Shown here piece after piece: positions 1-64,000 of a stretch of DNA of 64,000 bases; position 1 is the first letter of the stretch, and every line of letters starts with the position of its first letter. Source of the stretch: an uncultured Chloroflexia bacterium (GTDB taxonomy: Bacteria; Chloroflexota; Limnocylindria; Limnocylindrales; CSP1-4); assembly GCA_963731635.1 (NCBI GenBank), contig CAVSWB010000001.1:784691-848690 (forward strand), written 5' to 3'. A program made the position numbers and the translations under genes. The notes beneath the pieces are model-generated. The model saw only the letters and a list, made by a program, of their open reading frames with translations, made no database searches and was not told the DNA's origin.

Positions 1-1
1 T

Positions 2-1264
2 CTCCGGCGGCGCATCGTCGGGCTGCTCCTCGCGCTGGCGGTGGTCCTCGTGACCAGCGGCTGGTGGGTGGCGATCGTGACACTCATCCCGGCGGCCAGC
101 CGGCCGTTCATCGGCGGGAGCACGACCGGGTCGCCGCTCGACCTGATCTTCGGCTATGACGGCCTGGGCCGTATCTTCGGCTCCGGTGGACCGGGCGGCG
201 TCGGCGGCGGAGCGTCGTTCTCCGGCGAGGTGGGGCTGTTCCGCCTGTTCAACGACCAGTTCTTCGGCGAGATCGCCTGGTTCATCCCGCTCGCGTCCGT
301 CTGCCTGATCGTGGGGCTCTGGCTGCGCCGCTGGGCGAGCCGGACGGACGCCGCGCTGGCGGGCTATCTGCTGTGGGGCAGCTGGTTCGCGATCACGGCG
401 TTGGTCTTCAGCTACATGTCGGGCGTGGTCCACTCGTATTACGCGGTGGCCCTCGCCCCGGCGATCGCGGCGCTGGTCGGTGCCGGGATCGTGGACCTGT
501 GGTCGCTTCGATCGCGTGTCTGGCTCGGCGGCCTGGCGGTCGGACTGGCGAGCCTGGGCACAGCCTGGTTCGGCTGGCAGCTGCTCGATCGAACTCCGGA
601 CTTCGCGCCCGGCGTCGGCGCGGCGGCCGTGCTGATGGCCGGCGCCGCGCTCCTGGTGCTGGTGGTCCTTTCGCTGCCGCGGCTCGCCGACAGCGCGATC
701 GCTCGCCGGTTCGCGATCGTCGCGGCCACGGCCGGTCTGTGCGCGGCCCTGATGGCGCCGGCGGCTTATGCGGTGGCGACGATCGGAACGGCATACAGCG
801 CCGGCGATCCCCACCCGGGCCCAGCCTCGGCCGGCTCGCTCTTCGGCAGTGGCCCCGGTTTCGGGGGCGGCGCCGGGCTTCCGGGCGGCATTGGCGGCGA
901 CGGCGGCAACACCTCCGACGCGGCATTCCTGAACTACCTCGTCGCCAACCGCGGCACCGCCAGGTGGATCGTGGCGATCAATTCGGCCCAGGAGGCGGGC
1001 TCGATCGAGCTCGCGACCGGGCTGCCGGTCATGGCCATGGGCGGATTCACCGGCTCCGACCCGACGCCGACCCTCGACCAACTCAAGAGTTACATCGCTT
1101 CCGGCCAGCTGCGGTTCGTCCTGACGAGCGGCTTCGGCGGCTTCGGTGGCGGCTTCGGTGGGAGCGACATCTCCACGGCGCGCGACAATTGGGTGACGAG
1201 CACGTGCAAGCCCGTGACCTACGCCGGCACGTCGCTGCTGTACGACTGCGCGGGAGCGGCGTAG
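2..1264 (+). CDS. Glycosyltransferase family 39 (ArnT/PMT-like, YycA/YkcB-type) membrane protein, 5' end outside window
   Basis: Many TM helices; motifs 'IFGYDGLGRIFG', 'HSYYAVALAP', 'GLPVMAMGGFTGSDP'; reading frame is open back to the window edge. Confidence 0.8.
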   Translation, partial: LRRRIVGLLLALAVVLVTSGWWVAIVTLIPAASRPFIGGSTTGSPLDLIFGYDGLGRIFGSGGPGGVGGGASFSGEVGLFRLFNDQFFGEIAWFIPLASVCLIVGLWLRRWASRTDAALAGYLLWGSWFAITALVFSYMSGVVHSYYAVALAPAIAALVGAGIVDLWSLRSRVWLGGLAVGLASLGTAWFGWQLLDRTPDFAPGVGAAAVLMAGAALLVLVVLSLPRLADSAIARRFAIVAATAGLCAALMAPAAYAVATIGTAYSAGDPHPGPASAGSLFGSGPGFGGGAGLPGGIGGDGGNTSDAAFLNYLVANRGTARWIVAINSAQEAGSIELATGLPVMAMGGFTGSDPTPTLDQLKSYIASGQLRFVLTSGFGGFGGGFGGSDISTARDNWVTSTCKPVTYAGTSLLYDCAGAA

Positions 1265-1294
1265 CCGCAGCGGCGGAGAGGGAGGAGGTCGGAG

Positions 1295-1963
1295 ATGCGC
1301 GTTCTGGTGGCCGAGGACGATGCCGGACTGCGCGACCTGCTCGTCATGGGTCTGCAGGACAGCGGCTTCCAGGTGGATGCCGCCGAGCGGGGCGACGACG
1401 CGATCGATCTGCTGAAGTTCTACGACTACGACGTCGCCATCGTCGATTGGCGGATGCCCGGAGCCGAAGGCATCGAAGTGGTCGCCTGGGCCCGCAAGCA
1501 GGGCAAGCCGACCGCCATCCTGATGCTCACCGCCCGCGATGCGCCGCCGGACCGGATCCGCGGCCTCGACGCGGGCGCCGACGACTATTTGGTGAAGCCG
1601 TTCGACTTCGGTGAGCTGCTGGCCCGCATCCGCGCGCTGCAACGCCGGCCCCGCGGCGTCGACGCGCCCGTGATCTGCCGCGGCTCGCTGTCGCTCGATC
1701 CCGTCCGCCGCGAGGTCAGGGTGGGCACCAGGGAACTGCCCCTGACGGGCACCGAGTACAACATCCTCGAGCTGTTGATGCGACGCTCGCCGGCGGTCGT
1801 CAACCGCAAGGCCATCGCCGAGCACGGCTGGCGCGACGAGACCGATCCACTCGGGTCGAACGCCATCGACGTTCAGCTGAGCCGGCTCCGTGCCAAGCTC
1901 CCGGCGGCGGGCGTGCGGATCGTCACGGTCCGCGGCGCCGGCTACCGGCTCGAGGAAGCATGA
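1295..1963 (+). CDS. OmpR-family response regulator
   Basis: Receiver 'VLVAEDD...DVAIVDWRMP...MLTARD...GADDYLVKPF' plus winged-helix 'IVTVRGAGYRL'. Confidence 0.95.
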   Translation: MRVLVAEDDAGLRDLLVMGLQDSGFQVDAAERGDDAIDLLKFYDYDVAIVDWRMPGAEGIEVVAWARKQGKPTAILMLTARDAPPDRIRGLDAGADDYLVKPFDFGELLARIRALQRRPRGVDAPVICRGSLSLDPVRREVRVGTRELPLTGTEYNILELLMRRSPAVVNRKAIAEHGWRDETDPLGSNAIDVQLSRLRAKLPAAGVRIVTVRGAGYRLEEA

Positions 1964-3255
1964 GCGGTCCGTCGGCCGGTCCTTCGGTTCGAAGGCTCTC
2001 GATCCGCGTCGCTCTCGCGGCGGCGGCGATCGTCGGCGTGGCCTACCTCGTCATCGCCGCCGCCGTGGCTATCGTCATCACCGACAACCTGACCGCCGAA
2101 GTCGACGGCCACCTGCAGCAGGCTCTCGTCCAGATGTCCACCGGCGTCGGCCAGGGACCGGGCGGCCCGCCGATCGACCACGTCCCCTTCGATCCTTCGA
2201 AGCAGAACCCGCGCGCCCTGCCGCTGCTGGTCTGGCGTGTCGCGGCGGACGGCGCCGTTGCCGCGCAGGGCCTGACGAACCTGGAGCTTCCCGCTGCCGA
2301 CGCCAGCGTGGGCTCGCCAACTTCGGTCACGATCGACGGCGCCACGTATCGGTTGGCCGGAGCTGCGACGGCAACGGGGCGGGTCGTAGTGGGCCAGTCG
2401 ATGGACACGGTCGCAGCCACTCAGTCGACGCTCGTCGTCGCCGAGGTCGGGATCGGGCTCGCTCTTCTCGTCGCCGTGTTCCTGGGTGCGGTCGCGATCG
2501 GGCGCCGGGTTGCGCTTCCCATCGAACGAGAGCGCCGGCGCCAGCTCGAGTTCACGGCGGACGCTTCGCACGAGCTGCGCACGCCGCTCTCCGTGATCGA
2601 AGCGCAGACCTCGCTCGCGCTGGCCCGGGATCGCGAGCCGCCGTGGGATCAGTCCGCCTTCCTCCGCATAGACAAGGAGCTGAAACGGACCCGGCGTTTG
2701 GTCGACGACATGCTGTGGCTCGCTCGCTTCGACTCGGCCGCGCCCCTCGGCGCCCAGACTGCAGAGCCGGTGGATCTGGGAGTGCTCGCCACACAGACGG
2801 CAGATCGTTTCGCGGCGGTGGCAGAGGCGAAGCACCAGCGCCTTCAGGTTCGAGTGGGATCGTCTTCGGAAGCGGCAATCGTCACGGTGTCGCCCGAGTG
2901 GCTGGATCGGCTGCTCGGCGTCCTGCTCGACAACGCCTGCAAGTATTCGCCGGAGGGCGGCAGCATCACCGTCTCCGTGGCGCCGGAAGGTCGGCGACTG
3001 CGGCTGGCGGTGGACGACTCCGGGCCGGGGATCCCGGCCGAGGAGCGGGCGCGCGTCTTCGACCGCTTCCACCGCGCCACCGACTCTCCCGGCGGAGCTG
3101 GGCTGGGCCTGGCGATTGCGGATGCGATCGTGCGCGCCAGCGGCGGGCACTGGTCGATCGGCACTTCGGAAGCTGGTGGCGCCAGCATCGCGGTGACCTG
3201 GGCGCGCTCGACCGTAGGCGATCGCGGGCGCCGGGACAGTCATCCGGCGGAGTAG
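1960..3255 (+). CDS. Membrane sensor histidine kinase
   Basis: Two TMs, H-box 'FTADASHELRTPL', N-box 'LLDNACKYS', G-boxes 'DDSGPGIP', 'GAGLGLAIA'; ATGA overlap with the regulator. Confidence 0.95.
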   Translation: MSGPSAGPSVRRLSIRVALAAAAIVGVAYLVIAAAVAIVITDNLTAEVDGHLQQALVQMSTGVGQGPGGPPIDHVPFDPSKQNPRALPLLVWRVAADGAVAAQGLTNLELPAADASVGSPTSVTIDGATYRLAGAATATGRVVVGQSMDTVAATQSTLVVAEVGIGLALLVAVFLGAVAIGRRVALPIERERRRQLEFTADASHELRTPLSVIEAQTSLALARDREPPWDQSAFLRIDKELKRTRRLVDDMLWLARFDSAAPLGAQTAEPVDLGVLATQTADRFAAVAEAKHQRLQVRVGSSSEAAIVTVSPEWLDRLLGVLLDNACKYSPEGGSITVSVAPEGRRLRLAVDDSGPGIPAEERARVFDRFHRATDSPGGAGLGLAIADAIVRASGGHWSIGTSEAGGASIAVTWARSTVGDRGRRDSHPAE

Positions 3256-3412
3256 CCGTTGCCGCGGGTTTGCGGCGAGCGCGGCCCTGAACCGGAGAGT
3301 GGCCGGGAACCGGGAGCGCGCCCCGGAACTTTTCCCTCGTGCGTAATCCGATCGAAAGCATCGATGGGCGACGCTGTGGCAATCGTCCCTTCCCCTTCAC
3401 GAGGAGCAGCTC

Positions 3413-3967
3413 ATGACGGAGTCACTTTCCGAGGTCGGTCCCGAATCGGCCGCCTCTCGCTCGGCCGCCGTGGGTGCGCCGATCCGTCCAGTCATCCAAA
3501 AGCCGCGATCGCGCTCGGTGCCGGCCCTGCTATTGGTCGCGGCCCTCGTGGCAATCGCAGGGCTGGCCTTCGCCTTTGGCCGAGTGTCGGCGCCGGCCCA
3601 GTCGAGTTTGGGCGCGAATGGCGCCAACGGGCTGCCGGCAGCCTTCGGCAGCGGGGCGCCAGGTGGCTTCGGGCCCAACGGGGGCGCCGGTCTCGGCGGG
3701 TTGTCGAGCGTTACGGGCACGGTCGTGAGCGTGTCGGACTCGTCGATCACCGTTCAGCTGGCCGACGGGCAGACGATGCAAATCGCCACCGACTCGGGCA
3801 CGACCTATCACAGCCAGACCGCGGCAACGATCGGCAGCGTCGCAACGGGCAGCACCGTCCAGGTTCAAGTCGCCGCCGGCACCCAACCCGACCCGGCCTC
3901 GAGCGCGAGTCCGAGCTCGTCGGGGAACACTCGCACCGCTACCGACGTGACGGTCACGGCGTCTTAG
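3413..3967 (+). CDS. Membrane-anchored hypothetical protein with small beta domain (DUF5666-like)
   Basis: SD GGAG, single TM, Gly-rich linker, 'GTVVSVSDSSITVQLADG...GSTVQV'. Confidence 0.6.
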   Translation: MTESLSEVGPESAASRSAAVGAPIRPVIQKPRSRSVPALLLVAALVAIAGLAFAFGRVSAPAQSSLGANGANGLPAAFGSGAPGGFGPNGGAGLGGLSSVTGTVVSVSDSSITVQLADGQTMQIATDSGTTYHSQTAATIGSVATGSTVQVQVAAGTQPDPASSASPSSSGNTRTATDVTVTAS

Positions 3968-3975
3968 CGGCCCCG

Positions 3976-5016
3976 CTATGCGCGGCGGATAACCAGCGAC
4001 TTGGAGACGTCGTCCGGCCAGGTCTGCTTGTAGGGGTTGTCCGCCGCCATTGCCGCCGCGATGATCCCGAGGATGACAGTCCCGGTGCAAAGCGCCCAGA
4101 CGAGGTAACGAATCAGGACGGCGCCCAGACCCAGGCCCTGGCCGTCGGCGGCTCGGACAACGCGAAGACCGAGGGCCTTCTGCCCGAGCGTCCCGCCGAA
4201 CAGGTACCAGCAGAACGGGACGTACAGCAGGAAGAAGGCGAACCAGCTCCAGACGACAGCGTAGCCGGCGGGCGAGAGCGTCTCGGTGAAATCGTAGTTA
4301 GGGGACACTGCAGTCGATATCACCCCGATGGCGATCAACGTCGCGGCCATGAAGAAGGAATCGATGAGGATGGCCGCAAATCTGACGCCGATGCCGCCCC
4401 AGATGTAACCGGGCCGTGGGCCGGGGGGAGCGAAGGCCTGCATGTTCGCGGCCGAACCCCACGGGCCCGGCGCGAACCCGGCCGGCTGGTAGGGCGGCGG
4501 ATATCCCGGCCGGGGCCCGAACCCCGGCTGCTGATAGCCGGGCTGTGGCGCGTAACCGGGCTGTGGCGCGTAACCGGGCTGTGGCACGTAACCGGGCTGG
4601 GGCCCGAACCCGGGCTGCGACGGGAAGCCGGCCTGCGGCGGAAAACCCGGCTGCGGCGGAAAACCCGGCTGCGGCGCGTAAGCCGGCTGCGGCGGGAAGC
4701 TGGGCTGGGGCCCGAACCCCGTCTGCTGCCCGGGTCCCGTCTGCTGCCCGGGTCCCTGCTGCGTGTACGCCGACCTCGGCGCATAACCCGGCTGTGGCGG
4801 GTAGGCGGGCTGTGACGGGAACGTCGGCTGCGGCGGGTAGCTCGGCGCCGTCGATCCAATCGGCTCGCGAGCCTGCTGTTGCGGCAACGCCTGCTGAGCC
4901 GGCAGATCCTGCTGGTCCGGTAGCGTGGCCGGTACCTGACTCCAGGCGTCGGGCTGAATCGGCGACTCGTCGCCGTTCGACCCGGATAGCGTTGCGTCCT
5001 GACCTTCGTCCACCAT
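3976..5016 (-). CDS. RDD family protein with long Pro/Gln/Tyr-rich N-terminus
   Basis: 'GVRFAAILID' and 'GGTLGQKALGLRVVRA' RDD motifs. Confidence 0.9.
   Translation of the reverse strand: MVDEGQDATLSGSNGDESPIQPDAWSQVPATLPDQQDLPAQQALPQQQAREPIGSTAPSYPPQPTFPSQPAYPPQPGYAPRSAYTQQGPGQQTGPGQQTGFGPQPSFPPQPAYAPQPGFPPQPGFPPQAGFPSQPGFGPQPGYVPQPGYAPQPGYAPQPGYQQPGFGPRPGYPPPYQPAGFAPGPWGSAANMQAFAPPGPRPGYIWGGIGVRFAAILIDSFFMAATLIAIGVISTAVSPNYDFTETLSPAGYAVVWSWFAFFLLYVPFCWYLFGGTLGQKALGLRVVRAADGQGLGLGAVLIRYLVWALCTGTVILGIIAAAMAADNPYKQTWPDDVSKSLVIRRA
4490..4830 (-). repeat. Coding tandem repeats (PQPG[YF]/APQPGY/QQTGPG units)
   Basis: Repeated 15-18 nt units such as ccgggctgtggcgcgtaa and gtctgctgcccgggtccc. Confidence 0.9.
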
Positions 5017-5213
5017 GAGTTCTCCCGCCGAATGTTCAACCGCTTGCGAGTCAGCCGGGCCCGCCAGTTGGGCGCGGCCATCGTAGCAGCGCCACTGGCC
5101 CGGGAAACGATCAAGTCCCCGAGGCCGGAAAGCCGCTTTCCCTGCCTTCCGTTCCCATTCAGGCTGGTTTCATGACTTCAGCGCACGATGGGCCCATGAA
5201 TCGTGAAAGGTCG

Positions 5214-5612
5214 ATGGATATGCGCGCTGTCTGGATAAGGCGTTTGCTCTGGGTCGTGGTCGTGCTGGCGGTCGTCGGAGTGGTGGCCGGGCTCGCCTAC
5301 GCGGCCGGAAATTGGAATGCGCACGGAACTGCCTTCATGCCGACGCGGCCATTCGGGCGCGGGTTCATGGGCGATGGCTACGCCTGGCCCGGCATCGGGT
5401 TGATCGGTCTGGCCGGAATGGTTCTGTTCGTGCTCCTGATCGTCTGGCTCATCGGGGCCGTGGTCGGTGGTCCCTCTCGGGACGCAGGCGTGTCGCGGCC
5501 GCTCGAGACCGGCGGGATGGAGCAGCTGCGCCAGCTGTCGGAACTGCACTCGAACGGCCAGCTCACCGACGAGGAATTCACTGCGGCGAAGCGCAAGATC
5601 CTCGGCCTGTAA
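5214..5612 (+). CDS. SHOCT domain membrane protein
   Basis: Two TMs and C-terminal 'EQLRQLSELHSNGQLTDEEFTAAKRKILG'; start chosen at ATG after GAAAGG. Confidence 0.85.
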   Translation: MDMRAVWIRRLLWVVVVLAVVGVVAGLAYAAGNWNAHGTAFMPTRPFGRGFMGDGYAWPGIGLIGLAGMVLFVLLIVWLIGAVVGGPSRDAGVSRPLETGGMEQLRQLSELHSNGQLTDEEFTAAKRKILGL

Positions 5613-5690
5613 CGCCGGCGGACACATCACGGGCCTCGGTTATGCTGACGCCGCCGCCGGCTTCTCGAGCGGCCCGCAGCAAGGTCCGAG

Positions 5691-6827
5691 ATGAGAGTCC
5701 GCCTCGATCGCATCGCCCGGATCCAGGCCGCAATGCGCGAGCAGCGCATGATCGCGATAGTGGTCCTCAACCACGACGACTACCGCTACCTCTTCGGTGA
5801 AGACAGGGCGCAGCCACGGGCGCTCATCCCATTCCAGGGGCCGCCCGAGCTGATCGCCTTCACCGGCGAAGAGCCCGAGTTGCGAGCCCTCCTCGCCGAG
5901 GGCGAGGTTCGAGTCTTCGGCAGCGTCGGCGGCCAGATCCACGACGTCGTCGGCCGCATCCGCGAACTGGCGGCAGCCGCGCCGCAGGAGTGGGCGACCG
6001 ACGGCCGCTTCAAAGTCGGCCTCCAGATGTGGTTCCACACGCCGGCATTTCTCGTGGACCTATTCCGGCAGGTCAACCCGATCGCCGAGGTCGTGTCCTC
6101 GGATCCGATCATGGATCCGCTGAGGACGATCAAAGATGACGCGGAGATCGCGCTCATGACCGAGGCGCAACGGATTGCCGGTCTCGGTATGGATCGAGCG
6201 CGAGAGCTGCTTCGACCGGGTGTGACCGCCCACGAGGTCGGCACGGAAGCGCTCTACACGATGATGCGGGCCGGCGCCGAAGCGACCAGCACGCCGATCT
6301 ATGTCAACTTCGGCGTCGAGACGTGCATGCTCCACGGCCGCCTGAGCCCGGCGCCGCTGGAACGTGGCCAGCTGGTTCTGATCGACCTGACGCCGCAGAT
6401 CGAGGGGTATTGCGCGAACCTCGCACGCACGTTCGTCATGGGCGAGCCCGATGAGCGTCAGGCCAATCTGATCGCCGCCTACCGCGAGATGATCGGGGCG
6501 GTTCGCGAGGCGATGCGTCCCGGCGTAACGACGTCCGCGCTCGACGACCGGGCGAAGGCCGTCTACGAATCACACGGACTGGCCGAGTACCACGTCTACG
6601 GCATCGGGCACGGGATCGGGCTGCGCTTCGAAGAGCCGCCGGCGCCGACGATCATCCCGCCGCACCGGAACATGCGGTTGGCCGAAGGGATGACCGTCAC
6701 CATCGGGCATCCGGTTCTGGCGATCCCCGGCTTCGGCGGCGCCCGCTTCGAGGACGTCTACCGGCTGGCTGCGGCCGGGCCGGAGTTGCTCTACGAGTAC
6801 CCGATCGAACCGATCCTGCAGGGCTGA
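5691..6827 (+). CDS. M24 family (Xaa-Pro) peptidase
   Basis: 'LRTIKDDAEI', 'DLTPQIEGYCANLART', 'HGIGHGIGL...EEP', 'GARFED'. Confidence 0.9.
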   Translation: MRVRLDRIARIQAAMREQRMIAIVVLNHDDYRYLFGEDRAQPRALIPFQGPPELIAFTGEEPELRALLAEGEVRVFGSVGGQIHDVVGRIRELAAAAPQEWATDGRFKVGLQMWFHTPAFLVDLFRQVNPIAEVVSSDPIMDPLRTIKDDAEIALMTEAQRIAGLGMDRARELLRPGVTAHEVGTEALYTMMRAGAEATSTPIYVNFGVETCMLHGRLSPAPLERGQLVLIDLTPQIEGYCANLARTFVMGEPDERQANLIAAYREMIGAVREAMRPGVTTSALDDRAKAVYESHGLAEYHVYGIGHGIGLRFEEPPAPTIIPPHRNMRLAEGMTVTIGHPVLAIPGFGGARFEDVYRLAAAGPELLYEYPIEPILQG

Positions 6828-6844
6828 CGTCCCCGGCGAGGCCC

Positions 6845-7630
6845 TCAGGCCCCCGCAGCCGTCAGCACGAAATCGGTCGCGAAGGCGACCAGCAGCCCGA
6901 GCGTCAGTGCCATGCCCGTGACCATCGGCAGCGAGAACTTGCGGGCAACGGACATCATCTCGTTGAAGACGAAGATCAGCGCTCCCGCCGCAAGCCCGAG
7001 GAACGCAATCGAAAGCAGCGGCGAGACGATCGAATAGCCGAGCACGCCGCCGAGGAATGTCGGGCCGCCGCCGACCATGCCCGCGCCGCCGAGAAAGGCC
7101 CACGTCGGCCGCTCGCCCTGCGAGAGCGGCGCGCCGATGGCGAAACCTTCGGTCGTATTGTGGAGCGCGAACCCGATCACGAGCAGGACGGCGAACGTCG
7201 TGGCGCCGGTCGCAGCCGATTGCCCGATGGCCAATCCCTCGGAGAAGTTGTGGAGGCCCAACCCGACGGCCGTGCCCAGCGCGATTTGCTGGGGCGAGAG
7301 GGAGAGCTTCTTTCCCCGGGCACTCATTCGCTGCGTCAGGAACGTGACCGAGAGCAGGCCGAACGCGACGCTACCGCCCAGGGCCGCGGCGTCGAGCGCG
7401 AAGTTCGTCGCGCTGCCGTTGCCTGTGCGAGCGGCGTTCAGCGCCGTCGTCACCGGTTCGACCGCCTGGGAAAGGACGTCGTATATGAGGAAGAGGATGA
7501 CGCCGGCAGCGGCCGTCGTGAGGGCCGCCTGGCGGCGGATGGAGAGGTTGCGGAGCCGTCCGACGGGCAGTCCAAGGAAGATCGTCCCACCGGCAAACGC
7601 CGACAGGATCATCGTCTGGACGAAGCTCAT
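6845..7630 (-). CDS. ZIP family divalent metal transporter
   Basis: Twin 'LHNFSEGLAIG' / 'LHNTTEGFAIG' motifs. Confidence 0.93.
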   Translation of the reverse strand: MSFVQTMILSAFAGGTIFLGLPVGRLRNLSIRRQAALTTAAAGVILFLIYDVLSQAVEPVTTALNAARTGNGSATNFALDAAALGGSVAFGLLSVTFLTQRMSARGKKLSLSPQQIALGTAVGLGLHNFSEGLAIGQSAATGATTFAVLLVIGFALHNTTEGFAIGAPLSQGERPTWAFLGGAGMVGGGPTFLGGVLGYSIVSPLLSIAFLGLAAGALIFVFNEMMSVARKFSLPMVTGMALTLGLLVAFATDFVLTAAGA

Positions 7631-7645
7631 CGGTCCCTCGCTCGC

Positions 7646-7672
7646 TAATCCTTAGTTAGTTGCTAAGGATTA
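7646..7672. promoter_or_regulatory. Perfect 10-7-10 inverted repeat upstream of the ZIP gene (candidate metalloregulator operator)
   Basis: TAATCCTTAG-TTAGTTG-CTAAGGATTA, AT-rich, 16 bp upstream of the start codon. Confidence 0.7.
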
Positions 7673-7758
7673 TGTCGGATGCTAGCGGTGGCGACGAAGA
7701 GCCGTCAAGCGCAATCGTGATGGCCCTCGCGCGGCTCTCGATGGCAGCGTCCGGAAAT

Positions 7759-9063
7759 CTACGGGCCGATCGCTCCCAGCGGCACCCCGAGACGATCGAG
7801 AGCCTGGGGCGGGCTGCCGAATTCGGCTGCCCAGAGCGAGCCGTCGGCCGCGAAGGCCGGCGCGAATCCACTGTATGTCCAGATGGGGCCTGCCGGTTGC
7901 GAGGTGGCAGGGTCGATGCGCTGCATCGTCGTCAGCGGGTTTGGGTTGGAGTTCATAGGGTCGGCGGCCCCAGGTGTCAGAGTCCATAGCGTCCCGTCGA
8001 AGATCGCCGCTTGAGAACCGTCGGGAAAAATCGGGCCGCGGAAGTCGATGCCCGATGGAGTGATGCGAACGAAGTGGTAGGAACTGTGGCCGAAGCCGTT
8101 CGGGCCAATGGCGTCGGTACGGGCGGCCGCCCAGCACTGGCCGCCGACCTGCTGGGGCTCATCGACCATGCTCCGTTCGGTGAAACTCGCGAGGATCTTG
8201 CCGCTGGAAGGATCCAAGCGCTTGAAGGAGGTAGTGCCGTCCGAATTCTGGTAGCGATTCCACAGCGAGCCGCAGACCTGTTCGGTGCCGGCAAATGCGG
8301 ACGGGACCTGGCCAATCAAGTAACCGGTCGCGGCGTCGAGCTTGACTTCGTGCCCGGACATGTCGTCAACCAGCACGTGGCCGGGGCCGACGCCTCCGAG
8401 GAATCTGTCGACCAGGTCGAGCGTCAATTTCCCGCCGACGAGGTCGACACGCAGTACGTGGTAGAAGTTCGTGCAGGGCTGGCTGCAGCCGCTGCCATTG
8501 CCGTACTGGACCCATAGCGCGCCGCCCGCGACCTCGATCCCCTGCAGAACATTGACGGCGGGCGGGTTGAGGTAGGTCCTGACAAGCTTGTTGGTACTCA
8601 GGTTTACGCGCGCGACCACCTGGGCCCCGGTGTCCGGAACTGCGCACATGATGAACATATCGCCGCCCGAGATGACAGGAACGTTGGGGTAGGTGATCCC
8701 GGTGATGTCGCAGTTGGAGACGCTGGCAATGACCGTCGCCGGTATCCCGGCAACCTGGCTGGCCGTGGCGGTGGCGGACGGGCTGGAGGAGACAGTCGGG
8801 CTGGCGGACGCACTGGCGGAAGCGGTCGCTGAAGCCGTGGCCGTCGCGCTCGGCGACGGGCTGCCGCTGGCGACCGGCCGATTCGACCTGGAGCCAAATC
8901 CGATCACGAAGACGATCGCGACTATGAGGGTCGCTCCTGCCAGCAGGCCGGCCGGCAATGCGCTCCGCGTCAGGCGAGGCTTCGGGGATGAGAACGGGCT
9001 ACGAGCGCTCTTGGCAACCGTAGACCACTCCCTCAAGACGTCGTCGGCTCGCGAGCGGTCCAT
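7759..9063 (-). CDS. Putative anti-sigma / membrane-anchored extracytoplasmic beta-propeller-like protein
   Basis: ATG coupled to the sigma stop (TGATG); short cytoplasmic N-terminus, one TM, Ser/Ala/Thr linker, beta-rich domain with Cys pairs. Confidence 0.65.
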   Translation of the reverse strand: MDRSRADDVLREWSTVAKSARSPFSSPKPRLTRSALPAGLLAGATLIVAIVFVIGFGSRSNRPVASGSPSPSATATASATASASASASPTVSSSPSATATASQVAGIPATVIASVSNCDITGITYPNVPVISGGDMFIMCAVPDTGAQVVARVNLSTNKLVRTYLNPPAVNVLQGIEVAGGALWVQYGNGSGCSQPCTNFYHVLRVDLVGGKLTLDLVDRFLGGVGPGHVLVDDMSGHEVKLDAATGYLIGQVPSAFAGTEQVCGSLWNRYQNSDGTTSFKRLDPSSGKILASFTERSMVDEPQQVGGQCWAAARTDAIGPNGFGHSSYHFVRITPSGIDFRGPIFPDGSQAAIFDGTLWTLTPGAADPMNSNPNPLTTMQRIDPATSQPAGPIWTYSGFAPAFAADGSLWAAEFGSPPQALDRLGVPLGAIGP

Positions 9064-9549
9064 CACGCTGCCTCCAGCTTCTGCGGCGCTCGACTGACCG
9101 CGGCGCGCAATGCTCCCGCCGAGGTGCCCAGCGTCTGGGCCGCCTCGTCGTACGAGATCCCCTCGATGGTGGTCAGCACCAGCGCCGTCCGTTCCAGAGA
9201 TGAGAGCACGCCCATCGCCGCTCGGACATCGAGCCAGCGAACGCGAACCAATTCGTCGAGCGTTCCCGCCTCCGAGTCGGACGGCACGAGCCGCCGCTTC
9301 AGGGAGCGAAACCGGTCCGTGGCCAATCTTCGCGTCGTAACCAGCAGCCACGGCAATACCGGTTGCTCCCAGTCGAATTCGCTCGCGCGTGCCCCAAAGG
9401 CGCAGGTAGGCGTCCTGGGCCATGTCTTCCGCTGCCGCCCAGTCATTCGTCCAGGCCAGCGAAAAGCGGAAGACGTCTCCCCAGTGCGCCTCGAATGCGC
9501 GCTCGTACAGCAGGTCTGCGGACTCGGCGACGATCGAAGAACCCCTCAT
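9063..9549 (-). pseudogene. ECF sigma factor with +1 frameshift near 9377
   Basis: Region 2 'AFEAHWGDVFRFSLAWTNDWAAAEDMAQDAYLRLW' and region 4 'LSSLERTALVLTTIEGISYDEAAQTLG' lie in different frames; removing one A in CGA-A-TTC restores 'RERFDWEQP'. Confidence 0.8.
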
Positions 9550-9919
9550 ATCCACATACACGTCGACGTGGCCAGTTTTGCACGGACCCGGTCCCGAATC
9601 GGTTCGTTTCCGTCGTTGACGCCTCGTGGGCTCGGCCCGGCGCGGCTCGTTTCCGCCATTTCTTCACAGGGCGGTCGCTATTCAGAGGGATGCCCGGGCG
9701 CCGCTTGCCATCGGAGGTTCGCCGGGCCCGAACGGGCCGACCGGCCGCGATTCCCGCGGACCCGAGCGCGCCAAACCCGTGCCGCCGCGCCCCTAGGGAG
9801 CATATCGGGCCGGCAACGATCGATGTCCGGCCTGTCTCGTGAATAACGTTCGTGGCGTGGCGATCTTGCAGAAATCGATGCCCCGCGGCGGCCTCGCTCG
9901 ACGCCACGCGCCTTGCGGG

Positions 9920-10720
9920 CTACCGGACCTCGAACGAGCGCTTGGCCAGGCCGAACCAGTAGCCGTCTATCTTCGTGGTCGGCGCCTCGCCCGGCTCCGT
10001 TGCCGCGCCGACGGCCACGAACAGCGGCGCGAAATGCTCGACCGTGGGATGCGCGTACGGCATGCCCGGCGCGCGATTGCGGAAGTCGAAGAGCGAGTCG
10101 ATGTCGCCCCGTTCGAGAGCTTCGGCAGCCCATTTGTCGAACTCGACCGACCATTCGGGCGCGCCCGGCTTGCCCATGAAGTAGTCGTGCGCATACGGCA
10201 AGCCATGGGTCAGGAAGCCGCTGCCCATGATCAGCACGCCCTCGTCGCGCAGCGGCGCCAGGCGCCGGCCGATCTCGAAGAGATGCTCGGGCTGCAGGTC
10301 CGGCATGGACATCTGCAGCACCGGAATATCGGCCAGCGGATACATGGCCAGCAGCGGCACGTAGGCGCCGTGGTCCAGGCCGCGCTCCGGACGGTCCGCG
10401 ACGGTTTCGCCGGGCGGCATCAGCGCCTTGATCCGCGCCGCCAGTTCGGGCGCGCCGGGTGAGTCGTAGCGGACCCGGTAATAGCGTTCGGGGAAACCGT
10501 AGAAGTCGTAGACCAGCGGCACCGGCATGACCGCGCCGAGCGTCAACGGCGCCGACTGCCAGTGCGCACTCACGACGAGGATTGCCTTGGGGCGCGGCAT
10601 GCTCGCGGCCCAGGCGGCGAGTTCCTTGGGCCAGATCGGGTCGTCGATCAGCATCGGCGCGCCGTGCCCGAGGTAGAGCGCCGGCAGGCGCCCGGAGGGC
10701 GTGGCTTCGTGATCAGGCAT
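9920..10720 (-). CDS. DODA/LigB-type class III extradiol ring-cleavage dioxygenase
   Basis: 'PALYLGHGAP', 'VVSAHW', 'RGLDHGAYVPL', 'GSGFLTHGL', 'AHPTVEHFAPL'. Confidence 0.92.
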   Translation of the reverse strand: MPDHEATPSGRLPALYLGHGAPMLIDDPIWPKELAAWAASMPRPKAILVVSAHWQSAPLTLGAVMPVPLVYDFYGFPERYYRVRYDSPGAPELAARIKALMPPGETVADRPERGLDHGAYVPLLAMYPLADIPVLQMSMPDLQPEHLFEIGRRLAPLRDEGVLIMGSGFLTHGLPYAHDYFMGKPGAPEWSVEFDKWAAEALERGDIDSLFDFRNRAPGMPYAHPTVEHFAPLFVAVGAATEPGEAPTTKIDGYWFGLAKRSFEVR

Positions 10721-11243
10721 CGAGCGCCTCTCCGGCGGCGGCCGAAGCGGGCACGGAGGCGCCCATTCGCTCGTGAAGCGTCGCGAGCATCCGCGCAAGT
10801 TCTCGCTGGTCATCCTCGGTGAGTACCGAAAACAGATCGGCGAGCGACGATTGGTAGGCTCCGAACTGCCTCTCGACGCTCTCGGAATTGCAGGCCAGCT
10901 GGATCAGCGTCACCCGGCGATCGGTGGAATGGGGGGCCCGCCGAACGAGGCCGTCCGCCTCGAGCCCGTCGACCAGCGCGGTCACGTTGCGCGGAGTGAC
11001 CGCCAGCTCGTCCGCGAGGTCGGCCATCTTCTGCGGGCCGTTGCAGTGGATGAAGTACAAGAGCCGAAGCCGAGACGGGCTGGCGCCTGCCTCGATCGCC
11101 TTGCGATTTGCCCACCGCTCGAACCGATCGACGAAAACCGCCGCCTGCAAACCGAGCACGCCGCTTGTGGAAGCGCCACCCGATCGCGGCCCGGCGGAGC
11201 GTTCCTCGGCGCCTGCCGCCGCTTCAGACGATCCTGTAGACAT
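10713..11243 (-). CDS. MarR family transcriptional regulator
   Basis: 'ADLADELAVTPRNVTALVDGLEADGLVRRAPHSTDRR'. Confidence 0.92.
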   Translation of the reverse strand: MSTGSSEAAAGAEERSAGPRSGGASTSGVLGLQAAVFVDRFERWANRKAIEAGASPSRLRLLYFIHCNGPQKMADLADELAVTPRNVTALVDGLEADGLVRRAPHSTDRRVTLIQLACNSESVERQFGAYQSSLADLFSVLTEDDQRELARMLATLHERMGASVPASAAAGEALDA

Positions 11244-11276
11244 TCACTATGTTCCCAGCTATTATTTGCCGGACAA

Positions 11277-11292
11277 CGTTACACATGTAACG
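11277..11292. promoter_or_regulatory. Palindromic operator between divergent marR and LUD genes
   Basis: CGTTACA-CA-TGTAACG, a perfect 7-2-7 inverted repeat in an AT-rich intergenic region. Confidence 0.65.
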
Positions 11293-11392
11293 GTGCAGGA
11301 CTACATGATAGCTCATGAAAGGAACCGGGCTACTCTGGACCGCCTGCCGGGCAACCGGCGCGGGTCCGCCCACCGCCCGGTACGTGCCCCAA

Positions 11393-12043
11393 ATGGTCGA
11401 TACCGCCAGGAAGATAGAACGATTGCCGGTCAACGAGGACTTCGCCTCGCCGGCCGACACAGCCGCCGTCGATCGCGCAGCCGAGGCGCTGCGAGGCCAC
11501 GGCTTCGATGCCCGGGTCGTCGACTCCGGCGCCGAGGCGCGTGAGATGGTGCTCAGCCTGATCCCCGAGGGTGCAGAGGTAGGCGAGGGGGCCTCAGCCA
11601 CGCTCGACCAGATCGGCGTCACTGAGGCGCTCGAGAGCAGCGGTCGATACGAAGCGCTTCGATCGAAGACTCGATCGATGGACCGTGCGACGCAGATGCG
11701 CCAGATTCGCAAGCTCTCGGCCGCGCCCGACTTCCACGTCAACAGCGTCCACGCCGTGACCGAAGACGGCCGCATGGTGATCGCGTCCATGGGCGGCAGC
11801 CAGCTCGCGCCGATGTCGTACGGCGCGGGTCGCCTGATCCTGGTGGCGGGCGCGCAGAAGATCGTGCCCGACCTCGCGACGGCTTTCCGCCGGGTGGACG
11901 AATACAGCTACCCGCTGGAAGACGCCCGCGCCCAGGTGGCCTACAACGGCATGCGGAGCGCGGTGAACAAGCTCCTCGTCTTCAACGCCGACTTCCCGGG
12001 TCGCACGACGGTGATCCTGGTGCGCGAGCCGCTCGGCTTCTGA
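11393..12043 (+). CDS. LUD (LutC/YkgG-like) domain protein
   Basis: 'GEGASATLDQIG', 'SVHAVTEDG', 'GSQLAPMSYGAGRLILVAGAQKIVPDL'. Confidence 0.85.
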   Translation: MVDTARKIERLPVNEDFASPADTAAVDRAAEALRGHGFDARVVDSGAEAREMVLSLIPEGAEVGEGASATLDQIGVTEALESSGRYEALRSKTRSMDRATQMRQIRKLSAAPDFHVNSVHAVTEDGRMVIASMGGSQLAPMSYGAGRLILVAGAQKIVPDLATAFRRVDEYSYPLEDARAQVAYNGMRSAVNKLLVFNADFPGRTTVILVREPLGF

Positions 12044-12054
12044 CGCTCGACGCC

Positions 12055-14679
12055 TCAGCGGAGGCTGATCAGGGAGAGGGCGTATCCCGCGTCCGCAGGT
12101 TGCCCGATGAGGACCAGATGGGACCCGTCGGGCGACCAGTCGATCTCGCCGAGACCCACGACGTTCACGTTCACTTCGACGATCGTCCTGCCGCCGACGA
12201 CGAACCGCACGATGCTCTGGCCGTTTGCCGAAACGTCGACGGCGAGGGCGCCCGTGGGAGACACGGACAAGGTGGTCGGTGGCAGGTCCGACGGCGTGAG
12301 GCTGTTGCCGTCCCATTCCTGGAGCGGCCCGGGGGAGTTCCCCGCCCAGGACGCCACGAGAAGGTGGCTGTCGGGCAACCAGCAGATGGGCCCGAGATTG
12401 TCGGGCACGAACGTGGTCTGACCCGTGGCGACGTCCAGGATCGCGGCGCCGCCGATGCTCTGTGCGTTCTGCCGTCGCGTCCAGGTAGAGGCGATGGATC
12501 GGCCGTCGGGGCTGAAGCTCACGAAGGTATTGAGCGATTGCCCTTTGTCGAAGTTGGAGACGATCTGGATCCCGTCGAACCTGGCCACCTGTTGAAGCGA
12601 CGGATACGAGACGACCGCGACCGTCTGCCACCAGGCGCCGTCGGCCATCGAGCCTGGATCTTGGGCGCTGGACGTCGCGATCAACAGTTCGGTGCCGTCG
12701 GGCGACCATCGGAGCGGGTAGCCGGGCATGGTCTTGCTCAACGAACCGTCGGCCCAGACCGCGAATTTGGGCGTTGCGTTGCTTGATGAAAGCGGCAAGG
12801 CCAGCGCTCCCCGGCCATTCCCGATAATGCCGCCCCCGTAGGTTCCCGCCAGATCAACCGCGGAACCGTCGAGACCGCAGATCGTGAGCGATCCGCCCGC
12901 GTCGCCCGCGTCGTAGTGGTAGAGGGCGTACCTGTTCGAGTCGAGCCAGGTTGCCGAGTACGTGTCGCCCACGTTGGGGTAGGCGGTGGACGATTCGGCG
13001 AGCACCCCGCCGCTTTCGTCGAGCAACTCCCAGCCCTGGCCGGCGTAGATGACGTGCTTGCCATCGGGCGACCAATGGAAGCTGTTCATGGTCAACCCGT
13101 CCTTGGGTAGCGCGATCGGCACGATGCCGTTCGGGCCGGGCGTTGGCGCGGCTGGAGGCGTGGCCGGATTACAGGCTGCCGACCCGCTTGGCGCGGGCGT
13201 GGGCGAGCCGCTGGGAAGAGGTCGCGGCAGGTCGATTAGGGACAACGCGAAAGCCACGTTCTCCGGTTGTCCGTACACCACGAGATGGGATCCGTCGGGC
13301 GACCAGTCGATCTCCATGGCGTTCTGAGGCAGCACCAGGAGGGGCATGCCGTTGGCGAGGAAGGTGATCGTCGAGAAGTTGTCGGTCTGATCCTCGACGG
13401 CGGCAATGCCGGCCGGAGACACCGAAATCGTATGTGCGGGCAGCGTCGACGGTGTGAGCTTGCTGCCATCCCATTCCTGAACCGGCCCGGAGGACGATTG
13501 CACAAGCAGGTGGCCGTTGGGCAACAAGCTCGACCAGCCGAGACCGTCGGGAAGGAGCGTGCTCTGTCCGGTGGCCGCATCGAGCATGCCGGCCTTGCAT
13601 TCGGTCGTCGCGTCCTTCGGCCGGCCGCATGAGAAGACAACGGAGCTACCGTCTGAGTTGAAGCTCAACAGGAAAGCGAGGCCCAGCGCCGTGGTGCCTT
13701 GCGCCCTCAACTGGATTTGTCCAAAGGCGATCGTCTGCTGCAGACCTGGGTAGGTGTCGATCGCGACCGTTTCCCAGATCGGCGAATCGCCCACCGTACC
13801 CGGATCCCGACCGAAGGTGGTCGCGACGAGCAGCTTGGTCCCGTCGGCCGACCACCTCACTGGATAGCCGGGCGCGGGTTCGCTTAGCGAGCCATCGGCC
13901 CAGACCCTGAAGGTCGAAGTCGAAGTTGGTACGGCCAATGCTCCATGGCCATTCCCGAGTATGCCCGCTCCGAATCCGGCCGGGACGGAGCTCCCAGGCA
14001 ACGTGACCGCGGAGCCGTCCAGGCCGCAGACGTTCACGGTCGCCGGGGGGTCGCCGGTCCCGTTATCGAGGATGGCGTAAGTGTTCGAGTCGAGCCAGGT
14101 TGCCGAATACGAGTCGCTGAATCGATGATCCTGCTGTTCAGCCAGCCCCAGGCCGCCGGCGTCGAACAACTCCCAACCGAAGGTGGCGATGATGAAGTGC
14201 TTCCCATCGGGCGACCAGTGCACGCTGTCGCTGGAAAAGTAGTTGCTGGGCAGCGGCACGATTCGGTTCGGATTTCCAGTGGCAGTGGCTGCGGGAGTGG
14301 AGGGATGGCAGGCCCTGGCGGCCGGGCTATTGGGGTCGAGCCGCAGACCGAATTCCGGCGAAGGGCTCGGAGTTGCCGGGACGCCAAACCCGCGGAACAG
14401 CAACGCGCCGGCAACCAGCACCGCGGCGAGGGCCACGACCGGGAAGGCTAGCGCCGCTCGAGGCGTGGTGCGAGTGGCGTGGGGGAACGCCACCGTAGTG
14501 TTGACCCATTCCGCAGCCAGTGCGTGGCCGATGCGTCGATGTGCCTCCAGCCGCTTGGCGCAGCGCGGACAGGCAGCGAGGTGCGACTCCTGCCGGGGCG
14601 TCGTATCCGCGCCATCGGCCAGTGCCGCGAGGTCGCGCTCGGAAATGTGCCGGCGCCAGAAGGGCTTCATCGTCTTCAC
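12055..14679 (-). CDS. Zinc-binding (ZAS/zf-HC2) anti-sigma factor with two tandem extracytoplasmic beta-propeller-like domains
   Basis: 'HLAACPRC' ZAS motif, one TM, two similar ~385-aa units with 'WSPDG' repeats; GTGA overlap with the sigma stop. Confidence 0.8.
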   Translation of the reverse strand: MKTMKPFWRRHISERDLAALADGADTTPRQESHLAACPRCAKRLEAHRRIGHALAAEWVNTTVAFPHATRTTPRAALAFPVVALAAVLVAGALLFRGFGVPATPSPSPEFGLRLDPNSPAARACHPSTPAATATGNPNRIVPLPSNYFSSDSVHWSPDGKHFIIATFGWELFDAGGLGLAEQQDHRFSDSYSATWLDSNTYAILDNGTGDPPATVNVCGLDGSAVTLPGSSVPAGFGAGILGNGHGALAVPTSTSTFRVWADGSLSEPAPGYPVRWSADGTKLLVATTFGRDPGTVGDSPIWETVAIDTYPGLQQTIAFGQIQLRAQGTTALGLAFLLSFNSDGSSVVFSCGRPKDATTECKAGMLDAATGQSTLLPDGLGWSSLLPNGHLLVQSSSGPVQEWDGSKLTPSTLPAHTISVSPAGIAAVEDQTDNFSTITFLANGMPLLVLPQNAMEIDWSPDGSHLVVYGQPENVAFALSLIDLPRPLPSGSPTPAPSGSAACNPATPPAAPTPGPNGIVPIALPKDGLTMNSFHWSPDGKHVIYAGQGWELLDESGGVLAESSTAYPNVGDTYSATWLDSNRYALYHYDAGDAGGSLTICGLDGSAVDLAGTYGGGIIGNGRGALALPLSSSNATPKFAVWADGSLSKTMPGYPLRWSPDGTELLIATSSAQDPGSMADGAWWQTVAVVSYPSLQQVARFDGIQIVSNFDKGQSLNTFVSFSPDGRSIASTWTRRQNAQSIGGAAILDVATGQTTFVPDNLGPICWLPDSHLLVASWAGNSPGPLQEWDGNSLTPSDLPPTTLSVSPTGALAVDVSANGQSIVRFVVGGRTIVEVNVNVVGLGEIDWSPDGSHLVLIGQPADAGYALSLISLR

Positions 14680-15176
14680 CTGCCCCGTTCGTAGTCGATG
14701 AGCCAGGTCGCGAGCTTCGCGCGGGCGTGCGACAGCGTGGCCGCGACCGTGCCCCTTCGGATGCCGAGCGCTTCGGCGGCGTCCGCCTGCGAGTAGCCCA
14801 GGCCGTGCACCAGCGTCAGCACGGCGCGCTCGCGGGCGGGAAGCCGGGCGATCGCGGCCGCGAGATCGATCGGCAGATCCGAATCGACCGGCGCGATCAT
14901 CTCCTCACCGCCGAGCGGCGAGGACGTCCGGCGTGCCCTCAGCCGGGAGGTCTTGCGAACCGCGATGGCGCGGAGCCAGCCGTCGAGTTTCGCGGGATCG
15001 CGAACGTCCTGGACGTGGGCTCGCGCGAACATCATCACTTCCTGAGCCAGATCCTCAGAGTCATGGCCGGCCCCGAGCGCGCGGCACAGCCTGGCGAGGT
15101 CGGCGAAGTGGCGTTCGTATGCCGCATCGAGATCCTCCTGCCGCCCTCTCGAAGCCAACGCTCCCTCCACACCCAT
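14676..15176 (-). CDS. ECF sigma factor
   Basis: 'AYERHFADLARLC...SEDLAQEV', 'LPARERAVLTLVHGLGYSQADAAEALGIRRGTV'. Confidence 0.9.
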   Translation of the reverse strand: MGVEGALASRGRQEDLDAAYERHFADLARLCRALGAGHDSEDLAQEVMMFARAHVQDVRDPAKLDGWLRAIAVRKTSRLRARRTSSPLGGEEMIAPVDSDLPIDLAAAIARLPARERAVLTLVHGLGYSQADAAEALGIRRGTVAATLSHARAKLATWLIDYERGR

Positions 15177-15251
15177 AGGTGCCTGCCGCCGTCCGATTTG
15201 TTTAGCGTACGCGCCGCCGATTGCCGCCGGCCGCCCCTGGCGCACGCTAGT

Positions 15252-15266
15252 TGCGACTGAGTCTCA
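15252..15266. promoter_or_regulatory. Fur-family (probably Zur) 7-1-7 box
   Basis: TGCGACT-G-AGTCTCA (one mismatch), between the divergent ECF gene and the metal ABC operon. Confidence 0.65.
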
Positions 15267-15345
15267 CAACTGATATGGTTCCAGCCGGTTCGGGCGCGGC
15301 CGGCGTGCGGTCTCGGCACGCGCCGAATCCTCGGAGGCATCGTCG

Positions 15346-16251
15346 GTGAGATTCGGTCGCCTGTTGGGTCCGCTCCTCGCAATCGCGGCAATCACCGCCG
15401 GTTGCGTGAGCGGTACTGGCGCGGCCGAGTCCGGCGCCAAGCTCCAGGTCGTGACGACCACTACGGTGCTGGCGGATCTCGTCTCGAACGTCGGCGGCGA
15501 CCTCATCTCGGTTACCAGCATCGTGCCCAAGAATGGCGACGCCCACACCTTCGAGCCCAGGCCCTCCGACATCCGGACCGTGGCCTCGGCGAAGCTGTTG
15601 GTCATGAATGGGCTCGGCCTCGACGATTGGGTGATCAAGATGATTGGCAACGCGGCCGCCGAGGGCACTCCGCTCATCGAGTTGGGAGTGGACCTGCCCG
15701 GCGTGCAGCTGCTCCCCGGCGAGACCGCGGCCACCGAAAACCCGCATCTCTGGATGGACGTCAAGTACGCGGAGCTGTACGTAGGCCGGATCGCCACTGC
15801 CCTCAAAGCGGCCGATCCCGCCCACGCCTCGACCTACGACGCCAACGCTGCCGCCTATACGCGGCAACTCGAAACTCTTGATACATGGGTCCGGGCGCAG
15901 ATCGCGACGATCCCAGTTGCGAACCGCAAGCTCGTGACCTTCCATGACGCCTTCCCGTACTACGCCCGCGAGTACGACATCGACGTCGTGGGCGTGGCCG
16001 TGGGATCGCCCGGCCAGGACCCCAGCGCCGGCTACACCGCGCAGCTCATCTCCACGATCGAGGCCGCCGGCGTCAAGGCAATCTTCAGCGAGGCGCAATT
16101 CCCGGCTCAGCTGGTCGATCAGCTCGCTTCGGAGGCCCATTGCACAGTTGTGGCTAACCTGTACGACGATGCGCTCGGAGATCCCCCGATCACAAGCTAT
16201 GAAGAGGTAATCCGCTGGGACACCGATCAGCTGGTGACGGCACTTCGATGA
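15346..16251 (+). CDS. znuA: Zn/Mn ABC transporter substrate-binding lipoprotein
   Basis: Lipobox 'ITAGC', 'DAHTFEP', 'NPHLWMD', 'HDAFPYY'. Confidence 0.9.
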   Translation: MRFGRLLGPLLAIAAITAGCVSGTGAAESGAKLQVVTTTTVLADLVSNVGGDLISVTSIVPKNGDAHTFEPRPSDIRTVASAKLLVMNGLGLDDWVIKMIGNAAAEGTPLIELGVDLPGVQLLPGETAATENPHLWMDVKYAELYVGRIATALKAADPAHASTYDANAAAYTRQLETLDTWVRAQIATIPVANRKLVTFHDAFPYYAREYDIDVVGVAVGSPGQDPSAGYTAQLISTIEAAGVKAIFSEAQFPAQLVDQLASEAHCTVVANLYDDALGDPPITSYEEVIRWDTDQLVTALR

Positions 16252-17132
16252 CCGCCCACACTGCCTCGGCCCCCGAGCTCGTCGGCAAGGCCCTGGGCCT
16301 GCCCGACGTCGGCGGGCCGATCGCGATCCGGTTCGCGGGCGTAAACGCCGGCTACGGCGAGCGGATCGCGCTCGAGGACGTGAACCTCGAGATCCCCGTC
16401 GGCGCGCTCGTGGCCATCGTCGGCCCGAACGGCGGCGGAAAGTCCACGCTGCTCAAGCTGATCGCCGGACTGCTCCGGCCGTGGAGCGGTACGGTCGAGG
16501 TGCTGGGAGCGCCCGCGGGCCGCGAGGCCCGCCGCGTGGCGTACGTCCCGCAAGCAGAGCTCGTGGACTGGTCGTTCCCCGTGAACGTCTGGAATGTGGC
16601 GATGATGGGCCGCTACCCGCGCCTGGGCCCGCTGCGCCAGCCCGGCAAGCGCGACCACGAAGCCGTCGAGGCGGCGTTGGAACGCGTCGGCCTCTCGGAT
16701 CGCGCCCACTCGCCGATCGGGGCACTCTCCGGCGGGCAGCGCCGCCGCGCCTTCCTGGCACGCGCGATGGCCGCCGAAGCGGACCTTTACCTGCTCGATG
16801 AGCCCGTCACTGGTGTCGACATTCCGACCCAAGAGGCGATCATGGAGCTGCTCGGCGCTGAAGCCGACCAGGGCAAGTCGGTCGTGGCAACAACGCACGA
16901 CCTGGGCGCCGCGGCTCGCCACTTCCGTTCAATCGTGGCGGTCAACCGCCGCATAGTCGCCTATGGCGGAGCCGATCTCGTGACCGACGCCGAGGTTCTG
17001 GCGCGCGTTTACGGCGGCCATCTGCTGATGCTCGGCGACCACCTGGGCGTCCTCGACGACTCCCACCACCATGACGATCCGGCCGGATCCGAGCGCCACT
17101 TCCACGAAGGCCAGCGCGGAGGCGGCGCATGA
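16248..17132 (+). CDS. znuC: Metal ABC transporter ATP-binding protein with His-rich tail
   Basis: Walker A GPNGGGKS, LSGGQRRR, LLDEP; C-terminal 'DDSHHHDD...HFH'. Confidence 0.92.
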   Translation: MTAHTASAPELVGKALGLPDVGGPIAIRFAGVNAGYGERIALEDVNLEIPVGALVAIVGPNGGGKSTLLKLIAGLLRPWSGTVEVLGAPAGREARRVAYVPQAELVDWSFPVNVWNVAMMGRYPRLGPLRQPGKRDHEAVEAALERVGLSDRAHSPIGALSGGQRRRAFLARAMAAEADLYLLDEPVTGVDIPTQEAIMELLGAEADQGKSVVATTHDLGAAARHFRSIVAVNRRIVAYGGADLVTDAEVLARVYGGHLLMLGDHLGVLDDSHHHDDPAGSERHFHEGQRGGGA

Positions 17133-17995
17133 ACCTGATCTTCGACCCGTTGGGGTACCCGTTCTTCATCCGGGCGATGGCGGCCTCGGCAATCGTCGGC
17201 CTGGTCTGCGCGACCATAGGCAGCTACATAGTCCTGCGCGGGCTCGCGTTCATGGGCGACGCGCTCAGCCACGCGGCCTTTCCGGGCGTCGTCGTGGCGT
17301 TCATGGTCAAGGCGCCTTTCTATCTGGGCGCCTCGATAGCGGCGGTGGGCACGGCGCTGGCGATCGGCTGGGTCACGAGGCAGGGCAAGCTCCGCGGCGA
17401 CACCGCGATCGGCGTCATGTTCGCCGGCATGTTCGCCCTCGGGGTCTTCCTGTTCAGCCTGATTCCCAATTACGTGGGCGACCTCTTCGGGTTCCTCTTC
17501 GGCGAGGTGCTTGGCATCGGCATGTCCGACCTCATCTCGCTCATCGTGCTGGCCGCGCTCGTGCTGGTGACCGTGGCGCTGCTCTGGAAGGAGCTGCTGT
17601 ACTCGACGTTCGACCCGCTCGGCGCGGCGGCCTCGGGTCTGCCGGTCGGCAAGCTCGACTACCTGCTGCTGGCCCTGATCGCACTGACGATCGTGATCAG
17701 CCTGCAGTCCATCGGCGTCATCCTGGTCGTGGCGATGCTGGTTACTCCGGCCGCAACCGCGCAACTCTTCTCGAACAGTTTCGGCCGGCTGGTCGTGGTT
17801 GCCGCGGTAATAGGCATCGTGTCCCCGATCGTCGGGCTGTACATCAGCTACTGGGCGAATTCAGCCAGTGGCGCGACGATCGTGCTGGTCGAGACCGCGG
17901 TCTTCATCGTCGTCCAGATCGCCGTGAGCCTTGTCGCTCGGTATCGCCACGCCGACGCCGGCGCCCGTGCCGCCCAGACGAGTTCGATCGGCTAG
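17129..17995 (+). CDS. znuB: Metal ABC transporter permease
   Basis: 'LAFMGDALSHAAFPG', 'GVILVVAMLVTPAATA'. Confidence 0.92.
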   Translation: MNLIFDPLGYPFFIRAMAASAIVGLVCATIGSYIVLRGLAFMGDALSHAAFPGVVVAFMVKAPFYLGASIAAVGTALAIGWVTRQGKLRGDTAIGVMFAGMFALGVFLFSLIPNYVGDLFGFLFGEVLGIGMSDLISLIVLAALVLVTVALLWKELLYSTFDPLGAAASGLPVGKLDYLLLALIALTIVISLQSIGVILVVAMLVTPAATAQLFSNSFGRLVVVAAVIGIVSPIVGLYISYWANSASGATIVLVETAVFIVVQIAVSLVARYRHADAGARAAQTSSIG

Positions 17996-18039
17996 CCGGG
18001 CGCGATCCGGCTCCGGCCCGACCGCCGGCCGCTTCGCGG

Positions 18040-19362
18040 CTACTTCGGCAGCGTCAGCTCGGCCTTGCTCCCGCCCGCCGCCTGCTCCGGCGAGTGGCCT
18101 CGTTCCAGGAACGTCTGGGCCTTGCCGATCTGGCCGTTGAGCGAGTCGATCGTCTTGTTCATGCTGTCGAGCGCCTTGAGCTTGTAGGCGTCGATCTCGT
18201 CCAGGGTGGCGTAGATGTTGTCGAACGCCAGCTGGAGCTTCTGCAGCTCGATCGTCGAGGAAGCCGCCTGCTCGTTGATCGCCCCGGACTGCTGGCGCAG
18301 CATGACCGAGGTGCTCTCGATCAGATCGGACGTCGTGGTGTTGAGGGCGGTGATCTGGTCGAGCACGAGCTTCTGGTCGGACAGGGCCTGGGCGACGATG
18401 ATCGCGGTCCGCAGCGCCGACACGGTCGTCGTGGTGGCGCGATCGACGCCGCGGATAAGCTCGAAGTTGTTGCGCCGGATAACGTCGAGGGCCATGTATC
18501 CCTGGACGCTGACGGCCAACTGAGTGGTCAGGTCCTGTGTCTTCTGGCGGACGTAGAAGAGCATGTCCTCGTTGAGTATCCGGGCACGCTCGGGGTCGTT
18601 GGCCTGGACCTGCGCGATCCGAGCCGCGAGCGCGGCGTCGAGCTTTTGTGACAGGTAGATGTACTGGCGCAGCTTCTCCATGATCTGCCAGAGATTCGCC
18701 TTCTCCTGCTCGAGATCGACGTTGTCCCTCTGGAGGTTGTCCTGGCCGTTCTTGAGGGCGGAGATGATGCCGTTGATGTGGCCCTGGCTGGACTGGTACT
18801 TGGCGAAGTAGCGGCTCAGGCGATCGCCGAAAGGCAGGATGCCCAGCAGCTTGTGAGTACCGAAGAGCTCGCCCTGTCGGCCGGGATCGAGCGCGCCGAC
18901 CTGGCGCCGAAGCTGCAGCAGGCTCGCGGCGACGCCGGAGGTGCCGCTTAGGCCGCTCTTCTGCAGCGAGGCGACGGGCCGCGAAAGCAGCCGCGACGAA
19001 ACCTGCGAGGCGGCGTTGATCTCGTCGTCACCGAGCTTGCGGATGTCGGTGACGCGCGCCTCGAACTTGGGATCCTTGACATCGAAGGTGGCGACCGCGG
19101 CGATGTAACCGGCAACCATGCCATCGAGCTTGACCACGGTTGCCTGGTCGAGCTTGAGGGAATCGAGCGCTACCGTCGGCTCGACGATCTTGACGGGCTC
19201 GGGCGGAACGAGGGCCAGGCTATTGCCCGGGGCCGGGGCGGGAGCGGTCGCCGACGGCGCCAGCGCTTCCTTGTCCGCGGCGGTGCCACTCGCCGAGGCG
19301 GCCGCGCCGCTCGGGGCAACGGCCGGCCCCGGCGCCCGGTCGATGTTGAGCGAGTCGCTCAT
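18040..19362 (-). CDS. Toxic anion resistance protein (TelA/YaaN family)
   Basis: 'YFAKYQSSQGHINGII', 'QLAVSVQGYMALDVIRRNNFELIRGVDRATTTTVSAL'; the 5' extension of the track ORF is spurious. Confidence 0.88.
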   Translation of the reverse strand: MSDSLNIDRAPGPAVAPSGAAASASGTAADKEALAPSATAPAPAPGNSLALVPPEPVKIVEPTVALDSLKLDQATVVKLDGMVAGYIAAVATFDVKDPKFEARVTDIRKLGDDEINAASQVSSRLLSRPVASLQKSGLSGTSGVAASLLQLRRQVGALDPGRQGELFGTHKLLGILPFGDRLSRYFAKYQSSQGHINGIISALKNGQDNLQRDNVDLEQEKANLWQIMEKLRQYIYLSQKLDAALAARIAQVQANDPERARILNEDMLFYVRQKTQDLTTQLAVSVQGYMALDVIRRNNFELIRGVDRATTTTVSALRTAIIVAQALSDQKLVLDQITALNTTTSDLIESTSVMLRQQSGAINEQAASSTIELQKLQLAFDNIYATLDEIDAYKLKALDSMNKTIDSLNGQIGKAQTFLERGHSPEQAAGGSKAELTLPK

Positions 19363-19517
19363 GAGTGACCCTCCTGTTTCCGAACTCCGGCACGAATTCC
19401 ATGCAGCACCTTGTAGGTTACTGCCGGCGCGGCCGGTGGTGGGACCCTGGCGTGCCGCGATACAGTTCGCGGGTCGGAATCTTGCGATTGAACGGCCGAA
19501 TTGGCCTGGGAGAGGGT

Positions 19518-19787
19518 GTGGACGCAGAACGCAAGCCGGGATGTGGCTCATTCGTGAGGAAGGCAATTCTGCTCGCCGTCCTTGTCGCGCTAGCGGCGAA
19601 GCTGGTCGATCGGCTGCACCCGGAACTGCTGCCGCGTCTGAGGGACCGGATGATGAACTGCGGCTGCGGCGGCTGCGGCGGCAGTTGCGACTGCTGCGGG
19701 ACGGCCGATAGCGCAGCGGCTGCCGATGGCGCGCCGGTGGCCGATAGCGCGCCCGCGGCGGAACCGGCGGCCGAGCCCGCCGACTGA
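19518..19787 (+). CDS. Small membrane-anchored Cys-rich protein
   Basis: GTG after GGGAGAGGG; TM helix followed by 'NCGCGGCGGSCDCCG' and an Ala/Asp/Glu tail. Confidence 0.6.
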   Translation: MDAERKPGCGSFVRKAILLAVLVALAAKLVDRLHPELLPRLRDRMMNCGCGGCGGSCDCCGTADSAAAADGAPVADSAPAAEPAAEPAD

Positions 19788-19803
19788 AGGGAGGCAAGCC
19801 GGG

Positions 19804-20004
19804 ATGGATCAACTGCCCATCTTCCTCATCGGCATAGTCGTCTGGTTGGCCGTCGGACTGGTCTTCCTGCTGAGGTCCGGGCGCGTTCCGGCGCGGCTCG
19901 TCGGCTGGTACCGCCGAGCCGCCTACGCAAGCTTCCTCGTCGCGGGCCTCGACGCCGTACTCGTGCTGGCGATCGCCTCCGGAATCCGACCGCCTCGCTT
20001 CTAG
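19804..20004 (+). CDS. Small two-TM hypothetical protein
   Basis: SD GGAGG, 66 aa, hydrophobic. Confidence 0.55.
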   Translation: MDQLPIFLIGIVVWLAVGLVFLLRSGRVPARLVGWYRRAAYASFLVAGLDAVLVLAIASGIRPPRF

Positions 20005-20312
20005 AGCGCCGTTCCCGCGATCAGGCGCTTGCTGAACATGGCGGCGCTGTCCGGGCAGGCGCCGGTGAACTCGGCCGACGTGGTCAGCGCCGCCGGAGTG
20101 GCGGCCCTGTCCGCGGTCGTGTAGCCGAGGCGCGGGAACCACGCACCGGCAGTCTCGGTGAGCAGGTACAGCTCGGCGATCCCCGCCGGTCTGGCCAGCG
20201 ACTCGGCTTCGGCCACGAGCCTGCGTCCCAGTCCGGTGCCCCGAACGTCCTCGGCCACGCAGACGGAGCGCAGCAGCCCGAGCGAACCATGCGGCTCGAT
20301 GGCGGCACAGCC
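20001..20312 (-). pseudogene. 5'-truncated ArsN2-like GNAT acetyltransferase
   Basis: 'GCAAIEPHGSLGLLRSVCVAEDVRGTGLG...LYLLTETA...EFTGACPDSA'; N-terminal part is replaced by antisense arsR sequence. Confidence 0.8.
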
Positions 20313-20631
20313 CTCAGACCCCGACGTGCTCTTGCTGCAGGCGATCGCCGACCCGACGCGGCTGGCAATACTCCGCCAGCTGAGCGTCGAGGGTGCCGTC
20401 TGCGCCTGCGATTTCACCGACTGTTGCACCGTCGGCCAGTCCACGATCTCGCACCATCTCAAGGTTCTGCGCGCCGCCGGCTGGGTCGAGAGCGAGCGGC
20501 GCGGCACGTGGATCTACTACTCGATAAGAGCCGAGGCACTGGGTCGGCTGCGGCAGCTCGCCGGCGAGCTCGTGCCCGGCATCGCCCGCCCGGCCAACGA
20601 GCTGTCCGCGACCATCCTCGCGACGAACTAA
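20299..20631 (+). CDS. arsR: ArsR/SmtB family metalloregulator (start codon derived from arsN2 antisense)
   Basis: 'AIADPTRLAILRQL', 'VCACDFTDCC', 'QSTISHHLKVLR', 'ERRGTWIYY'. Confidence 0.85.
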   Translation: MAAQPSDPDVLLLQAIADPTRLAILRQLSVEGAVCACDFTDCCTVGQSTISHHLKVLRAAGWVESERRGTWIYYSIRAEALGRLRQLAGELVPGIARPANELSATILATN

Positions 20632-20682
20632 GGCGCGCTGAGCGGCGCCCGGCGAGGGTCGAGATCTACGGCTGAACCTGCG

Positions 20683-21639
20683 CTAGGCGGCAGTTTCCGC
20701 CAGGGTCGCCGGAAGGAGCGGCGGGACGCCCAGCTCGGGCTGGGCGACGGTCCTCGGGGCCGCGACAGGGACCGGGACCGGGGCCGCGACCGGGATCGGC
20801 AAATTCGGGTAGAAGCGCCGTAGCGCCTCCAGCACGCCATCTTCCGCGGACGTCGGAACCACGAAGGTAGCCTCCAGGGCGACGTTCGGTGGGGCGTTCC
20901 GCATTGCGGCGCTGACACCCGCGATTCGGAGCATCTCCAGGTCGTTCGGGCCGTCGCCGATGGCAGCTGTCTGGTCGCGAGCGATCCCCATGGAGCGTGC
21001 CACGGTCGCAAGCGCCCGGCCTTTGTTCGTGCCTCGGCTGAGAAGCTCCACGCCGAGGTTGTCGGCCCAGACCACGGAAGCGGTGGCGCCGAAGCGCGCC
21101 TGCAGGGCTCTCACCACCGTCGTGTGGATGGCCGGGCCGGTCGGGAAGTAGGTCCGGATCACAGCGTCGCCCGCCACGGTGTCGAGCGAAGGCTCCATCC
21201 GCAGCTTCGACTGCACCACGAAATGGGGCAGGTCATTCGGGAAGCTGGCTCCCGGCGTGAGCTCGGCCGCGAAACCGTCCAGCAGGCAGAGCGTCGGACT
21301 CAAACCCCACGCGCGAGCGAACTCGAGATGCGACCGAACGTCGTCGGGTCGGAGGGTTCGCGACCATTCGACCTTGCCCGTGACCGGCGAACCGAACATG
21401 GCGCCGCTCATCGAGATCTGCGGGCCCGTCAGGCCGAGCTCGAGGCAGACCTGCTCGGCGCCCATCGGGCTGCGAGCGGTTGCCAGTACGACTGTCACTC
21501 CTGCTTCCCGAACGCTGGCGATAGCGTCGCGGACGACGGGCCTGACCAGACCGTTGGGATCGAGGAGGGTGCCATCCAAATCGATGGCGAGCAGCTTGGG
21601 CTGCCCCGAGGACCTCAGTCCTCTATCGAGACTCTTCAT
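20683..21639 (-). CDS. Cof-type HAD-IIB hydrolase
   Basis: 'LAIDLDGTLL', 'ATAR', 'NKGRAL', 'AIGDGPNDLEML'. Confidence 0.92.
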   Translation of the reverse strand: MKSLDRGLRSSGQPKLLAIDLDGTLLDPNGLVRPVVRDAIASVREAGVTVVLATARSPMGAEQVCLELGLTGPQISMSGAMFGSPVTGKVEWSRTLRPDDVRSHLEFARAWGLSPTLCLLDGFAAELTPGASFPNDLPHFVVQSKLRMEPSLDTVAGDAVIRTYFPTGPAIHTTVVRALQARFGATASVVWADNLGVELLSRGTNKGRALATVARSMGIARDQTAAIGDGPNDLEMLRIAGVSAAMRNAPPNVALEATFVVPTSAEDGVLEALRRFYPNLPIPVAAPVPVPVAAPRTVAQPELGVPPLLPATLAETAA

Positions 21640-21892
21640 GACTCGATACTGGGCCAGGCTGTCAAGTTGGGTATTGCCGGCGGGTTAACGTTCCGTTCCG
21701 GTGACGGCCGTCCCGCGGGCCGCGCCGTCCTTCGAGAGCGCCACGGTTGCGCTGGCGCGGTCGCCGCCTCGCCCAGGCCTCGGCGGCGGCGCGAGTCGGA
21801 CTCGTGACGATCGGAACGCATCCCGTGGCCGGACCTCGACTCCGGGCGGGCGTGCTTCACTGCGTTCGTGGGTTCGTACTGAGGAGAACCGG

Positions 21893-22351
21893 ATGGCAAC
21901 GCTTTCCGATGCGGAGTCCGCCGCGGCGATCCGCTCGCACCATGCGGAGCTGCAAGCCTCGCTTGGCAAGCGCGTCGCGGCATTGACCGAAGCTGTCCGA
22001 GCCGGCCATAAGCCCGAACCGGCCCGACTTGCGGTTCTGGAATTCCTCGACGTCGAACTGCTGCCGCACGCTGCGGCCGAGGAGCGATCGATCTATCCGG
22101 CGGGTGCGCGGGGCGGCACGGCGATGCTGGTGCGCGCGATGGTTGAAGAGCACCGGAACCTTGTGGCCCACGTGGACGTCCTGCGGACGCCGACCGAACC
22201 AATCGAAGCAGTTGGGACGGCCAGGGAGATCCAGGCGCTCTTCGAGTCGCACCTCTCCAAGGAGAACGACCTGCTGCTTCCCGCGCTCGTGGCGGACCCG
22301 AGCGTGTCGCTCGGCGAACTCCTGGCCGGCATGCACGAGATCCTGGGTTAG
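21893..22351 (+). CDS. Hemerythrin (HHE) domain protein
   Basis: SD GAGGAG; 'HH', 'PHAAAEERSIYP', 'EEH', 'HLSKENDLLLP'. Confidence 0.88.
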   Translation: MATLSDAESAAAIRSHHAELQASLGKRVAALTEAVRAGHKPEPARLAVLEFLDVELLPHAAAEERSIYPAGARGGTAMLVRAMVEEHRNLVAHVDVLRTPTEPIEAVGTAREIQALFESHLSKENDLLLPALVADPSVSLGELLAGMHEILG

Positions 22352-22353
22352 GC

Positions 22354-25300
22354 ATGACCGACCAGCGCGCCCTTCGCGAGCCCGTTCCGGCCGGGTCCGT
22401 GCCGATCAAGGGGGTTGGCGCGCGCCTGGTGGCCAATATGACGGCGAGTCTGGCCATACCGACCGCGACTTCCTTCCGCGAGCTCCCGGTGGATGCGCTC
22501 GTGGCCCGGCGGCGGCAGCTCAACGCTGCCATTGCGCCCGCCCGGCTGTCATTCACTCACCTGATCGCCTACGCCGTGGCTCAGGCCGCGGCCGTGCATC
22601 CGGCGCTGGGCGCGCATTTCGAGGAGATCGATGCACGACCGTATCGGGTGGATCCGGCCGGCATAAACCTGGGTCTGGCCGTTGACGTGGTCGGCCGCGA
22701 CGGCCAGTCGTTCCTGGTCGTGCCCGTGATGCGCGGCGCCGACGAGCTGGACTTCGGGGAGTTCCGGAGCCGCTACGACGATCTCGTGAGCCGTGCCCGC
22801 GCCGGCCGTCTCTCGCCCGACGACCTGGCGGGCGCCAGCCTCACGCTCACGAACCCCGGAACGGTGGGCACCACTGCCTCCGTCCCGCGTTTGATGCCCG
22901 GCCAGGGGGCCATCGTCGCCACCGGTGCGATCCGGCAGGGTCCGACCGGGCCGGTCATGACGGTCAGCAGCACCTACGACCACCGCGTCACCCAGGGCGC
23001 CGAATCGGGGCGTTTCCTGGCGACGCTGGAGCAATTCCTGGCCGGCGCCGACGGATTCTACGAGGCGGTCGCCGAGGGCCTGGGCCTGGCGTCATCGACT
23101 TTCGCCGGCCCCGCCCCGACCGACGGCCCTTCGCCCAAATCGTCTGTCGGCCTGGCCGAGGTCGCGGCCGGCGTCGACCTGGTGCGCTCGTTTCGACATT
23201 TCGGCCACCGTGCCGCAGACCTGGACCCGCTCGGCAGCCCGCCGCCCGGCGACGAGGCTCTGGATCCGGCCTCCTGGGGCTTGACCGGGGAGAGCCTGGC
23301 GCGGATTCCGGCCGATGTCCTTCGTGTCGGCCTGCCCGCGAGGACTCTGGCGGATGTCGTGCGAGAGCTTCGAGCCACCTACTGCGGCACGATCGCCTAT
23401 GAGGTAGAGCACATCAACAGTCACGAGGAGCGGGCCTGGCTGCGGCGGGCGATCGAGACGGGCGAACAACGCGCTCAACTCAGCCGCCCCGAAAAGGTCC
23501 GGCTCCTCGAGCGCCTGACCGCCGTGGAAACCTTCGAGCGGTTCCTGGGGAGGAGCTATCTCGGCCAGAAGCGCTTCTCGATCGAGGGCCTGGATGTTCT
23601 GGTGCCGATGCTCGACCGCCTCATCGAACTCGCCGGTCCGGGCGGCGCCCGAACAGTCGAGATCGGCATGTCCCACCGCGGCCGGCTGAGCGTGCTGGTC
23701 AATGTCGTCGGGATTCCGGAAGCCACCATTTTCGAGGAGTTCGAGCAAGGTCGGCCCACTGTCCAGGCCGATCCGGCGGCGGAGGGCGAGACGAGCGACG
23801 TCAAATACCACCGCGGCGCCCACGGCACACGTTCGACCGCCGGTCGAGCGGTGCGAGTCAGCGTCTCGTCAAACCCGAGCCACCTCGAAGCCATCGACCC
23901 CGTCGTCGAGGGCAGGGCACGAGCCGAGCAGACCGATCTCACCAGCCCGACGGCCGGCCTGGATCCGAGGCTCGCGGTTCCCGTGCTGATCCACGGCGAC
24001 GCCGCTTTCGCCGCGCAGGGCGTTGTTGCCGAAACCTTCAACCTGGCCCGACTGCCCGCCTACAGCACCGGCGGCACGATCCATCTGATCGGCGACAACC
24101 AGCTGGGTTTTACGGTCGAACCCGTCGCGGCCCGGTCGACGGACTACGCCAGCGACCTCGCCAAAGGCTTCGACGTACCGATCGCCCACGTCAATGCCGA
24201 CGATCCCGAAGCCTGCCTCTCGGCCATCCAGCTTGCTGTCGCCTACCGCGAGCGCTTCCACGGCGATTTCCTTGTCCATGTCGTGGGCTACCGGCGCCAC
24301 GGCCACAGCGAGGAGGACGAGCCGGGATACACCCAGCCGCTCATGTACGAACGGATCGCGTCGCATCCGACCGTTCGAGAGGTTTACATGCGCCGGCTCG
24401 TCGATGAGGGCGCGCTCGATCCGGCGGCCGGAGAGGCGATGGCGGCCGCGGCGCAGACGCGCCTGGCGGAGGTGCGCGAGCTCGTGGCCCGGGAGGCCGG
24501 CGGGGGCGGGGGCGGGGTCGGGGGTCCGGCGGCGGAAGAGGCACCAGCGGGTCAACGCGGCGAATCGGCGGTTCTCGTGGGCCCAAAGCCGCGCGGAAAG
24601 CGAATGCGTGCAGGAACCCACGCCACTGCGGTGCGGGCAACCACTCTGAGGGCTATCAACGAGGATCTCCTCCGCATCCCGGCCGGATTCACCGTCCACC
24701 CCAAGCTCGCACCGCAACTCGAGCGCAGACGGGAGGCGCTCGGCGCCGATGGCCGCATCAACTGGAGCCAGGCCGAAGCGCTGGCGTTGGGTTCGCTTCT
24801 GCTCGACGGCATACCGATCCGGCTGACCGGCCAGGACACCGAGCGCGGCACTTTCAGCCAGCGACACCTGGTTCTCCACGACGCGACCGACGGCAGGCGT
24901 TTCGTTCCCATCGAGCACCTGACTGGGGCACGAGCGACGATCCAGCTGCACGACAGTCCGCTGTCGGAGCTCGCCTGTCTGGGCTTCGAGTACGGCTTCG
25001 CGGTGGAGGCGCCCAACGCGCTTGTCCTCTGGGAGGCCCAGTACGGGGACTTCGCCAACGGCGCCGAGGTAGTGATCGACCAGTTCATCATTGCCGGCCT
25101 GGCCAAGTGGGGAGAGACTTCCCGGCTGACGCTTCTGCTGCCACACGGCTACGAGGGCCAGGGACCGGAGCATTCGAGCGCACGGCTGGAGCGCTATCTG
25201 GCGCTGGGCGCGGAAGACAACCTCCGGGTGGTGAATTGCACCACGCCGGCCCAGTATTTCCATCTGCTGCGCGACCAGGCTCTCCGGCCGGTCGCCCGTC

Positions 25301-25785
25301 CCCTGGTTCTGATGGCGCCCAAGAGCCTGCTCCGGCTTCCCATCGCCACCTCCAGCCTGGCGGACTTGACCCGCGGCGACTTCGAACCGGTCCTCGGGGA
25401 TCCCGATCGCGCCGCCGGCAGGAAAATCGTTCGGCGGCTCGTGTTATGCAGCGGCCGGTTCTACTACGACCTGCTGTCATCGCCGCTCCGCGCCGAGGCA
25501 AGCGACACGGCCGTTGCCCGCATCGAGCTGCTGTATCCGTTTCCGGCAGCGGAACTGGGCCGGCTTATCGGCGGATATCCCGCCCTGGAGACGGTGGTAT
25601 GGGCTCAGGAAGAGCCGCGCAATATGGGCGCGCGCAAATTCGTGCTGCCGGAGATTCGCGACCTGCTCCCCCCGAATGTTGCGCTCCTCGACGTTTCGCG
25701 GCCGGAACGTTCGAGCCCGGCCGAGGGCTACGCGGCCGCCCACAGGGCTCAGCAGCGCGCTCTCGTGGCGGAGGCGCTTGGGTAG
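22354..25785 (+). CDS. kgd: Multifunctional 2-oxoglutarate dehydrogenase/decarboxylase (E2-like acyltransferase domain fused to E1o)
   Basis: N-terminal 'STYDHRVTQGAESG', 'GQKRFSIEG', 'GDVKYH'-like motif, 'HGDAAFAAQG', 'LLPHGYEGQGPEHSSARLER'. Confidence 0.93.
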   Translation: MTDQRALREPVPAGSVPIKGVGARLVANMTASLAIPTATSFRELPVDALVARRRQLNAAIAPARLSFTHLIAYAVAQAAAVHPALGAHFEEIDARPYRVDPAGINLGLAVDVVGRDGQSFLVVPVMRGADELDFGEFRSRYDDLVSRARAGRLSPDDLAGASLTLTNPGTVGTTASVPRLMPGQGAIVATGAIRQGPTGPVMTVSSTYDHRVTQGAESGRFLATLEQFLAGADGFYEAVAEGLGLASSTFAGPAPTDGPSPKSSVGLAEVAAGVDLVRSFRHFGHRAADLDPLGSPPPGDEALDPASWGLTGESLARIPADVLRVGLPARTLADVVRELRATYCGTIAYEVEHINSHEERAWLRRAIETGEQRAQLSRPEKVRLLERLTAVETFERFLGRSYLGQKRFSIEGLDVLVPMLDRLIELAGPGGARTVEIGMSHRGRLSVLVNVVGIPEATIFEEFEQGRPTVQADPAAEGETSDVKYHRGAHGTRSTAGRAVRVSVSSNPSHLEAIDPVVEGRARAEQTDLTSPTAGLDPRLAVPVLIHGDAAFAAQGVVAETFNLARLPAYSTGGTIHLIGDNQLGFTVEPVAARSTDYASDLAKGFDVPIAHVNADDPEACLSAIQLAVAYRERFHGDFLVHVVGYRRHGHSEEDEPGYTQPLMYERIASHPTVREVYMRRLVDEGALDPAAGEAMAAAAQTRLAEVRELVAREAGGGGGGVGGPAAEEAPAGQRGESAVLVGPKPRGKRMRAGTHATAVRATTLRAINEDLLRIPAGFTVHPKLAPQLERRREALGADGRINWSQAEALALGSLLLDGIPIRLTGQDTERGTFSQRHLVLHDATDGRRFVPIEHLTGARATIQLHDSPLSELACLGFEYGFAVEAPNALVLWEAQYGDFANGAEVVIDQFIIAGLAKWGETSRLTLLLPHGYEGQGPEHSSARLERYLALGAEDNLRVVNCTTPAQYFHLLRDQALRPVARPLVLMAPKSLLRLPIATSSLADLTRGDFEPVLGDPDRAAGRKIVRRLVLCSGRFYYDLLSSPLRAEASDTAVARIELLYPFPAAELGRLIGGYPALETVVWAQEEPRNMGARKFVLPEIRDLLPPNVALLDVSRPERSSPAEGYAAAHRAQQRALVAEALG

Positions 25786-25946
25786 TCACCGAGAGTCCGC
25801 AGCCATCTCCATTAGGGAGCTCGTGGCGCGCGAACGGTTCCAGCTCGGGACCGGGGCGCGCGATCAGGCGCTCGGACAGGTCCACCAGGCCGACCGCGGG
25901 CGACCGGCTGCGGCGACCGGCTGCGGTTGCGGCGTACCATTCTCCG

Positions 25947-27011
25947 ATGGCCGACCGCTCGGGTTTCGTGATTTCTCGTGGAATCAACATCAGCCACTGG
26001 CTCTCGCAGGACTTTGGCTGGGTGCGCCGAGAGGATTTCCTCGAGCGCGACGACGTGTCCGAAATCGCGCGTCTTGGTTTCGACCACGTCCGCTTGCCGA
26101 TCGACGAGAAGGAGCTGTGGACGCCGGACGGCAAGCTGAACGAGCCCGAATTCGACCGGTTGCTCGAGGGGATCGCCTGGAGCCTGGAGGCCGGCCTTCG
26201 GGTGATCGTCGACCTCCACACGCTCAACAGCCACCACTTCAACGCCGCGAACGACGGCGGCCACATCACCCTGTGGACGGACGGCGGTGCCCAGCGGAAA
26301 TTCCTGGAGCTGTGGCGGGATCTGTCGGCGCGATTGGGCCACCTGCCCACGGCGGATGTCGCGTACGAGTTTCTCAATGAACCCGTCGCCGACGATCACG
26401 AGGCCTGGAATAAGCTCGTGCGCCAGGCATACGAACTGCTGCGAGACCTGGAACCGACTCGAGTCTTTGTCGTGGGCTCCAACCGCAACCAGCAGTCGGA
26501 GTTCATGCCCTTCCTCGACGTGCCCGTCGGCGACCCGAACATCATCCTGAGCGTCCATAACTACGCTCCGCTGGTCCTCACGCACTACCGCGCTTACTGG
26601 GCCTCGTTTCCGAACTTTGCGGGGTCCGTCCGTTATCCGGGACAGGTCGTCGACCCGGCAGAGTGGGCGGCCCTGCGCGCGGACGGCTCGGCCAGGCTGC
26701 TGGAGGAGACGCGCGACGCGATCCAGGACTGGGGCCCGGAAGCCCTGCGCCGATTATTCGCTCCTGCAATCGAGCGAGCGCGCGACCTTGGGCTTCAGCT
26801 CTACTGCGGGGAATTCGGCTGCCTGCCCACAATCGAGCGCCGCCAGAGGCTTGCGTACTACCGCGACATCACAGCGGTCATGGCCTCGGCCGGGATGGCC
26901 TGGGCAGCCTGGGAGTGGAAAGGGGACTTCGGCATCCACGCCTGGCAGGGCCCGGGCGAGCTGGACACGCCAATCGACGAAGAACTCGTTGCGATTCTCG
27001 TGTCACGGTAA
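25947..27011 (+). CDS. Glycoside hydrolase family 5 (cytoplasmic, no signal peptide)
   Basis: 'RGINISHWLSQ', 'FDHVRLPID', 'YEFLNEP' (acid/base), 'YCGEFG' (nucleophile). Confidence 0.9.
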   Translation: MADRSGFVISRGINISHWLSQDFGWVRREDFLERDDVSEIARLGFDHVRLPIDEKELWTPDGKLNEPEFDRLLEGIAWSLEAGLRVIVDLHTLNSHHFNAANDGGHITLWTDGGAQRKFLELWRDLSARLGHLPTADVAYEFLNEPVADDHEAWNKLVRQAYELLRDLEPTRVFVVGSNRNQQSEFMPFLDVPVGDPNIILSVHNYAPLVLTHYRAYWASFPNFAGSVRYPGQVVDPAEWAALRADGSARLLEETRDAIQDWGPEALRRLFAPAIERARDLGLQLYCGEFGCLPTIERRQRLAYYRDITAVMASAGMAWAAWEWKGDFGIHAWQGPGELDTPIDEELVAILVSR

Positions 27012-27103
27012 CTGTCACGATCTTCCCGACCGGCTCGTGCTCGTCCCACCCGGCTTGGCACACACGTTCGGCAACCTTGGCTCGATCGGAGGCGCCGGAA
27101 CTC

Positions 27104-27532
27104 TCATGGTCCGATATACCCGTCGTCGAGAAGCCGGAATACTTGCCCGCCCGGAGCGACGAAGTAGGTGCGGTTGCTCCCGGGATGTCGAAACTGTGGG
27201 ATCCCGGCTGCGGAGAGTTGGGTCGTGCATCCGGCCGGGTCGCTTGTCCGGAATTCGATCCAGGCTCCGCGAAGAGCCGAGTCGTCGGTTACCGCCTCGT
27301 TTGCCGGTCCGGCGGGCGCGAGTTCGCTCGTCTCGACGCCGAACGAACTGCCGTCGCCAAACCGGACCAGCGCGATTGGCTGGCCCAGCCCGAAGTCCAA
27401 TTCAGCGACGTTGCAGTCGAGGACATCCCGAAAGAGGGTCACGAACCGCTCACGTGACTCGGGCCGCACAAAGAGATGGACCCGCGCGCCGAGGCCGGTT
27501 ATCCCGGGCCGACTGGCTGTCTCGCGATCCAT
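27104..27532 (-). CDS. VOC/glyoxalase-like protein
   Basis: 'LFRDVLDCNV', 'AWIEFRT', 'YFVAPGGQVFRL'; coupled (TAGATG) to the upstream remnant. Confidence 0.6.
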   Translation of the reverse strand: MDRETASRPGITGLGARVHLFVRPESRERFVTLFRDVLDCNVAELDFGLGQPIALVRFGDGSSFGVETSELAPAGPANEAVTDDSALRGAWIEFRTSDPAGCTTQLSAAGIPQFRHPGSNRTYFVAPGGQVFRLLDDGYIGP

Positions 27533-27802
27533 CTATTGGTTCGCCGCCATAGCCGCCTCTTCGGTCCGCCCGGCGAGTGACTGGAGGAACTCGGGCCAGC
27601 GTCGCATGTCATAGAGCAGCGTGATCGATCTGATTCGGTCGCCGTCGATCGTCAGCAACTCACCTGAGAGCACGGCGCCGGCCGGCGTGTCCGTCACGAA
27701 GTCATACAGAATGAAGGCCTGGTTGCCCTCGACGAGGATCGTCCTGATGTCGTTTCGAACAATGGCGGGGCTGAGCCGCCGGAGCCCGGCCATGTATTTG
27801 GC
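27533..27802 (-). pseudogene. 5'-truncated SnoaL/NTF2-like protein
   Basis: 'KYMAGLRRL...FILYDFVTDTPAG...GDRIRSITLLYD'; no N-terminus or start codon. Confidence 0.65.
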
Positions 27803-28174
27803 CGGTTCCTGGGCGAGCCGCTTCCGACCGACGTGTTCATCCCGAGCGCGTATTTCGTTGCGATGCGAGCCTCGTTCCGTCCGGAAAGGGCCCTGGCGCT
27901 CAACGAGCGCTATGAGTTCCAAATCGACGGCCATGTCTTCGAGGTTACCGTCGCCGATGGCCAATGCACGACCCGCGAGGGCGGTTCGACCAACCCGACG
28001 GTGACAGCTTCGATGGACGTGCGGACGCTCAACGGGATCCTGCTCGAGGGGCTCCGGCCTGGCGACGGAATCGCGGACGGCCGCATCGAGGTCGAAGGGG
28101 ATCCCGGCGCACTGGACCGTTGTCTGGGAGTGTTTGCTATTCGTCCGTCCGGGGCGAGATCGCCGTCGGGCTGA
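27800..28174 (+). pseudogene. 3' remnant of HxlR-type wHTH + SCP2 regulator
   Basis: 'GRFLGEPLPTDVF...ASFRPERA...YEFQIDG...GRIEVEGDPGAL'; HTH half missing. Confidence 0.65.
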
Positions 28175-28230
28175 GGCCAACCAGCAGGCGAACCAGGACC
28201 GGGTCACATCGCGAGTGGGACAATCAGCTC

Positions 28231-28581
28231 ATGACGACTCTGCTGATCCTGAACGACCCGCCATACGGCACCGAGCGGTCATACAACGGCCTCCGTCTCG
28301 CACTGGCCCTCTCGAAGGTCGAAGGCGCCGAGGTGCGGGTGTTCCTCATGGGAGACGCTACAGGCTGCGCGAAACGCGACCAGAAGACGCCCGACGGCTA
28401 CTACAACCTCGAACGGATGCTCAAGGGTCTTGCTGTCAAGTCGATCCCCATCGGCGCCTGTGGTACCTGCATGGATGCTCGGGGTTTCGTCGAGACGGAG
28501 CTGACCGATGGCGTCCACCGCTCGTCGATGGCTGAACTCGCCGCGTGGACCCTGGAATGTGAGAGGGCGCTGGTGTTCTGA
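28231..28581 (+). CDS. DsrE/YchN family sulfur-relay protein
   Basis: 'ILNDPPYGTERSYNGLRLA', 'FLMGDA', 'CGTCMDARG'. Confidence 0.9.
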   Translation: MTTLLILNDPPYGTERSYNGLRLALALSKVEGAEVRVFLMGDATGCAKRDQKTPDGYYNLERMLKGLAVKSIPIGACGTCMDARGFVETELTDGVHRSSMAELAAWTLECERALVF

Positions 28582-28675
28582 GGTGGGAGCGGCCTAAGTC
28601 TTTCGCCCGACAATTCCAAAGTGATAGGGCGGCAGATCGACTACGTCTCCGGCGCCTCGTCGTCTAAGTCTCTGG

Positions 28676-29122
28676 TCATGGCTTCAGTGCGACTCGTGGC
28701 ACGACGATGAGTTCGCTCTCCGGAGCCACGCCGCGGAGGATCGCATTGATCGCGGCCCCGTCGGTTGTTGCTATCCGGTAGAGCTCCGCCAGCCTCGCGG
28801 CCGGTTCGTCGCTCGTGAGGATCAGCCGGTAGCGAAGCGGGTCGATGCCGAGCGGCTCCGTGCGCTTCGCCGCGTCGACCACGACCTCTGCGCCATCGAT
28901 GACTAGACCCATCTCGGCGGCCTTGCGAGTCACGTTCGAGAGGATGCAGCTACCCAGTGCGGCAAGCAGGAGTTCGGGTGGCGTGAAACCCGAGGTTGGA
29001 TCGCCGCCCTTGATGGCCAGCTCGATGGACTGGCCGTGCGCCTCCGCACGAGCGGTCGTCTGGGTTGTACGCGTCACACCGACATGGAAACGCGGGGTTT
29101 GGTCATGAATCTCGGCGCTCAT
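28676..29122 (-). CDS. OsmC-like protein (single conserved Cys)
   Basis: SD AAGGAG; 'GFTPPELLLAALGSCI'. Confidence 0.85.
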   Translation of the reverse strand: MSAEIHDQTPRFHVGVTRTTQTTARAEAHGQSIELAIKGGDPTSGFTPPELLLAALGSCILSNVTRKAAEMGLVIDGAEVVVDAAKRTEPLGIDPLRYRLILTSDEPAARLAELYRIATTDGAAINAILRGVAPESELIVVPRVALKP

Positions 29123-29164
29123 CGCGCTCCTTTTGGTCTCTGGGATGAAGTGGCCGTCTTGACG

Positions 29165-29407
29165 CTACTTCTTGCGAAAGACGAATCGATAGACGCCGGC
29201 CTCGACGCTCGAGTCGACCAGGGGATTTCCAGTCGATTTCGACCACGCCGCGAAGTCGGTGACGGCCTTGGCCTGGTATGCGACAATTTCGAGGAGCTGC
29301 CCGCTCTCCAGAGTCGCCATCGCCTGCGCCGTCTTCAGGATCGGCATCGGACACGACATTCCCCGGCTGTCGATGCTCTGCGAGATTTGGAGCTTGTCGA
29401 TGGTCAT
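29165..29407 (-). CDS. TusA/SirA family sulfur carrier
   Basis: 'IDSRGMSCPMPILKT', 'GQLLEI', 'DFAAWS'. Confidence 0.9.
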   Translation of the reverse strand: MTIDKLQISQSIDSRGMSCPMPILKTAQAMATLESGQLLEIVAYQAKAVTDFAAWSKSTGNPLVDSSVEAGVYRFVFRKK

Positions 29408-29475
29408 GGCTGACCTCCAAAGGATTCGGTTGGCAGAGATTGGAGCGTGCGGATCGGCGGCCACACCGCAGTTGA

Positions 29476-30741
29476 TCACACCGATCCCCCAAGGGCCAGG
29501 TAGGCCGCCCAGGCCGCGAGGCCGGCGGCGAACACGACCAACGTATTCAACTTGAACGTGCGGATCGCGACGAATGCTCCTGCGGAGAGCACAAGCGCGG
29601 CGGGTATCGGCAGCACCTGTCGGCCCAGGGAGAGCACGACCGTGGCGAGCAGACCGACGAAGGCCGCCATGATCCCGGCGACCGCGCCCTTCACCCAGCT
29701 GTGGCGCCGGAGGTATGGATAGATCTCCGCTGCCACTGTGGTCATCGCCACGCTCGGCGCGAAGATCGCAATCTCGGCCAGGAGACCGCCGGGCAGACCC
29801 GCGACTCGATAGCCCACGAAAGCCGCCGTACTGAGAAAGGGACCGGGCGTGGCCTGGCCGAATGCGACGCCGACGCCAAACTCCTGGAGGCTCATCCAGT
29901 GATGGTTGGTGACCACTTCCTGCTGGAGGACTGGCAGGATCGTCGACCCGTTTCCGAAGGCCACGCTCCCGATCGTCGCCATAGTGGAGGCGAGATCGCG
30001 CATCGCGCCCCCGGCGAACATTGCTGCACCGACCAGGGCAAGCACCAGTGCGGCCGGCACGAACGCCGTCGCGAATCGCGACCGCGAAAAGGCGATCTCA
30101 TCTGGTTGCCCGGGACCGCCGTGTGCGGGCGCGGGCCGGAGAGCGACCGCACCCACGAGCAGTCCGAATAGGACCGCCCACAACAGGTTCGCACCGGCCA
30201 CACCTACCGCGAACGCGGCAAGGGCGAGGGCCGCGGCCAACCGACCTCGGGCATGTTGGCCGGCGAAATCGACCGCGACGCTGGCCACAACGCCCACGAC
30301 GATGGCGTTGAGCCCGACGACCATGCTCGACATCCCGGGCGTGGCGCCGTAGGCCGCATATAGCCACGAGAGGGCCAGCATCATCAGGAGCGACGGCACC
30401 ACGAACCCGGCCGCCGCGACGAGCGCCCCACGAACGCGCCGAGTCCGATAGCCGATGTAGGTGACGAGATCGACCATCATCGCGCCCGGGTAGAGTTGGA
30501 CGAGCCCGAGCCCTTCGTCGACTTCGCCCAGCGGGAGCCAGCCTCGCTTGACGGTGATCGATCGGACGCTCTGCAGAGTGGCCATGCCAAACGCGGTCGT
30601 CCCAACGAGGAAGAAGGTGCGGAATAGTTGCCACAGACTCGGTGAGGGCCTTGGCGCAGCAGCCTCAAGCCCGGACGACTCAGCGGCGCGGCCGCCGGCA
30701 ACTTCAGAACCAGGCGTCCGGATCGAGACTTCGATGGTCAA
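29476..30741 (-). CDS. chrA: Chromate ion transporter (long CHR family)
   Basis: Two repeats: 'FFLVGTTAFG...QLYPGA' and 'IGSVAFGNG...GQATPGP'; TTG start overlaps the CDF stop. Confidence 0.9.
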   Translation of the reverse strand: MTIEVSIRTPGSEVAGGRAAESSGLEAAAPRPSPSLWQLFRTFFLVGTTAFGMATLQSVRSITVKRGWLPLGEVDEGLGLVQLYPGAMMVDLVTYIGYRTRRVRGALVAAAGFVVPSLLMMLALSWLYAAYGATPGMSSMVVGLNAIVVGVVASVAVDFAGQHARGRLAAALALAAFAVGVAGANLLWAVLFGLLVGAVALRPAPAHGGPGQPDEIAFSRSRFATAFVPAALVLALVGAAMFAGGAMRDLASTMATIGSVAFGNGSTILPVLQQEVVTNHHWMSLQEFGVGVAFGQATPGPFLSTAAFVGYRVAGLPGGLLAEIAIFAPSVAMTTVAAEIYPYLRRHSWVKGAVAGIMAAFVGLLATVVLSLGRQVLPIPAALVLSAGAFVAIRTFKLNTLVVFAAGLAAWAAYLALGGSV

Positions 30742-31697
30742 CTCGGTGCTCCGCTTGCGGGGCTGCCGGTGCCGGCCGCTCGGCCCTGGCCACACGACTC
30801 GCCCTCGACCTGGAGAGTGGCGTGGTCGACCCCGATGCGTCGCAGGGCCTCGGTCGCTGTCAGCAGGACTCGCCGCGTGTCGGTGCCGAACCCCAGTTCC
30901 AGGTGTGCGGTGACGACAGGCATATCCTCGGCGAGGGCCCACACATGCAGGTCGTGAACGGCCACGATGCCCGGCACCTCATGCAAAGCGGCACTCGCGG
31001 ATGCAACGGGCACGCTCGTCGGGACGCCCTCGGCGAGCAGGTGGACGATCTGGCCGAGCAAGCGCAGGCCGGCGAGGGCGAGGAGGACGGCGATCACGAG
31101 GCTGGCGATCGCGTCGGCGGAGGTCGGCCCGCCTGCGATCATCACGAGCGCGGCGACGATGACGGCGAGTGCTCCGACGGCGTCGCCGCCGAGGTGGAGC
31201 GCGAGGACTCGAGTCGCCCCGGTGCGGCGGCCGCCTCCGTGGACGATGAGCGCGGACGTGCTGTTGGCCACCAGACCGACGCACGCCACCGCCAGCACGA
31301 CCGGGGCGTCGATGGAGCTCGGAGCCGGCCCAAGCAGCCGGCCCACGCTCTCGACGAATACCGCGGACGACGCCCCCAGGAGCAGAACCGCATTGGCGAG
31401 GGCGCCGATCGCCTCGAGCCGGTGATAGCCGTAGGTGTGCGAGTCGTTCGGCTCGCGGACGGCGAGACGCGACGCGCCGAGGCCGATGAGGAGCGCAACC
31501 ACGTCCACGCCGACGTGTGTCGCGTCGCTCAGTAGCGCCAGACTGCCGGTCAGGACGCCGCCGGCGACCTCGATGGTGAGGACGGCGAGCGAGAGCCCGA
31601 GTGCGATGAGCAGGCGCCGAGAGTGACCGGAACGCCCCACGATCTCGGCGTGCAGGCGGGATTGGGCACCCGCTCCGGCGGGCCTGAGGGCTTCCAT
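30738..31697 (-). CDS. Cation diffusion facilitator (CzcD-like)
   Basis: 'GSLALLSDATH', 'HTYGYHRLEAIGALAN', 'LHLGGD', 'VHDLHVWAL'. Confidence 0.92.
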   Translation of the reverse strand: MEALRPAGAGAQSRLHAEIVGRSGHSRRLLIALGLSLAVLTIEVAGGVLTGSLALLSDATHVGVDVVALLIGLGASRLAVREPNDSHTYGYHRLEAIGALANAVLLLGASSAVFVESVGRLLGPAPSSIDAPVVLAVACVGLVANSTSALIVHGGGRRTGATRVLALHLGGDAVGALAVIVAALVMIAGGPTSADAIASLVIAVLLALAGLRLLGQIVHLLAEGVPTSVPVASASAALHEVPGIVAVHDLHVWALAEDMPVVTAHLELGFGTDTRRVLLTATEALRRIGVDHATLQVEGESCGQGRAAGTGSPASGAPS

Positions 31698-31708
31698 TTG
31701 GGGCGGCC

Positions 31709-32737
31709 TTAGACCGTTGCCGGCGTCGGAGCTGGCACAGGTTCGGACCGCCTGGCGAACCAGGTTCGCAGCCTTGAGGCGGAGCGCAGATAGAGGACCA
31801 TGAGCAGGATCTGGAAGATGGGCATCGTCGCTGCCGGGATGGCGACGAGCGGCGAGAAGGCCGTTGTCGCGATGGCGATGGCGGTGCCGTTGTTCTTGCC
31901 GGTGCTCGTGAACGCGACCGCCATGTGCTCGGCATATCCAAGGCCGAGGCGTCGATCGAGCCAGGTAAGGACGAGCAGGCTCAAGCCGATGAAGATCGCA
32001 TTGGGAATGAGCAGCACCAGGACCGTCTGCCAGCGATCGAGGATGAGAGCAGCCTTGCCGAAGAAGATCAGGAAGACGATCGAGTACATGCCCAGGAGCG
32101 AGAGCGCCGGGAACACGGGCCCGATTGCCCCGAACCGGAGCGAACCGAGCCAGCGCAGCAGCGCTCGCCGCGTGAGGTAGCCGAGGACCATCGGGGCGAG
32201 GAGCACTGTGAGGATCGAGTTGATCAGATCGCCCATCGGGACTGCGATCTGGTAACTGCTCGCAAAGATGGTCATCCAGACCGGCACCGCGATGATGGCC
32301 AGCACGAAGCTCAAGGCAACGACTACGGTGGCGAGTTCGAGATCGCCCTCGGCGAGGCCTGTGTAGCCGATCGCCATGCTCGAACAGGGCACGACCATGA
32401 CCAGCAGGAAGCCGAGCGCAAGAAGAGGATCCGGCAGGAAGATCGTCGCGAGCGCCCAACCGACCAACGGCGCCCAGACGAAGTTGAACAGGATCGCGAT
32501 GCCGATGCCGCGGAGGTTTCGCCCGGCCTTCAACAGGGCCTCGAACCGGACGTTGACCATCATCGGGTAGATGATGAAGAAGACCGCAACCGTGGTCAGG
32601 TTGCTGATGGCGCCCGAGTTGGCCTTGGTCGTGGCTGTGAGCAAGTGACCCGCGGTGAGCCCAACGACGATGGCCAGGCTCACATAGACGAGCATCCAGC
32701 GGTTGAGGTGCTCCTGGATCGAGCGAATGCGGGTCAC
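31709..32737 (-). CDS. acr3: Acr3 family arsenite efflux transporter
   Basis: 'IIYPMMV', 'NFVWAP', 'VVPCSSMAIGYTGLAEGD', 'FTSTGKNNGTAIAIA'. Confidence 0.85.
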   Translation of the reverse strand: MTRIRSIQEHLNRWMLVYVSLAIVVGLTAGHLLTATTKANSGAISNLTTVAVFFIIYPMMVNVRFEALLKAGRNLRGIGIAILFNFVWAPLVGWALATIFLPDPLLALGFLLVMVVPCSSMAIGYTGLAEGDLELATVVVALSFVLAIIAVPVWMTIFASSYQIAVPMGDLINSILTVLLAPMVLGYLTRRALLRWLGSLRFGAIGPVFPALSLLGMYSIVFLIFFGKAALILDRWQTVLVLLIPNAIFIGLSLLVLTWLDRRLGLGYAEHMAVAFTSTGKNNGTAIAIATTAFSPLVAIPAATMPIFQILLMVLYLRSASRLRTWFARRSEPVPAPTPATV

Positions 32738-32933
32738 TGTCTGGACCGCCCCGAGACGGCGACCGTCAGCTTCAGTGGCAGACGGACGCGCCCTCGAACG
32801 GCGCCGAGGCTGAGAGTCGTCATCGAATGGGCTCCAGGACGGTCATGAGCTGCGCGAGAGCCGCGTTGCAGGCGGCCTTGTCGCGCTCGTTAGGAACGAG
32901 AGGCCGAACAGAAGGGGCGTGAGCACCAGCAAC

Positions 32934-32968
32934 ATGTCATCACGGAGTGTGTCACTCGTGACTGACAT
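32934..32968. promoter_or_regulatory. Imperfect 16-bp inverted repeat upstream of the acr3 operon
   Basis: ATGTCATCACGGAGTG-TGT-CACTCGTGACTGACAT. Confidence 0.5.
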
Positions 32969-33049
32969 AACCGAGGGATGGACGGCCCGACTCGGTGGGC
33001 CAAAGGTCACGCTCGCCCGTTGGTTCAGCCTTCGCGCGAGAGGGGGGCC

Positions 33050-33296
33050 TGGCGGCCGTCTCGCTGATCGTCCCCCACGGAACTCTCACGAGCGCCTACT
33101 GGCTGGCCGTTGTCGGAACGGGGGCACGACCATCACGCCATGGGGCCAGGGCTTCATCCAGGCTTATGCCACCGACAAGCGCCTGGGTCCGCTCGTGAGC
33201 GGCCGGTTTCTGCTGGCGGTGGGCTGGATCATCACCATCGCCCTGGCGCTCATGTCGCTGACGCTCGTATGGACGACGATCTTCCCGGTCGGATAG
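33050..33296 (+). pseudogene. Internally deleted NRAMP/MntH-like transporter remnant
   Basis: Fragments 'SLIVPHG...YWLAVVGT', 'GTTITPWGQGFIQAYATDKRL' and terminal TM 'LAVGWIITIALALMSL' joined across a frameshift and a deletion. Confidence 0.65.
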
Positions 33297-33303
33297 CTTG
33301 TCC

Positions 33304-33825
33304 TCAGAGCGGACGTCGATATCGCCTTCGCCGCCTCGTCGCCGCGACCGCGCCGTTCGGCGAGTCGGACGCGACGATACTGATCGACCCGTCCGCCTCG
33401 AGTGTGGCGAGCTTCATCTCGTCGACAGAATCGAGCCCGTGCTCGCGCAGGGCCGCCTCGACGTCGATGAGATCCAGACCCTGGTGAACCAATTCGGGGA
33501 GCAGCCAGGCTCCATCTCGCCCGACTACCGATGGTCCGTATTCGAGGAGCCGGCGTACGAACGAACTCCGGACTCGCAACATGGCGACGCCCCGGTTCAA
33601 CAGGAAGAGTGTCGCCACGACGATGAGGCCGCCGGAGAGTGAGTTGTCCGGCCCGGTGATTGCGGGCTGTAAGGCGTTGGCGGCAAGCAAGACCAGGGCG
33701 AGGTCGAATAGCGTGAACTGCCCGATCTCGCGTTTGCCGAACACGCGTAGCGCGCCGAAGAAGACCGCGTAGATGACTGTTGATCGGATGACCAGGTCGA
33801 GCGCCGGCGTGCCGAGCGTCCACAT
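33304..33825 (-). CDS. DUF421 (YetF-like) membrane protein
   Basis: 'LRVFGKREIGQFTLFDL', 'AALREHGL', 'ATLEADGSISI'. Confidence 0.9.
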   Translation of the reverse strand: MWTLGTPALDLVIRSTVIYAVFFGALRVFGKREIGQFTLFDLALVLLAANALQPAITGPDNSLSGGLIVVATLFLLNRGVAMLRVRSSFVRRLLEYGPSVVGRDGAWLLPELVHQGLDLIDVEAALREHGLDSVDEMKLATLEADGSISIVASDSPNGAVAATRRRRRYRRPL

Positions 33826-33849
33826 GCGACGAGCCCTCTGGTTGGAGAC

Positions 33850-34068
33850 ATGACGATCGGCCCGAGTGCGGCCCTCCACGATACAGCCGCATGGCTCGCC
33901 ATCGGGCCGCTCATCGCGGCCGGCCCTCGACCCATGATTCCGGCGGTCGTCGGAGAGCTCGTGGCCGGCGCAATTCTTGGGCGGTCGGACGGCCAGATCG
34001 CTTCGAGCGTGCGGTCTGCTGCGGTCGCCTTCCTGGTCGTCCTGGCCATCGCTATTCCCGCTCGCTGA
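33850..34068 (+). pseudogene. Cation:proton antiporter N-terminal remnant
   Basis: 'IPAVVGELVAGAILGRS' resembles the CPA/Kef N-terminus; only ~70 codons present. Confidence 0.45.
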
Positions 34069-34122
34069 CGCTGCCGCATATCCGCGTCCATTTGATGGTG
34101 ACACAGCGTTGCCACCGCCTGG

Positions 34123-34890
34123 TCAGCGAACGGCGGTCCCAAGCACGGCGCCGATCCCGTATGTTGCGGCGGCTGCCAAAAGGCCCAACGCGGCTTGCCG
34201 GAGACCGGAGCGAACTGGCTGGCGGTGAGTGAGGCGGCTAACGCCCAAACCCACGAGAAACAGCGCGCACAGCGTCGCGGCGATGGTCAGCGCAAAGGCC
34301 GCGGCCCCCGAAAGCAGCAGGAATGGCGCCAGGGGTACGGAGGCACCGACGGCGAACGCCACAAGTGAGCCGACGGCGGCCGTGACGGGCGAGCCCATCG
34401 TCTTGGCGGACAGACCGATCTCATCGCGGACGAACGTGTCAAGCGCTCGCTTCGGTTTGGCCAGGAGGCGGTCCACGATGAACTTGGCGTCGGCTCGTGA
34501 CAGACCTCTCGACTCATAGATCTCGACGAGGATGGCTCGTTCCTGCTCCGGTGTGTGGCGAAGCTGCTGGCGCTGAAGTTCGACCTGGTAGTCGAGGAGC
34601 TCATGCTGCGAACGGACCGAAATGTATTCGCCCACGGCCATGCTGAAGCACCCCGCCATGAGACCAGCGACGCCAGCCAGGACGACCGTATGGGCGTCAC
34701 CGGACGACGCACCCGCGACGCCCATGATCAGGCTCACGTTGGCCACGAGACCGTCCGTAGCGCCAAACACCGAAGGGCGCAGGATGCTCGAGCCACGCGT
34801 CTCGTGGGGACTCGTGGGGGCGGAGAGCAGGGGCCGCAATCCCGTCCGAATGGCACGCACCATAACTCGAGTCGCTCGGGTGTTCGTCAC
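34123..34890 (-). CDS. VIT1/CCC1 family metal transporter
   Basis: 'VFGATDGLVAN', 'AGLMAGCFSMAVGEYISVRSQ', 'AVGASVPLAPF'. Confidence 0.92.
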   Translation of the reverse strand: MTNTRATRVMVRAIRTGLRPLLSAPTSPHETRGSSILRPSVFGATDGLVANVSLIMGVAGASSGDAHTVVLAGVAGLMAGCFSMAVGEYISVRSQHELLDYQVELQRQQLRHTPEQERAILVEIYESRGLSRADAKFIVDRLLAKPKRALDTFVRDEIGLSAKTMGSPVTAAVGSLVAFAVGASVPLAPFLLLSGAAAFALTIAATLCALFLVGLGVSRLTHRQPVRSGLRQAALGLLAAAATYGIGAVLGTAVR

Positions 34891-35136
34891 CGGCCTACTG
34901 CCACAGGCCGAAGCGGATGAACACCCAAACCGTCAGGATCGGATGCCACCAGGGTTGGGGCGGGCACCGAGTATCACCGAGGCGGGATTCCCTTCCTCGC
35001 GCCCTCGGATTCGCGAGCTGGCTGATTCCGAAGGAAGGTCCCATGAAGCTCCCACTTGGGCGGATGGGGGACTGCCAGGTGCCGCCCAGTCGTTCCGACC
35101 GGTGGCCGCCAGAACCTCGAACCGCCTGACCCGACG

Positions 35137-35433
35137 CTACTTCCGCGCTTCCTTGTCGGCAGCCGCCTCGCGCTCCAGTACCGCCAGACGGGTGTAGTAG
35201 TCCGGGAACTCGTTGAGGTGGGCGAGCGCGATCTTTCCGGTGATGTTCCAGTCGTCCCCGGTGACATTCGTCTTGGGGCTTCGAGGCCCGTGCTCGAGCT
35301 CGACGTTCAGCCCCATTCGGAACTGCTCGAGGTTCCACTGCCGCTCCGTGAAGTCGATCCCGAGCTCAGTCGCGACCGCGAGCGCCTCTTTGCGCGTGAA
35401 CGATTTCTTGACTGGGTTTACGGCAGATACCAC
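35137..35433 (-). CDS. DUF5661-like protein
   Basis: 'GLNVELEHG...TNVT.DD...TGKIALAHLNEFPDYYTRL'; GTG start after AAGGAG. Confidence 0.8.
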   Translation of the reverse strand: MVSAVNPVKKSFTRKEALAVATELGIDFTERQWNLEQFRMGLNVELEHGPRSPKTNVTGDDWNITGKIALAHLNEFPDYYTRLAVLEREAAADKEARK

Positions 35434-35793
35434 AGCTAGCTCCTTCAGCCGACACTTCGTGCAGACCATCCCTGGAGTCATGACTCCCAATGCCGTTGCA
35501 TCAGTCTGGGCCATGTCTGGTGCCGGCCACGAGGATGAGAACCCCCTGGCGTGGAGGCTCCTTGCGGACCAGACGTCATGACTCAATCGAGACGACGCCG
35601 CGTGTGGAAATAGCAGCCCTGTTCGCTAGTGCCGCCTGGGCGGGCAACACAGTCGCCCAGCGAGCCTCATCGCGGGCTTTGCGCACCTTCAGATATCCTG
35701 GGCCATGGCTGAGCCGCCGGGCGTCCGCAGCGCGTCGTCCAGCCCTCCTGCATCGTGGTTGCCACACCCGTGCGGCGCTTGAGGAGATCTGCT

Positions 35794-37146
35794 GTGCCCG
35801 AGAGCAACGCGTCGACCGGAGCGGGCGAGCCGCGCGTGCACTCCGACCGGCCCGTCGACCCCAAAGAAGCCGAGATAAGAGCCGAACCGAACGCGTTCAG
35901 ACGTCTAGGCAAAGCCCTGGGCCCGGGCCTGATAACCGGGGCGTCCGACGACGATCCGTCGGGCATCGGGACCTACGCGCAGGCCGGTGCGCAGTACGGC
36001 TTCGCCACACTCTGGATGACTATCGTGATGCTGCCGATGCAGACGGCCGTGCAGTACATGTGTGCGAAGATCGGCCTGGTGACGGGCAAAGGTCTCGCGG
36101 GCGTGCTACGCGAGCACTATCACCGGGCCCTCTACCCAGCAGTGATCGGCCTGGTCATAGCCAACACCCTGAACGCCGGGGCGGACATCGGCGCGATCGC
36201 GGCGGCGATCAATCTGCTCGTGCCTGCGGTCGGGACCATCGTCTTCGTCGTGCCGGTCAGCCTGGGAATCGTCGGGCTTCAGGTATTCGGCGGCTACCGC
36301 CTTATCGACAAGGTCTTCAAGTGGCTGTCCCTGGCCCTGCTCGCATACATCGGGGCGGCCCTCTTTGCTCGGCCCGACATTGTGAAGGTCCTGCTCGGAT
36401 CGCTGGTCCCGACCATCTCTCTCGACCCGGCATACCTCGGCATTCTCGTCGCCCTGCTCGGAACCACGATCTCGCCGTATCTCTTCTTCTGGCAGGCCAG
36501 TCAGGAAGTCGAGGAGCAGATCAACATCGGTCGGCGCACGCTCCGACAGCGTCAAGGCGCCACACGGTTCGAGCTCAAGTACGCTCTTTGGGACACGGTT
36601 GCAGGCATGGTCTTTTCGGAGATCGTGGCCTACTTCATCATCCTCACCACCGGCGCCACTCTCTTCGTCGCGGGTAAGCACGACGTAGTCTCGGCAACCG
36701 AAGCGGCGCAGGCGTTGCGCCCGCTTGCGGGCGACGCGTCCGCCTTCTTGCTTGCCATTGGGCTCATCGGGGCCGGTGTCCTGGCCGTGCCCGTCCTTAC
36801 GGGCTCTGCGGCGTACGGTGTTTCCGAAGCGTTCGGCTGGCGATCCGGACTCGATCGCAAGCCTGCCGCCGCGTGGCAGTTCTACCTGGTCATCGTTGCC
36901 GCGACGCTCGTCGGGATGGCGATCAACTTCCTGGGGATCAACGCGATCACAGCCCTCGTTCTGAGCGCGGTTCTGAACGGCATCATCGCCGTGCCGCTCG
37001 TCTTTCTGCTCATGATCGTCTGCAACGATCATGCGGCCATGGGCGAGAGGACCAACGGACGGCTCCTAAATGTCCTCGGGTGGGTCACCACGATCGTTAT
37101 GGGCGTGGCCGCTGTTGGGCTGATCGTGACCACCATCTTTGGCTAG
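35794..37146 (+). CDS. NRAMP family divalent metal transporter
   Basis: 'LGPGLITGASDDDPSGIGTYAQAG', 'LGTTISPYLFFWQ'; GTG start after GAGGAG. Confidence 0.92.
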   Translation: MPESNASTGAGEPRVHSDRPVDPKEAEIRAEPNAFRRLGKALGPGLITGASDDDPSGIGTYAQAGAQYGFATLWMTIVMLPMQTAVQYMCAKIGLVTGKGLAGVLREHYHRALYPAVIGLVIANTLNAGADIGAIAAAINLLVPAVGTIVFVVPVSLGIVGLQVFGGYRLIDKVFKWLSLALLAYIGAALFARPDIVKVLLGSLVPTISLDPAYLGILVALLGTTISPYLFFWQASQEVEEQINIGRRTLRQRQGATRFELKYALWDTVAGMVFSEIVAYFIILTTGATLFVAGKHDVVSATEAAQALRPLAGDASAFLLAIGLIGAGVLAVPVLTGSAAYGVSEAFGWRSGLDRKPAAAWQFYLVIVAATLVGMAINFLGINAITALVLSAVLNGIIAVPLVFLLMIVCNDHAAMGERTNGRLLNVLGWVTTIVMGVAAVGLIVTTIFG

Positions 37147-37260
37147 TTGCAGGCAGCCCGAGAAGAGGCGGCGGGCCAGGACATGAGCGACCCTCGCATG
37201 GTTCTGTCGGGCGCCGGCGGGAAATGCAACTCTGGGCCGGTAGCCTCAGACTCGATACTC

Positions 37261-37495
37261 TCACTCGACGCCGGCGGCCCGGACTTGCATGGCCTTGAGC
37301 CATTCGGCGATGTCGGCGACGACCGTCGGGTCCACGTGCTGGGCCGACATCGACTCTTGTGGGGTCGATGGACCAGAGCCGACGAAGAAGACCGTCACGT
37401 CCGCGCGGCCGGCCAGGGCCTCCTTCCAGCGTGCCAGGTCGTCTGCCACGGTCGCCTGGTAGTCTCGACCACCCTGGAGCACGTGCATCGGCCGG
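37261..37495 (-). pseudogene. C-terminal remnant of an alpha/beta hydrolase
   Basis: 'PMHVLQGGRDYQATVADDLARW...QHVDPTVVADIAEWL'; the usual His-containing segment appears deleted. Confidence 0.55.
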
Positions 37496-37608
37496 CCGAG
37501 TCCCGCCGCGGCGGCAGAGCGCGACGAGTCTGACCGCCGACACAAACGGGGTCAGGCGGCCGGCCCCGCCAGCGCCACCCGTCAAAGGGAGCGACGAGCT
37601 TGGAGGGG

Positions 37609-37828
37609 TCGGATGCCTTGCTACGCTGGCGAGCCCGCTCCCAACTCCCGGGAAGGCTCCGAACGGGTTACCATGTCGCCGTTCCCGGTTCCCACGCCGA
37701 TGGCGTCGTTGCCGAATCAGATGCTCTACGTGCTCTGTGCGGCGATGAGGACCCGACTGGTCGGATCAGATGCTCATCGGATACCGAGTCCGGCGAGCAA
37801 GACCCCCGAGCGTGGGATCGGATGCTCT
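37609..37828 (+). repeat. Dispersed TC(A/G)GATGC(T/C)C copies antisense to the tRNA D/anticodon stem
   Basis: Copies at 37609, 37717, 37766, 37818; 37717-37728 TCAGATGCTCTA is the exact reverse complement of tRNA 37876-37887. Confidence 0.7.
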
Positions 37829-37856
37829 AAACGAGCGTGGAACAACGGCAAGCAGC

Positions 37857-37932
37857 GCGCCCGTAGCTCAGTGGATAGAGCATCTGACTTCGGATCAGAT
37901 GGTCGGGGGTTCGAATCCCTCCGGGCGCGCCA
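37857..37932 (+). tRNA. tRNA-Arg (anticodon TCG), CCA encoded
   Basis: Acceptor GCGCCCG/CGGGCGC, D-arm, anticodon stem TCTGA-CTTCGGA-TCAGA, TTCGAAT T-loop, 3' CCA. Confidence 0.96.
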
Positions 37933-38005
37933 ATTCTTGGCTTCGATTCGCCTTCACCGATCCGCTTCTCACCGCTCACGAGTTGCGTCAAACCGCCCGT
38001 GATGA

Positions 38006-38165
38006 GAGTCAGGTTCCCGCTTGGGCTGTCGGTTGAGTCAGATGCCCAGGATTTGAGCCTCGCGGAGTCAGATGCCCACGGTTTGCGAAGTCAGATGCCC
38101 GTGATCAGTCTGCCCTCAAGAATCAGTCTGCCATCAAGATAGCTTGAGTCAGGCAATGTCCTGAC
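38006..38165 (+). repeat. GAGTCAGATGCCC array (4 units, spacing 29/30/23) plus an 18-bp tandem duplication
   Basis: Units at 38006 (degenerate), 38035, 38065, 38088; ATCAGTCTGCC(C/A)TCAAGA x2 at 38104 and 38122. Confidence 0.85.
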
Positions 38166-38471
38166 CGTCAGATCGCCACTTCGCCGGCGGTGTACGCAGC
38201 CGGAGTTATAGGCGGTATCCGGCACCCGCTCGGCTCGCAGCCATGGCATGGGGGGATGCATCTAGGCAAAGCCACCGTTGACTAGATAGGGCCTTCGAGG
38301 GCGACCCATTCGGCCGGCAGGCCACACATTTTGCGCTGCCGGCGAGACCCGATGGACGCCCTCGGCCACTGCATGCGCAAACCCCTAAGCATCGTCTGAG
38401 GAGTCTGGCGCGACGGTGAAGACTGCGACCCCAACTGGGGTCTCGAGGCTTGACAGGAAGCTGTGGGGGAT

Positions 38472-39531
38472 CTAGCTCCAGGGACCGCTGTAAGGCGGAT
38501 ACGACCAGCCGGCTGCCGTCTGCTGGGCATCGAAGACATTCTGGGCGGCGCTTAGGTCGTCAAGAACGGCCTGGGCCTCTGCATTCACAGTGGCATGGGC
38601 GCACGGGCCATTTAGCAGCGCAGCCTTGATCTTGGGGGCGTAGTTCTGCGCGATGGCGAGGTGCTGGCTCTCGTGCCACACGAAGTGGGCCATGACCAGT
38701 TTCCACCAGGGGACCAGAGCGGCAGGCACTCGAGCCGGGCTGGTCCAGTCGGGCAAGATGATGGTATAGCTGGCGGTCAGATCGACCGAGCTGACCGCGC
38801 AAACGCCACTAGCCGCGTCGGTTCGTCCGGCATAGCTCCAGCTATAGGAGGGATAGAAGCAAGCCAGGCTATCCATCATCTTGCAGGCTTTGGTCCCCCC
38901 GGCCTCGGTCGCGTCTATCAGAGCATCCGGAGTATCGCCATCGATGGAGAAGTATTCGACGGTTACCCCGGCAATGGGATACGAGAACTTGGGCAGGGCC
39001 ACCGTACCAGCCGGTGGTGGATCTGTCGGAGCCGTCGTTGCCACAGGGTTTGGGGCTGCTGCTGTCGTGCGGGGAGTGAGGGTCGCGTGAGGAGTCGGGG
39101 TCGTGCGGGGGGTTGGGGCTGCGGTCGTCCGAGGGGTGGAAGTCACCTCGGGAGTGCTCATAGTCGGAATGGCGACGCTCAGCGTAGCGCTATCAGACGC
39201 CTCAGAGCCACCGCCGGTTGGGAGGGCGCTCTGGTCGGAGGCGAGCGCGATCCCGATCGGGTTGTCGGTCGGCTTAGGCTGCGTCGAGGTCGTGCGACCG
39301 AAGACGACTGAGCCGCCCAGTCCGGCGAAGACGAGGGCTATCACCAATAGGAGGCCGACGAATCCCTTGTTCCGTGACGCCGGAGTTCGTGAGACCACGA
39401 GGGGCGTGTTTGCCCGACAGCTATAGCAGCGGGTCGCGCCGGCCCGAATTCAAGGAATGGCAGGCGGGGCAGAACCAGCCGCCAGCGAGGCCGTTGGCCG
39501 GAGCAGGGCTAACCTGATACGGCTCATCCAT
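38472..39531 (-). CDS. RanBP2-type zinc finger - TM - Pro/Thr linker - DUF922 (HExxH) putative metalloprotease; +1 frameshift at ~39444
   Basis: 'WFCPACHSLN(SAGATR)CYSC' once one G is removed; 'VWHESQHLAIAQ' in the C-terminal domain. Confidence 0.75.
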
Positions 39532-40212
39532 AGGCTCATAGTCACGGATGCAGCCGATAGTGCAAGCCGTACCATCGAGCAGGGTCAGGTGTTCGTTGGG
39601 CATGGCAGCCACGTCGCCACGGCATCGGACGAGGAAGTCGCCGAACTTGTGGCTGAGAGCCAGAGAGCTCGCGCCGAACAGTCGCCGGGTGAGAGTGAAC
39701 CCGCTGCGCGGTGCCCACGCCGACCTATAGCTCAATCTCTCACGCTCGCGCCCGTCTAGCGCCGGGTCTGAGACGCTCCCGGCCTCGTGAAGACTCTGGG
39801 TGCGCGTGTACTCGTCGCTCAGACGACCGGGCTTGGCGCCCGACGGGTCGGCTCAAGCCCCAACTGACGTTGTCGACCATTCGACCTGCGGGCATGGCGT
39901 CCGGTGAACTCGAATCCGGTCGACCCTCCAGCCGGAATCGACGGTGTCCGGTAGTCCATCGCACACTCGACGGCTGATTGTGAGGGCAGCGAAGGCAAGT
40001 AACTCTCGCCGGAAATGGGACGCCAGCGACGGTGTTTCACGGCACTCTCGTCCAGGGCTCAGGCGGGGATACGGTCTTGAGATTGGCAGGCCGCTGGACG
40101 ATCAGTTGGGCTCTGGATGACTTCCGGTTACTCCTGAGCCGCCAATGTGACCTGACAATTCGAGTAGGCGCTGCGTGGCCGCCGGCTTAGCCAGACATAT
40201 GAGGGGGAACCG

Positions 40213-43191
40213 ATGAGTCGCAGTGGCAACGTGGCTGGCGAACGCACTCATCGTTTTCTCCCCGGTGCTCTCGTCGGCGTCGCCGCTGCCATGGCAATGG
40301 TGGCGAGCTTGGTGACGGTGACCGCCGTGTCCGCGGTGGCCGGAACGCAACCCCAGACCGTTCAGTTCACCCCCCCATACGACGGCGTCGTTGGCGAGAG
40401 CCTTACGCTCCACGCGACCGCGGCATCAGGCTTGCCCGCTGCCTACTCGCTGGCAACGACGAGCGCCTGCACGATCAGCGGCGCGTCACTGACTTTCGTC
40501 GCCACGGGGAGCTGCGATGTCACAGCTTCTCAAGCTGGTAATGGAACCTGGGCCCCGGCCGCGGGCGTGACCCAGACGATCTACTCAAACCCAGGCTACG
40601 AGGCGACCACGTCGATCGAGACCACCGACGATTCTCCTCGCACTCCCGGAACCATCAAAGTCGGTGACCAGCTCACCGTTGCGCTCGCGGCGTCCGACAG
40701 TACGGCCGTTACCTCTTGCCTCATCAGGATTACGTCCGCGGGTGGCTGGTTGATGGAGAGCCCGGGCTCGGTGGTCGCGGGCCGGTGCACTCTGATGTTC
40801 ACAATCCCTGCCTACACGGACCCAGCGGCGCGATCTCGCGCCAATCGAGTCGACGGCGATCTATGCATCTCGATCATGACTCTGGCCTTTGCGGATGCCC
40901 AATCGCGGTCGATGGTGACCGCCAACCGAGGCACTCCGGGCGGAGTCGACTGCTACAACGGGGGCGACCGGAGCGGGCGAGAGGATAGCGTGCTCGACCT
41001 CCAGGTTCTCGATGGTGGCTCGCCTCAGCCCTTCGTCAGTAACCCCGAGATGGTCAGTTGGAACCCCGCAGATTGGGTCGGGTACCAGCCGCTGCAGTTC
41101 GGCCAGACGGCCCACCTGCAGCTCCCTTCATTCGCAACCAGCTGCCACATATATCTCAACGGCTCATGGCAGACGATCATCTCGCCGCCGACAACAGGCA
41201 CCTGTACAGCTTGGGATGTGCGGCTGCCCGGCGTGTTGCCATCGACCCTGCCGTGGGGAGGGGGCCCCGGCGACTGGCAGGTTGAGGTCGTGGCCAATTA
41301 CTCGACACCCGCAGGTGCCGGGACGGCTATCGGCTCGGTAAACATGCCCTACGCGTCATCGGACGGGATCTTCGAATCAAACCAGCCAGCGATGTTCCCG
41401 ACGGACCTCGCGGCGGCCCGTTTCGCCACCGTTGGGGAAGAATGGACGCCGTCGTTCAAGGTCAGCGGCGTGACCCCTGCCGACTGTCGAATGGAAGTCA
41501 TTACAGTCCCACCGACTTTCCCCATAGATCAGACGACGTTCGCGGACTACGACGCCTCGGCTATCGATGCCGACGGCACCTGCCACTTCGATGTCCCGGC
41601 GTATACCAAGGAGTGGGAATTCCACCAGTACATCGTTGAGGCGAATAGGTACACGAACTCCGACCGCGTGACCTTTGGCGGCTCGATCACGGCTATCGCG
41701 GCGCCTTCCTCACCAGTCATCTCGGATCCAACTACCAGCGCCGGCAGCACGTCGATCGACGTGGCCGCCGGTGCGGGACAAGGCCTGATGCTCGACCTCA
41801 GCGTCGCCCCTAGTCCGGGCCCGGCGCTCGCCGGCCCACAGGATGGCGCGACTCCGGCCGTCACCGGCTGCACCGGGTCGTCGGTTACCGGCGACTTGGC
41901 CAACGGCGGCGCGGTTCCGGACATCACAGCCAGCTGCAAGCTCCCCACGGGAACCTATACAGCACTGGCCCACATGTACGACGCGGCAGGGAAGGTGACA
42001 ACAACAACCCGTCAGTTCACCGTCCCGGCGATCGTCCCCGGAGCCACGTACTACGCCATCTCGCCCGGGCGAGTCCTCGACTCGCGCAGCGGCTTTGGCG
42101 CCGGCCTCTTCCACTCACGCACGAAGCAGAGCTTCCAGGTCACCGGTTTGTGGGGCGTTCCTGCCGGTGCGGTCGCGGTCACAGGCAACGTCACGGTCGT
42201 GGGCCAGACAGCGGCGGGCTACGTAACGGTCGCCCCAAGCCTGACGAGCGGCAGCCAGCCCCTCACCTCGACGATCAACTTCCCGGCCGGCGACATCCGC
42301 GCTAACGGCGTCACGGTGGCTCTCGGTGCCGCCGGCAAGCTCGATGCCATGTACTGGACCGGCAATGCGGCCAACACCACCCAGGTGCTCTTCGATGTGA
42401 CCGGCTACTTCGCCAACGACACGACCGGGGCCACGTTCCACGCTATCGCACCGGGTCGGGTCCTCGACTCGCGCTCTAGCGTCGGGGCGGGCCTGTTCCA
42501 CTCACGGACCAAGCAGAGCTTTGCGGTCACAGGATTGTGGGGCGTGCCTGCAGGAGCGGTCGCGGTTACGGGCAACGTCACGATCACGGGGCAGAAGCGG
42601 ACGGGCTACGTCACGATCGCGCCGAGCCTGACGAGCGCCAGCCAGCCGCAGACCTCCACGATCAACTTCCCGCTCGGGGACACCCGTGCCAACGGGGTGA
42701 CCGTCTCCCTCGGCGCCGGCGGCAGGCTCGATGCCATGTACTGGTCCTCGAGTACCAGCGACACGGTCAACATCATCTTCGATGTGACCGGCTACTTCGC
42801 CAATGACGCCACCGGAGCCACGTTCCACGCCATCACCCCCGGCCGCGTCCTCGACTCGCGCGCGGGCAGCGGGGCGAGCTTGTTCCACTCACGCTCCAAG
42901 CAGAGCTTCGCCATCACCGGGCTCTGGGGCGTGCCAGCCGGTGCTGTCGCGGTAACAGGCAACGTCACAGTGGTCGGCCAGACTGCCGCGAGCTACGTGA
43001 CGGTGGCCCCGAGCCTGACCAGCGGGAGCCAGCCCCTGACCTCGACGATCAACTTCCCCGCGGGTGACATACGCGCCAACGGGGTCACCGTCTCCCTCGG
43101 GGCAGGCGGCAAGCTCGACGCCATGTACTGGACCGGCAACGCGGCCAACACCACTCAGCTGCTGTTCGACGTAACCGGCTACTTCAGCTGA
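40213..43191 (+). CDS. Large secreted protein with three C-terminal ~125-aa repeats
   Basis: Signal peptide; repeats 'GAT(Y/F)(Y/H)AI.PGRVLDSR...GVPAGAVAVTGNVT...STINFP...FDVTGYF'. Confidence 0.8.
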   Translation: MSRSGNVAGERTHRFLPGALVGVAAAMAMVASLVTVTAVSAVAGTQPQTVQFTPPYDGVVGESLTLHATAASGLPAAYSLATTSACTISGASLTFVATGSCDVTASQAGNGTWAPAAGVTQTIYSNPGYEATTSIETTDDSPRTPGTIKVGDQLTVALAASDSTAVTSCLIRITSAGGWLMESPGSVVAGRCTLMFTIPAYTDPAARSRANRVDGDLCISIMTLAFADAQSRSMVTANRGTPGGVDCYNGGDRSGREDSVLDLQVLDGGSPQPFVSNPEMVSWNPADWVGYQPLQFGQTAHLQLPSFATSCHIYLNGSWQTIISPPTTGTCTAWDVRLPGVLPSTLPWGGGPGDWQVEVVANYSTPAGAGTAIGSVNMPYASSDGIFESNQPAMFPTDLAAARFATVGEEWTPSFKVSGVTPADCRMEVITVPPTFPIDQTTFADYDASAIDADGTCHFDVPAYTKEWEFHQYIVEANRYTNSDRVTFGGSITAIAAPSSPVISDPTTSAGSTSIDVAAGAGQGLMLDLSVAPSPGPALAGPQDGATPAVTGCTGSSVTGDLANGGAVPDITASCKLPTGTYTALAHMYDAAGKVTTTTRQFTVPAIVPGATYYAISPGRVLDSRSGFGAGLFHSRTKQSFQVTGLWGVPAGAVAVTGNVTVVGQTAAGYVTVAPSLTSGSQPLTSTINFPAGDIRANGVTVALGAAGKLDAMYWTGNAANTTQVLFDVTGYFANDTTGATFHAIAPGRVLDSRSSVGAGLFHSRTKQSFAVTGLWGVPAGAVAVTGNVTITGQKRTGYVTIAPSLTSASQPQTSTINFPLGDTRANGVTVSLGAGGRLDAMYWSSSTSDTVNIIFDVTGYFANDATGATFHAITPGRVLDSRAGSGASLFHSRSKQSFAITGLWGVPAGAVAVTGNVTVVGQTAASYVTVAPSLTSGSQPLTSTINFPAGDIRANGVTVSLGAGGKLDAMYWTGNAANTTQLLFDVTGYFS

Positions 43192-43506
43192 GAGTTGGCC
43201 TAACGCGAGGGGCAGTCCCCGTGGTCTCCAATCCCTCGGGGTCTGTCTGGAGCATCGAGGGGTTGGTCAACCCGAAGTATGTTGGGATCAGACCTGCGGC
43301 CCTTTGGGTCGTCGACCGGTGGCTTTGCCGGGTTCGTGTTCGGCCTCGAACAGCTGTAGGGGACCATGCTTCGACCGTGTGCCGTCCCGGAGCAAAAGGA
43401 GACGCTTCGCCTGAACCGCTTTGGTCGCTGTCCCGATCAGCGCGATCGACCTTCTCGTCCACGCTACGGTGCGAGCTCCGCACCCAGTCAAACTGAGGGA
43501 GTTTTC

Positions 43507-44175
43507 ATGTCGGATCTTCTCGGCACGCCGGCGGCTCTGACGCCGGACCTGCCGGCTCAACAGCCGGCACAGGCTTCGTCTGCCTACCCCGTCGGCGCGC
43601 CCCAGCCACCGGCACAGCCCGATCCGGGCCAGCCACTCCAGGGCTATCCGCAGCAGGCCGCCCAGAGTTACTCCCCGCCGCCGCAGGGCTACCCGCAACA
43701 GGCCTACGGCTATGGTCAGCCCGCGTTCAACGTGAATGTCGCGGCTCCCGCGATCGTTATGGCACCGCCTTCAGGTCCTGGCTTCGGCGTCCGGGCTGTC
43801 TGGTTCGTATTCATCGGCTGGTGGCTCACCGGATTCATGATCGGGCTCGCCTACTTCCTCGCGCTGACAATCATTGGCCTCCCCGTCGCGTTCTACCTGT
43901 TCAACCGGATCCCGATCTTCCTCACCCTCCGCGGCCGCACCAAGACTTACCGCGCGACCATGGGCCCCGACGGAACCACGACCATGCTCCAGGCGGTAAA
44001 TACGGAGCAACGCCCGATGCTCCAGCGAGCCCTCTGGTTCATCTTCGTGGGTTGGTGGCTCGGCGCACTGTGGATGGGCCTTGCCTACGTACTCTGCGTC
44101 ATCATCATCGGCCTCCCCATCGGCCTCATGATGTTCGACCGCACTGGGGGCGTCATGACGCTCCTGCGCTACTGA
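43507..44175 (+). CDS. YccF-domain membrane protein with Pro/Gln-rich N-terminus
   Basis: Two 'RAxWFxFxGWWL...IIGLP' repeats. Confidence 0.8.
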   Translation: MSDLLGTPAALTPDLPAQQPAQASSAYPVGAPQPPAQPDPGQPLQGYPQQAAQSYSPPPQGYPQQAYGYGQPAFNVNVAAPAIVMAPPSGPGFGVRAVWFVFIGWWLTGFMIGLAYFLALTIIGLPVAFYLFNRIPIFLTLRGRTKTYRATMGPDGTTTMLQAVNTEQRPMLQRALWFIFVGWWLGALWMGLAYVLCVIIIGLPIGLMMFDRTGGVMTLLRY

Positions 44176-44287
44176 TCACAATCTTCCCGCAAGGCATGAA
44201 GACCCGCCAGGCCACGAGCCCGGCGGGTCTCTTGGTAGCTCTACTCCGTCTTGCTTCGACGGCGAAACATATCCACCACGAAAGCGG

Positions 44288-45286
44288 CTACATACGAGCC
44301 AGGAGTTCAGCCTTCTTGGCCTCGAACTCGGCGGCTGTGAGAATGCCCGCGTCTCGGAGCTCGGCCAGTTGCCTGATCTGCTCAGGTATTCCGGGACCGA
44401 CGGCCGCCGGAGCTGCTGCCGGTTGATGTCGAACACGGATTCGCCTGTCGAGTTCCTCCTTGATCGCCCGAAATGCCGGCTCCTGGCCCTTCTTGAACAT
44501 GACCGCGTTCTCGTCCTTCGACGCGATTCGTGCGTCTGAGGATCCGCCCATGAAGCTGAACTGGATGTGACCCAGCCACATCGCTCCCGGGTCGCGCCAT
44601 TGGACGGCCGTGATCTGGTCCAGCGCGATTTCCTTGTCGCCCTTGAGGATTCCCGTCGACAGCGCGCCGCGCATGCCGTGATGCTTGATCCGGATCTGGT
44701 GCTCGAAGAGCCAAAGGTGACCGCCAGCGCCCTCGGCCTCCATCAGAGGCGGTGCTCCGCCGGGCATGTTGCTGTCCCGCATCATGCCGGAGCCTGGAAC
44801 GACGGTCCCTGGCGCGAAGCCCGGGATAGATTTGGCTCCGGCGGAGACCAGCCATTCAAGTTCGCCCCTGGCCGCCGGGTCGATTTGGCCATCCACCCGC
44901 ACCGCGTCAAGTAAGTCCGCAACATTCGTCGCGGTCGGTTCGGTCCGACCGATCGAAGGTCCCCGGAATTGCGCCCATTCGAGCAGATGGCCGTCACCGA
45001 ACGCCATCGTGCTCAGATTCTCGTATGGGTAGACCGAAAGTCGACTCTTCTTCCAGATGAAGCCTCGAGAGTCCGTGCCAACGAGTGCACTCCCTCGTTG
45101 CCCGGGGATGATCACCCTCACGTCCTCTTGCGGGCCGAGCATCGCGTCGAGCGCCTGGTTGGCTTCCTTGGACAGCCTGGATCGGTCGTTGTAGGGCGGC
45201 TTGTTGCCAACCAAGGGAGGATCTCCTCTCGCCGGGATTCCGGCATCGCTTCCAGTATTGCCCAGTGTTCTGGCGCGAGGGCCCAT
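44288..45286 (-). CDS. PH-like/DUF4429 + SHOCT domain protein
   Basis: 'GDKEIALDQITAVQW...GHIQFSFMGG...DENAVMF', C-terminal 'IRQLAELRDAGILTAAEFEAKKAELL'. Confidence 0.75.
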   Translation of the reverse strand: MGPRARTLGNTGSDAGIPARGDPPLVGNKPPYNDRSRLSKEANQALDAMLGPQEDVRVIIPGQRGSALVGTDSRGFIWKKSRLSVYPYENLSTMAFGDGHLLEWAQFRGPSIGRTEPTATNVADLLDAVRVDGQIDPAARGELEWLVSAGAKSIPGFAPGTVVPGSGMMRDSNMPGGAPPLMEAEGAGGHLWLFEHQIRIKHHGMRGALSTGILKGDKEIALDQITAVQWRDPGAMWLGHIQFSFMGGSSDARIASKDENAVMFKKGQEPAFRAIKEELDRRIRVRHQPAAAPAAVGPGIPEQIRQLAELRDAGILTAAEFEAKKAELLARM

Positions 45287-45347
45287 GGTCAACGTCCACT
45301 CGGCCCGAACCCGCGAGTGTGGCGGGAGCGGGTCGTCCGTCACGCAA

Positions 45348-46407
45348 TTACAGACCCGGCCAGGCCCATCGGTCCGAGGCGTCGAACGCGGCCTGATCGG
45401 CAGCCAGCCGAGCGCTGACAGGAGCTATGACCGCGGCTTGATCGGCAGACTTGCACGGGCCGGCGAGGATGGCGCTCCTGTATTGATCTTCATAGCCTTG
45501 TGCGATCGCAAGATGCTGGCTTTCGTGCCAGACGATGTGGTCCATGGACACGCGCCACCAGGCCGCCAGAGCGGGCGACACCTGGGCCGGCGAAGTCCAT
45601 TGCGGCAACACGATCCAATAAACCGGAGTGAATGTGACCGAGGTCACGGTGCAAACCTGTGTCTGGGCGTCGACTGAGATCCGGTAGGTCCAATTGAAGG
45701 TGTGGTAGAAACAGGCCGCCGCGGGCTCTCCGCCGCAATTTGTGGGTCCGGCCGCCATTACGGCCGAAATGACAGCCAATCTGGTCGAGCCGGAGACCTC
45801 GAAATACTGAACGGCCGTGTCGGGAATAGTTACCGGGATGACAGGTAGAGGGACCGTTGCAACCGGGGGCTCGGTAGTGGGCGGTGGGGTCGGCGCGCTC
45901 GTTGGGGCGACCGTGGGAGCGTGGGTCGAAGCCGGCTTTGGAGGGCTCGTCGGGCGGGCGGTCCGGGCCGGGGCCTGGGTCGCCCTGACCGTCGGAGTCG
46001 GTGGCGCAAACGACGGAGTCGGAGTCGGAGCCGGGGCCGAAGCGACCACCGTGCTTGAGGGCGTGTCTGTCGCGACGCGGGTTTGCGTCGAGTCAGGCGC
46101 GACAATAGCGACGCTGACATAGGCGATCGGATCCGTACTTCTCGTCGAAGCGGTCGGGGAGATCTTCCCGGTTACAGCGGCGGTCCCAGCGACCAGGCCA
46201 ACGACCGAAATCAGGAGTGCGAGGACCGCTATGACTCTCGTCGGACGTGAGGACGATCTCGCGGCATGAAGGTTTGTGAAGCGCGAGATCGCGCGACACC
46301 TGTAGCAATGCCTGGCGTTGCGATTGTTCAACGAGCGACAGGATTTCGCAGACCCAACTGCCGTCCGCGAGGACTTGTGTTTCAGGTGTGGCGTCAAGCG
46401 GGCCCAT
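45348..46407 (-). CDS. Second RanBP2-type zinc finger - TM - DUF922 protease paralog; +1 frameshift at ~46345
   Basis: 'WVCE(S)CRSLNNRNARHCYRC' once one A is removed; 'IVWHESQHLAIAQ'. Confidence 0.75.
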
Positions 46408-46430
46408 GGCTCGATAGTATCGGCGGCGTG

Positions 46431-46880
46431 ATCGCGCGGGCAATAGGACTCGAGGCGCCCCATTTGCCATGTCACATCGTGGCGCCGGACCATGTCCGCG
46501 AGGATCTCATGCGGCTCTACCGGCGCATGACCTTCAACGTGCTCGCGGGTAACCGCGACGACCACCTGCGCAACCATGGCTTCCTCCGGCATGCCGACGG
46601 GTGGCGACTCGCACCGGCATTCGACATGAACCCGTCACGAGAGACGCGCGAGCACGCGACCGCGGTCAACGGCAAGGTGGACTCGCCAGACGCCCGGGAT
46701 GTGCTCGAGGTCCGCGCCTTCTTCGGGCTGAGCGAAAAGGCGGCGAGGGACGTCATTGCCGATGTGGCCGATGCTGTGAGCGAGTGGCGGTCCATAGCCG
46801 GCTCGGTCGGCATTGGCCGGACGGAGCAAGATCAGGTCGCGGTCGCGCTCAGCGCCCTGTCGAGCGCGGCGACTCTGTGA
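46431..46880 (+). pseudogene. HipA-family kinase C-terminal remnant
   Basis: 'FNVLAGNRDDHLRNHGFL', 'WRLAPAFDMNP'; N-terminal lobe missing. Confidence 0.8.
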
Positions 46881-47074
46881 GCCGGGATGGAACTCGAGTT
46901 GCCCCGGCCAGGCTCGATCGCCTGATCGGCTGGCGGCGATGGCCTCAGAGTCGAGGCGGATAACCAGGTCCTGTGGGCGACGGCGGGGACTTGGGGACGC
47001 GAACGCCCCGCGACCAGCGGCAGATCTCGGTGGAGCGTGGAGTAACAAGTAACTAAGATGCTCGTATCGCGTAC

Positions 47075-47102
47075 TTGACTTGCGCGTTAATGACGCGACA
47101 AT
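47075..47102 (+). promoter_or_regulatory. Sigma70-like promoter with internal palindrome, probably leaderless
   Basis: TTGACT-16-GACAAT; CGCGT-TAATG-ACGCG in the spacer; ATG 7 nt downstream with no SD. Confidence 0.6.
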
Positions 47103-47108
47103 CTCGCC

Positions 47109-47705
47109 ATGACAAAGCCAATGGATCGTACGGGACTTGAAGGAGCTCTCGCCGCACTCGGGGACGTGCTCGCCTACAGGGGCGAGGCGTACGAGATCGT
47201 GCTCGTCGGGGGCGGGGACCTCGTACTTCGCGGCATCGTCTCGCGGTCCACCAAGGATGCCGACATCGTGGGCCAGCGTCTGGGCAACGGCCGCATCGTG
47301 CCGCTCCGCAGGCTTCCCGATGCCCTCGCGAAGGCTGTGTCCGAGGTTGCGGAAGCGCACGACCTCGCACCCGACTGGCTCAACGTCGGGCCGGAGTCGC
47401 TACTCGACCTCGGGCTTCCGGCCGGCTTCGAGGACCGGCTCACCGCGAGGCACTACGGCGGCCTGACGGTCTGGCTCGCAGGCCCGTACGACCTTGTCTG
47501 CTTCAAGCTGTACGCGGCCACCGACCACTGGCCGAGCCGAGACCGGCATCTCGACGACCTGCGCGCCCTCCGTCCTACCGAGGCTGATCTGCTTTCTTCG
47601 GCCCGCTGGTCGATGACCCACGATCCCTCACCAGCGTTCCGGGGCCAGCTCGTCGCCGTGCTCGCGCACCTCGGGGTGGAGGACGCCGATGCTCGCCTCG
47701 ACTAG
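47109..47705 (+). CDS. DUF6036-like nucleotidyltransferase
   Basis: 'IVLVGGG', 'RSTKDADI', 'DLVCFKLYAA...RHLDDL'. Confidence 0.8.
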   Translation: MTKPMDRTGLEGALAALGDVLAYRGEAYEIVLVGGGDLVLRGIVSRSTKDADIVGQRLGNGRIVPLRRLPDALAKAVSEVAEAHDLAPDWLNVGPESLLDLGLPAGFEDRLTARHYGGLTVWLAGPYDLVCFKLYAATDHWPSRDRHLDDLRALRPTEADLLSSARWSMTHDPSPAFRGQLVAVLAHLGVEDADARLD

Positions 47706-48583
47706 CCTGCGACGCGCATCTATCGATCGGATCGCGGCGGGCTGGATCGCTCTCGGCGGGCAGCTCGAGGGCGATCCGGATGCCACGGTCGTCGATCCCG
47801 AAGCCCTGATCGTCGCCACGGCCGAACTCGCCCGTGACGAGGACCGCATCATTGGCGTGGCTCTCGACTGGTGCGTCGCCTACGGCGACGTCGGTCAACT
47901 CATCGCGTCTGCGACGCATCGCCCGAGCGATGGACGCGACCGCCGCCCTCGCTTCCTTCGCGGCTGCGGTCGGCGCATCTGGCGGCCCGAAATGGTCCGA
48001 AGGCGAGGGGGCCACGCCGATGGCGGCTTCGTTGCGCGGCAAGGTCGCCGTCCGGGACCTTTCGGCTCCCGCCCGTCTCGTATGGCGGCTGCGCTCGGCT
48101 TTCGGCGTCAACGCGAGAGCCGACATCCTCGCTTTGCTGCTCTCGTGCCCTGCCGGGACGGAGATGCGCGTCGCCGACATCGCCCGCCGAACCGGGTTCT
48201 CCAAACGCAACGCCGCGATCGCCATCGAGTCCATGGCGCTTGCAGGCGTCGTCGAGGCCGACCGGAAGGGCAACTCGGATCGGGTGGCGCTTCCGGTCGA
48301 TTCGCCGCTTCGCGCCTTCCTGCCGCGCCCCGTCGCGGCGCCCGATTGGACCTCTCGCTGGACCGTTGCGATCGAGATGCTGCGCCTCGTCGAACGGCTC
48401 GCAGACGCTCCTGATGGAGCGGTAATCGTGGAAGAGCGGCTCGCGGCCGAGTCGCTCGGCCCGAAGCTGCGCGACGCCGGCCTGCCCCGGCCCGACCTCA
48501 CCGTCCGAGGCTCGGCCTTCGCCGCTTCCTTTGATGCCTGGATCGGGGCCCTCGCCGCGGCTTTGTCCGATCTGGCGCAGTAG
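47689..48583 (+). CDS. Partner protein with winged HTH (putative antitoxin); +1 frameshift at ~47893
   Basis: SD GGAGG, overlaps the NTase stop; 'DWCVAYGDV|VNSSRLRR'; HTH 'VADIARRTGFSKRNAAIAIESMALAGVV'. Confidence 0.65.
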
Positions 48584-48824
48584 GTTTCCCTCGCTCTTTC
48601 TCTGGGGTCGTGCAACGCCGACCGAGCTATCACTCGCCCGGCAAATGCGAAGCGTCCGCGCCACTAATCGGACACCGCATCTTGGCTGGTGAGACCTCGA
48701 CGCACTCGAATCGGGTGCGGGCCCGCCATCCGGAGCCAATGGCGATCCCATCGCCGGCTGGCTCAGTAGATCGTCTGTGGGCGAAGGCGTCAGCGTCGAG
48801 GCGTATAATTCGCACCATCATCGT

Positions 48825-48920
48825 GGGCATTTGAAGAGGCCCGATCCACCAGAGGGCATCGGACTCTTTCGGGTTCACGCGATGGGACGAAGACTCTCTC
48901 CGGGGCGGGAATCCTGACTC
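48825..48920 (-). repeat. Inverted copies of the GAGTCAGATGCCC motif left of the att duplication
   Basis: Reverse complements: 48907-48920 GAGTCAGGATTCCC, 48884-48896 GAGTCTTCGTCCC, 48854-48866 GAGTCCGATGCCC, 48825-48837 weak. Confidence 0.65.
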
Positions 48921-49004
48921 ACCCCGGAATTGACGAAAACGGCGTCCTCGCGCTGGCCGTTCCAAGCACGAATCGACTCTAGCTGCTCGCCCCGACGGGA
49001 AGCG

Positions 49005-49052
49005 GACTTCGGATCAGATGGTCGGGGGTTCGAATCCCCTCCGGGCGCGCCA
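49005..49052 (+). repeat. att site: duplicated 3' part of tRNA-Arg
   Basis: GACTTCGGATCAGATGGTCGGGGGTTCGAATCCCCTCCGGGCGCGCCA; begins 2 nt before the anticodon loop. Confidence 0.95.
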
Positions 49053-49129
49053 CTCTTTGAGCGTGCAACAGCACATGCGTTCGAGGGCGAGGGGCACTGA
49101 GCGGCACATTCCGGCATCATTCGGCGCCG

Positions 49130-49153
49130 AGATTGCTACATAGATTGCTACAT
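49130..49153 (+). repeat. 12-bp tandem repeat AGATTGCTACAT x2 (candidate integrase arm site)
   Basis: Perfect tandem repeat 78 bp right of the att duplication. Confidence 0.6.
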
Positions 49154-49301
49154 TGACGATCGTCGAAGTAGCCTCGCTCGGGGCACGCTCCTCAGGACCT
49201 ATCGACCGGATGTCGGCCTCGAGCAGGCCGCCAAGAAGTCGTACCTCCTTATCTGATGAGATCGATCGGCTAACCACGAGGTTATCGAAGCGCCCGGTTG
49301 A

Positions 49302-49444
49302 GAGTCTGATGCCCGCTCGCGCGTGCCGGTGGAGTCAGATGCCCGCGATTTGAGCCTCGCGTAGTCAGATGCCCGCGGTTTGCGGAGTCAGATGCCCGCA
49401 AGCTCGGTTTCCTTCGATTTGCCTGAACGGGCAATGCCCTGACT
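49302..49444 (+). repeat. Second GAGTCAGATGCCC array (4 units, spacing 30/30/23), homologous to 38006-38165
   Basis: Units at 49302, 49332, 49362, 49385; shared spacers GATTTGAGCCTCGCG and CGGTTTGCG; shared distal GGCAATG(C/T)CCTGAC. Confidence 0.88.
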
Positions 49445-49504
49445 TGTGAATCACGAACGTGGTGTCGCCCAGCCTGTCGAGACCGGCGGCCGTCACCCAA
49501 TGGG

Positions 49505-50517
49505 CTACGAGCGACGGATTGCCTTTCGCCTCCCAGTCCGAATGTACGAGGAGACCCATGTCTTGGTGCTGTACCAGCCGTTCGACTGTCGAACTGCCCG
49601 AGGGCATTCCGCTCGGCGGCCCTCCGCAAGGCGAGCGCGGATACGGACTTGGTGGCGAGCGCAGACAACGGCAGGAGCTGGTGTGGACCGCCAAGCGCGG
49701 GAAGAAGGAACCTGTCTAGGCAGTCCTTGACCGCTCGAGCGATCATCTCGCCGAGCAACCCGTAATCTCCGTGATCTGCCCGATCAAGCGCGCGCAGGTA
49801 CTTCGCGCGATCCTTCTTGTAGATGATGGCCGGAGCGAGGCCGTGTCGAACAAGCAGAAGGTTCAGCACGAGCCGGCCGGTTCGCCCGTTGCCGTCTCGG
49901 AACGGATGGATGCCCTCGAACCCCGCGTGTACCCGTGCCAGATGCTCTATCACGGTTTGACCTGGCTCCGGCTCGCTGTTGCCCAAGCGTAGCCAGTCCG
50001 AAATCTGGGGCGGCACATCAGTGAAATCCGGTGGAGTCATCCCGCCAGGGAACGGCTTGATGTTGTGCTGGCGAAAGCCACCCGGCGTCTCCCCGGGTAG
50101 CAGATCGTCTGGCGGCTGAACCTGCCAGGCAGGTCCGACGACTCTGGTGTGGATCTCGCGCAATTCCGTGAGCGTGATGTAAGGATCGCACCGCTCGGTC
50201 TCACGGTCGCGGCCCTGTGCGTACACCCACTCGGCGGCGTCCGCGTAACCCTTCACTTCGAGATACTCGGCAAGTTGCTTGTCCCCGACCGCCTGGCCGG
50301 TATCGAGGAGTTGACGTACCTCCTTGAGGATGAGCGTGTTGCCCTCAATTGCGGTCGAGTTGTGCGTCTCCTCGTACCAGATGCCTGCCCAGATGTCCCC
50401 CGCGACATCCGGCCGGGGCAATCCGCCGATGCGGTTCAGTTCTGTCGTGGCCTGCTCGACCGCGGCGTAGATCGAGACCCGGCTGGGCCGCCCTCGGCCT
50501 TCCTTCGTGATCACCAC
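49505..50517 (-). CDS. Class II Fic family protein with C-terminal helical extension; 1-bp deletion near 49598
   Basis: HPFRDGNGRTGR catalytic motif; inhibitory 'STAIEGN'; the C-terminal 'AVRQSNGWYSTKTWV' is in a shifted frame. Confidence 0.88.
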
Positions 50518-50518
50518 C

Positions 50519-50608
50519 TGTGGTACGCCTCCCCTTCGCAAAATGGACCGTACCACAACGGTATCTTGTGGTACGTCGGAGGTCAAGTAAATGGACCGTA
50601 CCACAACG
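50519..50608. promoter_or_regulatory. Four-site CGTACCACA operator array at the fic 5' end
   Basis: Alternating orientation at 50519, 50549, 50566, 50597; perfect 10-7-10 IR at 50549-50575; 20-bp direct repeat at 50541/50589. Confidence 0.75.
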
Positions 50609-50624
50609 AGGTCTCACCAACCGG

Positions 50625-50741
50625 CCGTGGGGCAGGACGGTCTCTCTGGGAGCGGGCGGCAAGCTCGATGCCATGTACTGGAATGGCAGCGCGTCGAACG
50701 CGACGCAGATCCGCTTCGGTGTTACTGGCTACTTCAGCTGA
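50625..50741 (+). pseudogene. Orphan C-terminal fragment of the repeat domain found in 40213-43191
   Basis: 'TVSLGAGGKLDAMYWNGSASNATQIRFGVTGYFS*' is close to the last 35 aa of 40213-43191. Confidence 0.8.
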
Positions 50742-51152
50742 GCCCGGCGGTCGATCGGAGCTCGCTCAGGTCGATCGCTCACGATAAGGTCATGGTGACG
50801 AGGAGGCGCGAGGGTTGGGCCGGAGGTGATTTCTGTTCCGCCAGATCTAAGCGCTGGCATGGATTTCGGCCCACTCTTCCACGGTTCGCAATTCCTCCCT
50901 CGCAGGCGGCTTCATGTGCTCCAAGCTGGGCTCGTTTGGTCGAGACCGCCAGGCATGGCGTCGCCCTCCGTCTCGTCCGCCCTGTTGCCCACACGCACCC
51001 CGCAATGTCGCGTAGGGACTAATGGCTCTTCTGTGCCACCCTCAGGTCCCGGAACATCCGTTTCGGCCCCGCCCTCCGAGGTCCTATGCCGATCCACGGA
51101 GCGCACACGTGGCCCGCCGGGGCAGCCGGCTGCAGGATGGAGGTCCGGTTAG

Positions 51153-53828
51153 ATGGCGAAATGCACCCGAGCTATGCGTCTCGTGGCGAGTGCCGCGCTG
51201 GTCGGCTCGCTTGTCGCGACCGTCTCCGCACCTGCCGCGCTCGGGGCGATCGCCTCTCGAATATCGATCCCTTCGGTCGCCGCGGTCCCCGTTACCGCGT
51301 CAGGGGCGGCCTCGGTGAACGGCACGGTCACCAACACCGCTGGTCAGCCCATCGACGGGCTTGAAATCCTGCTCGCCGGCACAGACGGCAGCACGTCCGC
51401 CGGCTTTTCGGATGCGCAGGGAACCTTCTCCGTTTCAGCCGCCGCAGGCGACTATGTTCCCTACTTCATCGATAGCTCTGGCTCCTACGTCTACGGCTGC
51501 TATGAGGGGACGACGGCTCCTGGGCAGTTCGCGGCGCTGACGGGTCCAGTCAACTGCGCAATGATCACGCTCTCCTCTGGCGAGACCTTCCGAATCGACG
51601 CGACGATCCCTCACGCCCGGCACATCACGGGCACAGTCGCAGGTTCCGACGGAACCCGGTTGGGGAGAGTGTTGATTGACGCGACGGACGCCAACGGGAA
51701 CGCTCAGGCCGAGACCAGGGCGGGTACGGATGGCAACTTCTCGATGACGGTGCCCGTGGGTAGCTATCAGATCCGTGTCTATGACACCACCGTCGGTACA
51801 ACCGCCTACGCGGGTGGCTGCTACAACCACGCGGACACCGGCAACCTCTCGATCGACAACCTGGCGTGCCAGTCGCTCGACGTGACCAAGTCGGATGCCA
51901 CCGGTGTCAACCCCATCCAGCCGACGGAAACTCTAAACGGGTTCACGATCAGCGGCACAGTGACTGGCCTGAACGGCTCCGCGCTGCCTTACATTCAAGT
52001 CGATGCCTGGGACGGCACGGCAGGCTGGGGCAACCCTGGCCTCACCTTCACCGACGCGAACGGCTCCTACGCGTTGACGGTCCCACAAGGCAATTACCAG
52101 GTCAGCGTCACCGACTGGGGGCAGACCCATGCGGGCGGCTGCTACAGCCAGACCGCGGCCGGCAACGTCTCGACCGACTACTCGGCCTGTCTACCAGTCA
52201 GCGTTGCCTCGGACGTCACGGGGATAAGCATGTCCTTGCCGATCGGCGGACAGACCCCGACGGGCGCGGACGTATCGGTGACGCCGTCTGATAGCAGTGG
52301 GTCCTTCGTCAACGCGAGCGTCAGCTTCGGCCAGGTCGACTCGCCGGGCACGACTACGCTCCAGACGTCAACCTCCGGGCCCCAGTCGAGCGGCTTCAGC
52401 GTTGGTCTCAGCCCCACCTACTACGACATCACCACTGTCAATGTGGCCTACACCGGACCGGTGACCGTGTGCCTGCCGTTCGACGTAGCTGCCTACTCGG
52501 ATGCATCGTCTCTTCGCCTGTACCACTTCGACAACGGCGCCTGGAAGGACGTCACAACCAGCATCAGCTACTTGCCGCCCACGATCTGTGGAGTCACGGC
52601 CTCTCTGTCGCCCTTCGTGGTCGGGCAGGCTCCGGCTCAGCAGTCCCAGTCGATCACTTTTGGTCCTCTCGCGGCGAGAGTCTACGGCGCCACCTCGATC
52701 ACACTCGCTGCGACAGCATCTTCTGGTCTGATGGTCAGCTACACAACCACGGGCCCTTGCACGGTCAGCGGAGGCGGGCTCACGATCACGGGTGTCGGCA
52801 CCTGCACAGTAGATGCGTCCCAGTTCGGCAACGCGAGTTGGGCCGCTGCGACGCCCGTGAGTCAGCCTTTCAGGATTGCTCCCGCTGCCCTTACGATCAC
52901 CGCGCCAAGCGTCAGCCGGTCGTACGGCGCTGCCAACCCGGCGTTCACTCCAACCTACTCGGGTTTGGTGGATGGAGACACTGCGTCCAGCCTGACTACT
53001 GCGCCGGCCTGCACCACCACTGCCACCTCTACCAGCTCGGTCGGGACCTACCCGATCAACTGCTCGGGCGCGGTCGATCCGAACTACAGCTTTAGCTACG
53101 TCGCCGGCACCCTCAGAATCGCGATCGCCGATCGGTTTGTGACCTCGACCAACACGGCGCTCAACGTCGCCGCGCCTGGTTTCCTCGCCCTCACCCAAGC
53201 CCCAGGCGCGACGGTCGTGATCTCGACCAAGCCCGCGGGCAAGCTCACCCTCGGCTCCAACGGCTCCTTCATCTACGTCCCCAAAACAGGCTTCCGCGGC
53301 ACTGACAGCTTCGCCTATCGCCTGAGCCTTGGCGGGACTCTCTCGGCTCCCGTGACCGTCACGATCTACGTGGTCGGCATGGGCGTCAACTGCGCCAAGT
53401 GCAATCTGTCCGGGCTCGGCCTATCGGGCGCGAACCTGCTCGGCGCCAACCTAGCCTCCGCGAACATGGCGGGAGCGCGGCTCGACCACGCCATCCTGGT
53501 GCTGTCGAACCTCTCGGGGGCCGATCTCTCGTACGCCACCCTCGATCACGCGATGCTGACCCTGGCCAACCTCTCCAGGGCGACACTCACCAGCGCCAAC
53601 CTAACCGCCGCCAATTTGATCTTGGCGAACCTCTCCGGGAGCACTCTCACCAGCGCCGATCTGACCGGCGCGAACCTGACGGGTGCCAATCTCGCGGGCG
53701 CGAATATGGCGAGCGCAACCCTGACGGGCGCGACGGTCAGCGGCGCCGGATGGTCCAAAACCGTCTGCCCGGATGGCAGCAACGCCAACAAGGATGGCGG
53801 CACCTGCGTCGGCCACTTCAAGCACTAG
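51153..53828 (+). CDS. Large secreted multidomain protein: carboxypeptidase-regulatory-like repeats, MBG-like, Ig-like, C-terminal pentapeptide repeats
   Basis: Signal peptide; 'ISGTVT...FTDANGSYAL' repeats; 'SRSYGAANPAFTPTYSG'; 'YVPKTGFRGTDSFAY'; (A/S)(N/D)L(S/T)x repeats. Confidence 0.8.
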   Translation: MAKCTRAMRLVASAALVGSLVATVSAPAALGAIASRISIPSVAAVPVTASGAASVNGTVTNTAGQPIDGLEILLAGTDGSTSAGFSDAQGTFSVSAAAGDYVPYFIDSSGSYVYGCYEGTTAPGQFAALTGPVNCAMITLSSGETFRIDATIPHARHITGTVAGSDGTRLGRVLIDATDANGNAQAETRAGTDGNFSMTVPVGSYQIRVYDTTVGTTAYAGGCYNHADTGNLSIDNLACQSLDVTKSDATGVNPIQPTETLNGFTISGTVTGLNGSALPYIQVDAWDGTAGWGNPGLTFTDANGSYALTVPQGNYQVSVTDWGQTHAGGCYSQTAAGNVSTDYSACLPVSVASDVTGISMSLPIGGQTPTGADVSVTPSDSSGSFVNASVSFGQVDSPGTTTLQTSTSGPQSSGFSVGLSPTYYDITTVNVAYTGPVTVCLPFDVAAYSDASSLRLYHFDNGAWKDVTTSISYLPPTICGVTASLSPFVVGQAPAQQSQSITFGPLAARVYGATSITLAATASSGLMVSYTTTGPCTVSGGGLTITGVGTCTVDASQFGNASWAAATPVSQPFRIAPAALTITAPSVSRSYGAANPAFTPTYSGLVDGDTASSLTTAPACTTTATSTSSVGTYPINCSGAVDPNYSFSYVAGTLRIAIADRFVTSTNTALNVAAPGFLALTQAPGATVVISTKPAGKLTLGSNGSFIYVPKTGFRGTDSFAYRLSLGGTLSAPVTVTIYVVGMGVNCAKCNLSGLGLSGANLLGANLASANMAGARLDHAILVLSNLSGADLSYATLDHAMLTLANLSRATLTSANLTAANLILANLSGSTLTSADLTGANLTGANLAGANMASATLTGATVSGAGWSKTVCPDGSNANKDGGTCVGHFKH

Positions 53829-54258
53829 GCAGCGCGCATTGAACCTCGGCGCCGTCATAGCCGCCGTTGGCCTCATACCCGGGATTGGGTCCTGGGTGAT
53901 GCCAGTCGGCGTCATGATTGCTGCTGTGGGCAGCCTGATGAGCTGGATCGACGATACCTTCTGCGGCGACCATGGCGACGCCATCAACCTCCCCGTCATC
54001 GGACCTGACAACATCGGGTGTTGAACGGTGAACCTGCAGGCTGTCGATTTCCTACTGGTAGCACTTGTGATGCTGCTGGTCGGCACCGTCCTCTGGCGAC
54101 GATCTGCCCGACAGACTCCCGGGCTCGCTCGTGGGCATGATCACCTAAACCGGCCCCACTTTCGGCCGGTTCGATCATCAGAGTTGGCCCCACCCCCGAC
54201 CTCAATTCCGTAGGCTCGATTGGTCTTGCGAGGCCATCACGAGCGACGGAGGAAGGAG

Positions 54259-55797
54259 TTGTCGAGGGTGGAGCAGTTCGAGCGTATCCGCCGAGACCAC
54301 CGGGAGGAAGGGGTGTCGATCCGCGAGTTGGCGCGCCGTCATGGGGTGCACCGGCGAGCGGTCCGCCAGGCCCTCGCCTGCGCGGTCCCGCCGCCACGCA
54401 AGCCCGTCGAGTCGCGGGTCGCACCGGCGGTCGGACCGCATGCGGCCACCATCCGGGCCTGGCTCGCCGCCGACGCCGAGGCACCGCGAAAGCAGCGCCA
54501 CACGGCCCGGCGGATCTGGGAGCGCCTCCTCGATGAGCACGGCGCCGATGTGGCCGAGAGCACCGTCCGCCGCTATGTCCGCGAGTGCCGCCGCGAGCTG
54601 CACCTCGAGCACCGCGACGTCGCGATCGTGGCTCATCATCTGGCTGGCGCGGAAGCTCAGGTCGACTTCGGCCTGGCCGACGTGATCATGGCCGGCGAGC
54701 GCACCTCGGTCTCGGTCTTCGAGCTGCGCCTGTCCCATTCGGGCGTCGCTATCCACGTCGCCTTCGGATCGGAGGGCCAGGAGGCGTTCCTCGAGGGCCA
54801 CGTCACCGCCTTTGCCCGCATCGGCGGGGTGCCGGCCCGGATGCGATACGACAACGCCCGCTCGCTCGTGGCCCGAGTCCTGCGCGGACGCGACCGAACC
54901 GAGACCGAGCGTTTCATCGCCCTGCGCTCCCACTATGGCTTCGACTCCTTCTTCTGCATCCCGGGCGAGGAAGGTGCCCACGAGAAGGGCGGTATCGAGG
55001 GCGAGGTCGGCCGCCAGCGCCGCCACTTCTTCGTGCCGGTGCCCACGGTGAAGAGCCTCGCCGATCTCAACCGCCGCCTCGAAGAGGCGGACCGGCGCGA
55101 CCTCGCCCGCCACATCGGCACCCGCCGTCTGACCGTCGGGACGATGGGCGAGGCCGATCGGGCGGCATTGCAACCGCTGCCTGATGCTCCCTTCGATGCG
55201 GCCCGGATCGCGACCGTCCGGGTCGACTCCAAGGCCCGGGTCTGCGTCCGCCAGTGCTTCTATTCGGTGCCAGCCAGATACGCCGGCAGAGCGCTATCTG
55301 CTCGGATCGGAGGCACCCGTATCGAGGTCGTCGATGGCGGCACAGTCGTCGCCTCCCACGAGCGCAGCACGATCCGGGGCAGCCAGACCCTGGTGCTCGA
55401 CCACTATCTGGAGATCCTGTCCCGCAAGCCAGGCGCGATGCCCGGTGCCCTCGCGACCCATCAGGCCCGTGAGCGGGGCGTGCTCACGGCCGCACATGAG
55501 GCGTTCTGGGCCAGGGCGCGACGCAAGTTCGGCGACGCGGGCGGCACGCGGGCGCTTATCGAGGTGCTCCTGCTCCACCGGCGGATGCCATTCCCGGCGG
55601 TCCACGCCGCTCTCGAAGCCGTCAACTCCACGGGCTCGGCAGATCCGGCGCTCGTGGCCATCGAGGCCCGGAGGATCGCCGAGCACCGCGGCCCGACCGG
55701 CTCGACCGTTCCTTCGGCGACCCATCTGGCGCGCTATGACCGGTCGGCTCCGGTCCTGACCGTCTATGACGGCCTCCTTGGGAGGACTGCCCGATGA
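54259..55797 (+). CDS. istA: IS21 transposase
   Basis: N-terminal HTH, 'QVDFG', 'RYDN', 'HEKGGIEGEVG', 'YSVP'. Confidence 0.93.
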   Translation: MSRVEQFERIRRDHREEGVSIRELARRHGVHRRAVRQALACAVPPPRKPVESRVAPAVGPHAATIRAWLAADAEAPRKQRHTARRIWERLLDEHGADVAESTVRRYVRECRRELHLEHRDVAIVAHHLAGAEAQVDFGLADVIMAGERTSVSVFELRLSHSGVAIHVAFGSEGQEAFLEGHVTAFARIGGVPARMRYDNARSLVARVLRGRDRTETERFIALRSHYGFDSFFCIPGEEGAHEKGGIEGEVGRQRRHFFVPVPTVKSLADLNRRLEEADRRDLARHIGTRRLTVGTMGEADRAALQPLPDAPFDAARIATVRVDSKARVCVRQCFYSVPARYAGRALSARIGGTRIEVVDGGTVVASHERSTIRGSQTLVLDHYLEILSRKPGAMPGALATHQARERGVLTAAHEAFWARARRKFGDAGGTRALIEVLLLHRRMPFPAVHAALEAVNSTGSADPALVAIEARRIAEHRGPTGSTVPSATHLARYDRSAPVLTVYDGLLGRTAR

Positions 55798-56576
55798 GAG
55801 GTCTGACCGAAGAAGCAGCCTCGGTCGGGATCGACGTCGCCACCCGCGTTCTGCATCTGCCGACCGTCCGAGCAGCGGCCGACGAGCTCGCGGCCGCGGC
55901 CGTCCGCGATCGGGTCACCCACCGAGCGTATCTGGCCGAATTGCTCGCGGCCGAAGTCGAGGACAGGGAGTCTCGGCGACGGGAGCGCCGGATCGCCGAG
56001 GCCCGCTTCCCGCGGATCAAGCACCTCTCCGAGTTCGATCTGGGAGCCACGCCCACGATCGCCCCGGGGACTCTGGCGGCTCTCGCAACCTGCAACTGGA
56101 TCGGTGAGGGCGAGCCGGTCGTGCTGCTGGGCGATTCCGGGACCGGCAAGACGCACCTGCTGATCGGTCTTGGCATCGCCGCCTGCGAGCAGGGTCGCCG
56201 GGTTCGCTACGTGACCGCGGCGGCCCTGGTCAACGAACTCGTCGAAGCCGAGGACGAGCGTGAGCTGTCCAAGGTGGTCGGCCGCTATGGACGCCTGGAC
56301 CTACTGTGTCTCGACGAACTCGGCTACCTCCATCTGGATCGCCGGGGCGCCGAGTTGCTCTTCCAGGTTCTGACCGAGCGCGACGAGCGGGCCTCGATCG
56401 CGGTCGCCTCCAACGCTCCGTTCTCCGAGTGGGGCCAGACCTTCACCGACCCGCGCCTGGCCGGCGCGGTCGTCGACCGACTGACCTTCCGGGCCCACAT
56501 CCTCGAGACCGGGTCGGCCTCGTATCGGCTCCGGACCAGCCAGGGAAAGCGCAAGGAGGGATCGCCAGCGACCTGA
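55794..56576 (+). CDS. istB: IS21 helper ATPase
   Basis: GDSGTGKTH, 'LCLDELGY', 'AVVDRL'. Confidence 0.95.
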   Translation: MRGLTEEAASVGIDVATRVLHLPTVRAAADELAAAAVRDRVTHRAYLAELLAAEVEDRESRRRERRIAEARFPRIKHLSEFDLGATPTIAPGTLAALATCNWIGEGEPVVLLGDSGTGKTHLLIGLGIAACEQGRRVRYVTAAALVNELVEAEDERELSKVVGRYGRLDLLCLDELGYLHLDRRGAELLFQVLTERDERASIAVASNAPFSEWGQTFTDPRLAGAVVDRLTFRAHILETGSASYRLRTSQGKRKEGSPAT

Positions 56577-56730
56577 TCTAGAGACCTGTCAGAAGGCCAT
56601 CACACCGGTCGGGGTGGGGCCAACTCTGGTGATCAGGGTGGAGCCACTTGACGTGATCATTCCCAGCGCGTTCTACCTGATAGTGCCTCGCCGGGCTGTG
56701 GAGCTGCTGCCATGGGGCTACCGTAGGGTT

Positions 56731-58026
56731 GTGAACGACGGGCTGATCAGGATTGAGGTCGAGACCCCGACTGGGACATTCCTGCGAGTGATCCGGCCCG
56801 CAACGCTACTGCCAGAGGGCGTTTCCCGCGGGCCGGCAGCGGAGGTAGCAACCCGGGGAGCGGCGGCGTTCCACGGAATGCCCGACTTCGTGTTCCATCC
56901 GGCTCTCGAACGACGAGGCCCCGGTGTTCGCGAGATCGGGGACGCGCTGCTGGTGGCCGGCCGCAATGGAGCGGCCGTCCAGGTCAAGGCCCGCCAAGCC
57001 GCGACCGACGATCCCGGGCGTGAGCGAGCCTGGTTGATCCGACGGGCGGAGGAGGGGACAAGGCAGGCGACCGGAACCATCCGGCGACTTCGATACCCAG
57101 GCGAGACCCGACTGGAGAGCTTGCGCGGCAATGTCGTGTCCATTAGGGGTCGCGACATGTCCTGGGTGCCGGTTGTCGTTCTAGACCACCCGTCCCCACC
57201 CGAAGGCCTAGTCCTTGGGAGTGGCGGGGTCGTCATCGTGCTACGGCGGGATTGGGAGTTCCTTTTCGAGCAAATGCAGAGCACTGTCGCCGTCATTGAC
57301 TACCTGCTCCGGGTGGCGCCAATGGAGCCTATCGCTCTTGGTCTGGAAGCCGTTCGCTACTACGGCCTTGCCCAAGCTGACGTGGGGGCCCCGCCATCGC
57401 CTGAGGATCCGGCGTTCGCCGATCTGGTGATGCCGGATGAGTCGACTCCCGTTCTGCCCCTTCAGCCTGCCCTGAGATCGAACCTAGTTCGGTGGATCCT
57501 CGAGGACATCGGCGACGTCCCAACGACTGGACTGGACGAAGACGACGCACGCCATCGGCTCAGGATGCTCGCTGCTATCGACAGTGCCCCAATCTCAGCG
57601 CGCGCCGAAATGGCGGATGTGATCTTGTCCTGGTTTGAGCAGGTTCAGCTCGCACCGCCGGGGGCGGTGTGGTGGCGCTTCCGACACTACCTCTACTACG
57701 GACGGGTCCATCTCATCGTCGGCGTGACCAACCAGAATCGCGAGGAGATGCGCGAGGCCTTCGGCTACCTCGTTCGATTGCGCCATGTGGAGCGCGGTGA
57801 GAGATCGGTCGCGCAAGCTGAGCTGATCACGGTCGGTGTTCTGCTCCAGCCGCGTACGGACGGCCATCGGCCCTGGGACACCACCGCTGGGATGGTTGAA
57901 GGAGTCGTCTCGCTCGACCCAGAGGAACGCGCCATTGCGGTGGAGATCTGGCACTCGATCGACGAGGCCGTCCGGCGAACAAACGCAGTAGATCAGGCCG
58001 ACCCCTTCGGCACCTCGCCCAAGTGA
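56731..58026 (+). CDS. Hypothetical protein with N-terminal PD-(D/E)XK/NERD-like nuclease motif
   Basis: 'REIGDALLVAGRNGAAVQVKAR' fits D...(Q/E)xK spacing. Confidence 0.6.
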   Translation: MNDGLIRIEVETPTGTFLRVIRPATLLPEGVSRGPAAEVATRGAAAFHGMPDFVFHPALERRGPGVREIGDALLVAGRNGAAVQVKARQAATDDPGRERAWLIRRAEEGTRQATGTIRRLRYPGETRLESLRGNVVSIRGRDMSWVPVVVLDHPSPPEGLVLGSGGVVIVLRRDWEFLFEQMQSTVAVIDYLLRVAPMEPIALGLEAVRYYGLAQADVGAPPSPEDPAFADLVMPDESTPVLPLQPALRSNLVRWILEDIGDVPTTGLDEDDARHRLRMLAAIDSAPISARAEMADVILSWFEQVQLAPPGAVWWRFRHYLYYGRVHLIVGVTNQNREEMREAFGYLVRLRHVERGERSVAQAELITVGVLLQPRTDGHRPWDTTAGMVEGVVSLDPEERAIAVEIWHSIDEAVRRTNAVDQADPFGTSPK

Positions 58027-58251
58027 CCTGGGCCAGCCCCGGTTAGCTCGACACGACCAGGTCATGGTGTCGAGGAAGCCCAGAATCGCTGTCAAAGCCA
58101 GAGCGCTTCAAATCGTCACGGATGTGCAGTGACAGGCGTCAGGTGCGCGACAAGAAGATTGGGACCCACCGAGATAGAGTCACGCGAGTCTTTCGCCTGG
58201 AAATGCCCGGCCGCCAACTCGCCACTTGACCAGCCAAACGGAGACGCAAAT

Positions 58252-58923
58252 ATGGCAGGGGAGATTCGCCAGCCAACGCTAGGGCAACGCATCTCAAGCC
58301 ATGGAACCCGCTTCTTCATCGTCCTCGCTGCGGCGGCCGCACTCGGGGCCATTCTGGCGATCGCGGCCCTCTGGCCGAGGGCGCCGCTTGGACTTGCCTC
58401 GATCCCTCAGACATCTTTCTCATCAAGCCCGGTTAATGCGACCTCGACCACCGTCGGGCCGTCACTTACTCCCAGCCCAGAAGCCTCGCGCACGCAGCCA
58501 GCATCGAGCCAGACGCTGGCGACTCCATCTGCGACATCGATCCTCACCGGCTCTCCGCGACCTGGAGACGAGGCGATGGCACTCTCCGTGGCAACGAAGT
58601 ATCAAACCCTGATAAAGCAGGGCGCCTATGCGGAAGCGTGGGCGATGCTATCGCCAGAGGACCGTGCGGCATGGCCCTATGGCGAATTCCAGGCCGATTG
58701 GGAAGCCACGAGGATTTCATGGGGCTTGGATTTCACCGTTGGTGTCCCGACTCATGATTGGCAAAGCTGGAATGCGGACTTGCCGACGGTATGCATCGGC
58801 GACTACGCCCGTGCTTTTCTTATCCGGGTCGACTACCCAGCCCAGCACCTTCCCTCGGGGTGGACCATGCTGCTAACGATGCCCGCCAGCTCCGGCAACT
58901 GGGAAGTCTGCCGTGCACGATAG
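58252..58923 (+). CDS. Membrane-anchored protein with Ser/Thr/Pro linker and NTF2-like extracellular domain
   Basis: One TM, linker, 'YAEAWAMLSPEDRAAWPYGEF'. Confidence 0.55.
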   Translation: MAGEIRQPTLGQRISSHGTRFFIVLAAAAALGAILAIAALWPRAPLGLASIPQTSFSSSPVNATSTTVGPSLTPSPEASRTQPASSQTLATPSATSILTGSPRPGDEAMALSVATKYQTLIKQGAYAEAWAMLSPEDRAAWPYGEFQADWEATRISWGLDFTVGVPTHDWQSWNADLPTVCIGDYARAFLIRVDYPAQHLPSGWTMLLTMPASSGNWEVCRAR

Positions 58924-59068
58924 TGCGCTTAGACCTGTCCGCACCCTGGCGCTTGTGCTCGAGCAGCGGTTGGACGAGCCGCCAACGCCAGTTTGACCTG
59001 CTAGTATCTCCGAGCTGGTCTCGACCGGTAGCGGGGGCTGCCGCGTGACCTTCAAGGGGATCCCTGGC

Positions 59069-60199
59069 ATGAAGCTCCGTCTTCAGGTCTTGCCTATCTT
59101 TGGGCTAGTACTCGGACTAGGACTCGCCTCACCTGCGTCGACCGCCGCGGCGATCACTACTCCGATGTCAACCGGTGGCTTCGTCGCCGGTCCGATGGGC
59201 CCCGACCTAACGCCTTCAAATTCGGGTCGGCTCGCCTCTGTACAGGCAGGACTCATCCACCTCGACCCGACGACAAGAAAGGCTGTTGTAGACCAGGCCG
59301 GTTCTGTGAGCGCTATGGCGCTCCGAGCGTCAGCCCAAGCGTACACGAGCTTCCTTCTCTTCAACGACTACACCAAGAGCTTCCTCGAGTCCCAGGGAGA
59401 CTCGGAACGGGACGACGCCGGCACGTCCTACACGGACGACAACTATTGGAACTTCTGCCCCGCTGGGGCGGCAACAGTTGCCATGATGTATGCGGGAGCA
59501 TCATCGCCGGTAACACCAAATCCGATCAACATGACCGGTTCGTTTATTGAGCCGGTCTACAGTGTCAAACGGGTCACGACGGCATGGAACGCCTCTGATA
59601 ATGATTACCTTAGTCCCCATTACCTGACGCGCGGACGAGCCTACATCATGTATATGGCGGAACGGGTCCAACCGGCGGCGCCGACGAGTTCGTACTTCAA
59701 CCATACCTACCAGGGCGCCACAGGCAATTACCCAGGAATGCTTGACTTCTCCACCTACCCAACGGCAGGTGGGCGCAACCTCTATTCCGTTCGCGATGCT
59801 CTGAACTGGGAGACGTCGGCCCACAGTCTCTACGGCAACTGGGTGGGCTACTTTTGGGCCATCCAGGCAGCGAGTGGTTCGCGCTTCAGCCAGGCGCAGC
59901 TACATACGGATGTGGTTAATCTCACCGTCAATAGTGGTGTCCCAGTCGTCGTTGCTCTAGATGCCCAGTACCTTACATACAATTCGGGCACCGGATATGG
60001 CAATTGGGGCAACCCAGGCAAAGTGACCGGACACGCAATCTCGATTATCGGATACGACGACACGGCAGGCACCTACAGCTACATCGACACATGTGGCGCC
60101 AGATGCAGCGGCGGTCCATTTAACGGCGGCGTTCACACCATCACGCAGTTGCAGATGTTTAGTGCGATTAGGGGCTTCGGCTGGGGTTACATCTACTAG
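59069..60199 (+). CDS. Secreted papain-fold (C39-like) cysteine peptidase
   Basis: Signal peptide; 'NFCPAGAATVAM' (Cys), 'GHAISIIGYD' (His), 'YIDT' (Asp). Confidence 0.7.
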   Translation: MKLRLQVLPIFGLVLGLGLASPASTAAAITTPMSTGGFVAGPMGPDLTPSNSGRLASVQAGLIHLDPTTRKAVVDQAGSVSAMALRASAQAYTSFLLFNDYTKSFLESQGDSERDDAGTSYTDDNYWNFCPAGAATVAMMYAGASSPVTPNPINMTGSFIEPVYSVKRVTTAWNASDNDYLSPHYLTRGRAYIMYMAERVQPAAPTSSYFNHTYQGATGNYPGMLDFSTYPTAGGRNLYSVRDALNWETSAHSLYGNWVGYFWAIQAASGSRFSQAQLHTDVVNLTVNSGVPVVVALDAQYLTYNSGTGYGNWGNPGKVTGHAISIIGYDDTAGTYSYIDTCGARCSGGPFNGGVHTITQLQMFSAIRGFGWGYIY

Positions 60200-60226
60200 T
60201 CCCGCCCGAGAAGTCAGGCCGCTTGT

Positions 60227-60259
60227 TGGTAGCGTCTCGGTCATCATGAGACGCTACCA
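60227..60259. terminator. Perfect 12-bp hairpin downstream of the peptidase gene
   Basis: TGGTAGCGTCTC-9 nt-GAGACGCTACCA; no U-tract. Confidence 0.55.
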
Positions 60260-60519
60260 GGTGCGGCCGCGATGTCCCGAAACCCAACGTGTTGGAGCGC
60301 GAGCACGGTGGTGGAAATCGTGCGTGTTTGGCCAGAATGGTCGAGTCGCTTCGGTTTCGAGTAGCTGGCATTCGCTGGCAGTCGCGGCCGCGGTCCTGCC
60401 CGACTCCTATCAGACTGGGCTGCGCCCTACAACGGACATTGACCGTGGCTGGTTCCTGTGTCGTGGTTCACTCGTGACCCAAGGAGGGAATACAGATGGC
60501 TGACAAGAAGCCCAGCAAG

Positions 60520-61033
60520 GCCGATGGTGTAGGCGAAGCCGGCGTCGGTCCAGACATACGTGAGGTCAGCGAGCCAGAGCCGATTGGGCCCCGATGCGGT
60601 GAAGCTGCGCTCGACGAGGTCGGCCGGTCGGGAAGCCTGATCGTCGGGTTTGGTCGTCCGGATCGTCTTTTCCCGCGTGACGCCCTGCAGTGCCACGGCC
60701 TTCATCAGGCGGGCGACCTGGTCGCGGCCAGCGTCCATGCCAGGCGGTGGAGGGCCTTCCAGACCTTGCGGGCCCCGTATACCCCGAAGTTGGCCCGGTG
60801 AACGCGAATGATGACGTCTTTGAGCATCGAGTCAGAAACGGCCCGCGCCGATGGGGGCCGACTGCGAGCGGCGTAGTAGGAGCTGGGGGCGATCTGCAGT
60901 TCAGCGCAGATCGGCTCGACCCCATAGGAGCCACGGTTCTGATCGATGTAGCGGGTCACTTCTGCGAGCGGCGGTCGAGCTCCGCCCCGAAGAAAGCTGC
61001 GGCGCTCTTGAGGATCTCGTTGGAGCGGCTCAG
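60520..61033 (-). pseudogene. Truncated IS3-family transposase (orfA end + orfB start)
   Basis: 'NEILKSAAAFFGAELDR', 'YGVEPICAELQIAPSSYY', 'YGARKVW', 'PNRLWLADLTYV'; ends before the DDE core is complete. Confidence 0.85.
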
Positions 61034-61212
61034 CAAGGCGGGAAGGGATCTTCAGAACCCGCGAACATCCGAGAAGCGCGAGACCCAAGCAGCGAAGACC
61101 CTCCAGAAGGGCGCAAAGAAGAAATAGGAAGGGCTAGCGTTTTCCGTCTAGCGAGTGGAGCAGATGGTTGCCAGCATCGTCGTTTCCTAGGCATGCCCTG
61201 TGGGTCGTTGCG

Positions 61213-61629
61213 ATGCGTAGACTCGCGTGGTTGGTCGTCGCGGTCGGGCTTATCGGTTTCGGCTGCACCAACGTCGGCCCCGGCCCGGAGGGGCTGGGTC
61301 CAGAACCATCGCGCGGTCTTGCCTTGGCTGACCGAATCGAGGCCACCGGCCGGGCGACTGACTGGTATAGCTTGCTTGTAATCGAGGATGGGAAGCCAAA
61401 GGTTTCCGTTTATGGCGCCGGAGACAACAACGGCGTCGACCTTCCCGGCGGTGAGGCTTGGGTCTTCATCGACTCGAGCGCGACCGAAGCCCTCGCGACG
61501 AGTGTGTGTGCCGCGGTTGCCGCGGTCGTAAACGACCCGACCCAGGGTCCGTCGCTATCGCTGACAGACATTTGGGTCTATCGCGGCACAGCCGCGCGGG
61601 TCCAGTGCTTCCCCCCGCAAAAGCCCTGA
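61213..61629 (+). CDS. Putative lipoprotein
   Basis: 'MRRLAWLVVAVGLIGFGC' lipobox-like signal. Confidence 0.55.
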   Translation: MRRLAWLVVAVGLIGFGCTNVGPGPEGLGPEPSRGLALADRIEATGRATDWYSLLVIEDGKPKVSVYGAGDNNGVDLPGGEAWVFIDSSATEALATSVCAAVAAVVNDPTQGPSLSLTDIWVYRGTAARVQCFPPQKP

Positions 61630-62078
61630 CCTTCCGGAGCTCCCCGCCTGGAGAGCAGAACTGGACTTACCAAAGCCAATCGTGGCCGGAGGTGCGGCGA
61701 ACGAGCCTCAAAGGGAGTCGGCCTGGAGGTGGCCGCAGCCAGATGAATGAACTCCGCGGGCCAAAGACCATCGCTCAGGCACGACGCAGCCATCGTGTCG
61801 TGGCCACCAACCGGGTTATCCGGACCGTCGAGCGTCGCCCTCCAAGATCCGCGCCAATGGTCGGAATCTGAGGGCGGCACGGCGTAGAGTGACGGCGCGT
61901 CCGGCAACGGATGCGCATTCCACGGAATTCGCCCACTCAGTCCACGCTGAATTCGCCCGGTCGTTCCGCGGGTTTTCGCCCACCCTCGGAGGCCGCGCCA
62001 GCGGCCGACGCGAAGCGTCAGCGCGTCCCCTTGATCATCACCTCCTTCTCGATGTGTAGCGGATAGTCTGACACGCGG

Positions 62079-62843
62079 TCAGCGGCCATCAGGGTTGGTT
62101 TCGACGGGCCGCTGCGGCTCGGCGCGGCGCATCGACTCGCCGGCCAGCTCGATGCGATGGGCGCCATGGAGGAGCCGGTCGAGGATGGCATCGGCGACGG
62201 TCGGTTCGCCCAGATGCTCATGCCAGAGCGCGACCGGTAGCTGGCTCGTGACGATCGTGGCCCGCAGATCGGAGCGATCCTCGATGACCTCGAGGAGATC
62301 GGCCGCCTGGGCATCGGTCGCGGGCTGCATGGCGAAGTCGTCGAGCACGAGCACGTCGCTTCGAGCCCAGGTCGCGAGGAGCTTTCGGAAGCGCCCGTCG
62401 AGTCTCGCGGTCGCAAGCTCGGTGAGCGCTCGCGGCGTCCGCAGGTAGAGGGCGGAGTGGCCGGCCCGGATCGCGGCCACGGCCAGGGCGCAGGCGAGAT
62501 ACGTCTTGCCGACACCGGTCGGTCCGACGATAAGGACCTGCTCATGGGCCGCCACCCAGCGCGACGCCGCCAGATCGAGCAGCACGCCGCGGTCGAGCCC
62601 CCGGCTGGCTCGGAAGTCGACGTCCTCGATCGAGGCCGAGATCCGGAGCTTGGCGGCCCGGAGGTAACGCTCAAGGCGACGGTTCTCGCGTTCGGTCGCC
62701 TCCCGGTCGACCAGGAGGCCGAAGCGGTCCTCGAACGAGAGCGGGCCATAGGTGGTCGGCTGTTCACGCTGTTCGGCAAAGGCATGGGCCATCCCGGAAA
62801 GGTTGAGCGCATACAGCTTGTCGAGCGTCGGGTTGGGCAGCAC
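62079..62843 (-). CDS. istB: IS21 helper ATPase
   Basis: GPTGVGKTY, 'LVLDDF', 'ADAILDRL'. Confidence 0.94.
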   Translation of the reverse strand: MLPNPTLDKLYALNLSGMAHAFAEQREQPTTYGPLSFEDRFGLLVDREATERENRRLERYLRAAKLRISASIEDVDFRASRGLDRGVLLDLAASRWVAAHEQVLIVGPTGVGKTYLACALAVAAIRAGHSALYLRTPRALTELATARLDGRFRKLLATWARSDVLVLDDFAMQPATDAQAADLLEVIEDRSDLRATIVTSQLPVALWHEHLGEPTVADAILDRLLHGAHRIELAGESMRRAEPQRPVETNPDGR

Positions 62844-62857
62844 AGCGAGTTCTCCTC

Positions 62858-64000
62858 TCACTCGTAGTAGGCGGGGCCGCGGACGTTGGCGTGTTCGCGG
62901 CGCGGAAGCGATAGAGTCGGCGACGGTGCCGGCAGCGGTTGACGGTCGAGTCCGGCGCGCAGGATCGCCTCGACGCTTCGATACGTCGGGGCATCGATCG
63001 CGAGGGCTCTCGCGCAGGCGGCCTCGAGACGCTCGGAGTCATAGCGACGCCCGAGCCGGATGATCCCAAGGCAGCTTCGATAGCCGAGCTCTGGGTGGGG
63101 CCGGCGAGCCATGAGCGTGGCCACCAGGTTTGCCGCCGCCGGCCCGGTTTGCGCGGCCCAGCCGATCAGGCGTTCGGGCGTCCATTGCGCATGTTGGCGG
63201 TGGGAAAGGGGCATGTGCGCCGGGTCGGTCGTGGCTTTGTAAGGCTCGAAGGAACGGACGTGGCTTGCCACCCGGCGGCCCCGGACGAAGAACTCGACGG
63301 TTGACGCGCTGATCCGGACGTCGGCCGTCTCGTGGATGAGCTGGTATGGCACGCTGTAGTAGTGGCGATCGACTTCGACGTGGTAGTCGATGTTGACCGT
63401 GGCTTTGCGCCAGACCCCGGACTCGAACGGCCGGTCCGGCAAGTGGCCGCAGGGCCGGTCGATCCAGGGCCTCGAAGAGGCTCCGTCGCGAGCCGGCGAG
63501 CTTGCGGAACGGCCGCGCATTCAGCCAGTCGAGTCGTTCGCGAATCGCCGCGTTCGCCTCCGCGAGCGAGAAGAACGTCCGGTTCCGAAGGCCCGCGAGG
63601 ATCCAGCGTTGAGCCACCTGCACGGCGGCCTCGGCCTTGGCTTTGTCCTTGGGCTTTCGTGGCCGAGCCGGAATGACCGCGGTGCCGTAGTGGTCTGCCA
63701 GATCCTCGTATGTTCGGTTGAGATCGGCCTCGTAGCGGTTGGCCTTCTTGACTGCCGAGTGGAGGTTGTCCGGGATGAGCAGTGCTGGGACCCCGCCCAG
63801 GAAGTCGAAAGCAGCGAACGTGGGCTCCGACCCAGTCGGGCAGCTTCTGGCTCGGAATGGCTTCGGCATACGTGTAGCTCGACGCTCCCAGGGCGGCCAC
63901 GAATAGTTGGGCGTGGCTGATCACCCCTGTGTGGCGATCGACGATCGGAATCGTCGAGCCCGCGAAATCGATGAAGAGCTTCTCGCCGGCGCGGTGCTCC
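62858..64000 (-). pseudogene. istA: IS21 transposase with two +1 frameshifts (~63830, ~63445)
   Basis: '[15 protein letters not shown]', 'PDNL', '[11 protein letters not shown]', 'HYYSVPYQL' are spread over three frames. Confidence 0.85.

Follow-up and report, generated by a model that had tools for sequence, protein, structure and literature searches.

The integron integrase IntI1 is a simple tyrosine recombinase that is served by core-like accessory direct repeats, DR1 and DR2, at its docking site attI1 and that handles tandem cassettes lacking an integrase of their own. These cassettes recombine via folded single-stranded attC sites, and they adjoin intI and its promoter. For TnpI of Tn4430, the internal resolution site (IRS) combines an IR1–IR2 core with the accessory motifs DR1–DR2, and these accessory sites shape the synapse and the direction of exchange (PMC2847244). 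Arm sites of the lambda type, on the contrary, are distinct in sequence from the core sites, and it is an N-terminal arm-binding domain that recognizes them (PMC8138268). Among phage integrases, the arm-binding-domain type was counted in 410 phages and the simple type in 27 (PMC8138268). One integrase of the latter type, that of Brujita, is described as 'simple, arm-less', two-domain, and working without arm sites (Lunt & Hatfull 2016, as cited in PMC8138268).

Elements without an integrase have likewise been described. In the available excerpts of the respective reports, att-flanked elements that stack by tandem accretion are known as CIMEs at the att sites of ICEs and IMEs (PMC5704250, PMC7563491), tycheposon islands reside at tRNA genes and use Xer-like tRNA-specific recombinases (bioRxiv 10.1101/2020.12.28.424599), and the ssrA islands of Dehalococcoides are stacked at a tmRNA/tRNA gene with partial copies between them (PMC3146451). 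These excerpts do not mention multi-site core-like arrays for any of the three systems. Tandem integrase-less att-flanked elements (PMC5704250; bioRxiv 10.1101/2020.12.28.424599) are already known, as are core-like accessory sites for TnpI and for attI1. A described tRNA-targeting integrative system that pairs a two-domain integrase with conserved multi-site core-like arrays on both arms was not found in the literature.

The locus described here lies in a stretch of 64,000 nucleotides, referred to as the window, which corresponds to C1:784691-848690 in an assembly of four contigs and 3.25 Mb. Its central feature is a tRNA-Arg(TCG) gene, whose 3' part—from GACTTCGG, inside the anticodon arm, onward—is duplicated at 49005-49052. 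With this copy included, five such 3'-part copies follow the gene along the contig (C1 833695, 858567, 904621, 909946, and 914687) and therefore mark several tandem islands. The features of the window are as follows, in window coordinates unless C1 is named:

37857-37932, plus strand: tRNA-Arg(TCG) gene and attL core of island E1 (ARAGORN; Rfam tRNA, 74 bits; sequence)
37878-37890: B half-site of this tRNA gene, GAGCATCTGACTT
37888-37894: its anticodon loop CTTCGGA, the presumed overlap
37895-37904: its C' half-site, TCAGATGGTC
37933-49052, plus strand: island E1, 11.1 kb, without an integrase (att repeat; Pfam; no PF00589 match inside)
38006-38100, plus strand: right-arm (P') array of E1, comprising the direct sites F1-F4, spaced 29/30/23 bp and beginning 74 bp after the tRNA end
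38101-38331: conserved right-arm extension of E1, including the palindrome GTCAGG-N6-CCTGAC at 38148-38165
48825-48920, minus strand: left-arm (P) array of E1, made up of four degenerate inverted sites that share the orientation of the tRNA 5' half-site
48921-48996: conserved block ACCCCGGAATYGAC...GCCGTTCCAMGCAC between the left-arm array and the core
48997-49052, plus strand: core of the E1/E2 junction, with the half-site GGGAAGCGGACTT at 48997-49009 and the tRNA 3'-part copy, one extra C included, at 49005-49052
49053-64000, plus strand: left part of island E2, which measures 24.9 kb in all and continues beyond the window to C1:858613
49053-49301: interval between core and array in E2, with about 174 bp of E2-specific extra sequence; other islands have 74 bp here
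49302-49397, plus strand: right-arm (P') array of E2, four direct sites with a spacing of 30/30/23 bp
49398-49444: distal conserved piece of the E2 arm, with GGCAATGCCCTGAC as its end, where the likeness to other islands stops

Six att cores delimit five intervals, so that att-flanked elements are stacked at a single site. E1 carries two DUF922 genes, a 992-aa ORF without a Pfam match, a YccF-like gene, a DUF4429/SHOCT gene, and a DUF6036 nucleotidyltransferase with its wHTH partner. The part of E2 inside the window encodes a Fic protein and a large protein with pentapeptide/Ig repeats, and the istA/istB pair of an IS21 element lies there as well. E4 and E5 measure about 5 kb apiece, and the remaining interval is a composite of 46 kb that contains a tRNA-Thr(CGT) gene with att repeats of its own. 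The stack explains a 90-kb variable region of the genome. Many cargo genes of the islands are frameshifted; decayed att fragments with three-site arrays are found at 851.4, 854.2, and 889.3 kb, and fragments of the acceptor end only at 915.7 and 918.45 kb.

Self-comparison and alignment reveal the same order at each internal junction: three to four degenerate inverted sites, the core, and four direct sites. On the left of each core, about 200 bp are conserved and bear the three or four inverted sites at about 90 bp from the core. On the right, about 450 bp are conserved, with the four direct sites starting 74 bp past the tRNA end—E2 marks the exception, as its insertion shifts them to 248 bp. 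By its sequence, each internal junction thus looks like an attP, with left-arm sites, core, and right-arm sites.

The direct copies of GAGTCAGATGCCC start at 38006, 38035, 38065, and 38088 in E1 and at 49302, 49332, 49362, and 49385 in E2, with 0-2 mismatches. The inverted copies—GGGCATTTGAAGA at 48825, GGGCATCGGACTC at 48854, GGGACGAAGACTC at 48884, and GGGAATCCTGACTC at 48907-48920—are common mainly in GGG...GACTC, and just one lies within 1 mismatch of the motif. Their positions are nevertheless kept across the tandem junctions, for sites a and b in 5/5, for c in 4/5, and for d in 3/5. The spacers and the distal GGCAATG(C/T)CCTGAC are conserved in the alignments as well. At the core, the tRNA 5' half-site, read on the other strand as AAGTCAGATGCTC, matches the motif at 11/13 positions, and the element-side half-site GGGAAGCGGACTT does so at 9/13. 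The direct and inverted arrays, the conserved spacers and distal piece, and both likenesses to the core had been named in the initial annotation and are borne out. Two of its claims stand in part. Arrays do flank the att junctions, being present on both sides of the core at every internal one; the two direct arrays, however, belong to the successive islands E1 and E2 and not to two junctions of one element. That the arrays are no coding repeats agrees with their conservation at the DNA level in both orientations, but the E2 array does fall within an open frame, namely the tail of the Fic ORF at 49282-50604 on the minus strand.

Beyond the array, the right-arm extension is present in all relatives only as far as the palindrome. 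In E1, it holds the frameshifted remnant of a 78-codon minus-strand ORF, which is intact in E3, E5, and the related locus L009. Two identities considered for the roughly 250 conserved bp after the array were dropped: an RNA, for which an Rfam match is absent, and a universal small gene, which is missing from E2, L002, and L130.

A loose count over the window does not stand out, with 34 matches versus 27 expected at <=3 mismatches. At <=1 mismatch, 25/27 matches in the 3.25-Mb assembly fall into C1 822-915 kb, a 92-kb hotspot, and a genome-wide scan finds clusters of three GAGTC-N5-CCC within 110 bp nowhere outside this region. The clustering is significant and the motif is specific to the locus. 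Since the motif is confined to the hotspot, an equal density throughout the genome—set in advance as the observation that would speak against a role at this site—does not apply.

The right arms of E1-E5 were aligned with those of L002 and L009, which come from further genomes of the genus; this gives seven elements from three genomes. Pairwise identity reaches 96.6% in the columns of F2-F4 and 86% in F1, compared with 74.6% in the spacers and 54% in the flanks. The elevation of the motif columns above spacers and flanks indicates that these columns are under selective constraint. Over all sites, the best-conserved letters are GAGTC and CCC, not the stem core. Exact arrays occur in 4/51 genomes of the genus, and the module is further found on nine metagenome contigs, one of which bears a 4.5-kb cassette between two junctions; none of the nine contigs encodes an integrase.

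An integrase is equally missing nearby. The PF00589 search yields none in any window island or other short interval, and none lies at either end of the island array; within the hotspot, PF00589 matches are limited to the 46-kb interval and are associated with tRNA-Thr. The initial annotation proposed to look for the cognate integrase beyond position 64000 or elsewhere. It does not lie just past the window: the matches there, at C1 867-879 kb, belong to the tRNA-Thr(CGT) locus, whose own att repeats are at 877895 and 886387. The genes at the right ends of E1 and E5, considered as a novel recombinase, are the DUF6036 nucleotidyltransferase and its wHTH partner. The best tblastn hits of IntA and IntB—two Xer-like proteins of sister genomes, introduced below—against the assembly reach 36-39% identity, which leaves no close homologue; because the assembly scored 68.8% complete, absence is not proven. 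Copies of the array type found elsewhere likewise all come without an integrase.

A likely enzyme is encoded in sister genomes. The motif search of other genomes led to contig L001, on which a Xer-like integrase, here called IntA, follows arrays and an incomplete tRNA-Gln. Three genomes of the same genus (G022, G016, and G026) encode IntA homologues of about 50% identity, each some 170 bp downstream of tRNA-Arg(TCG), and in L001, L018, L045, L046, and L050 IntA is found downstream of tRNA-Gln(CTG). Four half-site-like copies are placed between the tRNA and the folded domains of the integrase, with a spacing of 24/30/29 and in the orientation of the tRNA 5' half-site. This array overlaps the 5' coding end of the integrase and runs opposite to the right-arm array of the window. 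Read by eye, its spacers resemble those of the window array inverted (16/17/11 versus 16/17/10, with shared ACGG and TTTGA). Among the genomes sampled, none holds both IntA and the array type of the window, where the array copies are without a resident enzyme.

IntA of the sister genomes contains just a SAM-like and a catalytic domain (Pfam SAM_1 and Phage_integrase), an architecture found for the proteins of G022, G026, and L001. It spans the whole XerC model from residue ~61, with a score under the cut-off, and scores far under the cut-offs of the integron-integrase models. The nearest solved structures are XerA and XerD, with PDB 5vfz, listed for the Brujita integrase, as a weak match. In the AF2 model, which rests on a shallow alignment, the folded domains are confident, and residues 1-43 have a pLDDT <50 and no secondary structure. 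In the terms of PMC8138268, IntA as modeled is a tyrosine recombinase of the 'simple' type, without a folded arm-binding domain; this assignment refers to homologues from sister genomes and not to a protein of the present genome.

Several further candidates around IntA were rejected. An attR or second att copy of the IntA elements was not detected within 10-32 kb, and a GAGTCCGATGCCC copy at L038:14658, considered as the far end of the G016 element, is a chance match because no core lies nearby. IntB, the second Xer-like gene, is present in L001, L036, L038, L041, and L050 and absent from L045 and L046, and is no obligatory partner. Nor is a host-side array of upstream GGATCAGATGCTC copies required: L130 and L040 lack such copies, yet the tRNA is occupied in both, with an F-type island in the former and an IntA element in the latter.

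If the sites are copies of the core half-site, they might be expected to follow the tRNA that is targeted. The arrays of tRNA-Gln elements read GG(G/T)CACCTGACTC and match the tRNA-Gln stem. On the other hand, the array of G026 retains CATCTGA although the host tRNA stem differs by a C-G pair, and the arrays of L046 and L050 have drifted to CGCCTGACTC; covariation of the arrays with the target tRNA is therefore partial. A broader comparison covered 26 loci from several phyla, not all of them independent, in which a homologue sits just downstream of a tRNA, and counted copies of each locus's own 13-nt half-site at <=3 mismatches. The first 350 bp downstream hold 28 such copies, compared with 1-7 in other 350-bp windows of the same loci and 2.5 +/- 1.7 (maximum 9) for shuffled half-sites; foreign half-sites occur at ~0.15 per locus. 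Hence, across these 26 tRNA-adjacent homologues, not all independent, tRNA half-site copies are about ten-fold enriched just 3' of the tRNA. Together with the two-domain integrase in the sister genomes, these half-site-like copies by the tRNA across the family support the suggestion of the initial annotation that the repeats may act as core-like accessory sites.

With somewhat better than even confidence, we interpret the 13-mers as accessory recombinase-binding sites within the att modules of non-autonomous islands that would be moved by an IntA-type integrase supplied in trans. Islands with an attachment module of ~650 bp would dock in the anticodon loop of tRNA-Arg(TCG), and the window would present the attL of E1 (tRNA plus right-arm array), the E1 cargo, and the attP-like E1/E2 junction. 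The sites would copy the core half-site of the recombinase, which takes in 10 bp from the anticodon and D stem and another 3 bp from the loop, and the two-domain Xer-like IntA might bind them with its regular core-binding and catalytic domains. The islands of the window would then be passengers. Additional protomers on both arms may assemble into a higher-order synapse that governs selectivity or direction, by analogy with DR1/DR2 of TnpI. Autorepression of the integrase gene would be a further effect in the autonomous relatives, whose array lies over the 5' end of this gene. The protein that binds the sites, and what binding does, are here inferred from sequence. Several observations weigh against this interpretation. 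An IntA or IntB homologue above 39% identity is lacking here, just as a combination of IntA and this array type is in the sampled genomes, and the nine metagenome copies have no integrase. The right-arm array is inverted with respect to that of relatives with an integrase, the left-arm sites are degenerate, the covariation with the target tRNA is partial, and the search over 10-32 kb found no attR for any IntA element.

With the integron system IntI1/attI1, the locus shares a simple recombinase, core-like accessory sites, and tandem integrase-less units. Unlike in integrons, its att modules are ~650 bp of duplex with a tRNA part, its islands are multi-gene units of 5-25 kb, and no integrase is resident; no intI lies by the array ends, and the junctions are tRNA-derived duplex sites. 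TnpI (PMC2847244) comes close in that a recombinase without an arm-binding domain uses extra copies of its own motif beside the core as accessory sites. The counterparts found here are the two-domain recombinase of the sister genomes and accessory half-site copies at fixed positions beside the core. Yet TnpI acts in cointegrate resolution, with a pair of accessory sites on just one side and no tRNA as its target, whereas three to four sites are predicted on each side of an integrative att here. Accessory-site arrays on both attP arms around a core in a tRNA anticodon loop are reminiscent of lambda-type systems, from which the locus differs twofold: IntA lacks an arm-binding domain, and the sites resemble the core. 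Brujita and this family both use a two-domain integrase to integrate a mobile element, but Brujita is described as independent of arm sites, and conserved multi-site arrays are kept here. CIMEs, tycheposons, and ssrA islands, as presented in the available excerpts, are similarly integrase-less, stacked at one tRNA or tmRNA gene, and separated by partial tRNA copies; different from these systems, a cognate autonomous element is found neither in the array nor in the assembly, which is 68.8% complete.

Other explanations of the arrays have to be weighed. The conservation of GAGTC and CCC rather than the stem core would suit a separate accessory protein. It could act as an excisionase or directionality factor, come from the host as an architectural protein, or be encoded by the 78-codon ORF. 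This small ORF is conserved and abuts the array in E3, E5, and L009, and islands persist without any integrase. Against such a protein, the sites follow the tRNA half-site even in remote homologues whose targets differ. In addition, E2, L002, and L130 have intact arrays but lack the ORF or carry a diverged form of it, the third-position bias of the ORF is weak, and a conserved Xis-like gene was not seen beside IntA. We regard this explanation as unlikely. That the arrays mainly serve as operators, by which the recombinase or a repressor would control the neighboring gene (the integrase or, in the islands, the first gene of the cargo), and do not contribute to synapsis is suggested by their position just past a GGAGG-ATG start, in the first ~45 integrase codons, in L015, L017, L040, L045, and L001, where they are read in varying frames (ASD, ASD, GHLT). 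Integrase-less islands nevertheless retain near-perfect inverted arrays beside different or no conserved genes, and a second set of sites stands across the core at a fixed distance without a gene start nearby. As a sole function, this appears improbable. It is compatible with the accessory-site interpretation, and both can hold together: since the array is opposite in orientation and lies over the integrase start in the integrase-bearing relatives, autoregulation is an equally good role for it there.

It might also be argued that the arrays are inert, either as scars or gene-converted leftovers of dead elements or as plasmid-type iterons. An integrase of this kind is not found in the assembly, many cargo genes are frameshifted, and the hotspot is rich in decayed att fragments. 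Between elements of different genomes, though, motif columns are 97% identical against 54% in the flanks, gene conversion would not be expected to spare the spacers in this manner, and scars would carry the tRNA 3' half and not the 5' half-site. Iterons, for their part, are at odds with the fixed distances to the core and with the lack of an associated replication gene. This possibility seems very remote.

The accessory-site interpretation bears on how integrases control direction. Most phage and ICE integrases do so via a separate arm-binding domain, and the IntA family points to an alternative, in which repeated copies of the core half-site on both arms may let a two-domain Xer-like integrase build a multi-site intasome. 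If the predicted binding is true, this would offer a minimal testable model for the origin of arm-dependent control. Half-site copies at <=350 bp from a tRNA would in that case also serve as a signature by which metagenomes could be searched for these elements and for their passengers that lack an integrase. Maybe—and this is a speculative idea that we hold to be rather doubtful—soil Chloroflexota of this genus run a tRNA-anchored form of gene capture, in which islands with a standard att module of four-plus-four core-like recombinase sites are moved in trans by a small Xer-like integrase that is fixed behind the same tRNA in other strains, with no detectable far end, comparable to an integron integrase beside attI. 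The opposite orientation of the four-site array would then tell passenger cassettes from the integrase platform.

The outermost arm feature kept in all relatives is a distal palindrome, GTCAGG-N6-CCTGAC (CAGGCAATGYCCTGAC in relatives), whose half-sites are oriented opposite to those of the core, the presumed recombination site in the tRNA anticodon arm. In the island E2, the att arm—array of half-site-like copies plus distal palindrome, window 49282-49444 on the minus strand—forms the final ~54 codons of a Fic ORF, whose "tail" is probably a read-through into the arm and not a protein domain.

Window 38148-38165 and 49431-49444: distal palindrome
Window 49282-50604, minus strand: Fic ORF, 440 aa

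In some islands, a 78-codon ORF (TITGVSRNLVPAGALICTEVGAD...) with weak third-position bias ends ~65 bp away from the array; the islands E1 and E4 carry it in frameshifted form, and others lack it.

C1 (the contig of the window):858835-859071, C1:910218-910454 and L009:1993-2229, minus strand: 78-codon ORF

Upstream of tRNA-Arg(TCG), in window 37714-37828, the sequence G(G/A)ATC(A/G)GATGCTC occurs three times in direct orientation with ~50 bp spacing, and these copies match the host-side half-site. They are present in L002, partly so in L015, and absent from L130 and L040; hence, they are dispensable for site occupancy.

Window 37714, 37763 and 37816, direct orientation: upstream half-site copies

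Several, though not all, of the integrase-bearing elements encode IntB, a second Xer-like recombinase that is paralogous and convergent to IntA, the likely integrase. In integrase-bearing elements, the tRNA CCA end is directly followed by AACCACAACATGTTGTGGTT, a 20-bp palindrome that is perfect or nearly so and that the integrase-less islands lack.

L001:1307-2113, L036:6730-7686, L038:8652-9602, L041:14504-14992 and L050:11070-11981: IntB
L015:2560-2580, minus strand, likewise in L016, L040 and L042: 20-bp palindrome

Three different genomes share an insertion sequence (IS), with inverted ends like GAGTCGCGACATAGGTGACAC, that lies in the T-arm/acceptor part of their tRNA-Arg(TCG) copy, and this shared insertion region suggests a target preference for the att region. 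Two copies of an IS21-type istA/istB pair are 96% identical: one lies within E2, and the other, at the fourth att copy, adjoins the left arm and has removed one of its sites.

L002:1780-3130, L049:702- and L042:14690-14748: IS in tRNA-Arg(TCG) copy
Window 54220-56576 and C1:901965-904501: istA/istB pair

About 20 kb past the window end, the 3' part of tRNA-Thr(CGT) recurs at C1 877895 and 886387, and Xer-like integrases flank the tRNA gene, with an additional one at the same locus.

G000 (GCA_963731635.1) C1:868447-886443: tRNA-Thr(CGT) locus
C1 867377-868360, minus strand: flanking Xer-like integrase
C1 868716-869595: flanking Xer-like integrase, frameshifted
C1 878046-879182: additional Xer-like integrase

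Nested within the tRNA-Arg hotspot, the tRNA-Thr(CGT) locus forms a second site of tandem docking.
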